From Bacteroidales bacterium (GTDB taxonomy: Bacteria > Bacteroidota > Bacteroidia > Bacteroidales > VadinHA17): 64,000 bases of DNA. The translations under genes were made by a program, and so were the position numbers. Shown here piece after piece: positions 1 to 64,000 of the stretch. Each line of letters starts with the position of its first letter. Positions within the stretch are counted from its first letter, which is position 1. The stretch spans positions 6,705 to 70,704 of the forward strand of contig DATKZO010000013.1 in NCBI GenBank assembly GCA_035527935.1, written 5' to 3'. The notes under the pieces were generated by a model. It was not told the origin of the DNA. It saw nothing but the letters and a program-made list of their open reading frames with translations, and did no database searches.

Positions 1-1103
1 TGCTCAAGCATAAAATCCACTACAAGAGGGTCTGTGAAATATTGTCCTTTCTTTTCATCAAGATATAGGTCTTTCAGATAGTTTTCATATACATAACCAA
101 AAATTTCGTTCTGCACATTATTAAAATTGTATCGGTTAATAAATTGAAGAATATCTAGCCAAACCGATACATCACCGATTTCATTTTTTGGTTTTGAGAG
201 AATACCTTCAAGATGTGTGTTAATTACTTCCTGCTCATCACTGAAACGCTTATAAATGTTCTGAGAAATTTTCTTGCTAATGCCTTGTATTCTCTGCAAA
301 ATCTCTCCGTAGGATTCTGAATGTAGAGCTTTATCAATGGCTTTTAGACGCTGTTTCCAGTCCTCTTCAAAATCGGCAAATGAATTGTCAACAAGTGTTT
401 TGTAAAGGATGAATTGGATTAGATAAGCGTAAGTAATTTCAACAGCTTTCTTTTCTCTCTCTGTTTCGTCGTTTACTTCTTTAAAATATCCTTTGAGATT
501 GAGTTTGTTTCCAAAATTCTCTATAAGCTTGGAGATGTCTATGAAAAAGTCCTCACGAACTTCATCAAGTGGTGGAATATATTCCTCAAATAATCGTAGT
601 TGCCCTTTTTTCTCAAAGAATGAGAGATAATAATATTCAGGAGTAATATATTCATTCCAGAAGGTTAAAAAGTCAGTTGGATTTTCCAGAACTTTGTCAA
701 TGAAAAATGTTCGCACAACAATAGTGTTATTGTAGAATCTCCACTCATTGCCATCGGTAAGTATGCCGTATTTTTTTACCCAGTCAGCTTGGTAATTGTA
801 AATCTGTCTTAATCCTGCTTTAATGTTTCCATGCTTTTCAACTTCAACAGGTATAATAATATCAGAATCAATAAAAATCACAACATCAGCCCGCCTGCCT
901 TTTTTCTTAGCTTCTTCAAGAAATTCATTTTTCCTTTTAATTTCTTTTGTTGAACCTGTCCCTTCTTTCAGATTGAAAAGCATAGAGCAATGAAAAACTT
1001 TGTTGCAAAATTTTTGAACTCCAGAACCCACTTCAGCAGTGCGGTAAAATTCTTTATCTGCTTTCCAGAGGTCTTTTAATGTATTAATTGTAATTTCAAG
1101 CAT
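1..1103 (-). CDS. Type IIG-like restriction endonuclease / N6-adenine DNA methyltransferase fusion. Only the N-terminal 367 codons are present because the gene runs off the left edge.
   Basis: This ORF is not in the supplied track because it has no stop in the window. Manual translation from the ATG at 1103 gives MLEITINTLKDLWKADKEFY... with no stop down to position 3. A PD-(D/E)xK-like 'ADVVIFIDSD..PVEVEKHG' sits near the N-terminus. At the window edge, 'FGYVYENYLKDLYLDEKKGQYFTDPLVVDFML' resembles the xYFTP..V..M motif that opens gamma-class N6-A methyltransferase domains. Confidence 0.55.
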   Translation of the reverse strand, partial: MLEITINTLKDLWKADKEFYRTAEVGSGVQKFCNKVFHCSMLFNLKEGTGSTKEIKRKNEFLEEAKKKGRRADVVIFIDSDIIIPVEVEKHGNIKAGLRQIYNYQADWVKKYGILTDGNEWRFYNNTIVVRTFFIDKVLENPTDFLTFWNEYITPEYYYLSFFEKKGQLRLFEEYIPPLDEVREDFFIDISKLIENFGNKLNLKGYFKEVNDETEREKKAVEITYAYLIQFILYKTLVDNSFADFEEDWKQRLKAIDKALHSESYGEILQRIQGISKKISQNIYKRFSDEQEVINTHLEGILSKPKNEIGDVSVWLDILQFINRYNFNNVQNEIFGYVYENYLKDLYLDEKKGQYFTDPLVVDFMLE

Positions 1104-1122
1104 AGTTGCAAAAAAGTTAAAG

Positions 1123-1130
1123 CAAATATA
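1123..1130 (-). promoter_or_regulatory. Bacteroidota -7 box, TATATTTG on the minus strand
   Basis: It matches the TAnnTTTG consensus and lies 20 nt upstream of the ATG at 1103. Confidence 0.35.
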
Positions 1131-1417
1131 AAGTAAATATTATGGCTTTATATTACTTTATCTTTTGGAGTTTTCGACAATGAATTGTTTTTATGAATGG
1201 GATAGTATGGCTTTTTTATTAGAACAAAATTTGTTTCAGTAATTACCAACTCGTATAGCCCCCCAAACAATAGATGCAATTATCAATATTCTTGATAGTT
1301 GCTTTTTAATTAAGTGACAGTTTCCCTACATATGTAGAGTATTAGTAAAATATAATAAGGGGTGAGAAAATCACTTTACTTTCGTAATCGGAAATTAGAT
1401 ACTTTCCATTTCATATT

Positions 1418-1636
1418 TCATTTTATCATTAACCTTTCAATTTCGTAGTATGGTATGCTTTCGGCTTGCTGTATTTGTTCCATTATTCGCAAATACTTTT
1501 TGGTAGGTTTTGCAGCATACATTTTTTTGAAATGCTTTTTGTATAGCTGTTCATAAAGCTTGTCGGTTTTGAAGTAAGCCCCCAGTGTTTTATCCAATTT
1601 TCGGTAATGTTTGCTTTTGGTTTGACAGTCATACAT
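1418..1636 (-). CDS. Small lysine-rich hypothetical protein (72 aa)
   Basis: The only support is the ORF itself and co-orientation with the element genes. It overlaps an alternative 66-aa ORF at 1483-1683. Confidence 0.3.
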   Translation of the reverse strand: MYDCQTKSKHYRKLDKTLGAYFKTDKLYEQLYKKHFKKMYAAKPTKKYLRIMEQIQQAESIPYYEIERLMIK

Positions 1637-1692
1637 GCAACCCGTGAACGCTGAACGGTGTTAAAAATAACGTACAATACCAAACCGAAAAC

Positions 1693-2388
1693 TTACTTTT
1701 CCCCTGTCTCAAGTTTCAATATTTCGGGCTTGGGTAAAGCTGCTTTCAAAATGGTTTCAATACTGTTTAATTGTTCAGGGTTGAGATGTTCAATAGTTTC
1801 CTGACTTAATACCATACCATTTATTAGAATGTAGTTGTTTTGGTTTTGTATCAAAATATTGTTTGAAGGTTGCCCGTTCAAATTGCCCATAACATTGAAA
1901 TAAAGTTTTGCTGCCCCAATATCCCCGTTTACTGCAAACTGAAAAACCCTTGCTAATACTTTTGAAGTCATAAACCGGAACTGCTCAACTTGCTGTAAAT
2001 ACTGGGGGTGGTTTATGTATTCTTTAAGGTGCTTATGTATTGTCTGCCTGCTTAATTCCGTTTTGATAGCAATTTCGGTTTTCGTTGGCATACGTCCGTA
2101 TTCCTGCATTAAGGTTGAAATTGCATACGTTATTTGATTGTGGTTACTTTCCCAAAGTTCGTTTTTAGTGATATCGGTTATAACGGGTTCAATCTTTTTC
2201 AAAAATTTATCCCTTCCAGTTCCTTTTAATTCTTTAAACTTTTCAGTAAGAACAGCATTTAAACGGTCTTTTTCCGGATTGCTTAATGATTCAAGGTCGC
2301 TGGGAGTAATTTGTTCAAGGGCAAGTATCTTAACTATTTTGTTTTCTGTTTCTGTAAACTTTTGTAAACCTTTTTGTTTTGCTTTCAT
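1693..2388 (-). CDS. Hypothetical protein with a helix-turn-helix segment (231 aa)
   Basis: 'TKTEIAIKTELSRQTIHKHLKE' looks like an HTH. The start codon is 2 nt from the primase stop at 2390, so the two genes are probably co-translated. Confidence 0.5.
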   Translation of the reverse strand: MKAKQKGLQKFTETENKIVKILALEQITPSDLESLSNPEKDRLNAVLTEKFKELKGTGRDKFLKKIEPVITDITKNELWESNHNQITYAISTLMQEYGRMPTKTEIAIKTELSRQTIHKHLKEYINHPQYLQQVEQFRFMTSKVLARVFQFAVNGDIGAAKLYFNVMGNLNGQPSNNILIQNQNNYILINGMVLSQETIEHLNPEQLNSIETILKAALPKPEILKLETGEK

Positions 2389-2389
2389 A

Positions 2390-3673
2390 TCAATTCAAAT
2401 TATTTTTTATGTACTGTTTTAGCTCCTGTAATCTGTTGAGGTACGGTAAATAAACCCGTTTGCCGTTGTTCGCTTTCACAATAGCTAAATGACTATTAAT
2501 GAATTTTGAAATATCAATTATTTTAGTGCATTGGTTCAGCTTAACGGGTGGGGGTAGTAGTGGAACAGTGTTAAAGAAGTGTTCCAGCTCTGAAATATCC
2601 TGTACCCAGTTTCCCAGCTTTGGCTTTCCGTCTTTCCTGAAATGGTTTGCTGGTTCAATCGGTTCATTTCTTTTCGCCTCAACGAACGGATTAACAGCTG
2701 GGGGCTGTTTGGTGGGTATTGGTTCGGGTCCAGGTAAAATAAATTCCCTGTAATCAAACTTTATTAAATAGTCGGCTAAATCAAAGCCCTGTTTCCTTTC
2801 TGCTTCGGTGGCTTTAAGTTCCAGCAAATCGGAAACGTTGAAACTTGCCAGGTGTGAAAGTTCCTTTGCTTTTATGTTCCATTTTTCAAAGCCGTTCAGG
2901 TCAGGAAATAGTATAACGGTTCGCCCTGCTAATACCTTGCATTTGTCAGCGTTCAAGTTGTTAAGGCTGCCAACTGCTAACCAAATGAACTGGGGGAAAT
3001 ATACGTTGGCAATGATAGCTGTTTTTTCGCTTTCGACTATTGCAACGGGCTTTGTCTTATCCCGTAATAAGTGTTCACCAAATAAACATTGCTTTAACTC
3101 AAATTCAGGCATTTTAAGGGCTTTATGTACCCAGGTAATATGGTTGAACGGCTCTTTAACTCTTTTGCCCGTGGTGGGGCTGTAAAGCATTATTTTGCCC
3201 GTTCTTACCTTCCCTGTAATATCAATTTGCCAAAACACGGTTGCACCGTTCCAATGCGTTGAGGTGGCAATAAAATAACGGCTTATCAGATCCCTGGCAA
3301 CCTCAACCCCAAACAGATCAATAAGGAACTTTATAAAGTGGTTCGGTTCGTGGCTTTGTAAACTGGCTTTGAATATTTCAACCGGAATATAGGTAACGAG
3401 CTTTTGTTGAGGCGCAACAGCGTTCGGTTTGTTGTATGGTTTTGCCTGGGGTGCATCAAATGAAATATTGTTATCCTGAAAATATTGTTTCGGGGCGTAA
3501 TGGTATCCGCAATTACTTTCACGGTTGCACCGGCCAACGGTGGGGGCAAGGTATTTGCCTGTTTCAGTATCAATGTACCGAACAAAGGTTTTGTTCTTTT
3601 GCTGACAGCTGGGGCAAAAATAACGGGTGTTTTGCCCTTTGTATGGTTCTAATATGTATTGGTGTGCGTTCAT
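2390..3673 (-). CDS. Zinc-finger / Toprim primase-like protein of Bacteroidota mobile elements
   Basis: 'YFCPSCQQKNKTF..GRCNRESNCGYHY' is a Cys4-type zinc ribbon. 'VAIVESEKTAII' and 'VILFPDLNG' fit a Toprim E...DxD pattern. I start the gene at MNAHQY (3673). The track ORF extends to 3775 through a tandem-repeat tract. Confidence 0.7.
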   Translation of the reverse strand: MNAHQYILEPYKGQNTRYFCPSCQQKNKTFVRYIDTETGKYLAPTVGRCNRESNCGYHYAPKQYFQDNNISFDAPQAKPYNKPNAVAPQQKLVTYIPVEIFKASLQSHEPNHFIKFLIDLFGVEVARDLISRYFIATSTHWNGATVFWQIDITGKVRTGKIMLYSPTTGKRVKEPFNHITWVHKALKMPEFELKQCLFGEHLLRDKTKPVAIVESEKTAIIANVYFPQFIWLAVGSLNNLNADKCKVLAGRTVILFPDLNGFEKWNIKAKELSHLASFNVSDLLELKATEAERKQGFDLADYLIKFDYREFILPGPEPIPTKQPPAVNPFVEAKRNEPIEPANHFRKDGKPKLGNWVQDISELEHFFNTVPLLPPPVKLNQCTKIIDISKFINSHLAIVKANNGKRVYLPYLNRLQELKQYIKNNLN

Positions 3674-3740
3674 TTTTTTAAAAAATTTATATGCTGCCTT
3701 ATTGTCCTTATTGTCCTTTTGGGGGTATTTCTCAGGTAAA

Positions 3741-3774
3741 AAAGGACGAAAAGGACGAAAAGGACGAAAAGGCA
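3741..3774. repeat. Tandem 9-mer AAAGGACGA, three perfect copies plus a partial fourth
   Basis: Read directly: aaaggacga aaaggacga aaaggacga aaaggca. A second tandem pair, ccttattgt x2, lies at about 3700-3717. Confidence 0.9.
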
Positions 3775-3787
3775 AGTCATTATTAAT

Positions 3788-5248
3788 TTAAATTCGCTTC
3801 TCATAATAACCATGTTTTACATTGGAAAATAATTCCCTTTCAGTGAGAAACCGTCTTACAACTCGTTCGCTTATTTCAAATTGTTTGGCAGTTTGTTGCG
3901 CTAAATCGGTCGTGAAAACTTCCGGCAAGGCATTATAAAAAGCTTGTTTATCGGTTGAAAACTTATCCAATGGGTTACTACTTACAAGTATTGAATAAAC
4001 CTTTACGGATGATAACCTGAAATATTCAATTAATTGTATTGCCCCCTGTACCGCTTCAGTGCTTACCGCTTCTTTATTTCCTTCATTGCAGGCCCAACGC
4101 AACATTTGCAGGATCAAAGCTAATCGAGCTGCATACATATCCAGTTTACTGAAAATTCCGGCTAATGCTTCGCTTTCTGCATTTCTACATTGGTCGGTAT
4201 TTTCTCTTTGCCATTTGTAAAGCAACTTTTTAGCTTCGGGTGTGAAATACAAAACCCCAGGAACGGGGTTTAACGTATCATCCCATTGTACGGGCAAATT
4301 CAAAAGTTCTGAAATAATGGATTTCCAGTTTTGAATAATATCAGGGTTTATTTCTGTTTCACTCCAATACTCTTTTTGTATGTTATCAGGAATTACAAAA
4401 AGGATCCGATCAATAAAGCCGTTTTGCGTTCTGCTTTCCTTTGCCAACTCGTTAAGTATTCCCGTTTGGATTGTGCCGGCAACTGATATAAATGGCACCG
4501 GAATAAATATGGGTTCGTTTGTTTTCCGGTCAATATTTATAGGCTTACTATTAAAGTTGGAAATCCAAAATTCCATTTCAGAACCTTTGTTGTACCGGTT
4601 GAAATTTTTAAACCAGCCGGCCAGCTCGTCACAATAAACCCCGATACCTCTTTTATTGAATTTGTGAACTTCAGCCAGGGCTTCGGGGGTGTAATCCGAC
4701 AAAAGATATTTTTGCCAAATCGGCTTAATCGGTTCGTCAATACCTTGTTGCTGTCTTTCGGCTTTTGATAACTTTACAGCCTTTTCATATTCCTGTCTGG
4801 CTTGTTCGTATTCTCTGTAAGTTTTTTTATCCCGATCAATTATAGGCTGAACCGCAAAGCTCAGGGGGTGGGTTTTATTCGTTCCTGCACGTGCAACAAT
4901 AGCAAGGTATATAACTGCGCTTTCCTGAAAACCCTTCTTAATTTCAACCTTAAACGTGTTACCAATGGCAACCGATGTACTGTAAAGGACTGAGGCCCCT
5001 ATAAAGTCAATCGGGAAATCAAGGTTTTCGTTCGTGGCTCTTATTATTTCCTGAACTGTCACCGGAAAAACCTCAACCGGAAAAATATTATTACCTTGCT
5101 TTAAAAGCTGTTCAAATTCTGTTTTTATTTTCTCAACCCCGATACCGTATTTTTCAGGTTCATAGTTGGGTTTAAGTTCATCTAAAGTTGTATCTTTGTC
5201 TAATCCTTTATGCAAAGAATTATTGGGGGTAATGTTATGTTCCTGCAT
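3788..5248 (-). CDS. DUF3987 / VirE-like P-loop protein, the putative helicase partner of the primase
   Basis: The protein is 486 aa. 'VARAGTNKTHPLS' is Walker-A-like. The size and the position immediately upstream of a Toprim primase are typical of Bacteroidota integrative elements. Confidence 0.6.
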   Translation of the reverse strand: MQEHNITPNNSLHKGLDKDTTLDELKPNYEPEKYGIGVEKIKTEFEQLLKQGNNIFPVEVFPVTVQEIIRATNENLDFPIDFIGASVLYSTSVAIGNTFKVEIKKGFQESAVIYLAIVARAGTNKTHPLSFAVQPIIDRDKKTYREYEQARQEYEKAVKLSKAERQQQGIDEPIKPIWQKYLLSDYTPEALAEVHKFNKRGIGVYCDELAGWFKNFNRYNKGSEMEFWISNFNSKPINIDRKTNEPIFIPVPFISVAGTIQTGILNELAKESRTQNGFIDRILFVIPDNIQKEYWSETEINPDIIQNWKSIISELLNLPVQWDDTLNPVPGVLYFTPEAKKLLYKWQRENTDQCRNAESEALAGIFSKLDMYAARLALILQMLRWACNEGNKEAVSTEAVQGAIQLIEYFRLSSVKVYSILVSSNPLDKFSTDKQAFYNALPEVFTTDLAQQTAKQFEISERVVRRFLTERELFSNVKHGYYEKRI

Positions 5249-5251
5249 GGC

Positions 5252-5596
5252 TTATCCCCTTTTCTTTTTTGTCAAATACAGTTCAGCTTCGCCGGCTGTT
5301 TCAGCCATTGTTTTTTTTCGTCCTGCTTTCAAATATTCCATTAACTCAATACGGGAAAAATAAAGCCGTTTTGAACGCTTCATTACAGGTAATTCGCCTT
5401 TACTTGTCTTGCTGTAAAGTGTGGGTACAGTAAGATTTAAAAAGTCGGCTGCTTGTTGAATTGTTAAAAACTGGTCGGGTTGTTCTGTGGATTGCTGTTC
5501 GTTTTTTTGAAGTAGCAACCTTTCAATGTTTTCCAGTTTTTTACTTAACTGGCTTACTGCCGTTGGCAGATTTTCAAAGTTTAAATTTTCTGTCAT
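5252..5596 (-). CDS. Excisionase/AlpA-type helix-turn-helix DNA-binding protein
   Basis: 'LTIQQAADFLNLTVPTLYSKTSKGELPVMKRSKRLYFSRIELMEYL' fits the MerR-superfamily excisionase HTH pattern. Confidence 0.7.
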   Translation of the reverse strand: MTENLNFENLPTAVSQLSKKLENIERLLLQKNEQQSTEQPDQFLTIQQAADFLNLTVPTLYSKTSKGELPVMKRSKRLYFSRIELMEYLKAGRKKTMAETAGEAELYLTKKKRG

Positions 5597-5689
5597 ATCA
5601 CAAAGTATTTTTTGGTTTACTTTGCGAAATACAGAAACGGGTTTTCGCTTATTTTACGGGTTTCTTACGTGTTTACGGTAATTACAAGT

Positions 5690-7117
5690 TTATTTGTTTT
5701 TACTTATTAATTGGTCGTAATACTGTGGCTTTTTAGTCTTTTTGAGGTTTTCCAACTTGTCGTTTCGATATTCATAAAAACAACTTTTGATAAGATTAAA
5801 TAAGCTGTCTGGTCTTATTTTGGAGGGATGCAACTCTTTGAAGAAACTCATAAAGGTATAAATCACATTCCCCTTGTTGGTAATTACCTTGTGTATTGGC
5901 TTTGAAATACCAGGTATTACAAAATCATTCTCAAAATACAATGTAACCCAGTTAATCAAATTTTGAAAGTCGGGTTCATTCAAAATCTGCTCATATTTTC
6001 GTGGGTCTTTACCTTGCATAAATGCAAATGCCTTTTCAACCTTTTGTTTTATGGTTTCTGTTTCCTGTAATGTTTCGGGTTTTGTTTCTTTTTGTTGAGG
6101 TGGTAAGGCTTTCAGTAAGGGGGTAATTTCATCAATAAATTTCTTTTCATCATTAAACCATTCCTTTAACATATTTCTGTACCGTTGTTCCTCATTCGGT
6201 GAACTGTTTTTATACCCTTGTTTCAGTTTCAGTTTCCGGCAATTAATTACCAATTCCAGTTTGATTTTATTTACATCAGTAATAAGCCCCTTTTCGTAAA
6301 GTGTTACCCCGTTTATTTGTGTCAAAAGGTTATCGGTTAAATTTATCAATGTTTCAAACAAACTGCTTTTGGTGTGCATTTTTGCTTTTACCATTCCCGA
6401 ATAAATGTTTACTTCCGGCTTTCCGTTCAATATAGGTAACTGCTTTTCAAAATGCTGTTTCAGGTGGCTGAAATAGAATATTTCAAAAGGGAATATTTTA
6501 AGCCATTGTTGGTAAGTGCTTAAAAGAATATTTAAATTCGTTTTCGGGTTTTTATTCGGTGTTTGATATGTATTGAGATATTCCAAAATACGGTTTTTCT
6601 TTTCGGTGGGCATATCTTTATTTTTAATCATATCAGTTATGTAAAAGAAATAATCACTTAAATAAAGCCTTTCACCGCATCCCGTTGGCATTTGTCCGAA
6701 ACTTTCAACCGCCCATTCAATGTGATCGGTTATTTTTTTGTACCAGTTTTCTGAATTGTGGTTATTAATGATATGCTGATTTGTGTAAATAACTTTCTTT
6801 GCAACCATTTCGGGAACATTGACAAAGAAATCCCTATTAAACTCTTTAACTTTTATCAAATTTGAATGGTAGGGGCAACAAAACGGAAAGCCCTTTTTGT
6901 TTTCATTACCTTCAAACTTTTCTTTAAGACGTTTTGTTAATTCGTTCAGGTTCTTTTTGCACTCTATGCATTTATTAAAATCATGTTCGCCTTTGGTTAG
7001 TTCTATTTCAAATGGTAATTCAAAACCGCTTACATTCGCTTCATACCCGATAACCTTACCGCAAAAGTTCACGGGCTTTAATTCGTTTACATAAAATGTA
7101 GTATGTCTTTTTATCAT
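5690..7117 (-). CDS. Hypothetical protein (475 aa) with no family recognised
   Basis: It is a long clean ORF co-oriented between the integrase and the excisionase. It has a Cys cluster, 'CIECKKN' ... 'FPFCCPYH'. Confidence 0.55.
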   Translation of the reverse strand: MIKRHTTFYVNELKPVNFCGKVIGYEANVSGFELPFEIELTKGEHDFNKCIECKKNLNELTKRLKEKFEGNENKKGFPFCCPYHSNLIKVKEFNRDFFVNVPEMVAKKVIYTNQHIINNHNSENWYKKITDHIEWAVESFGQMPTGCGERLYLSDYFFYITDMIKNKDMPTEKKNRILEYLNTYQTPNKNPKTNLNILLSTYQQWLKIFPFEIFYFSHLKQHFEKQLPILNGKPEVNIYSGMVKAKMHTKSSLFETLINLTDNLLTQINGVTLYEKGLITDVNKIKLELVINCRKLKLKQGYKNSSPNEEQRYRNMLKEWFNDEKKFIDEITPLLKALPPQQKETKPETLQETETIKQKVEKAFAFMQGKDPRKYEQILNEPDFQNLINWVTLYFENDFVIPGISKPIHKVITNKGNVIYTFMSFFKELHPSKIRPDSLFNLIKSCFYEYRNDKLENLKKTKKPQYYDQLISKNK

Positions 7118-7174
7118 TTGTCCTTTATGCTTGTGTTTTATTACAAATCTAACTTTATTTTGTCGGCTGCTACA

Positions 7175-8431
7175 TTAATCAAAATCCATCAATGTTTTTG
7201 CAAACTCTTTTTTAATATCACTGTCAAATCCAGCAAAGTAGTTTTGTGTGGTCTGCAAATTCTCATGGCCTAAACTTTCCTGGATAAATTCCATAGTTGC
7301 ACCACGCCGTACAGCATTTGTAGCAAAAGTGTGCCTTGCCCAATAGCTTGAAATCTCCTCTGGCAGATTATTTGCTTTACAAAGTTTCTTTAAGTGCTGG
7401 TTTATGAATCGGGTAAAATTCTTGATTTTTGCCTGTTGCTGTATAGGAGACAACCCTCTGGTTAGAATATTGAAAACAAATCTGTCGGGTTCTTTTATAT
7501 CGTTACCATACTTTTCTATTACACCTGATGAGTATTCATTAAGATATGCACTTATGGGTTTTAAATTGCTTTTTGAAGTATTACGTGTTTTAGCTCTAAG
7601 AAACTCTACTTTATCATCCTTTATGTCCTTATACCTTAACAGAGCAATATCTTTAATATTCATACCATTGCAGAAGTATGAGAAGAACCAGAAGTCTTTT
7701 GCTTTTTGTTGCTCTATGATATCGGTCTGTGAATAAAACAGCACCTTCAACTGTTCCTTAGAAAGTGCTTTCTTCACATTCTTTGAGGCTGGGACCTGAT
7801 ACTTTCTTTTTCCAAAAGGATAATAGTCCCGTTCAATTTCTTTATCGTCGATTGCTTTATTGTAAATTGTCCTCAATACCCTTAGATACATACTTACGGT
7901 TGTTAAGCTCCTCTCTTTATTTTCGGTCATGTAGTATTCATAATCTTTAAGCCAGTTTGGAGTAATATCAAATAAAGTTAATTGTTTGTAATTATTACTA
8001 AGTGAAATTTCAACAAATTCAATAATTGACCGTTGGCTTAACCTATAGGTGCTTGCTGTTCCTATTTGCTTCCTGTCTGATAATTCTTTTATTGCCTTAT
8101 CATAATGATATTTTACATTTATTCCATCACCTTGTTTTCTGTATAGGTGCTTTTCAAACTGCTCAAAGGTAAAAGGGTGTAATTTTTCTGCTACTTTATT
8201 GGCTTTGACCTCTACGGCTTGGAATTGTTTTCTTATTTCTTTGAATTCGCTTCGTGGCTTTGAAGTATTCCAAATGCTGTTAAACTCTTTTTCTGAAAAC
8301 TCAAAAACTGTTGGATACAATTTTTGCTTGCGGGGATTCGATGTATAAACCCTTAACTTAACTGGAAATTTACCACTTGACTTAGCTCTCCTAGCATCTA
8401 AATACAGGGAAATTGAATAATAATGTTTCAT
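7175..8431 (-). CDS. Tyrosine site-specific recombinase (phage-integrase family)
   Basis: The C-terminal catalytic region reads 'YWARHTFATNAVRRGATMEFIQESLGHENLQTTQNYF', giving the R..H..R..H..Y signature. The N-terminal half resembles a SAM-like/arm-binding domain. Confidence 0.9.
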   Translation of the reverse strand: MKHYYSISLYLDARRAKSSGKFPVKLRVYTSNPRKQKLYPTVFEFSEKEFNSIWNTSKPRSEFKEIRKQFQAVEVKANKVAEKLHPFTFEQFEKHLYRKQGDGINVKYHYDKAIKELSDRKQIGTASTYRLSQRSIIEFVEISLSNNYKQLTLFDITPNWLKDYEYYMTENKERSLTTVSMYLRVLRTIYNKAIDDKEIERDYYPFGKRKYQVPASKNVKKALSKEQLKVLFYSQTDIIEQQKAKDFWFFSYFCNGMNIKDIALLRYKDIKDDKVEFLRAKTRNTSKSNLKPISAYLNEYSSGVIEKYGNDIKEPDRFVFNILTRGLSPIQQQAKIKNFTRFINQHLKKLCKANNLPEEISSYWARHTFATNAVRRGATMEFIQESLGHENLQTTQNYFAGFDSDIKKEFAKTLMDFD

Positions 8432-8451
8432 TATACCTCATTATTTATATA

Positions 8452-8459
8452 CAAATTTA
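8452..8459 (-). promoter_or_regulatory. -7 box, TAAATTTG on the minus strand, upstream of the integrase
   Basis: It matches TAnnTTTG and lies 21 nt upstream of the ATG at 8431. Confidence 0.35.
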
Positions 8460-8462
8460 CTA

Positions 8463-8483
8463 ATTTGCATACGATTTGCATAC
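8463..8483. repeat. Tandem ATTTGCATAC x2
   Basis: Read directly: atttgcatac g atttgcatac. It lies between the integrase promoter and the element end. Confidence 0.85.
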
Positions 8484-8600
8484 AATATAACAAAATAAAA
8501 CGATAATAAACAATTAATAATTATATCATATTAATCAATAATACTTATATTTACGTTATAAATAAGCAATAAACAGATAATAAATAGATACTTTAATTTA

Positions 8601-8645
8601 TGCCTTACAAGCAGGGGGTCGCAGGTTCGAATCCTGCACTACCCA
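8601..8645 (+). tRNA. 3' fragment of tRNA-Val(TAC), running from the anticodon loop to the discriminator. It is not an intact gene and probably represents attR.
   Basis: The anticodon loop is cTTACaa. The 3' anticodon stem is gcagg and the variable loop is gggtc. The T arm is gcagg-ttcgaat-cctgc. The acceptor 3' strand is actaccc followed by discriminator A. The required 5' strands (cctgc, gggtagt) are absent upstream, where the sequence is AT-rich element DNA. Confidence 0.65.
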
Positions 8646-8649
8646 CAAC
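8630..8649 (+). repeat. Direct repeat copy 1, aatcctgcactacccacaac (T-loop 3' half through the tRNA end plus 4 nt)
   Basis: An exact 20-nt match occurs at 8848-8867. Confidence 0.9.
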
Positions 8650-8658
8650 CAAAAAAAC

Positions 8659-8682
8659 CGGTCGCGAAAGTGACCGTTTTTT
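8659..8682 (+). terminator. Rho-independent terminator-like hairpin with a GAAA loop
   Basis: The hairpin is cggtcgc-gaaa-gtgaccg followed by TTTTTT. An A7 run upstream makes it potentially bidirectional. Confidence 0.6.
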
Positions 8683-8735
8683 ATTTGAAGCTGACGTCAA
8701 AAACTTGTTTTTGTAAGGGATCTGTGAATAAAAAA

Positions 8736-8768
8736 CGGGGAAACTGCGAAAGCAGTTCCGGTTTTTTT
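8736..8768 (+). terminator. Second terminator-like hairpin with a GAAA loop
   Basis: The hairpin is ggaaactgc-gaaa-gcagttcc followed by g+T7, with an A-run upstream. Confidence 0.5.
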
Positions 8769-8847
8769 GGTTGTAAGAGACTCCAATTCATGGATCAACG
8801 AGCCTGCACTGACTGACAGGAAGGATAGTCATGTGGCAGGCGAAGTT

Positions 8848-8867
8848 AATCCTGCACTACCCACAAC
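8848..8867 (+). repeat. Direct repeat copy 2, aatcctgcactacccacaac
   Basis: It is an exact 20-nt match to 8630-8649. The upstream flank (gcaggcgaagtt) no longer forms a T arm. Confidence 0.9.
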
Positions 8868-8880
8868 TGAGAATCAAAGT

Positions 8881-8905
8881 GTTAGAGCGATCTAACTCTT
8901 TTTTT
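8881..8905 (+). terminator. Third terminator-like hairpin with a GCGA loop
   Basis: The hairpin is gttaga-gcga-tctaac followed by tc+T7. Confidence 0.5.
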
Positions 8906-9071
8906 ATTTTGTCTAAGGTGAAACATAGGTGAAACAATCAAAGATTTTTCCTTTATATACCTGGTAGTGAAACGCCCATCTAATGCCTTAACGCGCTTCA
9001 AATTTGTTTATTAATGCAATACCGTTGAATCTCTCATTCCCTACCCTTTCATCCCATTTCACTCTATTTCC

Positions 9072-9410
9072 TTATATTGCTGATATACAATTAGTTGCAA
9101 TATGATGTAATATTGTAAAATGCCTGTAAATCTGATAGCACCCTTCAAAGTACTTCATTATAGCCTCTGCTGCCCTGAACATAGGGTCTGCTAAACTACA
9201 TATCATGATCTCCTGACCTGGTATGTAACCTAATTTTGATTCAACCTGGTTATATTCAAACTTACTGACAAACTTAGGTTCCCTGTACTCATAGCTGAAT
9301 GAATAACCATTACGATAGTCCATAAGGAAATACTCATATTTCTGAAGTAGTAATCTTTGATTTAAGGTTAGTCTGTTTTTAATCCATATTGATATACATC
9401 CTCCATCCAT
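9072..9410 (-). CDS. Hypothetical protein (112 aa) in an AT-rich, gene-poor stretch
   Basis: ORF only, with no motif recognised. Confidence 0.25.
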   Translation of the reverse strand: MDGGCISIWIKNRLTLNQRLLLQKYEYFLMDYRNGYSFSYEYREPKFVSKFEYNQVESKLGYIPGQEIMICSLADPMFRAAEAIMKYFEGCYQIYRHFTILHHIATNCISAI

Positions 9411-9674
9411 AGTTGTAAGGCTAATATTAATTAGATGTTCTCTTTATTGAGTAACAACGAATCGTCTAACTGAGTACTCAAATCAATAATAAGTTGTATC
9501 TGTGACAAATGGACCACCCTTATTAGTCGACTTACAGGATATTGGATATCCATCATCATCGTATTCATAAATAACAGAATGAAGGGTACCAGTTCGTTCA
9601 TGAATAGTGATTGGATTATTTGGAGATAGAACAAACTATAAAGGGCCTTTTTATATACTCAAGCTCCAAACATC

Positions 9675-10568
9675 TTAAGAAGAAGGGTGGTCAGGAACCC
9701 TCTCAGCAACCTTTGCTCCCCATTGTTTCAAGTTCTCAAGAACAAACGCAACTATTTTCTGTTGTTCCTCCCTGCCGTTACCCGTTACCTCCATGAGTTC
9801 ACCGAACTTTATATTCACCGGGATAGACCTGTCAAATGGTCCTAGATCCTTAATCAGCTTACCGTTCTTCCAGAAGTCGGTTCGGATGGCCATCGGAACA
9901 ATCCTCTTCCCGCTCCTGGAGGCCAGTTTTACTCCCAGACTGTTAAACTCATCCGGGTTGAAATACTCACGCCTGGTACTCTGTGGGAAAATTACAATTG
10001 ATGTTCCATTTGCCAGTTTCTCAGTTCCTTCACTGATCACTTTAACAAGATCTTCCCTTGAGTTTGCACGAGAAACAACAATTGGATCCCTTGAACGCAT
10101 AGTGGGACTAAATAACGGCATCGAAACCAGACTTTCCTTTACAACAAATGTAACATCCATAAAAGGAGCAATCAATACAGGGAAGATCATTGTTTCGAGG
10201 GTGCTCATATGGTTGCTGATGAAGATTACCGGTTCGTCAAGGTGACGGATGTTGTCAAAGCCTGTAATGTGAAAAACGGCTCCGCATCTCTCGAGTAGCC
10301 TCATAATATCTATTGAGGCCCTGGCCCATTCATTTGCATCCATTTTATCAGATAATGCAATTCGCCTGGAACGAAGGATAATGCTTAAAAATTTTATTAT
10401 AAAATATGCCCTGCCACCTGTAAAGAGGTTAAAACTTCTTCCCGCTAATTGACCAGGATCAGTGTGATATTCAGATTCAGAAAAATATTGAGTCCTCAAT
10501 TTGCTTCTGTGCTGTTGATTAATACTCAAAGTTATATCATTTGTCTGACTAGTATTGAAATGACTCAT
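9675..10568 (-). CDS. 1-acyl-sn-glycerol-3-phosphate / lysophospholipid acyltransferase family protein
   Basis: 'ISNHMSTLE' fits an HX4(D/E) block. 'IVIFPQSTR' fits an FP(E/Q)GTR-like block. Confidence 0.75.
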   Translation of the reverse strand: MSHFNTSQTNDITLSINQQHRSKLRTQYFSESEYHTDPGQLAGRSFNLFTGGRAYFIIKFLSIILRSRRIALSDKMDANEWARASIDIMRLLERCGAVFHITGFDNIRHLDEPVIFISNHMSTLETMIFPVLIAPFMDVTFVVKESLVSMPLFSPTMRSRDPIVVSRANSREDLVKVISEGTEKLANGTSIVIFPQSTRREYFNPDEFNSLGVKLASRSGKRIVPMAIRTDFWKNGKLIKDLGPFDRSIPVNIKFGELMEVTGNGREEQQKIVAFVLENLKQWGAKVAERVPDHPSS

Positions 10569-10782
10569 TAAAATTAGTCAGAAAAATGCAATGATTCAGG
10601 AATATTCCAGTCTTTAGGTAAATAATGAACCTATCCAAAAGACCGGCAAAAGAGGATATTAACTAGTATCACTCTTCTTTTCAGTACTTTGAAAATGAAT
10701 CACAGGGAAAGTTCAAAAAGGTAACACCAGCATTTATTTTTGGATCAGGTAATAGTAACCGGCATTACCTAAAATTGTAAGT

Positions 10783-11475
10783 ATGAAAAAGAATCTTACC
10801 CTTTATCTTCCTTATCTCCTTTTGGTGCTTATTATGCTGGCAGGATATCTTATCCGGACATTGACCGGTCTTAATCATCCTGCCGTTAGCACTGTTTACA
10901 GTTCTTTGCCAGTTATAGTGTTGGTTGTATTGTCAGGTTCAATTTGCATTTGGCTATCACAAAAAATAGGGCTCCCCGGTACCTGGGACAGATCCCTGTC
11001 CATAAAAAACAGGATGCTTGTCCCTGCTGGGCTGGGGCTATCAATTGCCTTGATAATGATCATCCTGTCCACAATAGAGCATATCCATATTCCTGTAATA
11101 AATATGCCTCAGGCAATTGCAGTTTACATAAGCATGGGTATTCTTTCAGAAATATTTTTCCACTTTATTCCGCTGGTACTTCTCTTATGGCTCGTTCGGA
11201 AAATAAGCAGTTCAGGAACCGAATCCTCCGCAGCTTTCTGGGTCATTGCATTTGTCATTGCACTGATCGAATCACTTCTTCAATCCTATTCACTGGTAAA
11301 AACCGGTGCAGTCGACAGCCTGCTTCCTGTTATTTTCTTTCTTGAATTAATGCTTGTTGCAAATATCATCTCACTGGTCCTGATCAGAAGAAACGGCCTG
11401 GGTCCTGCCATTATTTACAGGATAACAGGTTGGCTGTTCTGGTACATTATATGGATGAATTGGTTGCATCGCTAA
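10783..11475 (+). CDS. Polytopic membrane protein of unknown function
   Basis: The 230-aa protein has multiple hydrophobic segments. No catalytic motif could be assigned with confidence. Confidence 0.5.
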   Translation: MKKNLTLYLPYLLLVLIMLAGYLIRTLTGLNHPAVSTVYSSLPVIVLVVLSGSICIWLSQKIGLPGTWDRSLSIKNRMLVPAGLGLSIALIMIILSTIEHIHIPVINMPQAIAVYISMGILSEIFFHFIPLVLLLWLVRKISSSGTESSAAFWVIAFVIALIESLLQSYSLVKTGAVDSLLPVIFFLELMLVANIISLVLIRRNGLGPAIIYRITGWLFWYIIWMNWLHR

Positions 11476-11579
11476 AGGAGTAATAATACCGGTTCCTGTA
11501 CTCCATTTTCCCGCATGTAAAATATATTCCAAAGTAGAAAAAAATATACTCCGGGGGCAAATCATGCACCTTAATTTTA

Positions 11580-11587
11580 TACATTTG
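11580..11587 (+). promoter_or_regulatory. -7 box TACATTTG
   Basis: It matches TAnnTTTG and lies inside the track ORF's N-terminal extension, 25 nt upstream of the ATG at 11612. Confidence 0.35.
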
Positions 11588-11611
11588 GCCGATAACCAAA
11601 AACAAATTCCC

Positions 11612-12328
11612 ATGATACATAAAACTAAAAGATATTTAAGAAGAGGTGTTACTTTACCATTATTACTTTTACTATTTTCGTCATATTCGTATGGGCAGGA
11701 CCCTGTATCAGGTGTCAGCACCATTACTGCCAATGAGCTAAAAAGCCACACTAGCTTTCTTGCCTCTGCAGAATTAGCCGGCAGATCAACCGGCGAACCT
11801 GGAATGGAGATTGCAACGCGGTACCTTGAGGCGCAGACAATGAGACCGGGTCTTAGACCCGCCAATGGGAATAGCTACCTGCAGCCATACACACTATTAA
11901 GGTCAGTGATCGATCATGAAAAATCCGGAATATTCATTACTGAAAATGGTGACCAAAAAGTTGTTGATAAACCTATATATCAGATAGTCCCATTCGGGTC
12001 AAACAAAGTGGATTTAGATGGAGACGTAGCATTTGCAGGGTATGGTATCAGCTCACAGATATATAATTATTATGATTTCAGCGGGATTGATGTAACCGGG
12101 AAGATCATATTGATAATGAACCGGGCCCCGATGAATGAAGATGGTTTGGAGTGCCAGTTTGAGGAAGGGGGGTGGACCTCAACGATGAATTTCAACCTTA
12201 AATATATGAACCTGATGTACAAGAAGCCAAAAGCCATCCTAATTGTAATGGATCTGAAATCAGGTCATAAATCACACGATGACAGCAGTCCCGGAACAGG
12301 CGGTAACCACAGTCAAACAAATAACTAA
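11612..12328 (+). CDS. M28-type peptidase N-terminal / PA-domain fragment. The catalytic domain is absent, so this may be a gene remnant.
   Basis: The signal peptide is MIHKTKRYLRRGVTLPLLLLLFSSYSYGQ. 'HTSFLASAELAGRSTGEPGMEIATRYL' and 'DVAFAGYGISS..YDFSGIDVTGKIILIMNRAP' fit the lid and PA regions. The ORF stops after ~238 aa without any zinc-ligand region. Confidence 0.5.
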   Translation: MIHKTKRYLRRGVTLPLLLLLFSSYSYGQDPVSGVSTITANELKSHTSFLASAELAGRSTGEPGMEIATRYLEAQTMRPGLRPANGNSYLQPYTLLRSVIDHEKSGIFITENGDQKVVDKPIYQIVPFGSNKVDLDGDVAFAGYGISSQIYNYYDFSGIDVTGKIILIMNRAPMNEDGLECQFEEGGWTSTMNFNLKYMNLMYKKPKAILIVMDLKSGHKSHDDSSPGTGGNHSQTNN

Positions 12329-13222
12329 ATGAAGAAAATCACCAGGAAAGAGTTCATAAAGAAATCGGGTACAGGTGCAGCTGCCATAGGATTGATGCCG
12401 CAGCTTCTTTCAGTCAGGCCACAGGATACCTATGATCTTCGTCCACTCGGCAATACGGGGATGATGGTGTCGCCAATCTGTTTTGGAGCAGCCAGGACCA
12501 TGGACGAAGGATTGATCAGGTATGCTCTGGACAGGGGAATAAATTTTCTCGATACAGGCAGGTCATATGGCAACGGTAATAATGAAAGACTTGTGGGGAG
12601 AGTGATCGAAGGTAACAGGACAAAGGTCATTGTACAGTCGAAGCAACAACTTGAGGAGAGCTGGCTCAGCTTCAAGGGAAAAGGGAAGAGGGGCCATGAT
12701 GAAATAACGGATATCCTTAATCGGGGGCTCGATGAAACCCTGACTGCGTTGAAGTCTGATCATGTAGATGTGTACCTCTACCATAGTGCAGAGCTTGAAT
12801 ATCTTACATTTCATGAAGCAGTCCTGAAGTTCTTTACAGACCAGAAATCAGCTGGCAGGATCAGGGCAAGTGGTTTCTCATCCCATGACTATGAACTGAA
12901 ATTACTCATTAGAAATAACAGGGAGAAAGCATACGATGTAATTATGCATCCTATTAACTTTTCCGGAGGATTTACTCATTCTTTATCAGGCTGGACAGCG
13001 AAATGGGATCAGGAAGTGCTCCTGGAGCAGCTGGAATATGCCGCCTCCATTGGCACTGGTATTGTTGCAATGAAGACCTGTTCAGCCGGGCCTCTGCCGA
13101 CAGGTGAAAATGGGGAAGCAAGCTTCAGGAATGCCGTATCGTGGGTTTTGAGTCACAAGTTCATAAGCTCTGCAGCCATAGCGATGCCAAGCATCGAACA
13201 ACTGGAGGAGCACACAGGTTAA
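12329..13222 (+). CDS. Aldo/keto reductase with an N-terminal Tat-like export signal
   Basis: 'GINFLDTGRSYGNGNNERLVG' is an AKR signature. The N-terminus is 'TRKEFIKKSGTGAAAIGL'. Confidence 0.8.
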   Translation: MKKITRKEFIKKSGTGAAAIGLMPQLLSVRPQDTYDLRPLGNTGMMVSPICFGAARTMDEGLIRYALDRGINFLDTGRSYGNGNNERLVGRVIEGNRTKVIVQSKQQLEESWLSFKGKGKRGHDEITDILNRGLDETLTALKSDHVDVYLYHSAELEYLTFHEAVLKFFTDQKSAGRIRASGFSSHDYELKLLIRNNREKAYDVIMHPINFSGGFTHSLSGWTAKWDQEVLLEQLEYAASIGTGIVAMKTCSAGPLPTGENGEASFRNAVSWVLSHKFISSAAIAMPSIEQLEEHTG

Positions 13223-14052
13223 ACAGGCTGCTTTTGAAGAACAATACTCAGGTATTTCATTTTGTCGCTCCGGAACTTTTTATAGAGATTGGATCCCTGC
13301 ACCCCGGCAAATTCTCTCATCAATCCTCTTAACCATGGAGGGACATTCTTTGATATGATCATTAATTTCTTCTCGTTATGGCTATCGAGTGCACTTAATA
13401 CATTATCACTGATATCTCTGTTCGATATCAAATTCAGGCCTGAATCCTTCAGACTGTCAATAAATCCTTCAATCTTTTCAGGCTCCCTGAAGTCAGTTAT
13501 CAGGAAGTAACCTCCGGGGTTAAGTACCCGTGCTACCTGCTGAACAAATCTTGTGAAGGAGCCATAGCAATGAGACGACTCAACATTGAATACCAAATCA
13601 AAAGAATGATCATCAAAGGGAAGGCTTTCAGCATCACCCCGAACAAAAGAGAGGTTATTTTCCTTATAATTTTTTTTGCAGAATGAAATTGCTTTTCCGC
13701 AATAATCAAGACCTACTATTTTATAAGGATTAAAATATCTTCCAAGGTAGCTGGCGCCTCCTCCCCTGCCACAACCAACTTCAAGAACTTTCTTTTTGTC
13801 CAGGCTAACGTTGACTGCAAGATGATGGTATAGCTGGATAGAGTACCTGTTATCCTCATCATCCTCATTAAGAGAAGGGTGCATCCATGTCCCGGCAGGT
13901 TCGTCATACCCGTAGTTCATAAATTTCCAGTGTGTCGCCCTAACTAAATAGGCAAACAGGGAATACATGAACTTCCTGCTCAGTTTTCTGAACCCCGGAT
14001 ACTTATCACAAAATTTCTTATATTCCTTGACAAACTTTAAACGAATACTCAT
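13219..14052 (-). CDS. Class I SAM-dependent methyltransferase
   Basis: Motif I is 'VLEVGCGRGGGASYL'. 'FDLVFNVESSHC' and 'LNPGGYFLITDF' are post-I motifs. Confidence 0.8.
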   Translation of the reverse strand: MSIRLKFVKEYKKFCDKYPGFRKLSRKFMYSLFAYLVRATHWKFMNYGYDEPAGTWMHPSLNEDDEDNRYSIQLYHHLAVNVSLDKKKVLEVGCGRGGGASYLGRYFNPYKIVGLDYCGKAISFCKKNYKENNLSFVRGDAESLPFDDHSFDLVFNVESSHCYGSFTRFVQQVARVLNPGGYFLITDFREPEKIEGFIDSLKDSGLNLISNRDISDNVLSALDSHNEKKLMIISKNVPPWLRGLMREFAGVQGSNLYKKFRSDKMKYLSIVLQKQPV

Positions 14053-14122
14053 AAATCAATCTTCAACTTCGGGATCAAAGGTATAACAAAATATATTATT
14101 AAAAGGGTAAAATATGTTAAAT

Positions 14123-15940
14123 CTAATGCATTATCGGTATAATCCGGCGTGGCGGGTCTTTATAATAATTGTCGAGATCAGGGATCAGATCGCCGTTGCT
14201 ATCTGTCATATTCCTGAAAAATTCAACAAGGGCAATCCACTCTTTACCTTCCTGCACTCCGGACAAATCAGCATTAAAATCCAGAATAGCATCTGACATA
14301 TTCTCAATCTCAATACCGGATGACTCTTTGGGAACAACATTAACCAATCCAAATGTTGTCTTTTTTATTATTCCAACAAACTCAAGCATATAAGCATTCG
14401 CGGTAATCGAGTAAAGAGTCTCATTTCCCTTTGACAGATCAACTGGCACAGTAGTGCCGTCAGCTTTAACCAGATTGATCGACTTTACCTTCCGCAACAG
14501 TCCTTTCCCCGGGTCAAAGTCTACCATTATCCCTGCGAAATAGCAATAATTCGAAGGAGCCGACTTATAGGCCACAAGAAGGACCTCCAGGATCCGATTG
14601 AGCTCAATACCTGTAACCCAAATCCTTGAAAGAGGATACCCTGGAATATTATCTTTCCCTGATCCTAACGACATCATCCTGAAAACATCCTGAACCGTAA
14701 GCTGACCAGGAACCACCCTGTCACGGATCACACCAGCCGCCACCATACTAACATCTGTTCCCAAGGCTACATTGTTGTTAACGTAATTATGGATTGCATC
14801 CACAACCAGGGGTCCCAGATTGCTGTTCTCAAGATCGCCGCCATACTCATCGCAAACAAGTTCATACGACGACTCCACAATTACACTATCAATATTATAG
14901 TTAAGAGGATTGAGCAGCTGATCAGATATAAGCTCTTTCTGATTATCGATCCGTGACTGTATTAACGGGTCTCCTGTTACCGAATCATCTACCGGTATAA
15001 GATTATAGGCTGATAATTTAATCTCATCGCCATTGATATCCAGCTCAACTCTCCCGACAAACATGCCATTGCAGCCAGCCTGGACTACCGGTACACCCTT
15101 AATAATGATCGGTTCGCTAATCTTTGTATGAGTGTGCGCGCTGATCACCAGGTCAAGTCCCCTTACCTTTTTTGCCAGCTTAACATCTTCTCCTGCCCAT
15201 TCACCCTTTTTGTTCTTCTCTAATCCGCTGTGCGACAAGCAGATTATTACATCAGCACCCGATTTATTCAACTTTCTTACCATTCGTCTGGCAGCTCTGA
15301 CCTGCCTGGAGAATTTTACAGGCGGCGCAAATGGTGCAACTTCGTCAGCATCGATACCCATAAGCGAAAAAATACCAACCTTGTGTCCCTGTTTTTCAAT
15401 AATTACTGACCTGGTTATTATGTTGTTATCAAACAATGCTTCGAAGCTATTATCGCCATGATCACCATCATCAAAAAGAGCATTGCCCAAAAGTAGCTTC
15501 GGGATATCCGATGACGAAGATGACCTTTTAATTATCTTGGCCAGAGTACCCGGGCCGTAGTCGAACTCGTGGTTCCCTATGGCAACTACATCATATCCCA
15601 TATCATACATCAACGGCAGCTGGAATCCATTATACTCCTCCATATAATGATAGATGGTCCCCATGAGAAAATCACCGGCATCCAGCACCAGGGTATTCTC
15701 CGGATTCAAAAATCTCTCTTCTTTGATTATACTGGCTATTCTGCTGAACCCTCCGGTAGTATTGTCATCATTGATACTTCCGGGTGTATAATTAATGGAT
15801 GGTGCAAATCCATCCAGCCTGGAGTGCATATCATTAGTGTGCAGGATTACTAATTTGGTGCCGTATTGTGCTATCGCCGGCACCATCGTTAAATTTACCA
15901 GAACGCCCACCAACAGGGTCCCGAATTTTCGATACGACAT
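14123..15940 (-). CDS. Bifunctional metallophosphatase / 5'-nucleotidase family protein (secreted)
   Basis: 'ILHTNDMHSRL', 'DAGDF' and 'GNHEFD' are present, along with an N-terminal signal peptide and a C-terminal 5'-nucleotidase-like half. Confidence 0.85.
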   Translation of the reverse strand: MSYRKFGTLLVGVLVNLTMVPAIAQYGTKLVILHTNDMHSRLDGFAPSINYTPGSINDDNTTGGFSRIASIIKEERFLNPENTLVLDAGDFLMGTIYHYMEEYNGFQLPLMYDMGYDVVAIGNHEFDYGPGTLAKIIKRSSSSSDIPKLLLGNALFDDGDHGDNSFEALFDNNIITRSVIIEKQGHKVGIFSLMGIDADEVAPFAPPVKFSRQVRAARRMVRKLNKSGADVIICLSHSGLEKNKKGEWAGEDVKLAKKVRGLDLVISAHTHTKISEPIIIKGVPVVQAGCNGMFVGRVELDINGDEIKLSAYNLIPVDDSVTGDPLIQSRIDNQKELISDQLLNPLNYNIDSVIVESSYELVCDEYGGDLENSNLGPLVVDAIHNYVNNNVALGTDVSMVAAGVIRDRVVPGQLTVQDVFRMMSLGSGKDNIPGYPLSRIWVTGIELNRILEVLLVAYKSAPSNYCYFAGIMVDFDPGKGLLRKVKSINLVKADGTTVPVDLSKGNETLYSITANAYMLEFVGIIKKTTFGLVNVVPKESSGIEIENMSDAILDFNADLSGVQEGKEWIALVEFFRNMTDSNGDLIPDLDNYYKDPPRRIIPIMH

Positions 15941-16006
15941 CTTAAGAGATATATGTTAGGTTTACCATACTAATATAGTAATAATCAGGAAATCAGCAAA
16001 TAATGT

Positions 16007-17314
16007 TTATCGGTCCCCGATATTCACAAGAAGATCAGCCACTATAAAGGTACTGCCACCAATAAAAACGGTGCTATCGCTGCCTGCATTGACCAGTGCC
16101 CGGGAATATGCCTCAGGAACCGATTCGATAGCGGATCCTTTTAATCCAATTTCTGATGCAATTTTTAATAACTCATCATGATTAAGTGACCTGGGTATAT
16201 CAGCTCTGGTAAAGTAATAATCCGCATCAGCCGGGAAAAGTGAGAGCAGTGTCTTGATATCCTTATCGCTGACAAATCCCAGTACAAAATGTAATCTCCC
16301 GTTAGATACCTGCTTAAGTTGCTCCAGTACCAGCTTTAACCCATCGGCATTGTGTGCCGTATCGCATATTACCAACGGATTTGTTCTGATAATCTGCCAT
16401 CTGCCTTCCAACCCCGTGTTGCCGGTTATATTCATCAATCCTTTCCGGATAAATCCCCTGTCAACACTAAAGGTCCTGCAGAGAATGTCGATAGTGCTCA
16501 TGAAAGTTTGCAGGTTTAAAACCTGGTAGCTCCCTGAAACATCAAGCTCAAGATCATCCAGGAACAGCTCTTTTTCTCTGTAAACATCAACATTCATTTT
16601 CCCAGCTTGCATCTGTTTATCCCTGATAACAACCTTGTAATGACTGTCGGCGTATATTAATTCAGAATTGTTTTGGAAAGCGATCCTCGCAAATACCGGT
16701 TTGGTATCAATATTGGATTCACCAATTACCACCGGGACGCCCGGCTTGATAATTCCACCCTTTTCTGTAGCAATCTGCTCAAGGGTGCCGCCCAGGAACT
16801 GCATGTGATCAAATCCGATATTGGTAATTACCGAGACTTCAGGTATAATAATATTGGTTGAATCGAGCCGGCCACCCATGCCGGTCTCTATAACTGCTAC
16901 ATCAACATCGCAATCGGAGAAATATTTGAATGCGAGAGCTACTGTCATTTCAAAAAATGAAGGTTTCAGTCTTTCAATGATATCAAGGTTCATCCCGATA
17001 AAACTTACTATATAGTCTTCGGGAACAGGCTTCCCATATATCTTTATCCGTTCCCGGAAATCCCTGATATGGGGTGATGTATACAATCCTGTTTTATATC
17101 CGGCTTCGGCAAGGACAGACGCCAGCATGTGCGACAGGGATCCTTTGCCGTTGGTTCCGGCAATATGTATCGTTTTAAAATCTGAATGAGGATTGCCAAA
17201 ATAATTATCCAGATCAATTGTAGTATCAAGATTGGCCTTGTAGGCAGCCTTGCCAATCCTTTGATAAACCGGAAGTGAATTATATAAAAATTCAAGTGTC
17301 TCCCTGTAATTCAT
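16007..17314 (-). CDS. folC: Bifunctional folylpolyglutamate synthase / dihydrofolate synthase
   Basis: 'IHIAGTNGKGS' is the P-loop. The Mur-ligase-type middle and C-terminal domains are present and the protein is 435 aa. Confidence 0.9.
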   Translation of the reverse strand: MNYRETLEFLYNSLPVYQRIGKAAYKANLDTTIDLDNYFGNPHSDFKTIHIAGTNGKGSLSHMLASVLAEAGYKTGLYTSPHIRDFRERIKIYGKPVPEDYIVSFIGMNLDIIERLKPSFFEMTVALAFKYFSDCDVDVAVIETGMGGRLDSTNIIIPEVSVITNIGFDHMQFLGGTLEQIATEKGGIIKPGVPVVIGESNIDTKPVFARIAFQNNSELIYADSHYKVVIRDKQMQAGKMNVDVYREKELFLDDLELDVSGSYQVLNLQTFMSTIDILCRTFSVDRGFIRKGLMNITGNTGLEGRWQIIRTNPLVICDTAHNADGLKLVLEQLKQVSNGRLHFVLGFVSDKDIKTLLSLFPADADYYFTRADIPRSLNHDELLKIASEIGLKGSAIESVPEAYSRALVNAGSDSTVFIGGSTFIVADLLVNIGDR

Positions 17315-17377
17315 TCAATTGTTAATTAATTGTGCAAAATAAGTAAAATTAGTGTTCCAAAACCGGTGGTTACAGTC

Positions 17378-17385
17378 TATTTTTG
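17378..17385 (+). promoter_or_regulatory. -7 box TATTTTTG
   Basis: It matches TAnnTTTG and lies 43 nt upstream of the ATG at 17428. Confidence 0.3.
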
Positions 17386-17427
17386 TAATTGGAGATATAA
17401 ATTAATTGCCAGGGAGGGCATCTTTAG

Positions 17428-18759
17428 ATGAAAAAGAAGAAGAGCAAGATTTTTATTATTGATACCAATGTTTTGCTTCATGACTACAGATCGATATATA
17501 ATTTTCAGGAAAATAATGTAATTATTCCAATAGTCGTTCTTGAAGAGCTTGACCGCTTTAAAAAGGGTAATGACCAGATCAACTTTCATGCAAGGGAGTT
17601 TACGAGGGAACTTGACAAATTATCAGGGGATAATCTTCTGAGTGAAGGTATCCCTTTGGGCGAAGATCTTGGTAATCTTTATATTGAGACGGGAAAGGAA
17701 TTCTCAGATAGTGTTAACCAGTCATTTCCTGAAAAAACTGCAGACCACAGAATCCTGGCTATTGCAGACTACATCTGCTCACAGAAAAAAGAGGATAACG
17801 TAATCCTTATCACCAAGGATATTAACCTGAGAATGAAGGCTAAGTCGCTGGGGATAATGGCTCAGGATTATGAAAGCGATAAGGTTTCAAACATTGATGA
17901 CCTTTATAGGGGTATAGAAACTATCGGAGAGATCGAAAGCGAAAAGATTGATCAGCTTTATAATGAGTCTGCAGGCATCCCGGTTGATGAGATGGGATTG
18001 AAAATTGAACCTTCAGGACACCAGTTCTACATTCTCAAGAACAATGGATCAAGTGCTCTTGCACATTATAGTCCGATAAACAAGATGGTGAACAGGATTG
18101 TGAAACAGGCCACTTATGGCATTGATCCCAGGAATGCTGAACAAACTTTTGCTATTGAGGCACTTACAAACCCTGATATTCAGCTGGTTGCCCTTACCGG
18201 AAAAGCCGGTACCGGTAAAACCCTTCTCGCGCTGGCTTCAGCGTTGCATCAACACCGCCGCTATAAGCAGATCTTTCTGGCAAGACCGATAGTCCCGCTG
18301 GCAAACAGGGATATGGGCTTCCTGCCAGGTGATGTCAAGGAAAAGATTGAACCCTATGTGCAACCCCTTTTCGACAACCTTTCCGTTATAAAGCATAAAT
18401 TCAGTCACCAGAGTCCCGAATTCATGAGAATTAACGATATGATCAAGGAGGAGAAGCTTGTAATAACTCCTCTTGCATATATACGCGGACGAAGTCTCTC
18501 AAGCATCTTCTTTATAGTTGATGAGGCTCAAAATCTGACCCCTCATGAAATTAAGACAATCATTACCAGGGCTGGAGAAGACACCAAGATGGTATTTACC
18601 GGTGACATTGAACAGATCGATTCCCCTTATCTTGATATAGGATCAAATGGACTCTCATACCTTACCGATAAGATGAAATGCCAGGATATTTTTGCACATG
18701 TTAATCTGGTAAAAGGAGAAAGGAGTTATCTTTCGGAACTTGCGAGTAAAATATTATAA
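17428..18759 (+). CDS. PhoH2-type protein (N-terminal PIN domain fused to a PhoH ATPase)
   Basis: 'IFIIDTNVLLHD' fits a PIN domain. 'LTGKAGTGKT' is a Walker A motif and 'FFIVDEAQN' is a Walker B motif. Confidence 0.85.
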   Translation: MKKKKSKIFIIDTNVLLHDYRSIYNFQENNVIIPIVVLEELDRFKKGNDQINFHAREFTRELDKLSGDNLLSEGIPLGEDLGNLYIETGKEFSDSVNQSFPEKTADHRILAIADYICSQKKEDNVILITKDINLRMKAKSLGIMAQDYESDKVSNIDDLYRGIETIGEIESEKIDQLYNESAGIPVDEMGLKIEPSGHQFYILKNNGSSALAHYSPINKMVNRIVKQATYGIDPRNAEQTFAIEALTNPDIQLVALTGKAGTGKTLLALASALHQHRRYKQIFLARPIVPLANRDMGFLPGDVKEKIEPYVQPLFDNLSVIKHKFSHQSPEFMRINDMIKEEKLVITPLAYIRGRSLSSIFFIVDEAQNLTPHEIKTIITRAGEDTKMVFTGDIEQIDSPYLDIGSNGLSYLTDKMKCQDIFAHVNLVKGERSYLSELASKIL

Positions 18760-18770
18760 TTCAACGTAAA

Positions 18771-19268
18771 ATGAAAAAAGAAATTATTCTGGTTCGCCAT
18801 GGCAAGGCATGCAGCCTGGATGCATTCGATAAGGACATAGACAGGGTACTGATGGAAAGAGGTGTAAATGATGGATACAAAGTAGCTGAATCAATGCTTG
18901 AGAAAAAAGTGGTCCCCGATCTGATCCTTACCAGTCCCGCTGCCAGAGCCAGCCAAACGGCATTAATATTTGCCAGGGCTCTGAAAACCGGATCAGGTAT
19001 AGTTAATATCCTTGATAAACTGTATCACTGCTCTGGTGATTGCATTCTTAAACAGGTTTGTGCCCTCCCGGAAGATGTTAATTCGGTTATGGTCGTGGCA
19101 CACAATCCAGGTATAATCGATCTGGCGTACGAGTTGACCATGGGTGCCACTAATTTTCTGCCAACTACGGGAGTTGTCGTGATACAATATGATGCAAACA
19201 GCTGGTCAGAGGTATCACGGTCCAAGCCATCAAAACATTTCTTAATAATACCCAAGGAGATCATATAG
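18771..19268 (+). CDS. Histidine phosphatase family protein (SixA-like)
   Basis: 'ILVRHGKA' is an RHG motif and 'VVAHNPG' is the second histidine motif. Confidence 0.7.
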   Translation: MKKEIILVRHGKACSLDAFDKDIDRVLMERGVNDGYKVAESMLEKKVVPDLILTSPAARASQTALIFARALKTGSGIVNILDKLYHCSGDCILKQVCALPEDVNSVMVVAHNPGIIDLAYELTMGATNFLPTTGVVVIQYDANSWSEVSRSKPSKHFLIIPKEII

Positions 19269-19325
19269 GAGAAATCGGCCCTTTAACTTAAAAACATTAT
19301 TTTTAAGCTTTAATTATAGGGCAAA

Positions 19326-20630
19326 ATGAAAGGCGCTAAAAAGAGGGTTGCATTTCATACTCTGGGCTGCAAGCTGAACTTTACCGAAACATCAATGATC
19401 GCACGATCACTTGATACTGACTACTTTGAGAAGGTGACAATCAACGAGCCTGCTGATATATATATAATCAATACCTGTACTGTTACCGAGGCTGCTGACA
19501 GAAAGTGCAGACAATCGATCAGGAAAACAATCAGACAGGCTCCTGATGATGCCTATATCGTTGTGGTGGGATGCTACGCACAGCTTAAGCCCGAGGAGAT
19601 CACATCAATCGAAGGAGTTGACCTGGTCCTGGGGGCTAATGAAAAATTCAACCTCCGGAACTATCTCGACCGAATCGAGGAATCATCATCAAACAAAGTC
19701 CACACGTGTAACGAAACTGATCTTCTTGCCTTTACATCCTCCTACAGCATGGGAGACCGGACACGATCATTTCTTAAGGTACAGGATGGATGCGACTATA
19801 TTTGTTCATACTGCACCATCCCCCTTGCCAGAGGGGGAAACAGAAATCAATCAATCGCTGATTGTGTTGAGCAGGCCAGGGAGATCGCTGGATCAGGTGC
19901 CAAGGAGATAGTAATAACGGGCGTCAACATCGGCGATTTCGGTAAAACCACAGGAGAGTCGTTCCTGGATCTTCTCGAAAGCCTTGTAAAGGTAGAAGGG
20001 GTAGAAAGGTTCAGAATATCATCAATTGAGCCCAACCTTCTATCAGACGATATAATTGATCTGACAGCTGCAGAGGATAAACTGGTTCAGCATTTTCATA
20101 TTCCACTTCAGAGCGGATGCAACAGGATGCTTGCAAAAATGAAAAGAAGGTATAACAGGGAGCTGTTCAGCGAAAGGGTGTCGAAAGTGAAAGCGACTAT
20201 ACCTGATGCCTGCATCGGGGCTGATGTCATTGTTGGATTTCCCGGAGAAACGGATAATGATTTCAATGATACATACAGGTTCCTCGAGAAAACTGATTTA
20301 TCCTATCTGCACTCCTTTTCCTATTCACCCAGGCCAGGCACTGCTGCTTTTGATCTTCCGGAAAATGTGGGCAAAGAAACAATAGCTGCCAGAAGCAGTA
20401 AGCTGCAGAGACTCTCTGAGAGGAAGAAATTTGATTTTTACAGAAAATGTACAGATAATTCCTATCGTGTGATCTGGGAAAACCGCACGAAGGACGGATT
20501 TATTTACGGATTCACTGATAATTATGTCAGGGCTAAAACCCATGCTTATAATGTACTGCCGGGTGACCTGTCCCATGCTAGACTGACCGATCTTGATGAG
20601 AATGGAATTTTCAATGTAGAATTATTATAG
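19326..20630 (+). CDS. mtaB: Radical-SAM methylthiotransferase, MtaB-like (t6A37 tRNA methylthiolation)
   Basis: The N-terminal UPF0004 cysteines are 'HTLGCKLN', 'NTCTVT' and 'VGCY'. The radical-SAM motif is 'CDYICSYCTIP'. Confidence 0.75.
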   Translation: MKGAKKRVAFHTLGCKLNFTETSMIARSLDTDYFEKVTINEPADIYIINTCTVTEAADRKCRQSIRKTIRQAPDDAYIVVVGCYAQLKPEEITSIEGVDLVLGANEKFNLRNYLDRIEESSSNKVHTCNETDLLAFTSSYSMGDRTRSFLKVQDGCDYICSYCTIPLARGGNRNQSIADCVEQAREIAGSGAKEIVITGVNIGDFGKTTGESFLDLLESLVKVEGVERFRISSIEPNLLSDDIIDLTAAEDKLVQHFHIPLQSGCNRMLAKMKRRYNRELFSERVSKVKATIPDACIGADVIVGFPGETDNDFNDTYRFLEKTDLSYLHSFSYSPRPGTAAFDLPENVGKETIAARSSKLQRLSERKKFDFYRKCTDNSYRVIWENRTKDGFIYGFTDNYVRAKTHAYNVLPGDLSHARLTDLDENGIFNVELL

Positions 20631-20637
20631 CTATCAG

Positions 20638-21435
20638 ATGAGCGACTATGAAAATATATGTATGGAGGTATGCAAAATTGCAGCTGAAACAGGCAGATTT
20701 ATAAGCAATGAATCAGGCAAATTCGAAGCTGAGGATATAAAAAGCAAAGGTATCCATGATTATGTTACATATGTTGATATTGAATCGGAAAAAATGCTTA
20801 CAGCTGCTTTAGGCGCTTTGCTGCCGGATGCTGTTTTTATTACAGAAGAGGAAACTATATCACAGGAAAAGGGGGAGCTGTGCTGGATTATTGATCCCCT
20901 TGACGGTACAACAAACTTCATGCATGGATTGGCGCCCTATTCAATCAGTATTGCCTTGGCCGGGGGAGATAAGATCCTTGTTGGTGTTGTACATAACATT
21001 GCCACCAGAGAGACCTTTTACGCATGGCATAAAGGGGGCGCATGGCTTGATGGTGAAGCTATCAAAGTATCCCTCACCACCAGAATTGAGGACTCATTAA
21101 TTGCCACCGGATTTCCCTACAAAGACTTTAACAGTCTTGGTAAATACCTCACCGCTTTTGAATATTTTATAAGAAATACACATGGGGTAAGAAGGATGGG
21201 ATCTGCTGCCATCGATCTTGCTTGGGTTGCCTGTGGCAAGTTTGACGCATTCTTCGAATACAACCTGAATAAGTGGGATGTGTCGGCCGGGATCCTGCTT
21301 ATAAGGGAAGCAGGGGGGATTGCTTCTGATTTCTCGGGAAACCAGGTCTGCATTGATGGCAGCGAGATTGTAGCTGCCAATAATCTTATTTTTGAGGAAT
21401 TCCGCGCTAAAGTAAATACCTTTATGGCAAAATAA
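20638..21435 (+). CDS. Inositol monophosphatase family protein
   Basis: 'WIIDPLDGTTNF' and 'WDVSAG' motifs are present. Confidence 0.85.
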   Translation: MSDYENICMEVCKIAAETGRFISNESGKFEAEDIKSKGIHDYVTYVDIESEKMLTAALGALLPDAVFITEEETISQEKGELCWIIDPLDGTTNFMHGLAPYSISIALAGGDKILVGVVHNIATRETFYAWHKGGAWLDGEAIKVSLTTRIEDSLIATGFPYKDFNSLGKYLTAFEYFIRNTHGVRRMGSAAIDLAWVACGKFDAFFEYNLNKWDVSAGILLIREAGGIASDFSGNQVCIDGSEIVAANNLIFEEFRAKVNTFMAK

Positions 21436-21446
21436 CCGGACAAAAG

Positions 21447-22328
21447 ATGATAGCCGTATTATTCTATATATTCTATATTACAAACTGGATCATTACCCTC
21501 CTTCCCCTCTCAGTACTATACCTTTTCTCCTACCCTCTCTATTTTCTGCTCTATCATTTCCCGGGATACAGGAAACAGGTTGTCCTTGACAATTTAACAA
21601 ATGCATTTCCGGAGAAGAGTCTGGATGAAAGGCTTGAAATAAGAAAAAAATACTATAAACACCTCTCGGATCTGATCATTGAGGTATTGAAACTTCAGCA
21701 CCTTGGCAACAAAGAGATCAAGAGAAGATTCAGAATCAGGAACATTGAACTGTTTGACTCGCTGCAAAGAAAGGGCCGCAGCTCAATCGCTGCCTTCGGA
21801 CATTATGCCAACTGGGAGTGGACAACAGGGGTCCAGTTGCACACTGATTATAAATGTCTGGCTGTCTATAAGCCCCTGCTTAACAGATACTTTGATCGAT
21901 ACACCAGAAAAATCAGATCGAAGTATGGTGTTGAGAACATTGCCATGGCAGATACATTGAAGACCATTGTCAAATACAGGAATATGGGAGTCAGCATTGC
22001 CTTGGCCCTGATCTCAGATCAGACTCCGCCCAAGCGGGAGATCCAGTACTGGACCAATTTCCTGAACCAGGATACTCCTGTATACCTTGGTATTGAAAAA
22101 CTTTCAAGAAAGTATGACATGCCGGTGCTCTTCTTCAGGATAAATAAGATAAAAAGAGGTTACTATGAGTTAATCATTGAATCAATAACCGAAGATCCAT
22201 TGAAGCATGAGCCAAACTATATCACCGAAAAACATGTCAGGTTGCTTGAAGAGCAGATAAACCGGAAGCCTGAGCTATGGCTCTGGTCGCACCGCAGGTG
22301 GAAACACAAAAGAGAAAAAGGATTATGA
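21447..22328 (+). CDS. Lipid A late acyltransferase (LpxL/HtrB) family protein
   Basis: It has an N-terminal membrane anchor, a 'GHYANWEW' HX4(D/E) block and is ~290 aa. Confidence 0.7.
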   Translation: MIAVLFYIFYITNWIITLLPLSVLYLFSYPLYFLLYHFPGYRKQVVLDNLTNAFPEKSLDERLEIRKKYYKHLSDLIIEVLKLQHLGNKEIKRRFRIRNIELFDSLQRKGRSSIAAFGHYANWEWTTGVQLHTDYKCLAVYKPLLNRYFDRYTRKIRSKYGVENIAMADTLKTIVKYRNMGVSIALALISDQTPPKREIQYWTNFLNQDTPVYLGIEKLSRKYDMPVLFFRINKIKRGYYELIIESITEDPLKHEPNYITEKHVRLLEEQINRKPELWLWSHRRWKHKREKGL

Positions 22329-23356
22329 TTAAGACCGCAGTAGTTATCCTGAACTGGAATGGGAAAGAGATGCTTGAAAAGTTTATCCGGGATGTTTACA
22401 AAAAGACAATATCGGCTGAAAATGCGGTCTACTTAGTTGATAATGGCTCAACAGATAATTCTCTTGAATGGATTAGAGCCAACCTGCCTGATATCGGGAC
22501 GTTCAGTTTTGAGGAGAACCTCGGGTTTGCAGGAGGTTATTCCAGGGCACTGGAAATGATTGAGGCAGAGTACTATGTCTTATTGAATACTGATATTGAA
22601 GTTACTGAAAACTGGATCGACCCGGTTATCTCATATATGGATAACAACCCTGAAGTGGCTGCTTGCCAGCCAAAAATATTGAGTTACAGCGACAGGGGTA
22701 GTTTTGAGTATGCTGGTGCAGCTGGTGGATTTATCGATAAGTACGGATTCCCCTTTTGCAGAGGAAGGCTGCACAGCGTAGTTGAAAAAGACAAAGGTCA
22801 GTATGATGACATAAGGGATATTTTCTGGGCGAGTGGTGCCTGTATGTTTATCAGATCATCAGTATGGCACGAGACAGGAGGGCTGGATCCCGATTTCTTT
22901 GTACATATGGAGGAGATAGACCTCTGCTGGAGAATTCACAAGAGAGGTTACAGAATTTCGTATATACCTGATTCGGTTATCTATCATGTAGGAGGAGGAA
23001 CACTTCCGTATGAATCACCTGCTAAATTATTCTACAATTTCAGAAACAATCTTTTTGTGCTCCATAAAAACCTGCCAGGCAGAAATTACCGCAAGATCAT
23101 TCTGCAAAGGATGACCATGGACGGACTCGGGGCTTTACGGTATCTGATGATGTTCAGGTTCAGATCATTCTATCAGATATTCAGTGCCCATATAGCATAT
23201 TACCGCAATATTAAAAGCCTGGAGATAAAGAGGAGAGCGATCGTTTCCGGATCAAACCATAATCCTGATAATCTTATCCTGAACAAAAGTATGACTATTG
23301 CGTTTTTCCTTAAGGGACAGAAAATCTTTACCGAGCTCTGGCCTGAAAATAATTAG
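22325..23356 (+). CDS. Family 2 glycosyltransferase
   Basis: 'VVILNWNGKEML', 'VDNGSTDNS' and 'LLNTD' are present. The start at MIKT gives an ATGA overlap with the upstream stop. The track ORF begins 48 nt earlier. Confidence 0.8.
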   Translation: MIKTAVVILNWNGKEMLEKFIRDVYKKTISAENAVYLVDNGSTDNSLEWIRANLPDIGTFSFEENLGFAGGYSRALEMIEAEYYVLLNTDIEVTENWIDPVISYMDNNPEVAACQPKILSYSDRGSFEYAGAAGGFIDKYGFPFCRGRLHSVVEKDKGQYDDIRDIFWASGACMFIRSSVWHETGGLDPDFFVHMEEIDLCWRIHKRGYRISYIPDSVIYHVGGGTLPYESPAKLFYNFRNNLFVLHKNLPGRNYRKIILQRMTMDGLGALRYLMMFRFRSFYQIFSAHIAYYRNIKSLEIKRRAIVSGSNHNPDNLILNKSMTIAFFLKGQKIFTELWPENN

Positions 23357-23365
23357 TATGGGAAA

Positions 23366-24517
23366 ATGAGAAACAGGGAAGTGATATTATTCATTCTGAT
23401 AGTCATCACGATATATTTCAGTGCAAACAGTTACATTTTTATAAAGGGTTTAAAAGCACTCTCAGGGCAGATAAACATTAGACTCTATATTTTAACATTC
23501 CTCTCCCTCGCCATGACATTTATAGCAGGGAAGATACTGGAAAGAAATTCCTCATCAGTTGTAGTCGACATACTTAATGTTACCGGGGGATTCTGGCTTG
23601 CTTTTATGCTCTATTCTACCCTTTTCCTTCTTTTATCCGATATTTTGAGGCTGGTTATCTTCCCTGCCGGAATTATGCAGGAGGATCAACTTGGATCCTA
23701 CAGGTTCTACAGTTATGTTGTGTCATCGGGGCTGGCAGTTGTTATAATTATTATCGGCTTTATTAATTCTGTGACCCCTGTTACACGCAATTACTCAATC
23801 AGCATCGATAAGAAAGTTCAGGGTGATAACAGTGTCCTGATTGCTGTAGTTTCCGATGTCCACCTGGGATCGGTCGTAAGGAACAGGAGTTTAAGGGTCC
23901 TTTCAAGAATGTTGAAAAAGGTTGAGCCTGACTTTATCTTTTTTCTCGGCGACCTTGTTGATGGGGAAATTAACCCGGTAATAAGGGATGATCTGTTAAA
24001 ATCACTTACCCTTCCTATTGACAGATCACGAGTTTATGCGATAACAGGCAACCACGAATACATCGGGGGCAGGACCAAAACTCTCTCCTATCTTAAAAAA
24101 CACAACCTGAATATACTGGAAGATGAAATAGCCCTGTTGGAGCCGGGGATTCAACTGATTGGGAGAAAGGACAGGGATTCATTCAGATACAGTGGAGAAA
24201 GGCGCAAAGATCTATCCGAGTTACTCCAGGCAACGGACCCTGAAAAGCCTATTATTATTCTTGATCATCAGCCATTGGCAGCAAACAGGGAGCCGGAAGG
24301 AAAATTTGACCTGATGCTTTCGGGACATACTCATAACGGGCAGATGTGGCCCTTCAGTTATATTGTAAACATGGTGTACGCCAATGGTTATGGACACTCA
24401 GTTGATGGAGACAGGCAATTTATTGTTTCAGCCGGCTTTGGTACCTGGGGTCCACGTGTACGAATCGGCAGCAGATCAGAGATTATTGTTATTGATCTGA
24501 AATTCGGGGATCAATGA
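23366..24517 (+). CDS. Membrane-anchored metallophosphoesterase
   Basis: It has N-terminal transmembrane segments followed by 'VSDVHLG', 'LGDLVDG', 'GNHE' and 'GHTHNG'. Confidence 0.8.
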   Translation: MRNREVILFILIVITIYFSANSYIFIKGLKALSGQINIRLYILTFLSLAMTFIAGKILERNSSSVVVDILNVTGGFWLAFMLYSTLFLLLSDILRLVIFPAGIMQEDQLGSYRFYSYVVSSGLAVVIIIIGFINSVTPVTRNYSISIDKKVQGDNSVLIAVVSDVHLGSVVRNRSLRVLSRMLKKVEPDFIFFLGDLVDGEINPVIRDDLLKSLTLPIDRSRVYAITGNHEYIGGRTKTLSYLKKHNLNILEDEIALLEPGIQLIGRKDRDSFRYSGERRKDLSELLQATDPEKPIIILDHQPLAANREPEGKFDLMLSGHTHNGQMWPFSYIVNMVYANGYGHSVDGDRQFIVSAGFGTWGPRVRIGSRSEIIVIDLKFGDQ

Positions 24518-24576
24518 TTATTCATATACCCGTCATACAGAAGATACTGGGTCGTCCGGAGGTTTAAATTAGTTCA

Positions 24577-25902
24577 TCAAAGGTACTTGAAAGCCTCTTC
24601 CATTTTCAGGACCCTTGATCCTTTCACCAGGACAAAATTATCCTTTATAGGATTATCTGATAAATATTTAATAAGTTCAGAAGTATCATTGAAGAGTGTA
24701 ATATCCCTGCCAGTTGCAACAGCAGAAAAGAGCGGACCAACAAGGATCCGAATAACCTCATCAAAAGACATGATCAGATCCACTATATCACTATGTTCCC
24801 TGGAGGAGTATTCACCCAGCTCCAGCATATCTCCAAGTATCATGGTCTTCCCTCCTCCGGGTGCCTCCATAAACGAGATGATAGCATTCCTCATACTCAC
24901 AGGATTTGCATTGTATGCATCGCATATAAGTGTATTGCTTCCTGTAACAAGAATTTGGGAACGATTATTCTCAGGTTGATAGGATTCAATTGCTTCAATC
25001 ATTTCATCAAAGGGGGCACCGAAATATGATCCGGTGCACAGAGCAGCAAGAATATTTTCCAGGTTATATTTCCCGAACAATTTGCTCTCGATCCGATTCA
25101 TTGACCCGTCAAGTTCAAAGGCTATGGTAAGGAATGGATCGGCCTTCACAGATACAATATCGATTTTCCCCTGTCTTAACTCATAATATGATCGGGAGTC
25201 AACCTTTAATCCACTCAGGATATCCGTCAGTATCTCATCATCAGGGTTAAAGAAAACCAGGCCATTGGACTCAGACAGGTATTTGTACAATTCTGATTTT
25301 GCTTCAATCACTCCATTAAATGATCCGAATCCTTCCAGGTGGGCCTTTCCCATATTTGTAATTATCCCATACTGGGGAGCGGCGATTTCGCATAATTGTT
25401 TTATCTCCCCCACATGGTTGGCACCCATCTCTATAATAATAAATTCAGTATCCGAAGGGGCAGAGAGCAATGTAAGAGGTACTCCGATATGATTATTCAG
25501 GTTCCCTGAAGTGTAATGGATCTTTTTCTTTCCTGAGAGAGTCCTGGTAATCAGTTCCTTGGATGTGGTTTTACCGTTTGAACCGGTAATTGCCAGTAGC
25601 GGAACTGCCATATTCCTCCGGTAGGCTGAGGCAAGTGCCTGCAGCTCTGACAGTGCATCCTTCACAAGCAGCGTACCTTCCGTACAGTAGTCCTTGTTAT
25701 CTATCACCGCAAGTGATGCTCCCCTGGAAAGGGCCTCAGAGGCAAACTGGTTTCCGTCAAATGATTCCCCCCTGAGTGCAAAGAAAATATTTCCCTCAGA
25801 CACACTTCTTGAGTCGACTGAGATGCCACATTTCCCTTCTGTAAATATCCTGTATATCTCCGGGCTCTTCATTTTAAAAAAGACCTCATTACGGTCGCCC
25901 AT
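24577..25902 (-). CDS. murF: UDP-N-acetylmuramoyl-tripeptide--D-alanyl-D-alanine ligase
   Basis: 'AITGSNGKTT' is present with a Mur ligase domain layout. The start may instead be the internal MKSPEIY at 25872. Confidence 0.9.
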   Translation of the reverse strand: MGDRNEVFFKMKSPEIYRIFTEGKCGISVDSRSVSEGNIFFALRGESFDGNQFASEALSRGASLAVIDNKDYCTEGTLLVKDALSELQALASAYRRNMAVPLLAITGSNGKTTSKELITRTLSGKKKIHYTSGNLNNHIGVPLTLLSAPSDTEFIIIEMGANHVGEIKQLCEIAAPQYGIITNMGKAHLEGFGSFNGVIEAKSELYKYLSESNGLVFFNPDDEILTDILSGLKVDSRSYYELRQGKIDIVSVKADPFLTIAFELDGSMNRIESKLFGKYNLENILAALCTGSYFGAPFDEMIEAIESYQPENNRSQILVTGSNTLICDAYNANPVSMRNAIISFMEAPGGGKTMILGDMLELGEYSSREHSDIVDLIMSFDEVIRILVGPLFSAVATGRDITLFNDTSELIKYLSDNPIKDNFVLVKGSRVLKMEEAFKYL

Positions 25903-25936
25903 AATGAGGTCTTTGGGATTAATGTGAAATATATCT

Positions 25937-27412
25937 TTAAAATCCTGACGGACTACCTACTCTGATCATGGCACACCTGAAACCAATATCATCACGCGAG
26001 GCTTCCTGGTCAAGGAATCGGCGTGTCGAAGGATTCAGCCAGTATGCTCTGTCTTTCCATGAGCCTCCCTTATATACCCTTGCCTTGTCATCAATCAGGG
26101 AGAAATAATTACCTTCTTCCTGGACATACATTTTGCTGGTACCCTCCAGATCTTCTCCTGTCCACTCTTCTGTCTGGATGCTCGAGATCAGGTCCCCGTC
26201 CATATAGTTCCTGTAATCTCCTTTCTGATAGTTATAGCGATCGGCCACGTCAGCATCCTGAACTGTATCCATCTGCATCCTGCCCAGGTAGTCCTTCGTG
26301 AGAAGGTTCCCATTTGCATCACGGGACATGTCAGTATAGACATTTCCCCTGAAGGGGTTGAATCCATCAATATCTTCAGCACTCAGAGGACGAAACACAT
26401 CCTGCACCCATTCGTTCACGTTTCCGGCCATACAGTACAGACCATAATCGTTAGGCCAGTACGATTTAACATCAACAGTTATACTGCCATTATCGTTAAG
26501 GCTTCCTGCTACTCCCATCATATCCCCTCTTCCGCGAACAAAATTAGCCATGAATTCACCACGGTTTTTCTGATCTGAATTCCTGACATTATGGCCGTCC
26601 CACGGATAAGTCCTTCTTTCAAAAATTCTCTCCTCAAATGTGTTTCCCTTGAGCGAGTATGCAGCAAATTCCCATTCGGCCTCTGTCGGGAGGCGATAGC
26701 GTGGTAAAAGGATGCCATCCTCAAGCATTACTCTCCTCTCCTGCTGGTTAGGATCCAGACTTGGGAGGTTCTGGTTAACAACTCCCTCATATTGACCTGC
26801 CAGATATGCTTCAGTATGGAAATTATTTTCATTCAGCTGGTTGGGATCATAGTTGAGGATCCCTTCATCGATAAGGACCTGCTCATTGACCCTGTCAGTC
26901 CTCCAGATACAGTAATCATTGGCCTGTAGCCAGTTAACACCTACTACCGGATAGTTATTGTATGAGGGATGACGGAAGTAGTACTGGACATAAGGTTCAT
27001 TGTAAGCCAATGGGCTACGCCAGACGAGAGTATCCGGAAGAGCTCTCATTCTAACTTCGGGATAGTCAACATATACCCTTTTCAGCCACCATAGGTACAT
27101 TCTGTAATCAATGTTGCGGACCTCAGACTCATCCATGTAGAATGAAGAAACGGTGACTCTTCGAATAGCATTATTCCAGTCGTACATCACATCTTCCTGG
27201 ATTCGTCCCATGGTAAAAGTACCGCCTTCAATCAAAACCAAACCCGGTCCCGTTAACTGTTCAGCTCCTACAACAACCTCAAAACCACCATTGTCAGGAT
27301 CATTGTATTGCCAGCCTGTAGTGGGTGATACATTCGGATTATCGCCTCGGCCGCATGATGCTAATAATACTACAGCTACTACTAAAAAAAGCGAGGATGC
27401 GATTTTATGCAT
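25937..27412 (-). CDS. gldJ: Gliding-motility/T9SS lipoprotein GldJ (SUMF1/FGE-fold)
   Basis: The lipobox is 'LLASCG'. The SUMF1-like tail is 'YKGGSWKDRAYW...GFRC'. The gene lies next to murF and porU/porV, as in Flavobacterium johnsoniae. Confidence 0.75.
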   Translation of the reverse strand: MHKIASSLFLVVAVVLLASCGRGDNPNVSPTTGWQYNDPDNGGFEVVVGAEQLTGPGLVLIEGGTFTMGRIQEDVMYDWNNAIRRVTVSSFYMDESEVRNIDYRMYLWWLKRVYVDYPEVRMRALPDTLVWRSPLAYNEPYVQYYFRHPSYNNYPVVGVNWLQANDYCIWRTDRVNEQVLIDEGILNYDPNQLNENNFHTEAYLAGQYEGVVNQNLPSLDPNQQERRVMLEDGILLPRYRLPTEAEWEFAAYSLKGNTFEERIFERRTYPWDGHNVRNSDQKNRGEFMANFVRGRGDMMGVAGSLNDNGSITVDVKSYWPNDYGLYCMAGNVNEWVQDVFRPLSAEDIDGFNPFRGNVYTDMSRDANGNLLTKDYLGRMQMDTVQDADVADRYNYQKGDYRNYMDGDLISSIQTEEWTGEDLEGTSKMYVQEEGNYFSLIDDKARVYKGGSWKDRAYWLNPSTRRFLDQEASRDDIGFRCAMIRVGSPSGF

Positions 27413-27445
27413 AATACTTTGAATTTTGGTATTACTTCTAGTTTT

Positions 27446-27453
27446 CAAATATA
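27446..27453 (-). promoter_or_regulatory. -7 box, TATATTTG on the minus strand, upstream of gldJ
   Basis: It matches TAnnTTTG and lies ~34 nt upstream of the ATG at 27412, inside the longer track ORF. This supports the shorter start. Confidence 0.35.
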
Positions 27454-27492
27454 ACAAATTTTGCTAAAAATTTTATCATTTCCCAAATATAA

Positions 27493-28491
27493 CTACAATT
27501 TGGGATAATTTATTGTATTGATAACAGTGGTTTTATCAACATTGTTTAAACGGATGTAAACTGTTATCTGGTTAGATAATGTACCAGGAATCATCCCGGA
27601 TGGTCTTAATGGGGAAAACAAATAGTTGTAGCTGAACCCAAAACGATTAAGATCGAGGTGTAATCCTGTCTGAATTGCATTTATACCCCCTGTTGAGTAG
27701 CAATGAATAAGGTTATTTATTGCTAATATCTTGTATTCCAATGATATACCTCCGACATATGATAGAAAGCCATCCTGATAACTGCTATAGAAAAGAGGGT
27801 TCAGGTAAAACGGACTCTGCGCCAACCGGTATCGCGCCGAGGTATGGAGAGAATATCTTCTCCCAAGCCTCCCCTCCCGGTTACCATTACGTGACATATC
27901 AGGAGTGGCAAGGTGGTTAACCGATATCCCGGCATGATAATCCCTGAATCTAACAAGGAAACCTATCCCTGCATCAAAAACAGTTCTGGAACCCTGATCC
28001 AGGATCTCAGAAGAGGCAAGTACAGGACCAAGCAGCGGATCAATCTGGTCAGGGAAGATTATTTCGTTCCTGTTGATGCTTCTGTGAATAACCGAGGCCA
28101 TGAAGCCTGCATTGATATATAGTTCTCTTGTGGCCCTTAAATGGTATGAATATGTTACTCCTGATCTGAGATCATTAAGAATTTTCCCAAGGCGATTCTC
28201 GGTCAGGTAGGCTCCAAACCCCCCATGCACCTGCTCAAAATAGGAATCATATGACACAAATACCGAACCTATCTGATAATTGTTTCCGGAGTAAAAATCC
28301 CTGTACGAGAGGATCATTAATCCATCCGGATGTGACCCTGTCATGGCAGGATTTGATAAAACAGGGGCATTATATGGCGTTCCTGATTCAATGTCCTGCG
28401 AGTATCCACTGCGGAAGATCAGAATAGTGAAAACCAGAAGAACCAATTTATATCCCGGCTGTTTCATAATTGGCAAAGATAGTAACCACAC
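27493..28491 (-). CDS. PorP/SprF-family T9SS outer-membrane protein
   Basis: It has a signal peptide followed by 'SQD...YNAPVLSNPAMTG' and a beta-rich sequence ending in an aromatic-rich tail. The start may be MKQPGY at 28467. Confidence 0.6.
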   Translation of the reverse strand: MWLLSLPIMKQPGYKLVLLVFTILIFRSGYSQDIESGTPYNAPVLSNPAMTGSHPDGLMILSYRDFYSGNNYQIGSVFVSYDSYFEQVHGGFGAYLTENRLGKILNDLRSGVTYSYHLRATRELYINAGFMASVIHRSINRNEIIFPDQIDPLLGPVLASSEILDQGSRTVFDAGIGFLVRFRDYHAGISVNHLATPDMSRNGNREGRLGRRYSLHTSARYRLAQSPFYLNPLFYSSYQDGFLSYVGGISLEYKILAINNLIHCYSTGGINAIQTGLHLDLNRFGFSYNYLFSPLRPSGMIPGTLSNQITVYIRLNNVDKTTVINTINYPKL

Positions 28492-28585
28492 CGCTGACGA
28501 TAATCATGTTTACGTGATTCTCTGCAATATGAACTTATCAATTTCGTTAATTATTGTGATCAAACGAGAAATTACATTTATAAAC

Positions 28586-28593
28586 TATATTTG
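28586..28593 (+). promoter_or_regulatory. -7 box TATATTTG upstream of porU
   Basis: It matches TAnnTTTG and lies 18 nt upstream of the ATG at 28611. Confidence 0.4.
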
Positions 28594-28610
28594 CCGGAAG
28601 ATTGAAGCCC

Positions 28611-31600
28611 ATGCGATTGAAACAAAATATTCATATTGCATTTCTTATCTTCATGATTGCATTCACTGGAATCACAGTAAAAGGTCAGGGTTATGCGGCC
28701 AATTCCGTTTTGAAGGATGGTACCTGGTACAGGATAAAGGTTAATGAGGAGGTTATTGTCAGGATCAATTACTCTGACCTGGAGAAGCTAGGCCTTACCT
28801 CAGGATTACCGATGGTTTACGGTAATAATCACGGGCTGTTATCCTACTATAATAATGACCCAAGCCCTGATGACCTCGAACCTGTAAATATACATATTGA
28901 ATTGGGCCAGGATGGAATCTTCAATACCGGTGATTACCTGTTGTTTTATGCTGAAAGCACACACAGATGGGAGTACAAAGGAAATTCAGATTATGATTTC
29001 AAAAGGCACTTTTATTCAGACACAGCTTTTTATTTCATTACATCCGGTACAATCCCTGCTATCATTGAAACGGATAATACCCCTTTAACATACAATCAGG
29101 TAACTCAATATTGCGACCATCTCTTCATACATGAGATCGAAACAAGCAATATTCTTAAATCGGGCCGGGAATGGTATCAACCGGTAGTTTCAACCCTGCC
29201 GCTAAGTATTAATCCCGGATTTAATGATTTCACTCTTGAAGAGGGTGAGGAGGTTAAGATTACCGCGAAGGTACTTGCAAGGTCGTCGTTGCTTACACTC
29301 TTCCGTCTGAATAACGGTGGATCAACAATTTCATCAATCCAGGTGCCTGAAGTGAACGTATTTAATACTGCCGGGACATATGCCAGGATAGTTGAGAATT
29401 CAGTCACGGTCAGTAATAGTGTTATTGCACCGGGGCTGTCGCTGGAATATCATAATAATGGTGATAGCAATGCCAGGGGATGGCTCGATTTCCTGAAGAT
29501 CAGAATGAGAGTAAAACTGGCATATAAGGATGAGCCCCTTGTAATCAGAGACCACAAGACAGCCAATACCGGAAATATTACCCGTTTCGATATTGATTCT
29601 GATTATAATAACCTGATCATCTGGGATGTTACTGATCATCAAAATCCTGTAAATATCCCTGTTTCATACAATGCAGGTGTTATCTCCTTTGTAGCGGTTA
29701 CTGATTCACTTAATAAATATGTTGCATTCAGGCTACAGGATGCAATATCTCCAATCTCTGTTGATGGACCTGTTGACAACCAGAATCTGCACCAGGGAGG
29801 AGAATATGATATGATAATTGTAACTCATCCCTTTTACAGGAGCTATGCAGAACGGCTTGCTGACTTTCATCTGGAAAATGATGGCCTGGTATCAATCGTA
29901 GTAACTCCCGGGCAGATATATAATGAATTCTCAGGTGGAATACCGGATATATCGGCAATCAGGAATTATGTACGAATGGTTTACACCCGGAACAAGGAAG
30001 GTACGCGGCCCCTGAAATACCTGTTACTTTTTGGCGATGGTTCTTATGAGAACAGGACTCCCCCGCCTTCCAACCCGAACTATATTCCTACATACCAAAC
30101 CCTTAATTCCAATATTAATGTTCTCTCATTTATTTCAGATGATTATTACGGACTGCTCGATCCGGGAGAAGGAGAATCGACGGGGTTTATTGATATTGGT
30201 ATAGGAAGGCTGCCCGTTTACGATACTACGCAGGCTATGATCCTCTTGAAGAAAATTGAGGAATATGCAGATCCGTCAACCATGGGATCATGGCGAAATA
30301 CAATTTGCATGGTTGCTGACGATGAGGATGATAATGCGCATATTAATGATGCCGAAAGCCTCTCGAATCTGATAAACTCTGTTGCCCCTGCTTTCAATAT
30401 TGAAAAGGTTTATTTAGATTCCTACAGGCAGGAGACTTCGATCAGTGGAGACTCATACCCCGCTGCTACGGCAGCTATTGATAACAAAATTGAAGCAGGA
30501 TGCCTGATATTCAATTATCTGGGGCATGGTAATGAGCTGGGTCTAGCGCACGAGCGGGTCGTTAAAACCGAAAATATAAACTCCTGGCGCAATGGCGGCA
30601 GGCTACCGGTCTTTATTACGGCAACCTGTGAGTTCAGCAGGTTTGATGATGTTGATATTGATCCCGGATCGGGGGATATTACACCTAAACCATCGGCTGG
30701 TGAAATGGTGTTGCTCAACCCGGATGGTGGAGGTATTGCACTGCTAACTACCACGCGTATTGTCTATTCTGCTCCGAATTACATACTTAACAACAGGATT
30801 TACCAGTATGCATTTGAAAAGGATGAGAATAATGAAGGGCTTACCCTTGGTCAGATAGTGAAACTTGCCAAGAATAATGCCGGTTCAGGTGATAATAAAC
30901 GTAACTTTACACTACTTGGAGACCCTGCCCTCAAGCTTGCATATCCGTGGCACGGAACAGTTATTACCGACTCTGTTAACGGTGAACATCTTTCGGTTTT
31001 CATTGACACGATAAAAGCACTTTCCAAAATCACCATTTCAGGTCACATTGAAGATAATACCGGGGTGATGGTTGATGATTTCAACGGGATTGTTTATCCG
31101 GCCCTCTTCGATAAGGCTTACAATGTTACCACACTTGCCAATGACGGGGGTCAGCCATACGAGTATTCACTACAGGACAGGGTATTATTCAAGGGCAAGG
31201 TTGAGGTGAAGGATGGCAGGTTCAGTTTTACCCTTATTGTTCCAAGGGATATTGATTTTACCTACGGTCAGGGCAAGGTAAGCTATTTTGCAGTGGCCGA
31301 TTCGAAGGATTATTCAGGATACAATACTGACCTCATGATCGGAGGATTCAGTAATGTAATAAGTTCCGATACGTCAGGGCCTGAAATCAGGTTATTCCTT
31401 AACGACACTCTTTTCAGGGCAGGTGGCATTACTGATAATTGGCCTGTCCTGTTGGCACTCATCAGCGATGATAGGGGAATCAACACAACCGGTACGGGTC
31501 TTGGTCATGATATTGTATGCTATACAGATGATGACCGGACCAATTCGGTCGTATTAAACAATTATTATGAAAACGATCTTGGAACATATGTTTCAGGAAG

Positions 31601-32027
31601 CCTGAGGTACCCACTCGGATATTTTGACAGGAGCAGACATTCTGTTACCCTGAAAGCGTGGGATAACTTCAATAACTCATCAACGGAAACACTTGTATTC
31701 TATGTGGAGTCAGAAGGGTCGTTTATCCTCAATAGATTAATTAATTGGCCAAATCCTGCTCCCGGAGAAACAAGGATAAGCCTTGAGCACAACAGGCCGG
31801 ACACAGAAATGACCATTGAAATCAGTATTTATACATCCGGTGGAGCGGTTGTAAAAAGAATTATTGACAGGCAGGTTACAACAGGATATAAGCTCAATCC
31901 TATAGTTTGGGATGGGCATAACGAAAGCGGTTCAAGGGTTGGAAGAGGGGTATATATCTACTCTGTTACTATCACAACCGGCGAAAGTGAAGTTGGCAGA
32001 ATATCGGGCAGAATGGTAATTTTATAA
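28611..32027 (+). CDS. porU: T9SS C-terminal signal peptidase/sortase PorU (C25 gingipain-like)
   Basis: The protein is ~1138 aa and porV lies immediately downstream. The central region 'YLLLFGDGSY...YYG' fits a C25-type fold. The C-terminal beta-sandwich reads 'YIYSVTITTGE..GRMVIL'. Confidence 0.85.
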   Translation: MRLKQNIHIAFLIFMIAFTGITVKGQGYAANSVLKDGTWYRIKVNEEVIVRINYSDLEKLGLTSGLPMVYGNNHGLLSYYNNDPSPDDLEPVNIHIELGQDGIFNTGDYLLFYAESTHRWEYKGNSDYDFKRHFYSDTAFYFITSGTIPAIIETDNTPLTYNQVTQYCDHLFIHEIETSNILKSGREWYQPVVSTLPLSINPGFNDFTLEEGEEVKITAKVLARSSLLTLFRLNNGGSTISSIQVPEVNVFNTAGTYARIVENSVTVSNSVIAPGLSLEYHNNGDSNARGWLDFLKIRMRVKLAYKDEPLVIRDHKTANTGNITRFDIDSDYNNLIIWDVTDHQNPVNIPVSYNAGVISFVAVTDSLNKYVAFRLQDAISPISVDGPVDNQNLHQGGEYDMIIVTHPFYRSYAERLADFHLENDGLVSIVVTPGQIYNEFSGGIPDISAIRNYVRMVYTRNKEGTRPLKYLLLFGDGSYENRTPPPSNPNYIPTYQTLNSNINVLSFISDDYYGLLDPGEGESTGFIDIGIGRLPVYDTTQAMILLKKIEEYADPSTMGSWRNTICMVADDEDDNAHINDAESLSNLINSVAPAFNIEKVYLDSYRQETSISGDSYPAATAAIDNKIEAGCLIFNYLGHGNELGLAHERVVKTENINSWRNGGRLPVFITATCEFSRFDDVDIDPGSGDITPKPSAGEMVLLNPDGGGIALLTTTRIVYSAPNYILNNRIYQYAFEKDENNEGLTLGQIVKLAKNNAGSGDNKRNFTLLGDPALKLAYPWHGTVITDSVNGEHLSVFIDTIKALSKITISGHIEDNTGVMVDDFNGIVYPALFDKAYNVTTLANDGGQPYEYSLQDRVLFKGKVEVKDGRFSFTLIVPRDIDFTYGQGKVSYFAVADSKDYSGYNTDLMIGGFSNVISSDTSGPEIRLFLNDTLFRAGGITDNWPVLLALISDDRGINTTGTGLGHDIVCYTDDDRTNSVVLNNYYENDLGTYVSGSLRYPLGYFDRSRHSVTLKAWDNFNNSSTETLVFYVESEGSFILNRLINWPNPAPGETRISLEHNRPDTEMTIEISIYTSGGAVVKRIIDRQVTTGYKLNPIVWDGHNESGSRVGRGVYIYSVTITTGESEVGRISGRMVIL

Positions 32028-32060
32028 TAGATACACAATAAAGCAGCGCTAAAATTGTTT

Positions 32061-32068
32061 TATATTTG
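32061..32068 (+). promoter_or_regulatory. -7 box TATATTTG upstream of porV
   Basis: It matches TAnnTTTG and lies 22 nt upstream of the ATG at 32090. The track ORF starts at a TTG inside this box. Confidence 0.35.
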
Positions 32069-32089
32069 CGATTGAAAGTTGAAAAACTG

Positions 32090-33256
32090 ATGATAAGCAG
32101 GATAGCCATATTATTCATGATTGTGGGTCTGCTGGCAAGCAGTCCCGGGATTTTTTCACAGGAAGAAGGTGAACTTAATGCCATTCATACGGTTGTTCCT
32201 TTTCTTACAATTGCCCCTGATTCCAGATCCGGAGGAATGGGCGATGTAGGGGTTGCAACCACTCCTGATGTTTATAGCATGCATTGGAATCCTGCGAAGT
32301 TTGCATTCATTGATGGTGAAGGAGGTCTCGGAATCTCTTACTCACCCTGGTTAAGAAACCTCGTTCCTGATATAAATATTGCCTATCTGGCAGGCTATTT
32401 CAGGATAGATGAAAAACAGGTGATCAGCACCAGTCTTCTATATTCCAATTTTGGAGAAATACAATTCACTGATAATTATGGCAATGAACAGCTTGTTTTC
32501 AGGGCCAATGAGTTCAGCCTGGATGCGGCCTATTCAAGAAAGCTGACCGAGACTTTTGCGGGAGGCATTGCATTCAGGTTTATATATTCGAATCTGACCG
32601 GCGGCTATTATGATGGAATTACTGAAACCAAACCGGGGATATCTTTCGCCGCTGATATGTCATTCTATTATTTTAATGAAATATCGCTTGGAGACAAGGA
32701 CGGGGAGATATCCTTTGGTACAAATATTTCAAATATCGGTTCAAAGATGAGTTATACCGATGCCCGTGATCCTGATTTTATTCCGATGAATATGCGCCTT
32801 GGTACATCGGGTACCGTTTTTCTTGACAAGTATAACAAGATCAATGTTTCAATCGATCTAAATAAGTTACTGGTACCCACACCTCCGATTTATGATGCTG
32901 GCGGTAATATTATTGCAGGGAAGGATCCAAACGTTGCTGTTCCGGTTGCAATATTCCAGAGTTTTGGTGATGCGCCAGGAGGGTTTAAGGAAGAGATTCG
33001 CGAGATAACCTGCTCACTCGGAACCGAGTATGTTTACAATGAGCAGTTCGCTATAAGGGGAGGTTACTTCCATGAACATGCCAGCAAGGGTAACCGTAAA
33101 TATTTTACTGCCGGTGCCGGACTAAAGATGAGTGTATTCTCACTGGATTTCTCCTACCTGATGCCGCTGGTTCAAAACCACCCCCTGGCACGCACACTTC
33201 GCTTCTCGCTCTCATTTGAGTTTGATGCCTTCAGAACTGTGAAACGATCGAGCTGA
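32090..33256 (+). CDS. porV: T9SS outer-membrane shuttle protein PorV (LptO)
   Basis: 'PFLTIAPDSRSGGMGDVGVATTPD' is characteristic of PorV. The protein has beta-barrel length and follows porU. Confidence 0.85.
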   Translation: MISRIAILFMIVGLLASSPGIFSQEEGELNAIHTVVPFLTIAPDSRSGGMGDVGVATTPDVYSMHWNPAKFAFIDGEGGLGISYSPWLRNLVPDINIAYLAGYFRIDEKQVISTSLLYSNFGEIQFTDNYGNEQLVFRANEFSLDAAYSRKLTETFAGGIAFRFIYSNLTGGYYDGITETKPGISFAADMSFYYFNEISLGDKDGEISFGTNISNIGSKMSYTDARDPDFIPMNMRLGTSGTVFLDKYNKINVSIDLNKLLVPTPPIYDAGGNIIAGKDPNVAVPVAIFQSFGDAPGGFKEEIREITCSLGTEYVYNEQFAIRGGYFHEHASKGNRKYFTAGAGLKMSVFSLDFSYLMPLVQNHPLARTLRFSLSFEFDAFRTVKRSS

Positions 33257-33735
33257 TGAATTTCCGGATTGGACAGGGAATAGACTTTCACCGGCTGGAA
33301 GAGGATCTTGATCTCTGGGTCGGTGGTTTACTTATTCCTTCCGGCAGGGGATCTGTTTCCCATTCGGATGGTGATGTTCTGATCCATGCTATATGTGATG
33401 CTTTGCTTGGTGCAGCTGGTCTGAGGGATATTGGCTATCATTTCCCTGACACAGATGAGAAATACCTTAACATCGACAGTAAGGTGCTCCTCAGGAAAAC
33501 CCTTGCATTAATCTCTGAAGCAGGCTTTGAAATAGTTAATATTGACACAACTGTTTGCCTCGAAAATCCAAAGCTTTCTGCGTATATAGATAGGATTAAA
33601 GGGACTCTGGCAGAGATCACCGGATTAATCCCTGACAGAATTGGGGTAAAAGCCACCACCACTGAGAAGATGGGGTTTACAGGCCGGGAAGAGGGCATAA
33701 TTGCCGTTGCCTCAGTATTATTATCAGAATCATAA
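33256..33735 (+). CDS. ispF: 2-C-methyl-D-erythritol 2,4-cyclodiphosphate synthase
   Basis: 'GQGIDFHRL' and 'HSDGDVLIHAICDALLGA' are present. The protein is 159 aa. Its start overlaps the porV stop by 1 nt. Confidence 0.95.
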   Translation: MNFRIGQGIDFHRLEEDLDLWVGGLLIPSGRGSVSHSDGDVLIHAICDALLGAAGLRDIGYHFPDTDEKYLNIDSKVLLRKTLALISEAGFEIVNIDTTVCLENPKLSAYIDRIKGTLAEITGLIPDRIGVKATTTEKMGFTGREEGIIAVASVLLSES

Positions 33736-33870
33736 AAATCTTTTTTATCCCGTGGTGTAACGCATAACTGCTGAGGGAATGTGCTTTATACCCGTTCCAA
33801 AAATTAAGCAGGTCTCCGCTGATTCCATGAAATTTTAATCATTACCGGGAATAACCTTTGCTCATAATGC

Positions 33871-33878
33871 TATTTTTG
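33871..33878 (+). promoter_or_regulatory. -7 box TATTTTTG
   Basis: It matches TAnnTTTG and lies 13 nt upstream of the ATG at 33892. Confidence 0.3.
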
Positions 33879-33891
33879 TAAAAATATTCTT

Positions 33892-34257
33892 ATGGAAAAG
33901 AAAACTCTTGTTTTAGGTGCCAGCGATAATCCAAGCCGATTTGCATACAAGGCAATAAGGAGTCTGCAAAGAAGAGATATTCCGATAGTTGCCATAGGGA
34001 GAAAGGATATTGACCTTAACGGAATAAAAATTCGTAAGGGCAAGCCCGCTGACGTGAAAGGGATACATACAGTTTCACTCTATATGAATTCTTCCCTCCA
34101 GAGAGAATATTATGATTATATTCTCTCTTTGAATCCCAGTAGGATTATTTTCAACCCGGGAACCAGGAATCCTGAGCTTGCTGAAATTGCTATTGGTCGA
34201 GGCATTGAGGCAGTTGATGATTGTATGCTTGTAATGCTCAATACCGGAAGATTCTAA
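33892..34257 (+). CDS. CoA-binding domain protein (YccU-like)
   Basis: 'LVLGASDNPSRFAYKA' is a Rossmann-like N-terminus. The protein is ~120 aa. Confidence 0.65.
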   Translation: MEKKTLVLGASDNPSRFAYKAIRSLQRRDIPIVAIGRKDIDLNGIKIRKGKPADVKGIHTVSLYMNSSLQREYYDYILSLNPSRIIFNPGTRNPELAEIAIGRGIEAVDDCMLVMLNTGRF

Positions 34258-34311
34258 GATTGGATTTAATGCTGCAGAGTGACTGAGGTCAGTGCACCGT
34301 ATGAGGCATTA

Positions 34312-36321
34312 CTATTCAAAGAGCCTGTCAATCAGCTGGTCGTCTGCAATATAAGGCAATGTGATTTTCAGTTCCACAGTCCTTTCCATCTCTCTTCTGG
34401 CGGTAAAGATTGCTTCATTGTTCCTGGCCCAGCTTCTGCGCGCAATACCATTATTAACATCCCAGTGAAGCATCATTTCCAATCTTCTTTCAGCCTCTTT
34501 CGACCCATCAAGCAGCATACCAAATCCTCCGTTTATCACCTCGCCCCATCCAACTCCGCCACCATTGTGTATCGACACCCAGGTTGCCCCTCTGAAGGAG
34601 TCTCCAATTACATTCTGTATAGCCATATCGGCTGTAAAGCTTGATCCATCATAAATATTCGATGTCTCTCTGAATGGCGAATCTGTTCCTGATACATCAT
34701 GATGATCGCGGCCAATTACCACCGGCGCCGTGATATGTCCGGAGGCAGTGGCATCATTGAATGCCCTGGCGATCTTTATCCTTCCTTCAGCGTCAGCATA
34801 AAGGATACGGGCCTGTGATCCTACCACCAGTCTGTTCTTCCCTGCTTCCCTGATCCAATGAATATTATCAGCCATCTGCTGCCTTATCTGAGGCGGAGCT
34901 GTTTTCATTATATCCTCAAGAACCGATGCAGCTATCTTATCTGTTCTGACAAGATCTTCAGGGTCATTTGAACAGCAAATCCACCTGAAAGGCCCGAACC
35001 CGTAGTCAAAGCACATAGGCCCCATAATATCCTGGACGTATGACGGATATTTGAATTCGCCCTTTTCGTTCAGAATATCGGCACCTGCCCTTGACGACTC
35101 CAGGAGAAAAGCATTCCCATAATCAAAGAAGTAGGTTCCCATACGGGTGTGCCTGTTAATGGCATTAACCTGCCTTCGAAGCGACTCCCTGACATGTTCC
35201 CTGAATATGTCAGGTTCCTCTGCCATCATCCTGTTTGACTCCCCGAATGAGAGATCAACCGGATAATAACCCCCGGACCAGGGATTATGGAGAGAGGTCT
35301 GATCGGATCCGATATCAACACGAATTCCTTCATTGGCAAATTTCTCCCAAACTTCAACTATATTGCCCTGATAGGCTATTGATGTCACTTTTTTATCCTT
35401 AACTGCTTCCCTTACCCTTTTCACCAATTGATCAGGATCAACCAGCACCTCATCGACCCATCCCTGGCTGTGTCTTGTTTCTATTGCTTTCGGGTTTACT
35501 TCAGCAATAACCGATACCAACCCGGCAATATTTCCGGCTTTTGACTGTGCCCCCGACATCCCTCCTAGTCCGGAAGAAACAAAAAGCTTACCTTTTGTAT
35601 CGGCAGACCCCTTGGAAATCAACCTCATAGCATTGAGAATAGTGATAGTTGTGCCATGAACAATACCCTGAGGGCCGATATACATATATGATCCGGCTGT
35701 CATCTGACCATACTGGCTTACGCCCAGTGCATTAAATTTTTCCCAATGATCCTGTGATGAGTAATTCGGGATAACCATCCCGTTGGTTACAACCACCCGA
35801 GGCGCGTCATTGTGCGATGGGAATAGCCCAAGAGGATGACCTGAGTATACTACAAGTGTCTGCTCATCAGTCATCTCTGCCAGATATTTCATGGTTAACC
35901 TGAACTGGGCCCAATTCTGGAATACTGCACCATTACCCCCATAGGTTATAAGTTCATGTGGATGTTGTGCCACTGCTTTATCAAGATTGTTGCATATCAT
36001 CAGCATAATGGCAGCTGCCTGCCTCGACCGGTAAGGAAATTCATCAATATGCCTTGCTTTGATATCAATGCAGGGCATAAACCGGTACATATAAATCCGC
36101 CCATACTTTTCCAGCTCCTGTGCAAATTCTTTAGCCAGCTCCTGGTGGAATCGCTCAGGGAAGTAGCGGAGTGCATTTTTCACTGCAAGCCGTTTCTCCT
36201 CAATCGTTAATATATCTTTACGTCTCGGCGCATGATTTATTTTATCATCCCTGGGGTTAGATGAAGGCAACTCTTCGGGAATTCCTTCAAGTATTACTCT
36301 TTTAAACTCACTGACAATCAT
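34312..36321 (-). CDS. hutU: Urocanate hydratase
   Basis: The length and the motifs 'GGMSGAQ' and 'HDVSGTDSPFRETSN' fit urocanase. The start is set at MIVSEF (ATG 36321). The track ORF starts at a TTG inside the promoter box. Confidence 0.95.
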   Translation of the reverse strand: MIVSEFKRVILEGIPEELPSSNPRDDKINHAPRRKDILTIEEKRLAVKNALRYFPERFHQELAKEFAQELEKYGRIYMYRFMPCIDIKARHIDEFPYRSRQAAAIMLMICNNLDKAVAQHPHELITYGGNGAVFQNWAQFRLTMKYLAEMTDEQTLVVYSGHPLGLFPSHNDAPRVVVTNGMVIPNYSSQDHWEKFNALGVSQYGQMTAGSYMYIGPQGIVHGTTITILNAMRLISKGSADTKGKLFVSSGLGGMSGAQSKAGNIAGLVSVIAEVNPKAIETRHSQGWVDEVLVDPDQLVKRVREAVKDKKVTSIAYQGNIVEVWEKFANEGIRVDIGSDQTSLHNPWSGGYYPVDLSFGESNRMMAEEPDIFREHVRESLRRQVNAINRHTRMGTYFFDYGNAFLLESSRAGADILNEKGEFKYPSYVQDIMGPMCFDYGFGPFRWICCSNDPEDLVRTDKIAASVLEDIMKTAPPQIRQQMADNIHWIREAGKNRLVVGSQARILYADAEGRIKIARAFNDATASGHITAPVVIGRDHHDVSGTDSPFRETSNIYDGSSFTADMAIQNVIGDSFRGATWVSIHNGGGVGWGEVINGGFGMLLDGSKEAERRLEMMLHWDVNNGIARRSWARNNEAIFTARREMERTVELKITLPYIADDQLIDRLFE

Positions 36322-36351
36322 TTCCTTACATTTTATCACATGTACAGGATA

Positions 36352-36359
36352 CAAAGATA
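36352..36359 (-). promoter_or_regulatory. -7 box, TATCTTTG on the minus strand, upstream of hutU
   Basis: It matches TAnnTTTG and lies 31 nt upstream of the ATG at 36321. Confidence 0.35.
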
Positions 36360-36450
36360 AATATTTTTTCTCTTACCCTGGTTTAGGATTGTCTTCAGCA
36401 GATAATTAAATAATTACAGTATTAATTTATAGTATTATTTCACGTGAATA

Positions 36451-36482
36451 TGGCTGCTGAAGTCCCGGCATGACAGCAGCCA
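36451..36482. other. 9-bp stem hairpin, tggctgctg-(14 nt)-cagcagcca
   Basis: Read directly. It lies 25 nt upstream of GC-rich repeat copy 1. Confidence 0.6.
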
Positions 36483-36506
36483 GTTTTAATAATAAAGGCT
36501 TCTGCT

Positions 36507-36623
36507 ATTGAAGCTCCCCGCCGCAAGCAGCGGGGAACAGGGTTTACAAGCTCGGCGACTTCGTCGGATGTAGCCCCGATGAACCGGTGCGAAGTTGAAG
36601 CCAATGCACTAGCCGGGACTCAG
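36507..36623 (+). repeat. GC-rich structured intergenic repeat, copy 1
   Basis: The sequence attgaagctccccgccgcaagcagcggggaacagggtttacaagctcggcgacttc... matches 45330-45385 at 49 of 56 positions by hand alignment. Weaker similarity continues (ccccgatgaacc / cacccgatcaaacc; gccgggactc / tccggactc). Confidence 0.8.
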
Positions 36624-36894
36624 AATTTTCATGATTTACAAACAAAATGACATCTTTTGGAACCTTCGAAAAAAAGCCTGCCTGTTCATAATTCAATAAC
36701 ATATTGTATAACAGATACATAGTCTGTTGAAATATTTTTTTTTCAGAAGTAAAACACATTTAAAAAATGCATATAATTGCACTGTTATTTGAGAATTAAA
36801 ATGGGCCTTTACGACACGCTGTAATAATCAGAGAAACAAAGAATTATGTTACACTTAAAAAACAGAAAAAAAATTATCGACAGACCAATTAAAA

Positions 36895-38184
36895 ATGAAA
36901 CCCGCAAAAAAGAATGTTTGGAACTCTGCTTCAGATGAAGCGGAAGTCCAGGAACCTCCACTCCCTCACAGTGGAACAGCTGAGGCTGAGGTAAAACTGC
37001 ATAATCACCCGGCCCCGGGCCAGGTAAGGCAGGCATTCATCAGGAGACATTTCCCTGGCACCAGTCAGGACGACTGGAACAACTGGCAATGGCAACTCCG
37101 GAACAGTTTCAAATCGATCAAAGACCTTTCCACTTTCCTAAACCTTTCACAGGATGAACTGGCGGTCACCGAGAAGAACATTAATCTTCCGGTAAGAGTC
37201 ACTCCCTATTATGCAAGCCTGTTAAGCAGGTTTAATCCTGATCACCCTCTGAGAAAAACAGTAGTCCCGGTAATGGATGAACTGATCCTTTCTGACGGTG
37301 AATCAGCTGACCCACTTGGCGAGACACACGATAGTGTTGCCAGATGTCTTGTTCACAGGTATCCCGACAGGGTACTGTTTCTTGTATCTGATTTCTGCGG
37401 CGCCTATTGCAGGTATTGCACCAGGTCACATATGGTTGCCAAGGAAAAGGGCACTGTAGTCAGGAAGCAGGACTGGAACCTTGCAATCGACTATATCAGA
37501 AACCACTCTGAAGTGAGGGATGTCATCCTCTCGGGTGGTGATCCGCTTACACTATCGGATAATCTACTGGAGTACCTTCTTTCAGGATTGAGATCAATAC
37601 CACATCTTGAAATAATAAGGATCGGTACCAAGGTACCTGCCGTATTACCGCAACGCATAACACCATCCCTTGTCAATATGCTCAGAAAATACCATCCCAT
37701 CTTCATGAGCCTGCATTTTACCCATCCCGATGAGATGACTCCTGAGACACAGAGGGCATGCAACATGCTCGCTGATGCGGGGATACCTCTCGGCAGCCAG
37801 ACTGTATTGCTGAAAGGAATAAATGACAACACGGAAACCTTTAAAAAACTTTTTCACCAACTGCTGAAAGTCAGGGTTAAGCCATACTATATCTACCAGT
37901 GCGATCCGATTCCCGGTTCACGGCATTTCAGGACACCGGTTCAGAAAGGCCTTGAGATCATTCGTGGTTTAAGGGGCTTCACCTCTGGTTATGCCATACC
38001 CCATTATGTAATTGATGCACCTGGTGGAGGAGGAAAAATACCAATTCTGCCTGAATATGTCATCGGGCATAATGAAAAAGGCCTCTTACTCCGGAACTTT
38101 GAGGGTAAGGAATATGTTTATCCTGACCACGGTGAAGGCACTGCCGGCTTTTCCCATGGCGTAAGGAACCATGATGCATACTGA
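36895..38184 (+). CDS. KamA-family radical-SAM/PLP lysine 2,3-aminomutase
   Basis: 'CGAYCRYCTRS' is the CX3CX2C motif. 'IDAPGGGGKIP' is the PLP-lysine motif. 'WNNWQWQLRNS' is an N-terminal hallmark of the family. Confidence 0.85.
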   Translation: MKPAKKNVWNSASDEAEVQEPPLPHSGTAEAEVKLHNHPAPGQVRQAFIRRHFPGTSQDDWNNWQWQLRNSFKSIKDLSTFLNLSQDELAVTEKNINLPVRVTPYYASLLSRFNPDHPLRKTVVPVMDELILSDGESADPLGETHDSVARCLVHRYPDRVLFLVSDFCGAYCRYCTRSHMVAKEKGTVVRKQDWNLAIDYIRNHSEVRDVILSGGDPLTLSDNLLEYLLSGLRSIPHLEIIRIGTKVPAVLPQRITPSLVNMLRKYHPIFMSLHFTHPDEMTPETQRACNMLADAGIPLGSQTVLLKGINDNTETFKKLFHQLLKVRVKPYYIYQCDPIPGSRHFRTPVQKGLEIIRGLRGFTSGYAIPHYVIDAPGGGGKIPILPEYVIGHNEKGLLLRNFEGKEYVYPDHGEGTAGFSHGVRNHDAY

Positions 38185-38220
38185 GATCCCTGTTTTCAAA
38201 CAAGTTTGTAAAACAGCACT

Positions 38221-39966
38221 ATGTTCCGTATCAGAAGAATACTGAGCGACCGGTCTGAGGCAGACCGGAATGCAATCGGGCAAGCCAGGGAGATACTTAA
38301 GAGCCAGTTCCCTGACCTGGATAAGGCAAAACTGGATCTCATGCCCGACCAGCTGCGTGACTCACTTAAATTCAGGTTTCAGACATCACTTTTCGTTGCT
38401 GAAAGCAGGTCGGGTATTATACAGGGTTTTGCTTTGCTGATGTATGCACCTGATATGAATTTTACCTATCTGGATTTTGTTGCATCAAGGAGAGCCAGTG
38501 TCTCTGGTGGGATTGGAGGTGCATTATATCAGAGAATCAGGGAAGAGTCGCTTCATCTGGGCGTGAAAGGACTTTTTTTCGAATGCCTTCCCGATGACCC
38601 TGCTATTTGCAGGAACAGTGAACTACTGGAGCAGAACAGGGCCAGACTGAAATTCTATGAGAGGCTTGGAGCATTTCCTCTTTTCAACACCTTGTATGAG
38701 ACCTCTGTTTATGATGATGACGACTGCCCGCCATACCTGGTTTGCGATTTTCTCGGAAGCAAGGAAACAATCGATAAAGAATCAATGCAGTCAGTTATCA
38801 GAGCTATTCTTGAGAGAAAATATGGTGACTATTGCCCGGCAGAGTATGTTGATAGAATTGTCGGTTCGGTCACTGATGACCCGGTCGTTCTGAGAAAACC
38901 CGTTTATATTAAAGCTGCCAGCCTGAAGAACAACAGCAGAGAAAATGATGACATCAGGAACAAGATCTTCCTGGTGGTAAACGATCAGCATTCAATCCAC
39001 CATGTACAGGATCGGGGTTATGTAGAGTCGCCGGTAAGGATTGATTCCATACTTAAAGAACTGGACCCTACAGGAATGTATGTAAAATTTTCTCCCAGGA
39101 AGTATCCTGACCTGCACCTTTATGATATTCACGACAGGGGGTACTTAAGGTATTTTAAACGTGTATGCGAATCAATGGAGGAGGGTAAATCGATCTACCC
39201 CTATGTTTTTCCCATAAGGAATGCTTCGCGACCGCCAGAAGATGATTCAGTCCTGGCAGGGTACTATTGTATAGATACATTCACGCCCTTAAATCTAAAT
39301 GCCTACAAGGCGGCGAGGCGTGCCGTCGATTGCGCTCTGACATGTGCCGACAGTCTGCTCGACGGATATATGATCGCTTACTCTCTTGTAAGGCCACCCG
39401 GGCATCATGCTGAGACCAGGGTATTCGGAGGATTTTGTTATTTCAATTCAAACGCGATAGCAGCAAATTATCTTACCCGCTACGGCAGGGTTGCCATTCT
39501 TGATATTGACTATCACCATGGTAACGGTCAGCAGGAAATATTTTACGAACGTGCTGATGTCCTGACTGTTTCTATCCATGGACATCCTTCTTTTGCCTAT
39601 CCCTACTTCAGTGGTTACAGGGATGAGAAGGGATCAGGGCTTGGACATGGATTTAATATCAATATGCCGCTCAAGGAGAAGATAAGTAGTGAGGAATACA
39701 GAAATGTGCTGGCACAAGCCCTGAAAGCAATCGAAAGGTTCTCGCCTGACTACCTTGTTGTTGCACTGGGACTTGATACTGCAAAAAATGATCCCACCGG
39801 GACATGGAGCTTTGTGGCCAATGACTTCAGGGAGAATGGTAAAATGATCGGACATCTTGGTTACCCCACCCTGGTGGTACAGGAAGGTGGTTACAGACAC
39901 AGGGTCCTGGGCATAAATGCAAAAAATTTCTTTAGTGGGTTACATTCTGGATTATATAATAAATGA
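38221..39966 (+). CDS. Fusion protein with an N-terminal GNAT-like domain and a C-terminal histone-deacetylase/acetylpolyamine amidohydrolase-family domain
   Basis: The N-terminal domain has 'VASRRASVSGGIGGALYQRI', a GNAT motif-A-like segment. The C-terminal domain has 'VRPPGHHA', 'ILDIDYHHGNGQQEIF', 'ALGLDTAKNDP' and 'VQEGGY'. Confidence 0.8.
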   Translation: MFRIRRILSDRSEADRNAIGQAREILKSQFPDLDKAKLDLMPDQLRDSLKFRFQTSLFVAESRSGIIQGFALLMYAPDMNFTYLDFVASRRASVSGGIGGALYQRIREESLHLGVKGLFFECLPDDPAICRNSELLEQNRARLKFYERLGAFPLFNTLYETSVYDDDDCPPYLVCDFLGSKETIDKESMQSVIRAILERKYGDYCPAEYVDRIVGSVTDDPVVLRKPVYIKAASLKNNSRENDDIRNKIFLVVNDQHSIHHVQDRGYVESPVRIDSILKELDPTGMYVKFSPRKYPDLHLYDIHDRGYLRYFKRVCESMEEGKSIYPYVFPIRNASRPPEDDSVLAGYYCIDTFTPLNLNAYKAARRAVDCALTCADSLLDGYMIAYSLVRPPGHHAETRVFGGFCYFNSNAIAANYLTRYGRVAILDIDYHHGNGQQEIFYERADVLTVSIHGHPSFAYPYFSGYRDEKGSGLGHGFNINMPLKEKISSEEYRNVLAQALKAIERFSPDYLVVALGLDTAKNDPTGTWSFVANDFRENGKMIGHLGYPTLVVQEGGYRHRVLGINAKNFFSGLHSGLYNK

Positions 39967-40940
39967 TAAGAGTAGGATTAACATACGATTTGAGGTCGGA
40001 ATACCTCAGGATGGGGTTCAGCGAGGAAGAAACGGCTGAGTTTGACAGGGATGATACGATAGAGGCCATTGAGAAGACCCTTCAGCATTTAGGATATGCC
40101 ACTGACCGTATAGGTAACGTAAAACAACTGGCAGAAGCACTTGTCAAAGGGAAAAGGTGGGATATTGTATTCAATATTTGCGAAGGCATGTACGGTATAG
40201 GCCGTGAAGCGCAGGTGCCTGCATTGCTCGATGCATGGAATATCCCCTATGTCTTCTCAAACCCATTAGTCCTTTCATTGACTCTTCATAAAGCTATGAC
40301 AAAGAGTGTAATACGGGACTCAGGCCTTGCAACAGCCGATTTTTGTGTAATATCAAAGCCAGAGGATATTGAAAAGGTTAGCATTCCCTTTCCCCTGTTT
40401 GCCAAACCTGTTTCTGAAGGAACCGGTAAAGGTATCGATGCCCGGTCGGTTATAACAGGAGCCAGGCAATTGAGAAATATCTGCCTCGACCTGCTCAGCA
40501 GGTTTAACCAGCCAGTCCTGGTGGAGAAGTACCTCAGCGGAAGAGAATTTACTGTAGGCCTGGTTGGTACCGGAGAGAGTGCCAGGGCTACCGGGACAAT
40601 GGAGATAGTCCTCAATGAAAGAGCAGAGAAAAATGTCTACTCATATGTCAACAAGGAGGAATGTGAGGAACTCGTTAAGTACAGAAGGGCCGGGCAGGAA
40701 ATTGTCGGACAGTGCGAACAGCTTGCACTTTCGGTTTGGCAAACCCTGGGATGTGAAGATGCTGGAAGGATCGATATCAGGTGTGATGATAACGGGCTGC
40801 CAAACTTTATGGAGGTAAATCCGCTTGCCGGACTCCATCCTGAACATTCCGACCTGCCAATACTTTCGACACTAAATGGAATATCCTACATAGAGCTTGT
40901 TTCAATGATAATGGAATCAGCAATAAAAAAGATAGTTTAA
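39963..40940 (+). CDS. D-Ala-D-Ala-ligase-like ATP-grasp ligase (paralog 1)
   Basis: 'LFAKPVSEGTGKGI', 'VEKYLSGREFTVGLVG' and 'FMEVNPLAGL' are present. The start makes an ATGA overlap with the upstream stop. Confidence 0.8.
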   Translation: MIRVGLTYDLRSEYLRMGFSEEETAEFDRDDTIEAIEKTLQHLGYATDRIGNVKQLAEALVKGKRWDIVFNICEGMYGIGREAQVPALLDAWNIPYVFSNPLVLSLTLHKAMTKSVIRDSGLATADFCVISKPEDIEKVSIPFPLFAKPVSEGTGKGIDARSVITGARQLRNICLDLLSRFNQPVLVEKYLSGREFTVGLVGTGESARATGTMEIVLNERAEKNVYSYVNKEECEELVKYRRAGQEIVGQCEQLALSVWQTLGCEDAGRIDIRCDDNGLPNFMEVNPLAGLHPEHSDLPILSTLNGISYIELVSMIMESAIKKIV

Positions 40941-40952
40941 AAAAGTCTCGGG

Positions 40953-41921
40953 ATGAAGCGGGTTTTGGTTTTGATAAATGAGCTGTCTGATACACCCTCT
41001 CCTGATGAGCAGGATGTGCTTGACCAGGCGAATATTGTTGAGGAGACCCTTGTAAATTTGGGGTATGATACAGTGAGGAGTTATATGGGACTCGATCTTG
41101 CAAAGACCAGGAGAAATATTGTCGACTCAGGAGCTGATATTGTTTTCAACCTTGTTGAAAGTATAGACAACAAGGCAGAGCTGATACACCTGCCCCCTGC
41201 CCTCCTGCAAAGCATGAGAGTACCATTTACCGGATCCGGGGCTGAGGCAATGTTCCTGACATCAAATAAACAGGTTGCAAAAAGTATCATGTTATCCAAT
41301 GGAATAGCCACTCCAAAATGGTACAGAGCGAGCGATTCATGGCAGGCAAGCAACAACAGGAAATATATTGTCAAACCGGTTTTCGAGGATGCCTCCGTCG
41401 GGATTGATGACAACAGTGTTTTCAACGGAAAAGAACCGGAAAAGCTGGTGGAGTATGGATTAAGGTTCGGCAAAAATTTCTTTGTAGAGGAGTTTATAGA
41501 GGGGCGCGAATTCAACCTTTCAATAATCGCCGGAGATGATGGTCCGTCAGTGCTTCCTCCTGCAGAGATCATATTTACCAATTATCCGAAAGGTAAACCT
41601 AATATAGTTGGATACCAGGCAAAATGGGAGGTATCTTCATTTGAATACCTGAATACGCCCCGTACTTTTGATTTTAATGAGGAAGAGGCAGGTCTCCTGG
41701 ATAAATTGAGGGATATTACTGTAAAATGCTGGAACCTGTTTGATCTAAAGGGATACGCCCGTGTTGATTTCAGGGTCGATGGGGATGGTAAGCCGTATGT
41801 TCTTGAGGTAAATGCAAACCCATGCATTTCGTCCGACTCAGGGTTCTATGCTGCAACCCAAAAGGCAGAGATCCCATTTAGCGAGGTAATTGAAAAAATC
41901 CTGAATGATTGCGACAGATGA
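40953..41921 (+). CDS. D-Ala-D-Ala-ligase-like ATP-grasp ligase (paralog 2)
   Basis: 'YIVKPVFEDASVGI', 'VEEFIEGREFNLSII' and 'VLEVNANPCIS' are present. It starts 12 nt after paralog 1. Confidence 0.8.
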   Translation: MKRVLVLINELSDTPSPDEQDVLDQANIVEETLVNLGYDTVRSYMGLDLAKTRRNIVDSGADIVFNLVESIDNKAELIHLPPALLQSMRVPFTGSGAEAMFLTSNKQVAKSIMLSNGIATPKWYRASDSWQASNNRKYIVKPVFEDASVGIDDNSVFNGKEPEKLVEYGLRFGKNFFVEEFIEGREFNLSIIAGDDGPSVLPPAEIIFTNYPKGKPNIVGYQAKWEVSSFEYLNTPRTFDFNEEEAGLLDKLRDITVKCWNLFDLKGYARVDFRVDGDGKPYVLEVNANPCISSDSGFYAATQKAEIPFSEVIEKILNDCDR

Positions 41922-42406
41922 ATAATGAAGATATAAAGATACGCACTGAAGTGAGACCCGGGGACCGGTCGGCAGTTGAAAAAATTGTAACATCAACCGG
42001 TTTTTTCAGGAGTGATGAGATCAAAGTGGCAGTTGAACTTATAGAGGAAAAGTTGACACAGGGAGATGGTAGTGGTTATGAATTTGTGTTTGCAGAGATT
42101 GGCGACCAGGTTGCTGCATATGTCTGTTTCGGACTTATACCCTGCTCCCTGATCAGTTATGACCTGTACTGGATTGCGACTGACAAGGATTACCAGAAAA
42201 AGGGGCTGGGAAAGCTACTCCTGGAAAAAACAGAAGATATTGTAAGGGCCGGCGGAGGAAAGGCAATCTATATTGAGACATCATCCAGGCCTTTATATGA
42301 ACCAACCCGCGTATTCTACCTCAGAAACGGTTACCAGCTGAAAGCCCGGCTTGAGGATTTTTATGACATCAGTGATGATAAACTGATCTTTTTCAAGAGA
42401 CTATAA
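41918..42406 (+). CDS. Small GNAT-family N-acetyltransferase
   Basis: 'DKDYQKKGLGKLLLEK' is motif A. The ATG at 41918 makes an ATGA overlap with the upstream stop. The track ORF starts at a TTG 9 nt earlier. Confidence 0.8.
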   Translation: MNNEDIKIRTEVRPGDRSAVEKIVTSTGFFRSDEIKVAVELIEEKLTQGDGSGYEFVFAEIGDQVAAYVCFGLIPCSLISYDLYWIATDKDYQKKGLGKLLLEKTEDIVRAGGGKAIYIETSSRPLYEPTRVFYLRNGYQLKARLEDFYDISDDKLIFFKRL

Positions 42407-42527
42407 TATCATTTTCTGCCTAAAAAGTAATTACCGATTAAGCTGAGGCGTAAAAAATGGTTTAGCCCTGTCAGGAATCAGGCTTGCTTTAACGATAAGA
42501 ATTAATTCCACACGGATCTGGTTTATT

Positions 42528-44774
42528 TCAGAACCGGGCACTGAATTGCAGGCTGAAGTACCTATGAGGCATAATATCACCGGGCCGTCCCATATATTCT
42601 GTATTGGTCATGTTCTTTACTGCAAACGAAACAAGGTAAGAATCATTTATCCTGTAACCCAGGTTGCAGTCCATTAAAAAGTGTCCTGTGTTGTTCTCAC
42701 TCCAGTAATTGAGGAAGCCCGGCAGGATAGTCTCGCTGTAGGGGCCTGTAAATACATCATCAATGACGAGCACCCTGGATTTCAGGTAGAAATTGATACC
42801 CAGTTCAATTTTCCTGTAGATTGTACGCAATGTCAACTCTGTTGAATGCTTCCTTCTGTACTTAAGAAAGGCTCCTGTATTCTTATAGGTGACTCCATTA
42901 AACTCAACAGGATACATATAGGTATACCCTCCCCTTACAGTGGTATTGAACTGACCTATACTCCTGTTAAGCATCAGTTCCAGCTCAATTCCGTAAACCC
43001 TTGAATTCTCAATATTGGTAGGCCGGAAGCCAATACCATTAATCTGAGTAACCGGATCGATCCACATACCGAATACATACTCGATCAGATCACGGTTTTG
43101 AGAGTAAAAAAGGGAAATGTCGGCCTGTCCGCTCAAAGCCTTACCTGAAATAACCTGTTTAAGGCCAACTTCTGAACTCCAGCCCGATTCTGACCTGATC
43201 TCATTATTGGGAAATATCTTTACAGTGCCAACAGTAGTATAGGCATACTTTTCAGCAATTGCGGGGTACCTGTACCCCTGTCCAAAGGAGGCTCTGACAA
43301 AAGTGTTATCTGTTGCCTCCCAGTTTATCCCGGCGCGGAAAATGGGCACCAGTTTGTCTGCTGTCCCGTCAAGGAAGTTTTCCTCGAGCCGCATACCTGC
43401 AACAATCTTCAGTCGGCTCAACGGTCTCAGCTCACCCTGCATGTAGCCTGCAAAATTCAAACCATTATGATCACCATAGAAATTTGAATTTATTATGCTG
43501 TATTGCTGTGATAAACCTGCTACGAGCCTGAGAATATCTGATCCAAAGTATGAAAACTGGTATTCTGAGAATATTGAATGAGAGTCACTGTTATTATTGC
43601 TGTTTTCAGGTAACCTGTTCAGGTTTGAAAGTACCCTCAGTTTCAGGTCATGCTTAAATCTATCCTTTTTATCTATGGTTATGAACGGATCAACTGCAAC
43701 AGAGATCCCTTTGAAATCCATAGCGGTAAGTTCATTCTGTTTGAGTGCACCGGAATCAGCATCCTCCCAGAGCAGGAAATCGGTCTTATGTGTTATTGTG
43801 GCATTAAGTGACACACCATATTTCATCGATTCAAATTTTTTGCTTCTTTGCCTTATACTCAGGTTTACACGCCCTGAGCGCTCGTCGTCAAGACGCCGGT
43901 AGCCATTATCATTCATCAATCTGCCTCCCATACCTATATCCGTGTTGGCATATTTTCCTGAATGTGAGAAAGAGAGACTTTCTACCATCCTTGGCGAATC
44001 CCACCATACCCAGTCACTGTTTGCAGGCTTATCATAAATTCCGGACATAACCGATAATTGTGTGACAGGTTCAGGTCCCGGTTCTGCTGTAATGAAATTT
44101 ATCACACCGTTAAGAGCTGATGAACCATACAATACCGAAGAGGCGCCTTTGATAACCTCAATCTGTGATATATTTTCCAGTGGTAATGTTCCCCATTTGA
44201 TATTTCCTGCATCAGCCGAGAGTATGGGAAGGCCATCTGTCAGAGCCAGTACCCTGCTGCCTGCCCCATAACTGTAACCGCTTCCTCCCCTGATAGATGC
44301 CTGTCCGTCCATGATCTCAATACCCGGTGTTTTGTTCAGCATCTCCTCGGCATTAATAATATGGTTATAGGATAGCATATAGGGCTTAATGATATTCATC
44401 GAAACAGTCAGCTCCGACATTCTCTGCTCCGCTTTACCGGCGCTCACCACTATTTCATTTATCTCACTTATAAGTGGCACCAGACCAATATTGAGCAGGA
44501 CTGTATCGGTGTTGCCAACATCAATTGTTCTTGAGGAAGTACTATACCCGACAAATCTGAATGAAACCTCTACCCTGCCAGGGCCGGCAGTAAATATGAA
44601 ATTCCCTTCATTGTCAGTTACAGTGCCCATCTCCCTTCCGTAGATCACATGCACTCCCGGCAGGGATTCCATTGTCGTTGCATCATATACCCTTCCTTTT
44701 ACAACACCACCATTTGCAGTTGTAAGAGGCCCAATGCATGTAGTTGCTACCAGAAGGAAGAGTAAATACCTCAT
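42528..44774 (-). CDS. TonB-dependent receptor with an N-terminal carboxypeptidase-regulatory-like domain
   Basis: 'VVKGRVYDATTMESLPGVHV' is followed by a plug region ('IEVIKGASSVLYGSSALNGVINFIT') and a C-terminal barrel ending 'SLQFSARF'. The start is set at MRYLLFLL. Confidence 0.85.
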   Translation of the reverse strand: MRYLLFLLVATTCIGPLTTANGGVVKGRVYDATTMESLPGVHVIYGREMGTVTDNEGNFIFTAGPGRVEVSFRFVGYSTSSRTIDVGNTDTVLLNIGLVPLISEINEIVVSAGKAEQRMSELTVSMNIIKPYMLSYNHIINAEEMLNKTPGIEIMDGQASIRGGSGYSYGAGSRVLALTDGLPILSADAGNIKWGTLPLENISQIEVIKGASSVLYGSSALNGVINFITAEPGPEPVTQLSVMSGIYDKPANSDWVWWDSPRMVESLSFSHSGKYANTDIGMGGRLMNDNGYRRLDDERSGRVNLSIRQRSKKFESMKYGVSLNATITHKTDFLLWEDADSGALKQNELTAMDFKGISVAVDPFITIDKKDRFKHDLKLRVLSNLNRLPENSNNNSDSHSIFSEYQFSYFGSDILRLVAGLSQQYSIINSNFYGDHNGLNFAGYMQGELRPLSRLKIVAGMRLEENFLDGTADKLVPIFRAGINWEATDNTFVRASFGQGYRYPAIAEKYAYTTVGTVKIFPNNEIRSESGWSSEVGLKQVISGKALSGQADISLFYSQNRDLIEYVFGMWIDPVTQINGIGFRPTNIENSRVYGIELELMLNRSIGQFNTTVRGGYTYMYPVEFNGVTYKNTGAFLKYRRKHSTELTLRTIYRKIELGINFYLKSRVLVIDDVFTGPYSETILPGFLNYWSENNTGHFLMDCNLGYRINDSYLVSFAVKNMTNTEYMGRPGDIMPHRYFSLQFSARF

Positions 44775-44781
44775 ATATCCA

Positions 44782-45195
44782 TTACTTGGATTTGAATGTG
44801 ATCCTGATCGCAAAGTTTACTCCCTGAACAGGTGATGGATAACTCGTAGTTATTTTAAATGAGGTCTGTGCCAGCTCAATTATCCGCGATGTCAGCGGAA
44901 ATGCCAGGGAATCGGACGTGATAGTGATATCAATCTCATTATTGGAAAAATACCAGGTTCCCTCATACTGGCCGAAATATCCTGTTCCATCTTCCTTGAA
45001 TTCTGCGTCACCAGCAAACTTCTCGAGTAACCCTCCGGGTCCGCTGGCGTCATTACCATCCACCAGCAGGCTGTCAGATACCCATACATGTCCGGTTAAC
45101 AGATTAAATCGTTCAGAGTGCTCATCTGTTTTTTTACATGCAATGCATATTACAGCTGCGGCAAATGCTATAAGTAACAGTTTATGGCTTTTCAT
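44782..45195 (-). CDS. Small lipoprotein (lipocalin-like), probably the partner of the TonB receptor
   Basis: The lipobox is 'ICIACK'. The protein is 137 aa. Its stop is 7 nt from the receptor start. Confidence 0.5.
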   Translation of the reverse strand: MKSHKLLLIAFAAAVICIACKKTDEHSERFNLLTGHVWVSDSLLVDGNDASGPGGLLEKFAGDAEFKEDGTGYFGQYEGTWYFSNNEIDITITSDSLAFPLTSRIIELAQTSFKITTSYPSPVQGVNFAIRITFKSK

Positions 45196-45329
45196 GGTAA
45201 AAGATATTTGTGTTGATAAAAAGAGATCGCAGGTATGAAAATAATTAAATAAACGATAGAAAACTTATTATGGTTGTAATAAACACTTCCACAACAACTA
45301 TTCTCTCACCACCTTAATTTATGAAAAGT

Positions 45330-45424
45330 ATTGAAGCTCCTCACTGCAAGCAGCGGGGAACCGAGTTTACGAGCTCAGCGACTTCTAATTACCGGCACCC
45401 GATCAAACCATCTCCGGACTCGTT
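45330..45424 (+). repeat. GC-rich structured intergenic repeat, copy 2
   Basis: See copy 1. The hairpin 5' arm is degraded here (cctcac instead of ccccgc). Confidence 0.8.
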
Positions 45425-45588
45425 GTCAGGGTTATGAGCACGTCATAAGAATTATTTCAGCAATAATGAGTTTATTTGCACTGATTATCGTATATTTTGA
45501 AAGATCCGGCAATGAACCTGGAATTACCCTGGATACCCTTGTTATTTCAGGCACCAGGAAAAAATTAAACTAGAAAATAGACCACCAG

Positions 45589-46593
45589 ATGAAAAAGCTT
45601 TTATTGAATTTTATTCTTTTATCCATAATTCACCTATCTGCTATGTCTCAATATTTCATTACAACTGAAAGGAAAATCAAGGCATCTATTGTGAGGAACA
45701 ATTCAGAAGGGCCTGAATATATGTACAATGGGGGTCTTCTTGACCTCCTGGAACGGGAAGATTGTGTTGTTGGGCCTTCAGATATCGCGGCATTGACTGA
45801 TGAAGAGGACCATCTCTACGGAGATTGGCGAAGGGCTGCTCTCGAAAGCAGGCACATTGGCAGCATTGTATCTCAGAGCCAGCATAACGAATTCTTTACT
45901 ATAGGTTTGCTCCGGAACTGTTCCGATCTACTGGGAATGCTGGCCGGTCTCCAGAATATGAAGTCTTCTTTAACCACAGGAATTGGTGACTCCAGGGACC
46001 TGCAGGGATCAGGCCTTGCCGGGGAAAAGCCTCTCAGGGTTGGTCTGGTGTGGATTGATGCCCATGCTGATTTCAATACGCCTGAAACCACTTTGAGCGG
46101 GATGCTGGGAGGTATGCCTGTTGCCATGGCCTCCGGTATCTGTTTAACGCGTCTCAGGCTTACTGCAGGCCTTGATCCTGCCCTCCCTACAAAATATATC
46201 ACCATGACATGCCTGAGGGATGTCGATCCCCTTGAGCAGGATCTGCTCGACAGGTCACAATGTGAATACATTTCAGTAGGAGATGTCAGGAATCTGTCTG
46301 AAAATATTAATGATCAGATAGAGAGATTGTGCAACCTGACTGATATCGTATATGTTCATATTGACATGGATGTTCTTGATCCGGCAGAGGTGTCAGGTCA
46401 TCCTCTTACGGCACCGGAAGGACCCTCTAGCAGGGAACTGGCCGCAGCTCTTGAGATTATGTTCACCCATGAAAAGGTTAACGCAATAGGTATTGCCTCA
46501 ATACCATACGGCCAACGGGATCCAAATGGGGAATCACTTGCTGCAGCTTACAGATTAATAGAAGGCGCAATCAAGGGACTGAAGTCGCGGTAG
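45589..46593 (+). CDS. Arginase/ureohydrolase-fold protein with an N-terminal signal peptide
   Basis: 'VWIDAHADFNTPE' and 'VHIDMDVLDP' are metal-binding motifs. The N-terminus is MKKLLLNFILLSIIHLSAMSQ. Confidence 0.7.
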   Translation: MKKLLLNFILLSIIHLSAMSQYFITTERKIKASIVRNNSEGPEYMYNGGLLDLLEREDCVVGPSDIAALTDEEDHLYGDWRRAALESRHIGSIVSQSQHNEFFTIGLLRNCSDLLGMLAGLQNMKSSLTTGIGDSRDLQGSGLAGEKPLRVGLVWIDAHADFNTPETTLSGMLGGMPVAMASGICLTRLRLTAGLDPALPTKYITMTCLRDVDPLEQDLLDRSQCEYISVGDVRNLSENINDQIERLCNLTDIVYVHIDMDVLDPAEVSGHPLTAPEGPSSRELAAALEIMFTHEKVNAIGIASIPYGQRDPNGESLAAAYRLIEGAIKGLKSR

Positions 46594-46644
46594 TCAAATC
46601 AGACTTCCGCCCTTTCTGTAAAAATGAGGTGAAACCGGTAATAC

Positions 46645-49074
46645 CTATTTCAAATTTTTCTTCACATCAGGATCCACAGACCTGATATGAAGATCCCTCT
46701 GAGGGAAAGGAATTTCAATGCCAGCATCCTTAAGAGCGCGGTTTATCGCCACATTCATCTTACTTTGCAGTTGAAATCTGTTATCAGCCTTGTGGATCCA
46801 GAACAGCAGCCTGAAATCAAGGGAACTTTCGCCAAATCCTGAAAAGAGGACCAGAGGTGCAGGTTCAAGGAGTACTTCATCACTTGAGTGAACAACCTCA
46901 TTCAGGAGCTTCAATACCTTTTCCGGGTCAGTGCCATATTTTACCCCGACCGTTACCTCAATCCTCCTGTTTCTGTCGGTGAGTGTCCAGTTTATCAGTT
47001 CATTGGAGATCAGGTTTCCATTAGGAACAATCACCTCTGCCCCATCGAACGTGAAAATGGTGCTTGCCCTTATTCCTATCTCTTTTACAGTACCCCATAG
47101 TTCGCCTACTTCAATAATATCTCCCTCCTGAATAGGCCGCTCAAAGGCAAGTATGATACCAGAGATCAGGTTATTGAATATATTCTGGAGCCCAAAACCA
47201 ATACCGACACCCAGGGCACCAAGAAGTATTGCCAGCTTATCCATCTCAACCCCGGCCGCCGCAATTGCAAATAAAAACCCGACAGTGATAACCAGTATTC
47301 TTAAAACAAGAGAAAGAGCTCCAGGAACACCTCTTTTCATTTTCACCCTTGGTGCTAGCTCTCCTTCAATTATTATCCTTATCAGGCGTGAGAGAACTAT
47401 TGTGATCCAGATTACCAGAATGAAGACCAGTATGTTTACCAGTGAGAGCTCAACCTTCCCGACAGCTATCTGGTAACCAAGAACATTCTTTACCGCAGTA
47501 TAGATCTCATCCCATATTGTAAAAAACCTTAATGTAAATATAAACCACAGGGTCCATGTAAAAAAAGTAATTATTCCGGATCCTTTTTTGTATATATCGT
47601 CGTGATAATGAGCAACCATATTTAGTTTCTGCATGTTCTTGCTATACAAAAGAGTAAAGAAGATGCTGTTCGTTGTAAGCCCTACCGCGTAGAAAATAAG
47701 TATCAGTGCTGCACTTTTAACCGTAGCGTAGGTAATAAATTCAGAGAGCATTACACCTCCAACTATGGCAGAGATCAGCGCGATACTTAAAAGGGATATG
47801 CAAATAAGGGCGAGGAAGTACAATCTTTTCCCAAGTTTTTTATTAATCGCATAATCCCTGAATGTCCGTCGCCTGACAATAATGATAATGGATACCAGGC
47901 TGAACAGGATTATCGCGAGTAGAAAAAGACGGCTAAATACATTTTCTCCATATCCCAGGCTATGTAGTTGTACCATTATTGATGCAACGGCAGGAATAAC
48001 TATATACCTGCGTGTATTTTGAGGTAATATTTCATAAAGTATGACTACAACGGGAATCAAAATCAGGAACATATTGATCAGGCCAATTGAATCTGGTATC
48101 GTATCATAAATGAGATATGTCAGAAGGAATGTTACAAGGAGAGCTGATGGAACAGGGTGCAGAACTATTGAGCGCACAGTTGTTATTTCCCTGAAGTCCT
48201 TCTCCGGAAGTCTTGAACGCAGATCCCTGAAGAGCATTGAAACCAGAACAAGAATTAAAAGGAAGAGAAGGAGATGCAGTAATAGTCTGAAGTTGTAGTT
48301 GGATATAAAATCCTTCATTCCAAAAATTGTATCATCAATAAGGGAACGCTCACTGGTAAATATTGATCTATCATCCCTTCTGAAGTCCACCTTCCAAATG
48401 GCCGGCTGATTGATCTTAATGAACTGTTTTGAAGATAATGCTCTTGCATCGGTAAGTTTCTGGAGGACTTCATTACAAAATATCAGCGCGTCAGATATTA
48501 CTACAAGTTTCTCCTGAAGAAATTCATTATCACTCTGGATATCATTGCTCAGCTTTTCAATGGCATCAATGTTCCCGCTAACCTGGTTGATCAATAATTC
48601 GGGTGCTTCTGAATCCCGGGCTGACAGGAGAGTATTTCTCCACAGTAGCAAAGTACTATTCAGGATGCCTCTTTCATTTTCGAGTCGCTGCACCCTCAGC
48701 GTAATCGACGATTGTTCATTCAGCAGTCTTGAGTTTAAGATAGACCAGTCATTGCTCATGTTTGTCAGGCTCCTGAGATTAAGCATCTCTATATTTTGAA
48801 TACGCGGATCTTCCCGGAGGAGACTTAACCTGAACCTCAGAGTATCAACTGTGCTTTTTAGAGAGGCTTTAAGATCCTCAGGAAGCAGGATAGATTGTTT
48901 ACCAAGGATCATACTATTGACCTGGGTGATCTCCCTGGTTATTTCAGGAAGTGGGATCACCCGTTTGCTCAGAAGACTATCCTGATCCTCTGTTTGCTGT
49001 CCAATTAGTGGAGCAGATATAATGGTCGTTACAAGAAGAAAAACGAATATTACAGAAATCTTAGCAGGTCTCAT
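46645..49074 (-). CDS. Large MscS/MscK-family mechanosensitive channel
   Basis: The 809-aa protein has a signal peptide, a coiled-coil periplasmic region and multiple transmembrane segments. The MscS core reads 'ERPIQEGDIIEVGELWGTVKEIGIRAST'. Confidence 0.85.
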   Translation of the reverse strand: MRPAKISVIFVFLLVTTIISAPLIGQQTEDQDSLLSKRVIPLPEITREITQVNSMILGKQSILLPEDLKASLKSTVDTLRFRLSLLREDPRIQNIEMLNLRSLTNMSNDWSILNSRLLNEQSSITLRVQRLENERGILNSTLLLWRNTLLSARDSEAPELLINQVSGNIDAIEKLSNDIQSDNEFLQEKLVVISDALIFCNEVLQKLTDARALSSKQFIKINQPAIWKVDFRRDDRSIFTSERSLIDDTIFGMKDFISNYNFRLLLHLLLFLLILVLVSMLFRDLRSRLPEKDFREITTVRSIVLHPVPSALLVTFLLTYLIYDTIPDSIGLINMFLILIPVVVILYEILPQNTRRYIVIPAVASIMVQLHSLGYGENVFSRLFLLAIILFSLVSIIIIVRRRTFRDYAINKKLGKRLYFLALICISLLSIALISAIVGGVMLSEFITYATVKSAALILIFYAVGLTTNSIFFTLLYSKNMQKLNMVAHYHDDIYKKGSGIITFFTWTLWFIFTLRFFTIWDEIYTAVKNVLGYQIAVGKVELSLVNILVFILVIWITIVLSRLIRIIIEGELAPRVKMKRGVPGALSLVLRILVITVGFLFAIAAAGVEMDKLAILLGALGVGIGFGLQNIFNNLISGIILAFERPIQEGDIIEVGELWGTVKEIGIRASTIFTFDGAEVIVPNGNLISNELINWTLTDRNRRIEVTVGVKYGTDPEKVLKLLNEVVHSSDEVLLEPAPLVLFSGFGESSLDFRLLFWIHKADNRFQLQSKMNVAINRALKDAGIEIPFPQRDLHIRSVDPDVKKNLK

Positions 49075-49228
49075 TTCATCAAGGGATTAAATTATTATTG
49101 TCTGATCCATATATTCCTGTAGTTCACCGGATTGCCGTGGTCCTGAAGCTTAAGAAGCAGATCTCTTTCCCTGCTCCGTCCAGTTTCAATATTTTAACAT
49201 TTTTTAGTTAGTAATTCAGCATCTAAGA

Positions 49229-49256
49229 TAAAAAAAATGAGGTTATCAGACCTCAT
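49229..49256 (-). terminator. Rho-independent terminator of the MATE gene
   Basis: On the minus strand the hairpin is atgaggt-ctgata-acctcat followed by T8. The TGA stop sits in the loop. Confidence 0.6.
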
Positions 49257-50676
49257 TCAATTTCCATTTGCCTCGCCTGAATATCATCCATGCAATGATT
49301 GTCATTATTGTTTCCGCTATTACAATAGCGATAAATACACCCTTTTCGTTCATCCCTGACTTGATTGCAAGGAAATATGCAAGCGGTATTTCAATCAACC
49401 AGAAAGCCACCAGGTTTATCTTGGCGGGGGTAACAGTGTCCCCTGACCCGTTAAATGAATTTACCAGTACCATTCCAAGCCCATAGGCGATAAATCCGGC
49501 GCTTATTATCTTCAGTCCAAGTATCCCGGACTCCATAACTTGTGGGTCATCAATAAAGAAGCTGATAAACCTGCCAGGGTAGATTATCAATATTGCACCA
49601 ATGATCCCAAGCAGTATCATATTTACCCAACCGGTAACCCAGACCGCCCTCTCTGCTCTTTCGGGTTTTTTTGCCCCGAGGTTTTGTCCTACCAGTGTTG
49701 CTGCAGCATTACTTACCCCCCAGGAAGGAAGGAGGGCAAAAAGTACTATCCTGATTGCAATGGTGTAGCCAGCAAGTGCTTCACTTCCAAAAACGGAGAT
49801 GATCCTTACAAGAGCTACCCAACTTGACGTAGCTATGAGATTCTGTCCTATCCCACCCAGTGAGATCTTTAATATTTTACCGATTAACCGGAAATTTACA
49901 CCTATATGCAGTGCAAGTATTCTAACACGTTTGTTTCCTCTGAACAGAAGGTAAAACTGGTAGATAACCGCTACACCTCGTCCGGTTGTAGTAGCCACAG
50001 CAGCTCCGGCAATACCCAGCTCAGGGAATGGTCCCCATCCAAAAATAAGACATGGATCAAGTATGATATTAATTATATTCCCGATCCAGAGTACCCGCAT
50101 AGATATTGCTGCATCGCCTGAGCTTCTGAACACGGCATTGATAATGAAGAGAAGCATTATGACCACATTTCCTCCCAGCATTATTTTAGTGTATCCTGAT
50201 AGTTCCCTTATAATTAAATCGTTGGCTCCCATTAGTCTTAGAAGATCTGACGCAAAAATGAAGCCCGGGATAGCTATTAACAATGAAGCAAACAGACCTG
50301 TTATTATTGATTGAAATGCGGTACGTCCAGCCTCCCCCGGATCCTTCTCCCCTATTCTGCGTGACACAATTGAGGTAGTTGCCATGCTTAATCCTATTGC
50401 AATGGCATAAACTATTGTTATGAGCGATTCTGTTATTCCAACTGTTGCAACAGAGTCAGGGCCTAACTTCGAAACAAAGTAAATATCGACTACCGCAAAT
50501 ATCGATTCCATTATCATCTCCAGCACCATAGGGATGGATAAAAGGAATATAGCCCTGCTTAGTTTCCCTTCAGTGAAATCTTGTTCAGTACCTGAAATAG
50601 CCTCAAAAAGATCTTTATATATCTTCTTAACGTTGTTTTTGTTAAAACTTCTTGTCAAATTTCTTCGGTATATCAT
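49246..50676 (-). CDS. MATE-family efflux transporter
   Basis: The 476-aa protein has ~12 transmembrane segments. The N-terminal region 'GKLSRAIFLLSIPMVLEMIMESIFAVVDIYFVSKLG' is typical of the family. Confidence 0.9.
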   Translation of the reverse strand: MIYRRNLTRSFNKNNVKKIYKDLFEAISGTEQDFTEGKLSRAIFLLSIPMVLEMIMESIFAVVDIYFVSKLGPDSVATVGITESLITIVYAIAIGLSMATTSIVSRRIGEKDPGEAGRTAFQSIITGLFASLLIAIPGFIFASDLLRLMGANDLIIRELSGYTKIMLGGNVVIMLLFIINAVFRSSGDAAISMRVLWIGNIINIILDPCLIFGWGPFPELGIAGAAVATTTGRGVAVIYQFYLLFRGNKRVRILALHIGVNFRLIGKILKISLGGIGQNLIATSSWVALVRIISVFGSEALAGYTIAIRIVLFALLPSWGVSNAAATLVGQNLGAKKPERAERAVWVTGWVNMILLGIIGAILIIYPGRFISFFIDDPQVMESGILGLKIISAGFIAYGLGMVLVNSFNGSGDTVTPAKINLVAFWLIEIPLAYFLAIKSGMNEKGVFIAIVIAETIMTIIAWMIFRRGKWKLNEV

Positions 50677-50980
50677 TATTAAGTCTTTAAACGCTTGTGT
50701 TTCATTATTGTTAATTCTTCTCTCTCTTTTTCTTTTGTTCCATTGGTAACAGTTACATTAATTGAATAAAATGGTATTACAAAGGTTGTCATGGCTTGGT
50801 CCTCCCCGGTTAATTTAAATATGAATATGATTGATCAGATAGAAGGAGCCCGCACAGCTGACTAGCGTACAGCCGGAAAAGCGAATGTTATGAAATTCAT
50901 TGCCTTCATCGGGTTTTCTATTTAAGGTCTTCAAAAATAGAAAAAATTTGTAAGATAAATCTTCAAAAAATGAATTTAAT

Positions 50981-51125
50981 CCTCCTTCGCGTTCCGCTAC
51001 GGCGGACGAGAAGTTATGGTTTAATTGGCTACGCCGAGCTCCGCACCAGTCGGCGGGTCGGTTCCCCGGAGCTTGCCCCGGGAAAAAGGGTCCAGGGCTT
51101 GCCCTGGGGTTTAATACCATTTATT
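50981..51125 (-). repeat. GC-rich hairpin cluster, possibly a third and more diverged member of the GCAAGC-hairpin repeat family
   Basis: The reverse complement contains ccaggg-caag-ccctgg and cccgg-ggcaagct-ccggg. It then reads ggggaaccga...gagctcggcgtagcc, which resembles ggggaaccga / agctcggcg / tagcc in copies 1 and 2. Confidence 0.45.
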
Positions 51126-51248
51126 ATGTTGATTACCCTAAGGTGACTGAAGAGGTCACCGGGAAGGATTATTGCGATATTATAAATGACTGGTTTATTA
51201 TTGTTTAAGGTGAGAATGTACAAATTTTCGAAGAAGGGCTTCAGTAAG

Positions 51249-51761
51249 TTACAGGATGAATAAAAATGCTCCCCCTATCATAAACCCTATCGAGCCCAGT
51301 ACAATCATAAAAATCAGACCGAAACCAAAATCATTCTGCTTCAGGATTTTAAGCTGGGAAATATCCGACAATGCAAGTCTGATACTGTCAGTGTCCTGAC
51401 ATATATAATTGGTTCTGCTAAGGTTCAGGATCTTGTATCTATGTCCTTCTGAGATCACATATTCAGGAAGGCCGGATTTGGCTTTAACTAAAGAATCAAC
51501 CTGCTTATAGCCCAGAATTCTTTCGGGTGGACCCGTTACAGTTCTGTTGATTATCCAGGCGGGTGAATTTTTGTTGAAATAATATACTTCTCCAGTCTTT
51601 GTGACAGCCATTAGTACCTCCACATCTCCCCTTTCTGAAAATCTTGAAAGATCGCTGTCACCTTTTAATGCGTGGCTTGTATAACAGGATGATAAAAAAA
51701 GAAGTAAAAAGTTCAGAAAATATACAATACAATGCTTTCTTGCATTTATCGGAATGATCAT
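51249..51761 (-). CDS. Hypothetical lipoprotein with a C-terminal transmembrane helix
   Basis: The lipobox is 'FLSSCY'. The C-terminal hydrophobic tail is 'FGLIFMIVLGSIGFMIGGAFLFIL'. Confidence 0.5.
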   Translation of the reverse strand: MIIPINARKHCIVYFLNFLLLFLSSCYTSHALKGDSDLSRFSERGDVEVLMAVTKTGEVYYFNKNSPAWIINRTVTGPPERILGYKQVDSLVKAKSGLPEYVISEGHRYKILNLSRTNYICQDTDSIRLALSDISQLKILKQNDFGFGLIFMIVLGSIGFMIGGAFLFIL

Positions 51762-51821
51762 GTCAAATGATTTTATTGATTAAATTTACAGTATCCTATC
51801 TGTCGTCCAAAATATACGAAA

Positions 51822-52208
51822 ATGAAATATTACTACGAAAAGTCCCTTCACGGAGAATTCGGGTTTGCTGTTGACAAAGTAAAGGAATCTTTGGCAAACG
51901 AAGGATTTGGAGTACTTACGGAAATTGATGTTCGCAAGACCTTTAAGAACAAGCTTGATGTTGACTTCAGGAATTATGTAATTCTCGGAGCATGTAATCC
52001 CCTTAATGCCTACAAAGCGTTGACTGCTGAAGATAAAATAGGGATTTTATTACCATGCAATGTGGTGGTACAGGAAATTAAAGATCGAGTTATTGAAGTT
52101 GCAGCTGTAGATCCTGCAGTAGTGATGAAGGTAGTCGGGAATGCTGAACTTGAGTCTGTTGCAGGTGAAGTACGAGAAAAACTGATCAGGGTTATTGACT
52201 CACTTTAG
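51822..52208 (+). CDS. DUF302 domain protein
   Basis: The protein is 128 aa. 'EGFGVLTEIDVRKTFKNKLDVDFRNYVILGACNP' is typical of DUF302. Confidence 0.75.
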   Translation: MKYYYEKSLHGEFGFAVDKVKESLANEGFGVLTEIDVRKTFKNKLDVDFRNYVILGACNPLNAYKALTAEDKIGILLPCNVVVQEIKDRVIEVAAVDPAVVMKVVGNAELESVAGEVREKLIRVIDSL

Positions 52209-53256
52209 GTTTTTTCAAAGAGTTTTCTATCATCTCCAGATCGGTTGAAGAGATTATCCCGATAGCTCTTTCTATCAGTTCGCCTGTTGCATCAAGGTGT
52301 GTAACAAGCCTTACTGAATCATTAGTCACAGGCAAGCAGAGCAATCCTTTTTGTTTCAGAAAACCAGCGACAGCTGCTGAATTTATTTTTTCAGAAACAG
52401 TAGCAGCAATAATATTGGTGTCAACCGGCTTTATTGAGATCACCCAGTCGGTTTTCTTCATTGCTTCCGCCACCCTGGAAGCATTATAATGGTCCTCTTC
52501 CAATCTTTCGATATTGTTTTCAAGAGCCCATATTCCGGCTGCAGCAAGATAACCGGCCTGCCGCATGGTACCGCCCAGCACTTTACGGATTCTCTTACCA
52601 GTTTTAATATTATCTGACGAACCCATGAGCATAGTACCGACGGGGGCACCAAGCCCTTTTGAGAGGCACACCGAAATTGTATCGAACAACCCACCCAGAA
52701 TGGCAGGGTTCACTTTAGTCCTGGCAAGCGCATTGAAAATTCTCGCACCGTCGAGGTGGAAGGCAAGGCCATTGCTGCGACAAACTTTGGAAATCCCAAC
52801 TACTTCCTCGTGGTTCCACACCCTGCCCCCACCCCTGTTTACAGTGTTCTCTATTGTCACACAACTGGTTCGGGGCTTATGGGGATCATCGGGTTGTATT
52901 GAATTTAGCACATCCTCTGCAGTAAATAATCCGTCCGGGGAATCTATAAGAGTAACAGAAGCGCCTGAATTGAAGGCGATTCCTCCCCCTTCGTACTGAT
53001 AGATATGAGCCAGTTTGCTGCAGATGACATCATCTCCCGGACTGGTATGCAGTTTTATAGCTATCTGGTTACTCATGGTGCCCGAGGGACAAAAAAGTGC
53101 AGCTTCAGCACTAAAGAGCTCAGCAATGCGTGCTTCAAGTTCGTTTACTGACGGATCCTCATCCATCACCATATCACCAACTTTTGCATTCATCATAAAA
53201 TCGAGCATCCCCGCTGATGGTCTGGTAACTGTATCGCTCCTCAGGTCTATAGTCAT
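52192..53256 (-). CDS. Low-specificity L-threonine aldolase (PLP)
   Basis: 'IDLRSDTVTRPS' is the N-terminal signature. 'VSICLSKGLGAPVG' contains the PLP lysine. Confidence 0.85.
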   Translation of the reverse strand: MTIDLRSDTVTRPSAGMLDFMMNAKVGDMVMDEDPSVNELEARIAELFSAEAALFCPSGTMSNQIAIKLHTSPGDDVICSKLAHIYQYEGGGIAFNSGASVTLIDSPDGLFTAEDVLNSIQPDDPHKPRTSCVTIENTVNRGGGRVWNHEEVVGISKVCRSNGLAFHLDGARIFNALARTKVNPAILGGLFDTISVCLSKGLGAPVGTMLMGSSDNIKTGKRIRKVLGGTMRQAGYLAAAGIWALENNIERLEEDHYNASRVAEAMKKTDWVISIKPVDTNIIAATVSEKINSAAVAGFLKQKGLLCLPVTNDSVRLVTHLDATGELIERAIGIISSTDLEMIENSLKKPKVSQ

Positions 53257-53312
53257 AATAATACTTATTGAATCAATTTAATAATGATGCTGTGTATTGG
53301 AATGAATTCCGG

Positions 53313-54053
53313 CTAATCAATTTTATCTACTACGAATAGGTATGATTCGAAAATATTAACATCTTTCCATATAGCTGATGCCAAAATCTTGCAAACAGAG
53401 GTCGTTCCTTCATTGTTAATAAGCCTGATCTCAAAATGTACTTTCTCTTCTTCTTTTCTAAGAAGACGATCAAGATGCTTTCTTTCTATAAAGTAATCAT
53501 CAGGGTGGCAAAGCTGGAAAAAATTCTCTTTCGATATGTCCTTTTCAGCCATACCAATTATTATTGTAAATTCACGGTTAAGTGAAATGATATTACCATG
53601 CGTATCGGTCTGGATAATACCCATCGGCAGGTTTTCAATAATAGCTCTCAACCCGAGAAGGTTCTGATGGATTGCATTATCAGAGACTGACCTTCTTAAC
53701 ATTTGTTCTATTCTGTGGGTGAACTCAACAGGTGTAAAAGGAAATATCATAAAATCAAATTGCCTGCTGAGTACCTGTTTAAGCAGTCCCTTGCTGTCGT
53801 CAGCTATCACCAGGACAGGGGTTCGAAAGTTAGGTGACTCTGACAGAACTTCAATTACTCTCTCATCTATCTCACCCTCAGAGACGCCTGAAAATACAAT
53901 GGCATCATATTTCAAGGCAATACAACTATCCGAAAATGATTTAAGGTCCTGTGCAAAAGAATACTTAATATCAAATTTATCAAGATAGCTTCCCAGGTGT
54001 TTAAGGTCAATTTGATTTTCAAATATTAGTATTGATTTTGATGAAAATATCAT
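53313..54053 (-). CDS. Receiver-like domain fused to a PAS domain, with no output domain
   Basis: The N-terminal ~120 aa has receiver topology ('ILIFENQ', 'YDAIVFSG', 'PVLVIADD'). The C-terminal part has 'PMGIIQTDTHGNIISLNREF', which fits a PAS domain. Confidence 0.6.
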   Translation of the reverse strand: MIFSSKSILIFENQIDLKHLGSYLDKFDIKYSFAQDLKSFSDSCIALKYDAIVFSGVSEGEIDERVIEVLSESPNFRTPVLVIADDSKGLLKQVLSRQFDFMIFPFTPVEFTHRIEQMLRRSVSDNAIHQNLLGLRAIIENLPMGIIQTDTHGNIISLNREFTIIIGMAEKDISKENFFQLCHPDDYFIERKHLDRLLRKEEEKVHFEIRLINNEGTTSVCKILASAIWKDVNIFESYLFVVDKID

Positions 54054-54332
54054 TTATGGTTCAAATCCAATTATTTTAATGCCCTAAATTACTAAAATAT
54101 TGTTGTTACAAAATTGCTACATAAATAAATGTTAATAAATTAACATATATTCTATTGGCAGATGTACAGGGTTATAGAATAAATAACTTATCAGCCGTGC
54201 AACAAAAAGCATTATATTTTTGTCAAAGTAATATGTCATTTAGTAATCAAAAGTAAGAAGTTCACGTAAAAAAATTGCTTTGATGCTTGCTTTGAACTAT
54301 TTTAGAAAATCAAAATTATAACTTCTAATTCT

Positions 54333-57300
54333 ATGAAAAAGGTTTACACACTTTTACTGTTTGTCCTGGTATCACTTTTTATGATCAAAGGTACTGCATA
54401 TACACAGGTACCTGATGGATTTAATTACCAGGGTGTTGCACGTGATAACTCAGGGAATCCTATCATAAACTCCTCCCTTACTGTAAGGGTGGCAGTTATT
54501 TCTCAAATCACTCCGGAGGTAGTGGAATGGGAAGAGGAACATAGCGTGACAACAAACTCTTATGGTCTGTTCACACTTATGATTGGGGATCCGGACGCAA
54601 CTGGTATTGGTGGATCTGCCAATTCAATAGGAGACATTGACTGGGCTGGAAAAACCCTCTATATCAGAACTAGTGTCAGGTACAACAGTACATGGTACGA
54701 TATGGATGCGGCAAGGATTCTGGCTGTACCGTATGCTCTTTTGGCTAAAGATGTTCAATCCAGGACACTGGAGGTAAATGCCGATACAGTATTCAGGGTT
54801 GAGGGCAGCCTTGCACTTGGAACCGACTCTCCACAGGGAGCCAAACTTGCCGTTGTCAGTACCAATGATGCTTCGGAAGATGCCCTGTTTGAGGTGAGGC
54901 GACAGGATGGTCAGCCGGTATTTTCCGTATATAACACCGGTGTGAAGGTATTTGTCGACGATATTGGCACCAAGGGGCCAAAAGGAGGTTTTGCCATTGG
55001 TGGTTTTGATGCAGCTAAAGGATCTCAGGATTACCTGATAATATCTCCTGATAGTATAAGAATGTTTATTAAGAACACTTCTGCAGTTCCGGGTAAGGGT
55101 GCAGGAAGTAAAGGAGGTTTTGCCATTGGTGGTTTTGACGATTCAAAAGCCGGGTTGACAGATCTCTACTTCAATGTTTCAGGCAAGGATGCCATGGATG
55201 TTTACGAAAACACTTCGCAAGTGCTGTGGTACCCAAGGAAAGAGGCTTTTCTGTCTGGGAATATAAGGATCGGCTCTCCTGACTCTGTTGGGACCAACTC
55301 CACCGCAATGGGATTTAAGCCGGTCGCCATGGGAAACTACTCTCAGGCTTTCGGTTATAAGACACTCGCACTTGCTGACAATTCAACTGCAATTGGTAAC
55401 AGGGCCCAGGCCAGCGGAATTGATTCCTATGCTTTTGGTTCGGGAGCGATTGCAAGCGGTCAGAAATCATTTGCATTCGGTTCAATCGGGATTGACGAGG
55501 CAGGAAATCCCCTGGGCATATCAACCCTGGCATCCGGCGACTACTCTATAGCATTGGGCATGGGGGCGCAGGCAACAACAATAGGAGCCATGGCTCTGGG
55601 AGTCAACTCACTTGCATCCGGTTATGCTTCTTCTGCCATGGGCTTTTACAGTCAGGCTACTAAAAAATATTCAGTTGCAATAGGATACTATGCAATGGCA
55701 CAGGGTGATTATGCAAATGCTTTTGGCCGTAGTGCCCAGGCAAATGGAGTTAGTTCAACAGCCGTAGGTTATGCAACCCTCGCCTCAGGAAGTGCTGCTG
55801 CTTCATTTGGACGCAGCGCTGTTGCCGGCGGTACTGCCTCATTAAGCCTTGGATACTCCAGCGATGCCCTGAACACATATTCAGTTGCAATAGGATTTGA
55901 TGCACAGTCGTCGGGAGAGTATTCCTCATCCATGGGATACATGGCAAATGCCTCGGGTAACTACTCAACCGCAATAGGTCATACTGCAATCGCCAATAAA
56001 GAGAATTCCTACTCGATTGGCAAGAATGCTCAGTCAACAGGAATAAATGCCTTTGCTCTGGGCATTGACGCCGTTGCTTCGGGAGGTACATCACTGAGCA
56101 TGGGTTATTCGAGCAGTGCAGGTGGCAGTTACTCACTGGCCATAGGAAACAGTAACAACTCATCATCAACCAACTCAATTTCTCTGGGAAATTCAAATAC
56201 ATCAAGCAACACCAATTCGATTGCAATAGGAAATAATAATACGGCCTCAGGTGTTTACTCTACTGCTTTGGGATATGCATCCAGTGCCAGCGGATACAGG
56301 AGTGTAGCCATCGGTTCAAATTATTATAAAAGCAGCCTTATTATCATTATCCCGACATTACCGACATTACCGACATTACCGTTAATACCGATTTTACCAA
56401 AAGGAGACACCGAGCTTCCTGCTGATGGCAAGGGATGGATAATCCTGCCTCCCTCTATTAACAGGGATAACCAGGCAATCGGAGATTATTCCATTGCAGT
56501 TGGTGCCGGCAACTATTCTACTAATGGTGGTATGGCTTTCGGAGTTTACAACAATGCTGAAGATGTGTATGCAACAGCCATAGGATTTGGGAACCATGCA
56601 CTGGGCAAGTATTCACTTGCTGCCGGATTTGCAAACCAGACCAATGGAATGTACTCAGTGGCCTTTGGCACCTACACAACAGCTGAGGCTATGAACTCAT
56701 TTGTAATCGGGAAATACAATTATACTTCTTCAGCCTATGATCCTGATGACTGGGTGGAAACCAACCCTCTTTTCGTAATTGGCAACGGTACTTCGTCATC
56801 AAGCCCAAATGATGCCATGATAGTATATAAGAACGGATACACATACCATGAAGCCAGAGATGCATATGCCGGGATTTACGCCTACAATTATATATCAGGC
56901 AGAACTTCTTCATCATATGGAATTAAGTCATATGCTTACGGTACAACAGCTGCCTATGTATACAGTGGTCATTTCACAGGAGGAAATTCAGTAAACCCAG
57001 TATATTATATGGGATTATGGGCTGACAAAAGATCGGGTGCCTTGACAGATGTTGCTGAATATATATATGATACAAATGGTAACACAGAAGCCGGGGATGT
57101 CATTGTTGCCGACCCGAATTTAAAGGAAAGTGTTATCCTGTCAGGTAAGCCCTACCAGGAGTCTGTTCTCGGAGTTGTGTCAACTGACCCTCATCTTACA
57201 ATGGGAATGGATCTTGTAACAGATGAGGAAACCGGAGATGCCCTGCCGGGTGTAAAAGCTACAAAACTGGCCCTTACAGGCCGTGTACCGGTTAAAGTGA

Positions 57301-57524
57301 CAGATGAGAACGGGCCAATCAAACCTGGCGATATGCTCACCTCATCATCAACACCAGGCCATGCTATGAAATGGTCACTTCTTGACATTACAAAGGCAAA
57401 AGACTTTGATGAGCTCAAGAAAATGATTGCCGAGAATGACAGGCGCCGTAACGCAGTTATAGGGAAAGCCGTTGATGAGCATTTAAGCGGCACTGGCAGG
57501 ATCATAGCACTTATTTCATTATAA
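54333..57524 (+). CDS. Large secreted repeat protein with YadA-head (Hep/Hag)-like repeats and an uncharacterised C-terminal domain
   Basis: It has a signal peptide. From about aa 320 to 760 there are dozens of repeats of the type 'NSTAIGxxAxASGxxSxAxG'. A 'PTLPTLPTLPLIPILP' linker is present. The C-terminal ~170 aa is non-repetitive. Confidence 0.7.
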   Translation: MKKVYTLLLFVLVSLFMIKGTAYTQVPDGFNYQGVARDNSGNPIINSSLTVRVAVISQITPEVVEWEEEHSVTTNSYGLFTLMIGDPDATGIGGSANSIGDIDWAGKTLYIRTSVRYNSTWYDMDAARILAVPYALLAKDVQSRTLEVNADTVFRVEGSLALGTDSPQGAKLAVVSTNDASEDALFEVRRQDGQPVFSVYNTGVKVFVDDIGTKGPKGGFAIGGFDAAKGSQDYLIISPDSIRMFIKNTSAVPGKGAGSKGGFAIGGFDDSKAGLTDLYFNVSGKDAMDVYENTSQVLWYPRKEAFLSGNIRIGSPDSVGTNSTAMGFKPVAMGNYSQAFGYKTLALADNSTAIGNRAQASGIDSYAFGSGAIASGQKSFAFGSIGIDEAGNPLGISTLASGDYSIALGMGAQATTIGAMALGVNSLASGYASSAMGFYSQATKKYSVAIGYYAMAQGDYANAFGRSAQANGVSSTAVGYATLASGSAAASFGRSAVAGGTASLSLGYSSDALNTYSVAIGFDAQSSGEYSSSMGYMANASGNYSTAIGHTAIANKENSYSIGKNAQSTGINAFALGIDAVASGGTSLSMGYSSSAGGSYSLAIGNSNNSSSTNSISLGNSNTSSNTNSIAIGNNNTASGVYSTALGYASSASGYRSVAIGSNYYKSSLIIIIPTLPTLPTLPLIPILPKGDTELPADGKGWIILPPSINRDNQAIGDYSIAVGAGNYSTNGGMAFGVYNNAEDVYATAIGFGNHALGKYSLAAGFANQTNGMYSVAFGTYTTAEAMNSFVIGKYNYTSSAYDPDDWVETNPLFVIGNGTSSSSPNDAMIVYKNGYTYHEARDAYAGIYAYNYISGRTSSSYGIKSYAYGTTAAYVYSGHFTGGNSVNPVYYMGLWADKRSGALTDVAEYIYDTNGNTEAGDVIVADPNLKESVILSGKPYQESVLGVVSTDPHLTMGMDLVTDEETGDALPGVKATKLALTGRVPVKVTDENGPIKPGDMLTSSSTPGHAMKWSLLDITKAKDFDELKKMIAENDRRRNAVIGKAVDEHLSGTGRIIALISL
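56352..56396 (+). repeat. In-frame 9-nt tandem repeat CCGNNNTTA, three perfect copies (ccgacatta) and two degenerate
   Basis: Read directly: ccgacatta x3, then ccgttaata and ccgatttta. It encodes PTL-PTL-PTL-PLI-PIL. Confidence 0.9.
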
Positions 57525-57593
57525 ATGAAGCCAGTGTATAAGAAATAATTCTTGATTTGCTGTCTTGTGAGGACACGACAGTTAGTGTAAACC

Positions 57594-57620
57594 GGGGCGC
57601 CTTTACGGGCGCCCTTTTTA
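57594..57620 (+). terminator. Rho-independent terminator of the repeat-protein gene
   Basis: The hairpin is ggggcgcc-tttac-gggcgccc followed by TTTTT. Confidence 0.75.
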
Positions 57621-57696
57621 TGTTGCAGAATCTTCAATTCAGATACCTGCTGAAATAAAAATTGTTTAATTTGGCAGACACCTAAAATTGTGAGTT

Positions 57697-60237
57697 ATGA
57701 AAAAGACTTTAATGTTTTTTGTTTTTCTGTACCTGTGTGCATGCATGGCAATCGCACAACCAGAATATTATTTCCCCGGAAAGGATTCCTTCGATCCGGA
57801 TATTCCTTCGCCGGAAGAATTCCTTGGATATCCTGTAGGTAGTCACCACACAAGGTATGACGTGATGGTGGATTATTTCAGACTGTTGGGGGAGCTCAGC
57901 CCCAAAGCATCTTTCGAAGTTTTTGGAGAATCAGTGGAACGCAGACCGCAGGTAATCCTTACTATTTCTTCTGAACAAAATATGCAGAGACTGGAAGAAA
58001 TAAGGAAAGGCCATTTACAACTGGCTGATCCTGAATTGAAGGCATTAGACTACAATAATATACCCGTAATCATACAATTAGGATATAATGTTCATGGGAA
58101 TGAGGCAAGCGGTGGCGAAGCATCGCTTCTGACAGCCTATTGGCTGCTGGCATCGGGCGATCCTGAGATGAGTGTTATTCTGGATAATTCTGTGATCTTC
58201 ATAGAGCCTGTGCTAAATCCGGATGGAAGAGCCAGATTTAATTCATGGGTAAACATGAACAGAGGCAATCCTCCTGTAGCTGATCCAAATGACAGGGAAC
58301 ATACCGAAGCCTGGCCAGGCGGAAGGGCCAATCATTACTGGTTCGACCTTAACCGTGACTGGCTCCCGCTTACTCAGCAGGAAAGCAGGAACAGGGTGAG
58401 CAGGTTTCATAAATGGATACCTAATGTTGTTACCGACCATCATGAGATGGGCACCAGCAGCACCTTCTTCTTCGAACCCACAAAAAAGGGCTCAGAGAAT
58501 CAGATAATATCGATGGAGAACTACCAGGTACTTAATAATCTTTTTGCAGCAGAGTATTCAAAAGCACTTGATGCTATATCCCATTACTATGAATCAGGTG
58601 ATTCATTTGATAATTCATATCCGGGCTATGGAAGTACATATGCAGATGTTCATGGAGGGCTGGCGATTTTGTTTGAACAGGCTTCATCACGCGGACTGAT
58701 ACAGACTACTGACCTTGGCTATGATCTCGAATTTAAGCTGGGCATCAGGAATCAGTTATTCGGTGCTCTGACAACTGTAAGAACAGCTGTAAGGGGAAAA
58801 GGGATGCTTAATGAATACATGCACCGTTTCTTTATTTCTGCCTTGGAAGAAGCGGTAAATGATCCTGTAAAGGCATATGTTTTCGGAGATAAAAATGACC
58901 TGGGGCGCACCAGGGATTTTATTGATCTTCTGAATCTTCACAATATTGAAGTATACGAACTTCAAAAACTATCAATAATAGATGGGAAGCAGTTTAACCC
59001 GGGAACATCCTTTGTTGTTCCCACACTACAGCCGCAATATAAAATGGTCAGGACAATCTTCGAGCCTGTCACAGATTTCCGGGATAGTCTATTCTATGAT
59101 GCTTCGGCGTGGGCAATGGTTTATGCCTATGGCCTGCCTTTTGCAGGCTCAACCAGGCCAGTTGCTGTATCAGACCAGGTAAAGAGTTTCAATATTGAGA
59201 TAAGAATTCCCGAAAAGTCAACCATTGGTTATGTTTTTGACTGGTCGGAATTCTATTCAGGAAGAGCACTTTCGTTTCTGATGAATAGCGGAATTAAGGT
59301 GAAGAGCGCCATGAGGCCCTTTACAGCTCTCACAGGCAGTGGCCAGGTTGAATTTGGCAGGGGGACAATCCTCATACCTGTCCCCTACCAGGATATTGAC
59401 GCAGATGAGGTATATGCAACTGTAATTAAGGCGTCGAAAGAGGCAGGAATAAATATCTTTCCGGTTACATCATCAAATAGTCCGGATGGTCCCTGGCTGG
59501 GAAGTAATAACTTTGCAAGTATATCCAAACCATCAGTTTTATTGTTAACAGGTGATGGTGTCAGCAGCTCTGTTGCCGGAGAGATATGGCATTTGTTTGA
59601 CACAAAATTGAACATGCCGGTCACTAAAGTTGATATTTCACGTTTTGGAAGAATTAATTTATCAGATTATTCGGTTGTAATATTGGCCTCTGGGAGTTTT
59701 GGATCGTTCGGAGAGAGAGAGGCAACAGCCCTGGACGAGTGGGTTAGTGGAGGAGGAAGCCTGATCGCAACAGGATCATCAATAAGCTGGCTCAGTGGTA
59801 AGAAACTTGCTGAAGTTAAGATTGACAGCCGTTTGAGTCAGGATCCGGGCAGGCGAATTGATTATGATATTTCACGGCTAGAGACCGGGAAACATTCAAT
59901 AGGCGGCATTTACTGCAGTGTTGACCTTGATATTTCTCACCCTCTGGGATATGGTTACAGTGACCGATCCGTTGTTGTTTACCGCAATTCAACAATGGCT
60001 GTAAGCAAAGTTGAGAGTGCAACCTCCAATGTTGCAGTATATACTGACGACCCGCTTGTAAGTGGCTATATTACAGATGAGAATCTGGAAAGGGTCAAAA
60101 ACAGTGCATCAGTTATAGCTTTAAGCCGGGGAAGGGGAAATATTATTCTTTTTGTCGACGATCCGGTATTTAGAGGATGCTGGTATGGGACAGCCAAGAT
60201 GCTTATAAATGCAATATTCTTTGGGTCAATCATTTAG
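57697..60237 (+). CDS. M14-family zinc carboxypeptidase with a long C-terminal extension
   Basis: It has a signal peptide. 'NVHGNEASGGEA' is the HxxE zinc motif and 'VTDHHEMG' carries the third ligand. Confidence 0.8.
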   Translation: MKKTLMFFVFLYLCACMAIAQPEYYFPGKDSFDPDIPSPEEFLGYPVGSHHTRYDVMVDYFRLLGELSPKASFEVFGESVERRPQVILTISSEQNMQRLEEIRKGHLQLADPELKALDYNNIPVIIQLGYNVHGNEASGGEASLLTAYWLLASGDPEMSVILDNSVIFIEPVLNPDGRARFNSWVNMNRGNPPVADPNDREHTEAWPGGRANHYWFDLNRDWLPLTQQESRNRVSRFHKWIPNVVTDHHEMGTSSTFFFEPTKKGSENQIISMENYQVLNNLFAAEYSKALDAISHYYESGDSFDNSYPGYGSTYADVHGGLAILFEQASSRGLIQTTDLGYDLEFKLGIRNQLFGALTTVRTAVRGKGMLNEYMHRFFISALEEAVNDPVKAYVFGDKNDLGRTRDFIDLLNLHNIEVYELQKLSIIDGKQFNPGTSFVVPTLQPQYKMVRTIFEPVTDFRDSLFYDASAWAMVYAYGLPFAGSTRPVAVSDQVKSFNIEIRIPEKSTIGYVFDWSEFYSGRALSFLMNSGIKVKSAMRPFTALTGSGQVEFGRGTILIPVPYQDIDADEVYATVIKASKEAGINIFPVTSSNSPDGPWLGSNNFASISKPSVLLLTGDGVSSSVAGEIWHLFDTKLNMPVTKVDISRFGRINLSDYSVVILASGSFGSFGEREATALDEWVSGGGSLIATGSSISWLSGKKLAEVKIDSRLSQDPGRRIDYDISRLETGKHSIGGIYCSVDLDISHPLGYGYSDRSVVVYRNSTMAVSKVESATSNVAVYTDDPLVSGYITDENLERVKNSASVIALSRGRGNIILFVDDPVFRGCWYGTAKMLINAIFFGSII

Positions 60238-60275
60238 GTGATAAATATGTAAAGATCTGAAATTTTTAGTATCTT

Positions 60276-60283
60276 TATATTTG
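60276..60283 (+). promoter_or_regulatory. -7 box TATATTTG
   Basis: It matches TAnnTTTG and lies 13 nt upstream of the ATG at 60296. The track ORF starts at a TTG inside the box. Confidence 0.35.
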
Positions 60284-60295
60284 TTAATCTCTGTG

Positions 60296-60670
60296 ATGTC
60301 TGGCCGGTACAAAATACTTATTGCAGAAGATGAGGAGTATAATTATACCCTTGTCAAACTCATTTTTGAGAAGGAGGGTGTCGATGTTATAAGGGCTCAC
60401 GATGGCAAGGAGGCAATCGAACTTTTAAAAAATGATAAAGATATAGACCTGGTGTTGATGGACATAAAAATGCCGGTAATGAACGGATTGGATGCAGCCA
60501 GGGAGATAAAAAAAATTAACAGCAAGATGCCAATAATTGCTGTTACTGCCTATGCCCTCCGGGAGGACCGGCCTATGTGCCTGAGGGCAGGATGCGATGA
60601 GATAATAACCAAACCAATAAACAGGCAGAAACTTATTGATATTGCATTCCACTTGATGAAGAGTTGCTAA
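60296..60670 (+). CDS. Stand-alone CheY-like response regulator receiver
   Basis: 'ILIAEDEEYN', 'DLVLMDIKMPVMNG', 'IIAVTAYA' and 'ITKPI' are present. Confidence 0.85.
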   Translation: MSGRYKILIAEDEEYNYTLVKLIFEKEGVDVIRAHDGKEAIELLKNDKDIDLVLMDIKMPVMNGLDAAREIKKINSKMPIIAVTAYALREDRPMCLRAGCDEIITKPINRQKLIDIAFHLMKSC

Positions 60671-61336
60671 ATGAATGTTAGAATTGAGGAAAGCTGGAAA
60701 GAAAAGCTGAATGCCGAATTTAACAAGGATTATTTTGTAAAGCTTTCTGATTTTATAAGGGATGAGTATTCCAAAACAATCATATATCCACCCGGAAATC
60801 TGATTTTTAACGCTTTTGACAAGTGCCCTTTTGAGGAAGTAAAAGTCATAATAATTGGACAGGATCCATATCATGGCCCCGGCCAGGCACATGGATTGTG
60901 CTTCTCAGTTGTTGACGGAATAAAGCACCCTCCCAGCCTTGTAAATATATTCAAGGAGATTGAAAATGATCTTGGAATTCCATATCCGCGATCAGGTAAT
61001 CTTGAAAGGTGGGCTAAACAGGGCGTACTCCTCCTGAATTCCGTACTTACGGTACAGGCAAATAGTCCCGGATCACATCAGAACAGGGGATGGGAAATAT
61101 TTACAGATGAGGCAATCAGTATACTTTCAAACCTGAAGAAGAATCTGGTTTTTCTTCTTTGGGGATCCTATGCTCAGAAAAAGGGTTCTGCCATTGACAG
61201 ATCAAAGCACCTTGTACTTGAATCAGTGCACCCCTCTCCTCTTTCTGCTAATAAGGGATTCTTCGGGAACAAACAATTTACAGACTGCAATGAGTATCTG
61301 ATGTTCAACGGTTTCAAACCTATTGACTGGCACTAA
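60671..61336 (+). CDS. ung: Uracil-DNA glycosylase (family 1)
   Basis: 'IIGQDPYHGPGQAHGL', 'LLLNSVLTV' and 'HPSPLS' are present. Confidence 0.95.
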   Translation: MNVRIEESWKEKLNAEFNKDYFVKLSDFIRDEYSKTIIYPPGNLIFNAFDKCPFEEVKVIIIGQDPYHGPGQAHGLCFSVVDGIKHPPSLVNIFKEIENDLGIPYPRSGNLERWAKQGVLLLNSVLTVQANSPGSHQNRGWEIFTDEAISILSNLKKNLVFLLWGSYAQKKGSAIDRSKHLVLESVHPSPLSANKGFFGNKQFTDCNEYLMFNGFKPIDWH

Positions 61337-61352
61337 AATGGGATCAGTGTGC

Positions 61353-62525
61353 TTATCTTATTTCTTCGAGTCCTGCACTAATTGTTGCTATAAGCTCATC
61401 GCTGTTCTCAAAACCGATCGATAACCTGATCATACCAGGCTCCTCATATTTATGACCCCATACAGACTCTACCGGAAGAAGTATTGTGCGGGAGTCGCCT
61501 AGCGTTGGTATCAATTTTATTTTTTCCGAAACAGAATCAATAAAGGAATCCCGTACTCGCCGCTTCTCATCCCTTCCTGAGCCTGCAAAGTTAAAAGTTA
61601 TCATTGCACCATATCCTTTGTTTGCAAACAATGATCTTGCCTCAAGGTGTGTTTTGTGACTGTCGAGTCCGGGGAACCAGACTTTTTCAATCAGAGAACC
61701 GGAGCTTAAAATATCAGCAACCAGAGCAGCATTTCTGCATTGCTGTCCAAATCTCAGTTCGAATGATTGTATCTGCGTATGCAATCTGTAGGCATCATCA
61801 GCTGAGAGCATATGCCCTACTAACTTCCGGTAGGCAATAGCTTCCTTCATCAGATCCGGATCATTTCCACATATTGCACCTGCAGTAATGTTGCCATGAC
61901 CCCCGAAATATTTGGTACCGCTGTGGATCACCAGGTCTGCTCCCATATCAAGTGGTTTGCACAGGAAAGGTGTTGCAAAAGTGTTATCTACCAGTATTTT
62001 GCACTTGTATTTACGGGCCAGATCAATTATACGGTCCGTTTGTGCCACAATCAGCATTGGATTGGAAATTACCTCCATGTAGATCACCTCAGGCCTTAAC
62101 TTCTTAAGTACATCCTCAAGTTTTGAAAGGTCATAAGAATCATTATCAGGTAAAAACCACTCTATTTCCAACCCTCTTCTTTTAACAAGAACAGAATCGA
62201 TATATGATATGGTTCCACCATATATTTCAGATAAGAAAAGCCAGGGGCGTGTATCTTTGCCTCTCTGGAATATGGAAAGTGCGACATCAATAGCCGACAT
62301 ACCACTCTGGGTCAGCAAGGCCCACTTTGAGCCTTCCAATCTAACTATCTCATCTTCAGTAGCTATAACCGTTGGATTCCTGTATCGTGAATAAATGAAA
62401 TTTTCAGGATCTCTTTCATGTTCCTTTTCCTTTTCAAATGTTTCATACGTCAGATGTGCATCTGACAATTCAAATCCAGTGTCCCTGTAGATTGGTGTTC
62501 TGGAACTATTGACAATCTTTTTCAT
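61353..62525 (-). CDS. Cys/Met-metabolism PLP enzyme (cystathionine gamma-synthase / gamma-lyase / methionine gamma-lyase family)
   Basis: 'YSRYRNPT', 'SGMSAI' and 'HSGTKYFGGH' (PLP lysine) are present. Confidence 0.85.
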   Translation of the reverse strand: MKKIVNSSRTPIYRDTGFELSDAHLTYETFEKEKEHERDPENFIYSRYRNPTVIATEDEIVRLEGSKWALLTQSGMSAIDVALSIFQRGKDTRPWLFLSEIYGGTISYIDSVLVKRRGLEIEWFLPDNDSYDLSKLEDVLKKLRPEVIYMEVISNPMLIVAQTDRIIDLARKYKCKILVDNTFATPFLCKPLDMGADLVIHSGTKYFGGHGNITAGAICGNDPDLMKEAIAYRKLVGHMLSADDAYRLHTQIQSFELRFGQQCRNAALVADILSSGSLIEKVWFPGLDSHKTHLEARSLFANKGYGAMITFNFAGSGRDEKRRVRDSFIDSVSEKIKLIPTLGDSRTILLPVESVWGHKYEEPGMIRLSIGFENSDELIATISAGLEEIR

Positions 62526-63817
62526 TATTTCAAGTGATTTCTTTTTATGAATATATTACTATTAGATGGAGGACTGAAATCCTGATAGAATAATCCCCTG
62601 TTAATCAGTTCTGCCAGTAAAAGTACCAAAATCATTATAATGTTTGATGCACCAATTATTATTGAAATATTAAGGTACACCAATACAGCAACATAAACAG
62701 ACCCAAAAAGATCTTTCCAATCTGCAGGCCGTAGTAATCTTCTAATCCAGATAGTCGATCCGATTTTAATCAGGGAAATGAACAGGAAGGCCATTTCTGC
62801 ACCAGAGAAAAAGGAGGCGATGGCCAGAGCGGTAAGGAAAGTTCTTGCAGGATGTATCCTGGTAAGGAGCCGCCGGTCGCTGAAAATATAGACATTATCA
62901 ATTAATACGGTATAAATAATGCCTGCCAGCCCGGCGATCCCTATAAATGAAACAGAGTTGATGAAAAATGCAAGGTGAATTGAAATAACGAAGATGATTA
63001 GTCCGCCAATTTCCTTCGAAAGTGGTGACCGAGGTATGTTCTTTAAGGAAAGAACTGACCTGACCGGTTTGCCCAGATGGAAGAACGGGAGTATGATAAT
63101 TCCTGTAAGGAGAATTAAAACCAGGATTTTAGATGGCAGAACCCCATCCGACCAACTGTCAAGAGTAAGTCCTGCCAGTAACGAAGAAAGGTATGTAAAA
63201 ATGAAGAGAGACCATTCGCCGACGGCGGAAACCTTCTCTTCAGCAGACAGATGGTCTGCAGTATATCCGTCGGTTGACTCAACTGGAAACACTTCAGTAA
63301 TATGGTATTTGTTTCTGGGTCCTTTTGTACTAATCCTGGGTTTCAAGACTGTCTCTATCAGGAGACTTTTCTCATCCGTTGTTCTATGATCTCCGAATTT
63401 CAAAGCACCCGTAGGACATGCTGCAGTACATGCAGGCTGAAGATCAATTTCCAACCTTTCCATGCAAAATGTACATTTTTCAACTTCCTTCGTCCCGGGA
63501 TTATAGGCAGGAGCATCATACGGGCAATTCCAGTAACAATAATTGCACCCCATACATCTCCTGCGATCCAGAACTACTGCACCGGTAGATATATTTATAT
63601 TATATGCTCCGGTCGGACACCCGTCCAGACAGGATGGACTTTCGCAATGGTTGCAGGCAATAGAAAGGTTATGCACAGGTAATCCCGGCCAGGCATCAGG
63701 ATTATCGGTTATTACGGTTCTCCACGCCACCTCATTCCCATTCTCTATCCAGCATGCAGTTACACAGGCCAGGCAGGAAACGCATCTGTCATATTTATAT
63801 ATAAAGCCTTTACTCAT
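62525..63817 (-). CDS. Fused 4x[4Fe-4S] ferredoxin subunit (DmsB/PsrB/NrfC-like) and polytopic membrane anchor (DmsC-like)
   Basis: The four Cys groups are 'CVSCLACVTAC', 'CNHCESPSCLDGCP', 'CMGCNYCYWNCP' and 'CTFCMERL...CTAACP'. About 8 hydrophobic helices follow. The start is set at MSKGFIY (63817). The longer track ORF overlaps the upstream gene. Confidence 0.8.
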   Translation of the reverse strand: MSKGFIYKYDRCVSCLACVTACWIENGNEVAWRTVITDNPDAWPGLPVHNLSIACNHCESPSCLDGCPTGAYNINISTGAVVLDRRRCMGCNYCYWNCPYDAPAYNPGTKEVEKCTFCMERLEIDLQPACTAACPTGALKFGDHRTTDEKSLLIETVLKPRISTKGPRNKYHITEVFPVESTDGYTADHLSAEEKVSAVGEWSLFIFTYLSSLLAGLTLDSWSDGVLPSKILVLILLTGIIILPFFHLGKPVRSVLSLKNIPRSPLSKEIGGLIIFVISIHLAFFINSVSFIGIAGLAGIIYTVLIDNVYIFSDRRLLTRIHPARTFLTALAIASFFSGAEMAFLFISLIKIGSTIWIRRLLRPADWKDLFGSVYVAVLVYLNISIIIGASNIIMILVLLLAELINRGLFYQDFSPPSNSNIFIKRNHLK

Positions 63818-64000
63818 ATTTCCTGATCGAAACAGATGTGTCATGAAAAGCAGTCCCCCAGCCCATGTCAGTTTCCCTGCCGGCAGAAAGCTGGTTGCCT
63901 CCCCCTCCCTCCTGCTTCCACCAGCCATTAGGTAATGCGACACAACCTTTAATCATTCTCCTTGTTACAGTAGCCGGTAATACAATATTTCCACGATCAT
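63810..64000 (-). CDS. C-terminal end of a molybdopterin (DMSO-reductase-family) oxidoreductase catalytic subunit, which runs off the right edge
   Basis: Manual translation gives 'DRGNIVLPATVTRRMIKGCVALPNGWWKQEGGGGNQLSAGRETDMGWGTAFHDTSVSIRKYE*'. This is typical of the molybdopterin-dinucleotide-binding C-terminal domain. The stop overlaps the downstream ATG (ATGAGTAA). Confidence 0.6.
   Translation of the reverse strand, partial: DRGNIVLPATVTRRMIKGCVALPNGWWKQEGGGGNQLSAGRETDMGWGTAFHDTSVSIRKYE

Follow-up and report, generated by a model that had tools for sequence, protein, structure and literature searches.

Five co-oriented genes at positions 36,895–42,406 of the 64,000-nucleotide stretch of DNA analysed here (the window) are read, with about even confidence, as a self-contained and horizontally mobile biosynthetic operon for a small beta-lysine amide or peptide, whose amino group(s) would be reversibly acetylated. 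This reading builds on the observed domain identities, the conservation of individual residues, the linkage of the genes across phyla and several gene fusions. The preliminary description of this DNA had proposed the conversion of lysine to beta-lysine, two ligations and an acetylation–deacetylation cycle; this scheme fits all the evidence presented below, and the earlier interpretation as a whole is partly supported.

Layout of the operon and its flanks

All five genes lie on the plus strand. The first one (36,895–38,184) encodes KamA, a radical-SAM/PLP amino acid 2,3-aminomutase of the KamA family (429 aa), and is followed after a gap of 36 nt by a bifunctional GNAT-deacetylase fusion protein (38,221–39,966; 581 aa). 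Next come two amide ligases of the ATP-grasp type with the fold of D-alanine--D-alanine ligase (Ddl), named here AG1 (39,963–40,940; 325 aa), which overlaps the fusion gene by ATGA, and AG2 (40,953–41,921; 322 aa), which starts 12 nt after AG1. The last gene (41,918–42,406; 162 aa), again with an ATGA overlap, encodes a small RimI-like GNAT N-acetyltransferase, for which a TTG at 41,909 is an alternative start. The co-orientation and tight spacing described previously are borne out by these ORF coordinates, and all the catalytic motifs quoted there are found intact in the translations. The flanking genes are on the opposite strand or unrelated, with a urocanase upstream and a TonB-dependent receptor downstream. 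No AblB, EpmA, KamDE, Kdd, Kce or Kal domain, and no tRNA-synthetase-like or EF-P domain, was detected when the five genes and 40 further window ORFs of at least 150 aa were scanned, in agreement with the earlier statement that the classical KamA partner genes are absent from the locus.

The operon presumably has its promoter in the intergenic region of 540 bp upstream of KamA (36,355–36,894, plus strand). A GC-rich repeat with many hairpins lies within this region, at approximately 36,506–36,562; its fold z-score is just −1.6, and no counterpart was found in related loci. Since a second copy, 88% identical, is located at 45,329–45,385, the element is a dispersed repeat rather than a riboswitch; a search for a riboswitch or leader RNA 5' of KamA gave no Rfam match at the gathering threshold or at E values up to 5. 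The sigma-70 promoter scan of the upstream region was at chance level, and no sigma-54 site was found there. Promoter and terminator scans over the whole operon were both at chance level, and are therefore uninformative on the transcript structure.

The aminomutase and the two ligases

KamA consists of LAM_C and Radical_SAM domains, and its CGAYCRYC and DAPGGGGK motifs are located at residues 168 and 374, respectively. It belongs to the KamA family (TIGR00238, 350 bits against a cut-off of 199) and matches the PDB entry 2A5H with an E value of 2.5e-128. In the alignment, the radical-SAM cysteines C168/C172/C175 of the CxxxCxxC cluster, R177, D337, D374 and the PLP-binding lysine K381 correspond to C125/C129/C132, R134, D293, D330 and K337 of lysine 2,3-aminomutase (LAM). 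The substrate site is of the LAM type, with D337 and D374 in place of Asp293 and Asp330 (epsilon-ammonium) and R177 in place of Arg134 (carboxylate; C. subterminale numbering), and the catalytic and lysine-site residues are invariant in 67 KamA proteins of the module. Because these residues are intact, KamA is predicted to convert L-lysine to beta-lysine. In glutamate 2,3-aminomutase, Lys and Asn replace Asp293 and Asp330; KamA retains both aspartates and scores 416 bits with the corresponding model (TIGR04368, cut-off 650). With the arginine-aminomutase model it reaches 396 bits, likewise under the cut-off. The assignment of the substrate turns on the two aspartates, which may leave some room for arginine or another basic amino acid.

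In respect to two of the subgroups against which the preliminary description had suggested placing it, KamA falls beneath the cut-offs of both the AblA equivalog model (TIGR03820, 468 bits against 525.4) and the EpmB model (TIGR03821, 252 bits against 369.3). It is not an EpmB, in line with the earlier proposal, and its closest NCBIfam subgroup model is AblA, on which three other KamA proteins of the module score 447–488 bits. The last ~50 residues of LAM are missing from KamA.

Both ligases match Dala_Dala_lig_C (E values of 1.7e-23 for AG1 and 4.6e-23 for AG2) and carry the FMEVNP and VLEVNANP motifs. The AF2 model of AG1, from a prediction run with library proteins, has a pLDDT of 94.6, and its top 50 Foldseek matches are all Ddl enzymes (TM 0.7–0.83). 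The equivalents of DdlB K97, K144, E180, E187, K215, R255, D257, E270 and N272 are kept in both ligases. These residues, which include the ATP-binding lysines, the hinge Glu, the Asp/Glu/Asn ligands of Mg and the catalytic Arg, are shared by at least 95% of 119 AG1 and 89 AG2 sequences, and the majority of them are without exception. Judged by these residues, both proteins can be assigned to the ATP-grasp superfamily, with a complete ATP/Mg/Arg catalytic set. A true Ddl was considered for each and rejected, as the earlier proposal anticipated: AG1 and AG2 score 143 and 118 bits, respectively, against the cut-off of 243 (NF002378), every Ddl/Van cut-off is missed by far, and the D-Ala triad is altered. 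At the positions of the triad (E15/S150/Y216) and of the D-Ala2 site (Ser281/Leu282), AG1 has T154, E232 and D297, and AG2 has A147, W225 and G297. The substitutions relative to DdlB comprise H63 to E74, Y216 to E232 and L282 to D297 in AG1, and S150 to A, Y216 to an invariant W and G276 to C in AG2. Further conserved acidic residues of AG1 are D9, E26, D28, E82 and D266. Since several conserved acidic residues of its pocket are lacking in Ddl, AG1 would fit a di-cationic substrate; it is probably the first enzyme to use beta-lysine. AG2 is always encoded directly 3' of AG1.

The highly acidic conserved pocket of AG1, for which both substrates could be cationic, would also suit ligases that build a beta-lysine homo-oligomer or polymer, or a branched cyanophycin-like polyamide. 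Such a product would act as a polycation, replace polyamines or store nitrogen, and its charge would be tuned by the GNATs and the deacetylase domain. A deacetylase of the polyamine type, the lack of a linked exporter and the sigma-54 (NtrC-type) activator linked to the module in Desulfobacterota point in the same direction. Both ligases are, however, nearest to Ddl, a single-turnover dipeptide ligase, and unlike the polymerising RimK, CphA and TTL; a primer-binding or Mur-like second domain is absent, and the presence of two separate ligases suggests two defined steps. We consider polymer synthesis unlikely, and prefer a small amide or peptide.

The acetyltransferases and the deacetylase

The fusion protein is composed of an N-terminal GNAT acyltransferase domain (residues ~1–230) and a Zn deacetylase domain (~250–581). 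The latter matches Hist_deacetyl with an E value of 6e-73 and contains the motifs RPPGHHA, DIDYHHGNG, GLD and EGGY; the GNAT match is weak, under the Pfam cut-off, and a sequence search of this domain against solved structures returned nothing significant. In the AF2 model (mean pLDDT 79.6), residues 1–215 show the GNAT topology. H395/H396, D428, D430, H432, D519 and Y558, as well as G97/G99 of the GNAT motif, are invariant. The nearest solved relatives of the deacetylase domain are acetylpolyamine amidohydrolases (APAHs; 9GKZ, 6PHR and 3Q9B). The top 16 Foldseek matches are all APAHs (E values of 1e-22 to 1e-20), against 4e-16 for protein deacetylases, and the domain has a conserved segment that aligns with the polyamine-specificity loop. 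From sequence and model, the domain is best described as APAH type, predicted to act on small molecules, and not as a generic HDAC. The HDAC-type domain of the preliminary description thus stands in respect to the Hist_deacetyl fold, and gives way to the APAH type in the finer assignment. Cluster-4 polyamine deacetylases have N-acetylputrescine and N-acetylcadaverine as substrates (PMC11532494). The bacterial deacylase survey makes no mention of a fusion with GNAT, and none was found described for the cluster-4 family. An acetyltransferase and a deacetylase in one polypeptide look futile without regulation.

The small GNAT matches Acetyltransf_1 above the Pfam cut-off (E value of 3e-10), with QKKGLG as its motif A, of the pattern R/Q-x-x-G-x-G/A; both GNATs of the locus belong to the GNAT superfamily, and motif A is conserved in each. 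Its best NCBIfam match is RimI (39.7 bits, under the cut-off of that model), and neither of the two GNATs matches AblB (TIGR03827) at an E value of 0.01 or better. It matches PDB 2R7H (E value of 1.5e-35), an entry without assigned function, of which it is an orthologue, and an environmental relative 99% identical to 2R7H is encoded in a KamA-AG1-AG2-GNAT operon.

RimI as the best match of the small GNAT would suit a system in which the ATP-grasps ligate beta-lysine to a conserved protein, e.g. a translation factor or ribosomal protein, in the manner of EpmAB or RimK, with acetylation and deacetylation as regulation. High conservation across phyla (the GNAT-deacetylase shows 55–60% identity between them) and the KamA relatives known to supply EF-P modification agree with such a function. 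Protein modification is nevertheless improbable: none of the possible targets (efp, rps, a carrier protein) is a recurrent neighbour of the module in ~120 loci; KamA scores under the EpmB cut-off, and AblA is its nearest model; the deacetylase falls with the small-molecule APAHs rather than with protein deacetylases; and the ligases resemble Ddl and not RimK, LysX or TTL.

Conservation and linkage of the module

The gene set is found in Bacteroidota, Desulfobacterota, Dehalococcoidia, KSB1 and Calditrichota, and its genes are arranged in six or more different orders. The module occurs in at least ~600 species-level genomes from many anaerobic phyla, and at least 590 module-related matches were obtained in each of two collections. 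The linkage is not due to chance, since the same genes co-occur in dozens of unrelated genomes. The co-conservation anticipated for these genes is therefore seen across phyla, in several gene orders and in gene fusions. The following counts refer to loci flanked by at least 6 kb of sequence on each side. On the deacetylase side, all five genes are present in 22 of 36 loci, and the deacetylase stands alone in 12. On the AG1 side, KamA is adjacent in all 21 loci, AG2 in 20, the small GNAT in 17 and the GNAT-deacetylase in 8 (~40%). The genes are linked, as stated earlier, but the unit of five genes resolves into an invariant core of KamA-AG1-AG2, usually with the small GNAT, and the GNAT-deacetylase as a frequent, separable accessory. 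Since it stands alone in a third of the deacetylase-side loci, and since it adjoins a divergent KamA-like protein without both aspartates in locus L040 and a similar KamA-like neighbour in L083, the GNAT-deacetylase may have a broader role.

Fusions of KamA with AG1 are found in locus L111 (786 aa, one ORF) and in P0263. An AG1-AG2 fusion was confirmed in P0241, with the AG2 part at the C-terminus and 43% identical to AG2 of the window, and further representative clusters, e.g. P0242, have two ligase domains. This tight association of both ligases with KamA, physical in some genomes, argues against an ordinary N-epsilon-acetyl-beta-lysine osmolyte system, in which KamA would be AblA, a GNAT would be AblB, the deacetylase would serve turnover, and the Ddl-like genes would be unrelated. 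The AblA model is the nearest to KamA, an MscS gene is located 4 kb downstream in the window, and the KamA-like and GNAT-deacetylase genes of L040 lie beside Usp and MscS-like neighbours, all of which would suit a plain AblAB pair; the AblA cut-off is not reached by KamA, though, and AblB is unmatched by either GNAT, making this explanation very improbable.

When all ORFs of ~120 loci were clustered, no transporter and no other recurrent neighbour emerged, apart from two lineage-limited cases: some Desulfobacterota carry a sigma-54 activator, and Dehalococcoidia a small wHTH protein. None of the lysine-fermentation genes kamDE (encoding the B12-dependent 5,6-aminomutase), kdd, kce and kal is recurrent in these loci. 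In Desulfovibrio the module comes with its own sigma-54 activator, with a promoter of the form TGGCAT-N5-TTGC and with GGAAC-N5-GTTCC palindromes, and sigma-54 sites are present in Desulfovibrio loci only. The neighbourhoods also bear on a secreted or toxic secondary metabolite, i.e. a beta-lysine antimetabolite or antibiotic with acetylation and deacetylation as self-resistance. Beta-lysine is a constituent of streptothricin, viomycin and negamycin, clusters of this kind contain ATP-grasp ligases, and resistance is known to arise when a GNAT acetylates the amines of beta-lysine. Genes for an exporter, an NRPS, tailoring or immunity are not linked to the module, however, and its very wide and uniform occurrence contrasts with the patchiness of antibiotic clusters, which makes this the least probable of the explanations considered here.

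Proposed pathway and comparison with known systems

For the beta-lysine amide or peptide that we prefer, the inferred substrates, acetylation order and product are as follows. KamA would convert L-lysine to beta-lysine, which AG1 would take directly, forming the first amide bond via an acyl-phosphate, like Ddl, and AG2 would add a second amide bond to the AG1 product. The small GNAT would then N-acetylate a free amine of the product or intermediate, and the GNAT-APAH fusion would add or remove acetyl on a terminal aliphatic amine. Such an acetyl switch might control the charge, turnover or activity of the compound, as in polyamine acetylation. The product is probably cytoplasmic, since no exporter is linked. 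It would most likely act as an osmolyte, in the form of an N-acetylated peptide of beta-lysine, or as a cation resembling polyamines; the osmolyte reading is weakened by habitats that, according to record titles, are not confined to saline ones. In its more specific form, which is tentative and somewhat short of even confidence, the proposal is a new, widespread cytoplasmic metabolite of anaerobes, a beta-lysine di- or tri-amide or short oligomer, with its charge switched by the acetyltransferase/deacetylase pair.

Three fates of beta-lysine are established in primary metabolism: it is acetylated to an osmolyte, used to modify EF-P, or fermented as part of lysine breakdown; a few antibiotics contain it too. 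If correct, the proposal would bring the number of fates to four, extend the Ddl-fold ligases by two new classes of substrate, imply a new class of osmolyte or polyamine-like cation from a new Ddl-fold subfamily using beta-amino acids, and give a function to the GNAT-deacetylase fusion and to the orphan structural-genomics entry 2R7H. The carriers include organohalide respirers, sulfate reducers and sediment Bacteroidota, so that the product may account for part of the salt, nitrogen or polyamine physiology in uncultured anaerobes. The question is directly testable because there are genetically tractable hosts among Desulfovibrio relatives.

No described pathway matches the operon. A description of the module was not found in the literature searched, in which the Pelobacter genome paper has only a plain ablAB pair, in line with the earlier remark that no characterised pathway of this composition was known. 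The AblA/AblB system of methanogens and some bacteria shares with the locus a KamA-type mutase, a GNAT acetyltransferase and a cytoplasmic product without exporter. In contrast to that system, the KamA of the locus is shorter and scores below the AblA cut-off, neither GNAT matches AblB, and there are in addition a deacetylase of the APAH type and two ATP-grasp ligases whose linkage is obligatory. EpmB, which works with EpmA, is likewise a short member of the KamA family; it lacks the C-terminal domain of LAM and provides beta-lysine for an amide linkage, but the ligases of the locus are ATP-grasps and not LysRS paralogues, and no EpmA or efp is present in the window or related loci.

AG1 and AG2 have the three-domain ATP-grasp fold of Ddl/Van enzymes, with TM values of 0.75–0.83 in this comparison, and an acyl-phosphate mechanism is expected, since the ATP, Mg and Arg catalytic residues are shared; in contrast to Ddl/Van, other residues take the positions of the E15/S150/Y216 triad and of the D-Ala2 site, and the genes are linked to KamA rather than to mur or ftsQ and are present in Dehalococcoidia too. 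The deacetylase has its best sequence and structure match in the cluster-4 ApaH enzymes (M. ramosa, Pseudomonas, Marinobacter), with which it shares the Zn ligands, the His-His pair and the catalytic Tyr, at 33–37% identity; unlike them, it is fused to an N-terminal GNAT and linked to a beta-lysine operon instead of polyamine catabolism. Two-step peptide synthesis by an ATP-grasp enzyme is known from GshF, and the synthesis of NAGGN employs Ngg, a bifunctional GNAT and ATP-grasp protein, with AsnO. The logic of NAGGN synthesis is shared, in that a GNAT and an ATP-grasp yield a small N-acetylated peptide as a cytoplasmic solute and consecutive enzymes are fused, whereas the locus would use beta-lysine from a radical-SAM mutase, has no amidotransferase, draws its ligases from another ATP-grasp subfamily and possesses a dedicated deacetylase.

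Layout and surroundings of the operon

The operon consists of five open reading frames: KamA (36895–38184, 429 aa), preceded by a 540-bp intergenic region; the GNAT-deacetylase fusion protein, GH (38221–39966, 581 aa), after a 36-nt gap; the first Ddl-fold ATP-grasp ligase, AG1 (39963–40940, 325 aa), which overlaps GH by ATGA; the second, AG2 (40953–41921, 322 aa), after a gap of 12 nt; and a small GNAT (41918–42406, 162 aa), again with an ATGA overlap. The coordinates and junctions match the preliminary description exactly, and every motif quoted there is found in the translated ORFs. Pfam places LAM_C and Radical_SAM domains in KamA, Hist_deacetyl in GH (E 6e-73; the N-terminus gives a weak GNAT match), Dala_Dala_lig_C in each of AG1 and AG2, and Acetyltransf_1 in the small GNAT.

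A divergent urocanase gene lies upstream of the operon, and downstream of it a TonB-dependent receptor gene in convergent orientation. The unrelated genes nearby (T9SS PorP/PorU/PorV, IspF, an MscS channel, a MATE exporter) identify the window as Bacteroidota. As had been claimed, the classical KamA partners are missing: AblB, EpmA, KamDE, Kdd, Kce and Kal are found neither among the five genes nor among the 40 other window ORFs of at least 150 aa.

The urocanase gene (34312–36354, minus strand) and an arginase-family, formiminoglutamase-like gene (45589–46593, plus strand) lie on either side, so the genes for histidine utilisation appear to be separated by the operon and the TonB-dependent receptor gene. 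A CoA_binding_2 gene is located at 33892–34257. A 57-nt GC-rich, hairpin-forming intergenic repeat is present in two copies (88% identical), one 5' of KamA (36506–36562) and the other 5' of the arginase-family gene (45329–45385); it matches no Rfam family and is absent from the related loci. Elsewhere in the window, a low-GC block at 1693–8431 (33–39%, against ~43% outside it) carries genes for a tyrosine integrase (7175–8431, minus strand), a DUF3987 protein and a DUF6371/Zn-ribbon/DUF6965 protein, and probably represents an integrated mobile element; the whole window is devoid of tRNA genes. A 1063-aa protein of YadA-head repeats (54333–57524), likely a large surface adhesin-like protein, is encoded beside an 846-aa M14 carboxypeptidase-domain protein.

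Active sites and family assignments

KamA passes the KamA-family model (350 bits, cut-off 199) and falls under the cut-off of every equivalog model: 468 bits for AblA (cut-off 525), 416 for glutamate 2,3-aminomutase (650), 396 for arginine 2,3-aminomutase (600) and 252 for EpmB (369). The grouping with EpmB that the preliminary description had considered is thus not observed. The C. subterminale lysine 2,3-aminomutase (LAM, PDB 2A5H) aligns with KamA residues 53–412 (E 2.5e-128), the last ~50 residues of LAM having no counterpart in KamA. In LAM numbering, all 67 module KamAs share Arg134, Asp293, Asp330, the PLP-binding Lys337 and the three cysteines of the cluster. The epsilon-ammonium group of lysine is held by Asp293 and Asp330, positions at which glutamate 2,3-aminomutase carries Lys and Asn. 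As both aspartates are kept, the conversion of lysine to beta-lysine is the best-supported reaction for KamA.

The solved structures matched by AG1 and AG2 are Ddl/Van proteins only (~20–30% identity), and the scores of 143 and 118 bits, respectively, against a Ddl cut-off of 243, are far under all Ddl cut-offs. The E. coli DdlB reference sequence, checked against PDB 1IOV/2DLN, was aligned with 119 AG1 and 89 AG2 sequences. The ATP, Mg and catalytic residues of DdlB (K97, K144, E180, E187, K215, R255, D257, E270 and N272) are at least 95% conserved in both families, mostly 100%. With respect to DdlB, AG1 shows S150 changed to T, Y216 to E, H63 to the invariant E74 and L282 to D297, while AG2 shows S150 changed to A, Y216 to an invariant W and G276 to C; the D-alanine-specific triad is not kept. 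With these scores and the altered triad, neither protein is a true Ddl, an identity which the preliminary description had still allowed for. Further acidic residues are conserved in AG1 (D9, E26, D28, E82 and D266), the putative pocket of which suits a cationic substrate. The top-50 structural matches of the AG1 model (pLDDT 94.6) are all Ddl, with TM of 0.7–0.83. Since the catalytic residues and the Ddl fold are kept, AG1 and AG2 are predicted to be active Ddl-like ligases, yet not Ddl, each of which would form one amide bond via an acyl-phosphate, as in Ddl. A related family of double ATP-grasp proteins (P0284, P0294 and similar, ~675–700 aa) joins an AG1-like C-terminal domain to a different Ddl-like N-terminal one, which points to a broader radiation of Ddl-fold ligase pairs.

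The deacetylase domain of GH is closest to acetylpolyamine amidohydrolases (APAHs), namely 9GKZ (E 4e-68), followed by 6PHR, 3Q9B and 3MEN. For the full-length model (pLDDT 79.6) the top 16 Foldseek hits are APAHs only (E 1e-22 to 1e-20), and protein-lysine deacetylases, which would fit a protein modification system, appear from E 4e-16; we consider such a system distinctly unlikely. Across the GH family there is no variation in the Zn ligands, the His-His pair, the catalytic Tyr or the stretch that aligns with the polyamine-specificity loop. Among bacterial deacylase clusters, only that of PsApaH (9GKZ) has been shown to remove the acetyl group from N-acetylputrescine, N-acetylcadaverine and N-acetylspermine (PMC11532494), and the same paper makes no mention of a GNAT fusion. 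The N-terminal ~230 residues of GH are under the Pfam GNAT cut-offs; the motif-A glycine pair (G97, G99) is invariant and the predicted model has the GNAT strand-helix order. In the Desulfuromonas sp. AOP6 locus (L001), the module is followed by a second, stand-alone HDAC-family gene (14102–15235, 377 aa, no NCBIfam match for the protein) and then by genes for a 276-aa unknown protein, a TPR protein and a CoA_binding_2 protein.

The small GNAT does not match AblB, its best NCBIfam model being RimI (39.7 bits, under cut-off). A plain AblAB system with unrelated neighbours, towards which AblA as the highest-scoring equivalog model of KamA would point, is very unlikely. The small GNAT matches PDB 2R7H (E 1.5e-35), deposited as a "putative D-alanine N-acetyltransferase".

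Conservation of the module

A search of the species-representative genome collection with GH gave at least 594 matches, the best 80 of which come from Bacteroidota, Desulfobacterota, Dehalococcoidia, KSB1, Calditrichota, Nitrospirota, Pseudomonadota, Myxococcota and others, still with 55–60% identity. All five genes are present in 22 of the 36 well-flanked GH loci (at least 6 kb of sequence on either side), GH and the small GNAT in two, and GH alone in 12. At least six gene orders occur: KamA-GH-AG1-AG2-GNAT, KamA-AG1-AG2-GH-GNAT, KamA-AG1-AG2-GNAT-GH, GH-AG1-AG2-GNAT-KamA, AG1-AG2-GNAT-KamA-GH and a divergent arrangement. AG1 gave at least 592 matches in the metagenome collection; of the 21 well-flanked AG1 loci, all have KamA as a neighbour, 20 have AG2, 17 the small GNAT and 8 GH, with AG2 always directly downstream of AG1. 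KamA and AG1 form one 786-aa ORF in locus L111, and representative protein P0263 (746 aa) shares this architecture. In P0241, AG1 and AG2 are fused, and the C-terminal half has 43% identity with the window AG2; other representative clusters (640–730 aa) have two matching stretches each, P0242 with two Ddl-type domains.

The proposed co-conservation is borne out by linkage across phyla, by the varied gene orders and by the fusions, with the unit being smaller than the five genes first described: the adjacency counts define a core of KamA, AG1 and AG2, mostly accompanied by the small GNAT, and GH is a frequent but separable accessory. The interpretation given in the preliminary description is supported in part, with co-conservation, the EpmB grouping and the true-Ddl identity all decided in its favour. 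Clustering of the ORFs of ~120 loci revealed no recurrent neighbours beyond the module, transporters included, except that some Desulfobacterota loci carry a sigma-54 activator and Dehalococcoidia loci a small wHTH protein. Since no exporter is linked, the product is probably cytoplasmic; a secreted antimetabolite is hardly likely at all.

Environmental contigs encode a protein 99% identical to 2R7H (closest named relatives in Oleidesulfovibrio and Desulfovibrio species) in the order sigma-54 activator, KamA, AG1, AG2, GNAT, which in Desulfovibrio mangrovi is followed by GH. The strain from which 2R7H derives is a relative of D. alaskensis G20, a strain with an existing transposon library (PMC4045070). 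Both loci have a TGGCAT-N5-TTGC sigma-54 promoter. Upstream of KamA there are two GGAAC-N5-GTTCC palindromes in L164, and one strict and one near-palindrome in L166. This promoter/palindrome region of the Desulfovibrio operons spans 5316–5502 in L164 and 5388–5472 in L166, with the activator gene immediately upstream. The KamA start as called in L164 lies upstream of the promoter and is thus probably mis-called.

Proposed pathway and known systems

We hold with about even confidence that the operon is a biosynthetic route to a reversibly acetylated beta-lysine amide or peptide. Seen directly are the identities of the domains, the intactness of the active sites, the linkage and the fusions; to these, this reading adds a KamA substrate and pathway roles for AG1, AG2, GNAT and GH that we infer. 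KamA would make beta-lysine, which AG1 would use directly, as suggested by the KamA-AG1 fusion and the acidic pocket; AG2 would add a second amide bond, in line with the AG1-AG2 fusion and the invariant adjacency. Two ligases could also build a beta-lysine oligomer or polymer, an unlikely outcome, each being predicted to form a single bond. In the route to an acetylated amide, the small GNAT would cap an amine, and GH would acetylate and deacetylate a terminal aliphatic amine, in analogy to the control of polyamine acetylation. The ATP-grasp steps consume ATP, so the route would be anabolic, and its product may be either an N-acetylated beta-lysine peptide solute (NAGGN-like logic) or a polyamine-like cation.

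Against a beta-lysine amide stand the 12 of 36 loci with GH alone, and habitats which, by record titles, are not only saline. A further point against it is locus L040, where a divergent KamA-like gene (8445–9974, 509 aa, 30% identity, D293 to H, D330 to N) lies directly upstream of a GH orthologue and close to Usp, AraC and MscS-like genes; L083 has a similar neighbour. GH may thus act on the products of more than one aminomutase, and these loci may represent a second, different aminomutase-plus-GH pairing.

Membership of AblA, EpmB, glutamate 2,3-aminomutase and Ddl failed in each case, and a full-text literature search returned no description of the gene combination. Known enzyme families are found here in an undescribed, widely conserved putative pathway, a strong lead for radical-SAM, ATP-grasp and osmolyte/polyamine biology. 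The production and acetylation of beta-lysine proposed for the window operon resemble those of AblAB. The sequential ligations proposed for AG1 and AG2 resemble those of the ATP-grasp enzymes Ddl, GshF and Ngg, and the role proposed for GH resembles the removal of acetyl groups from aliphatic amines by ApaH.
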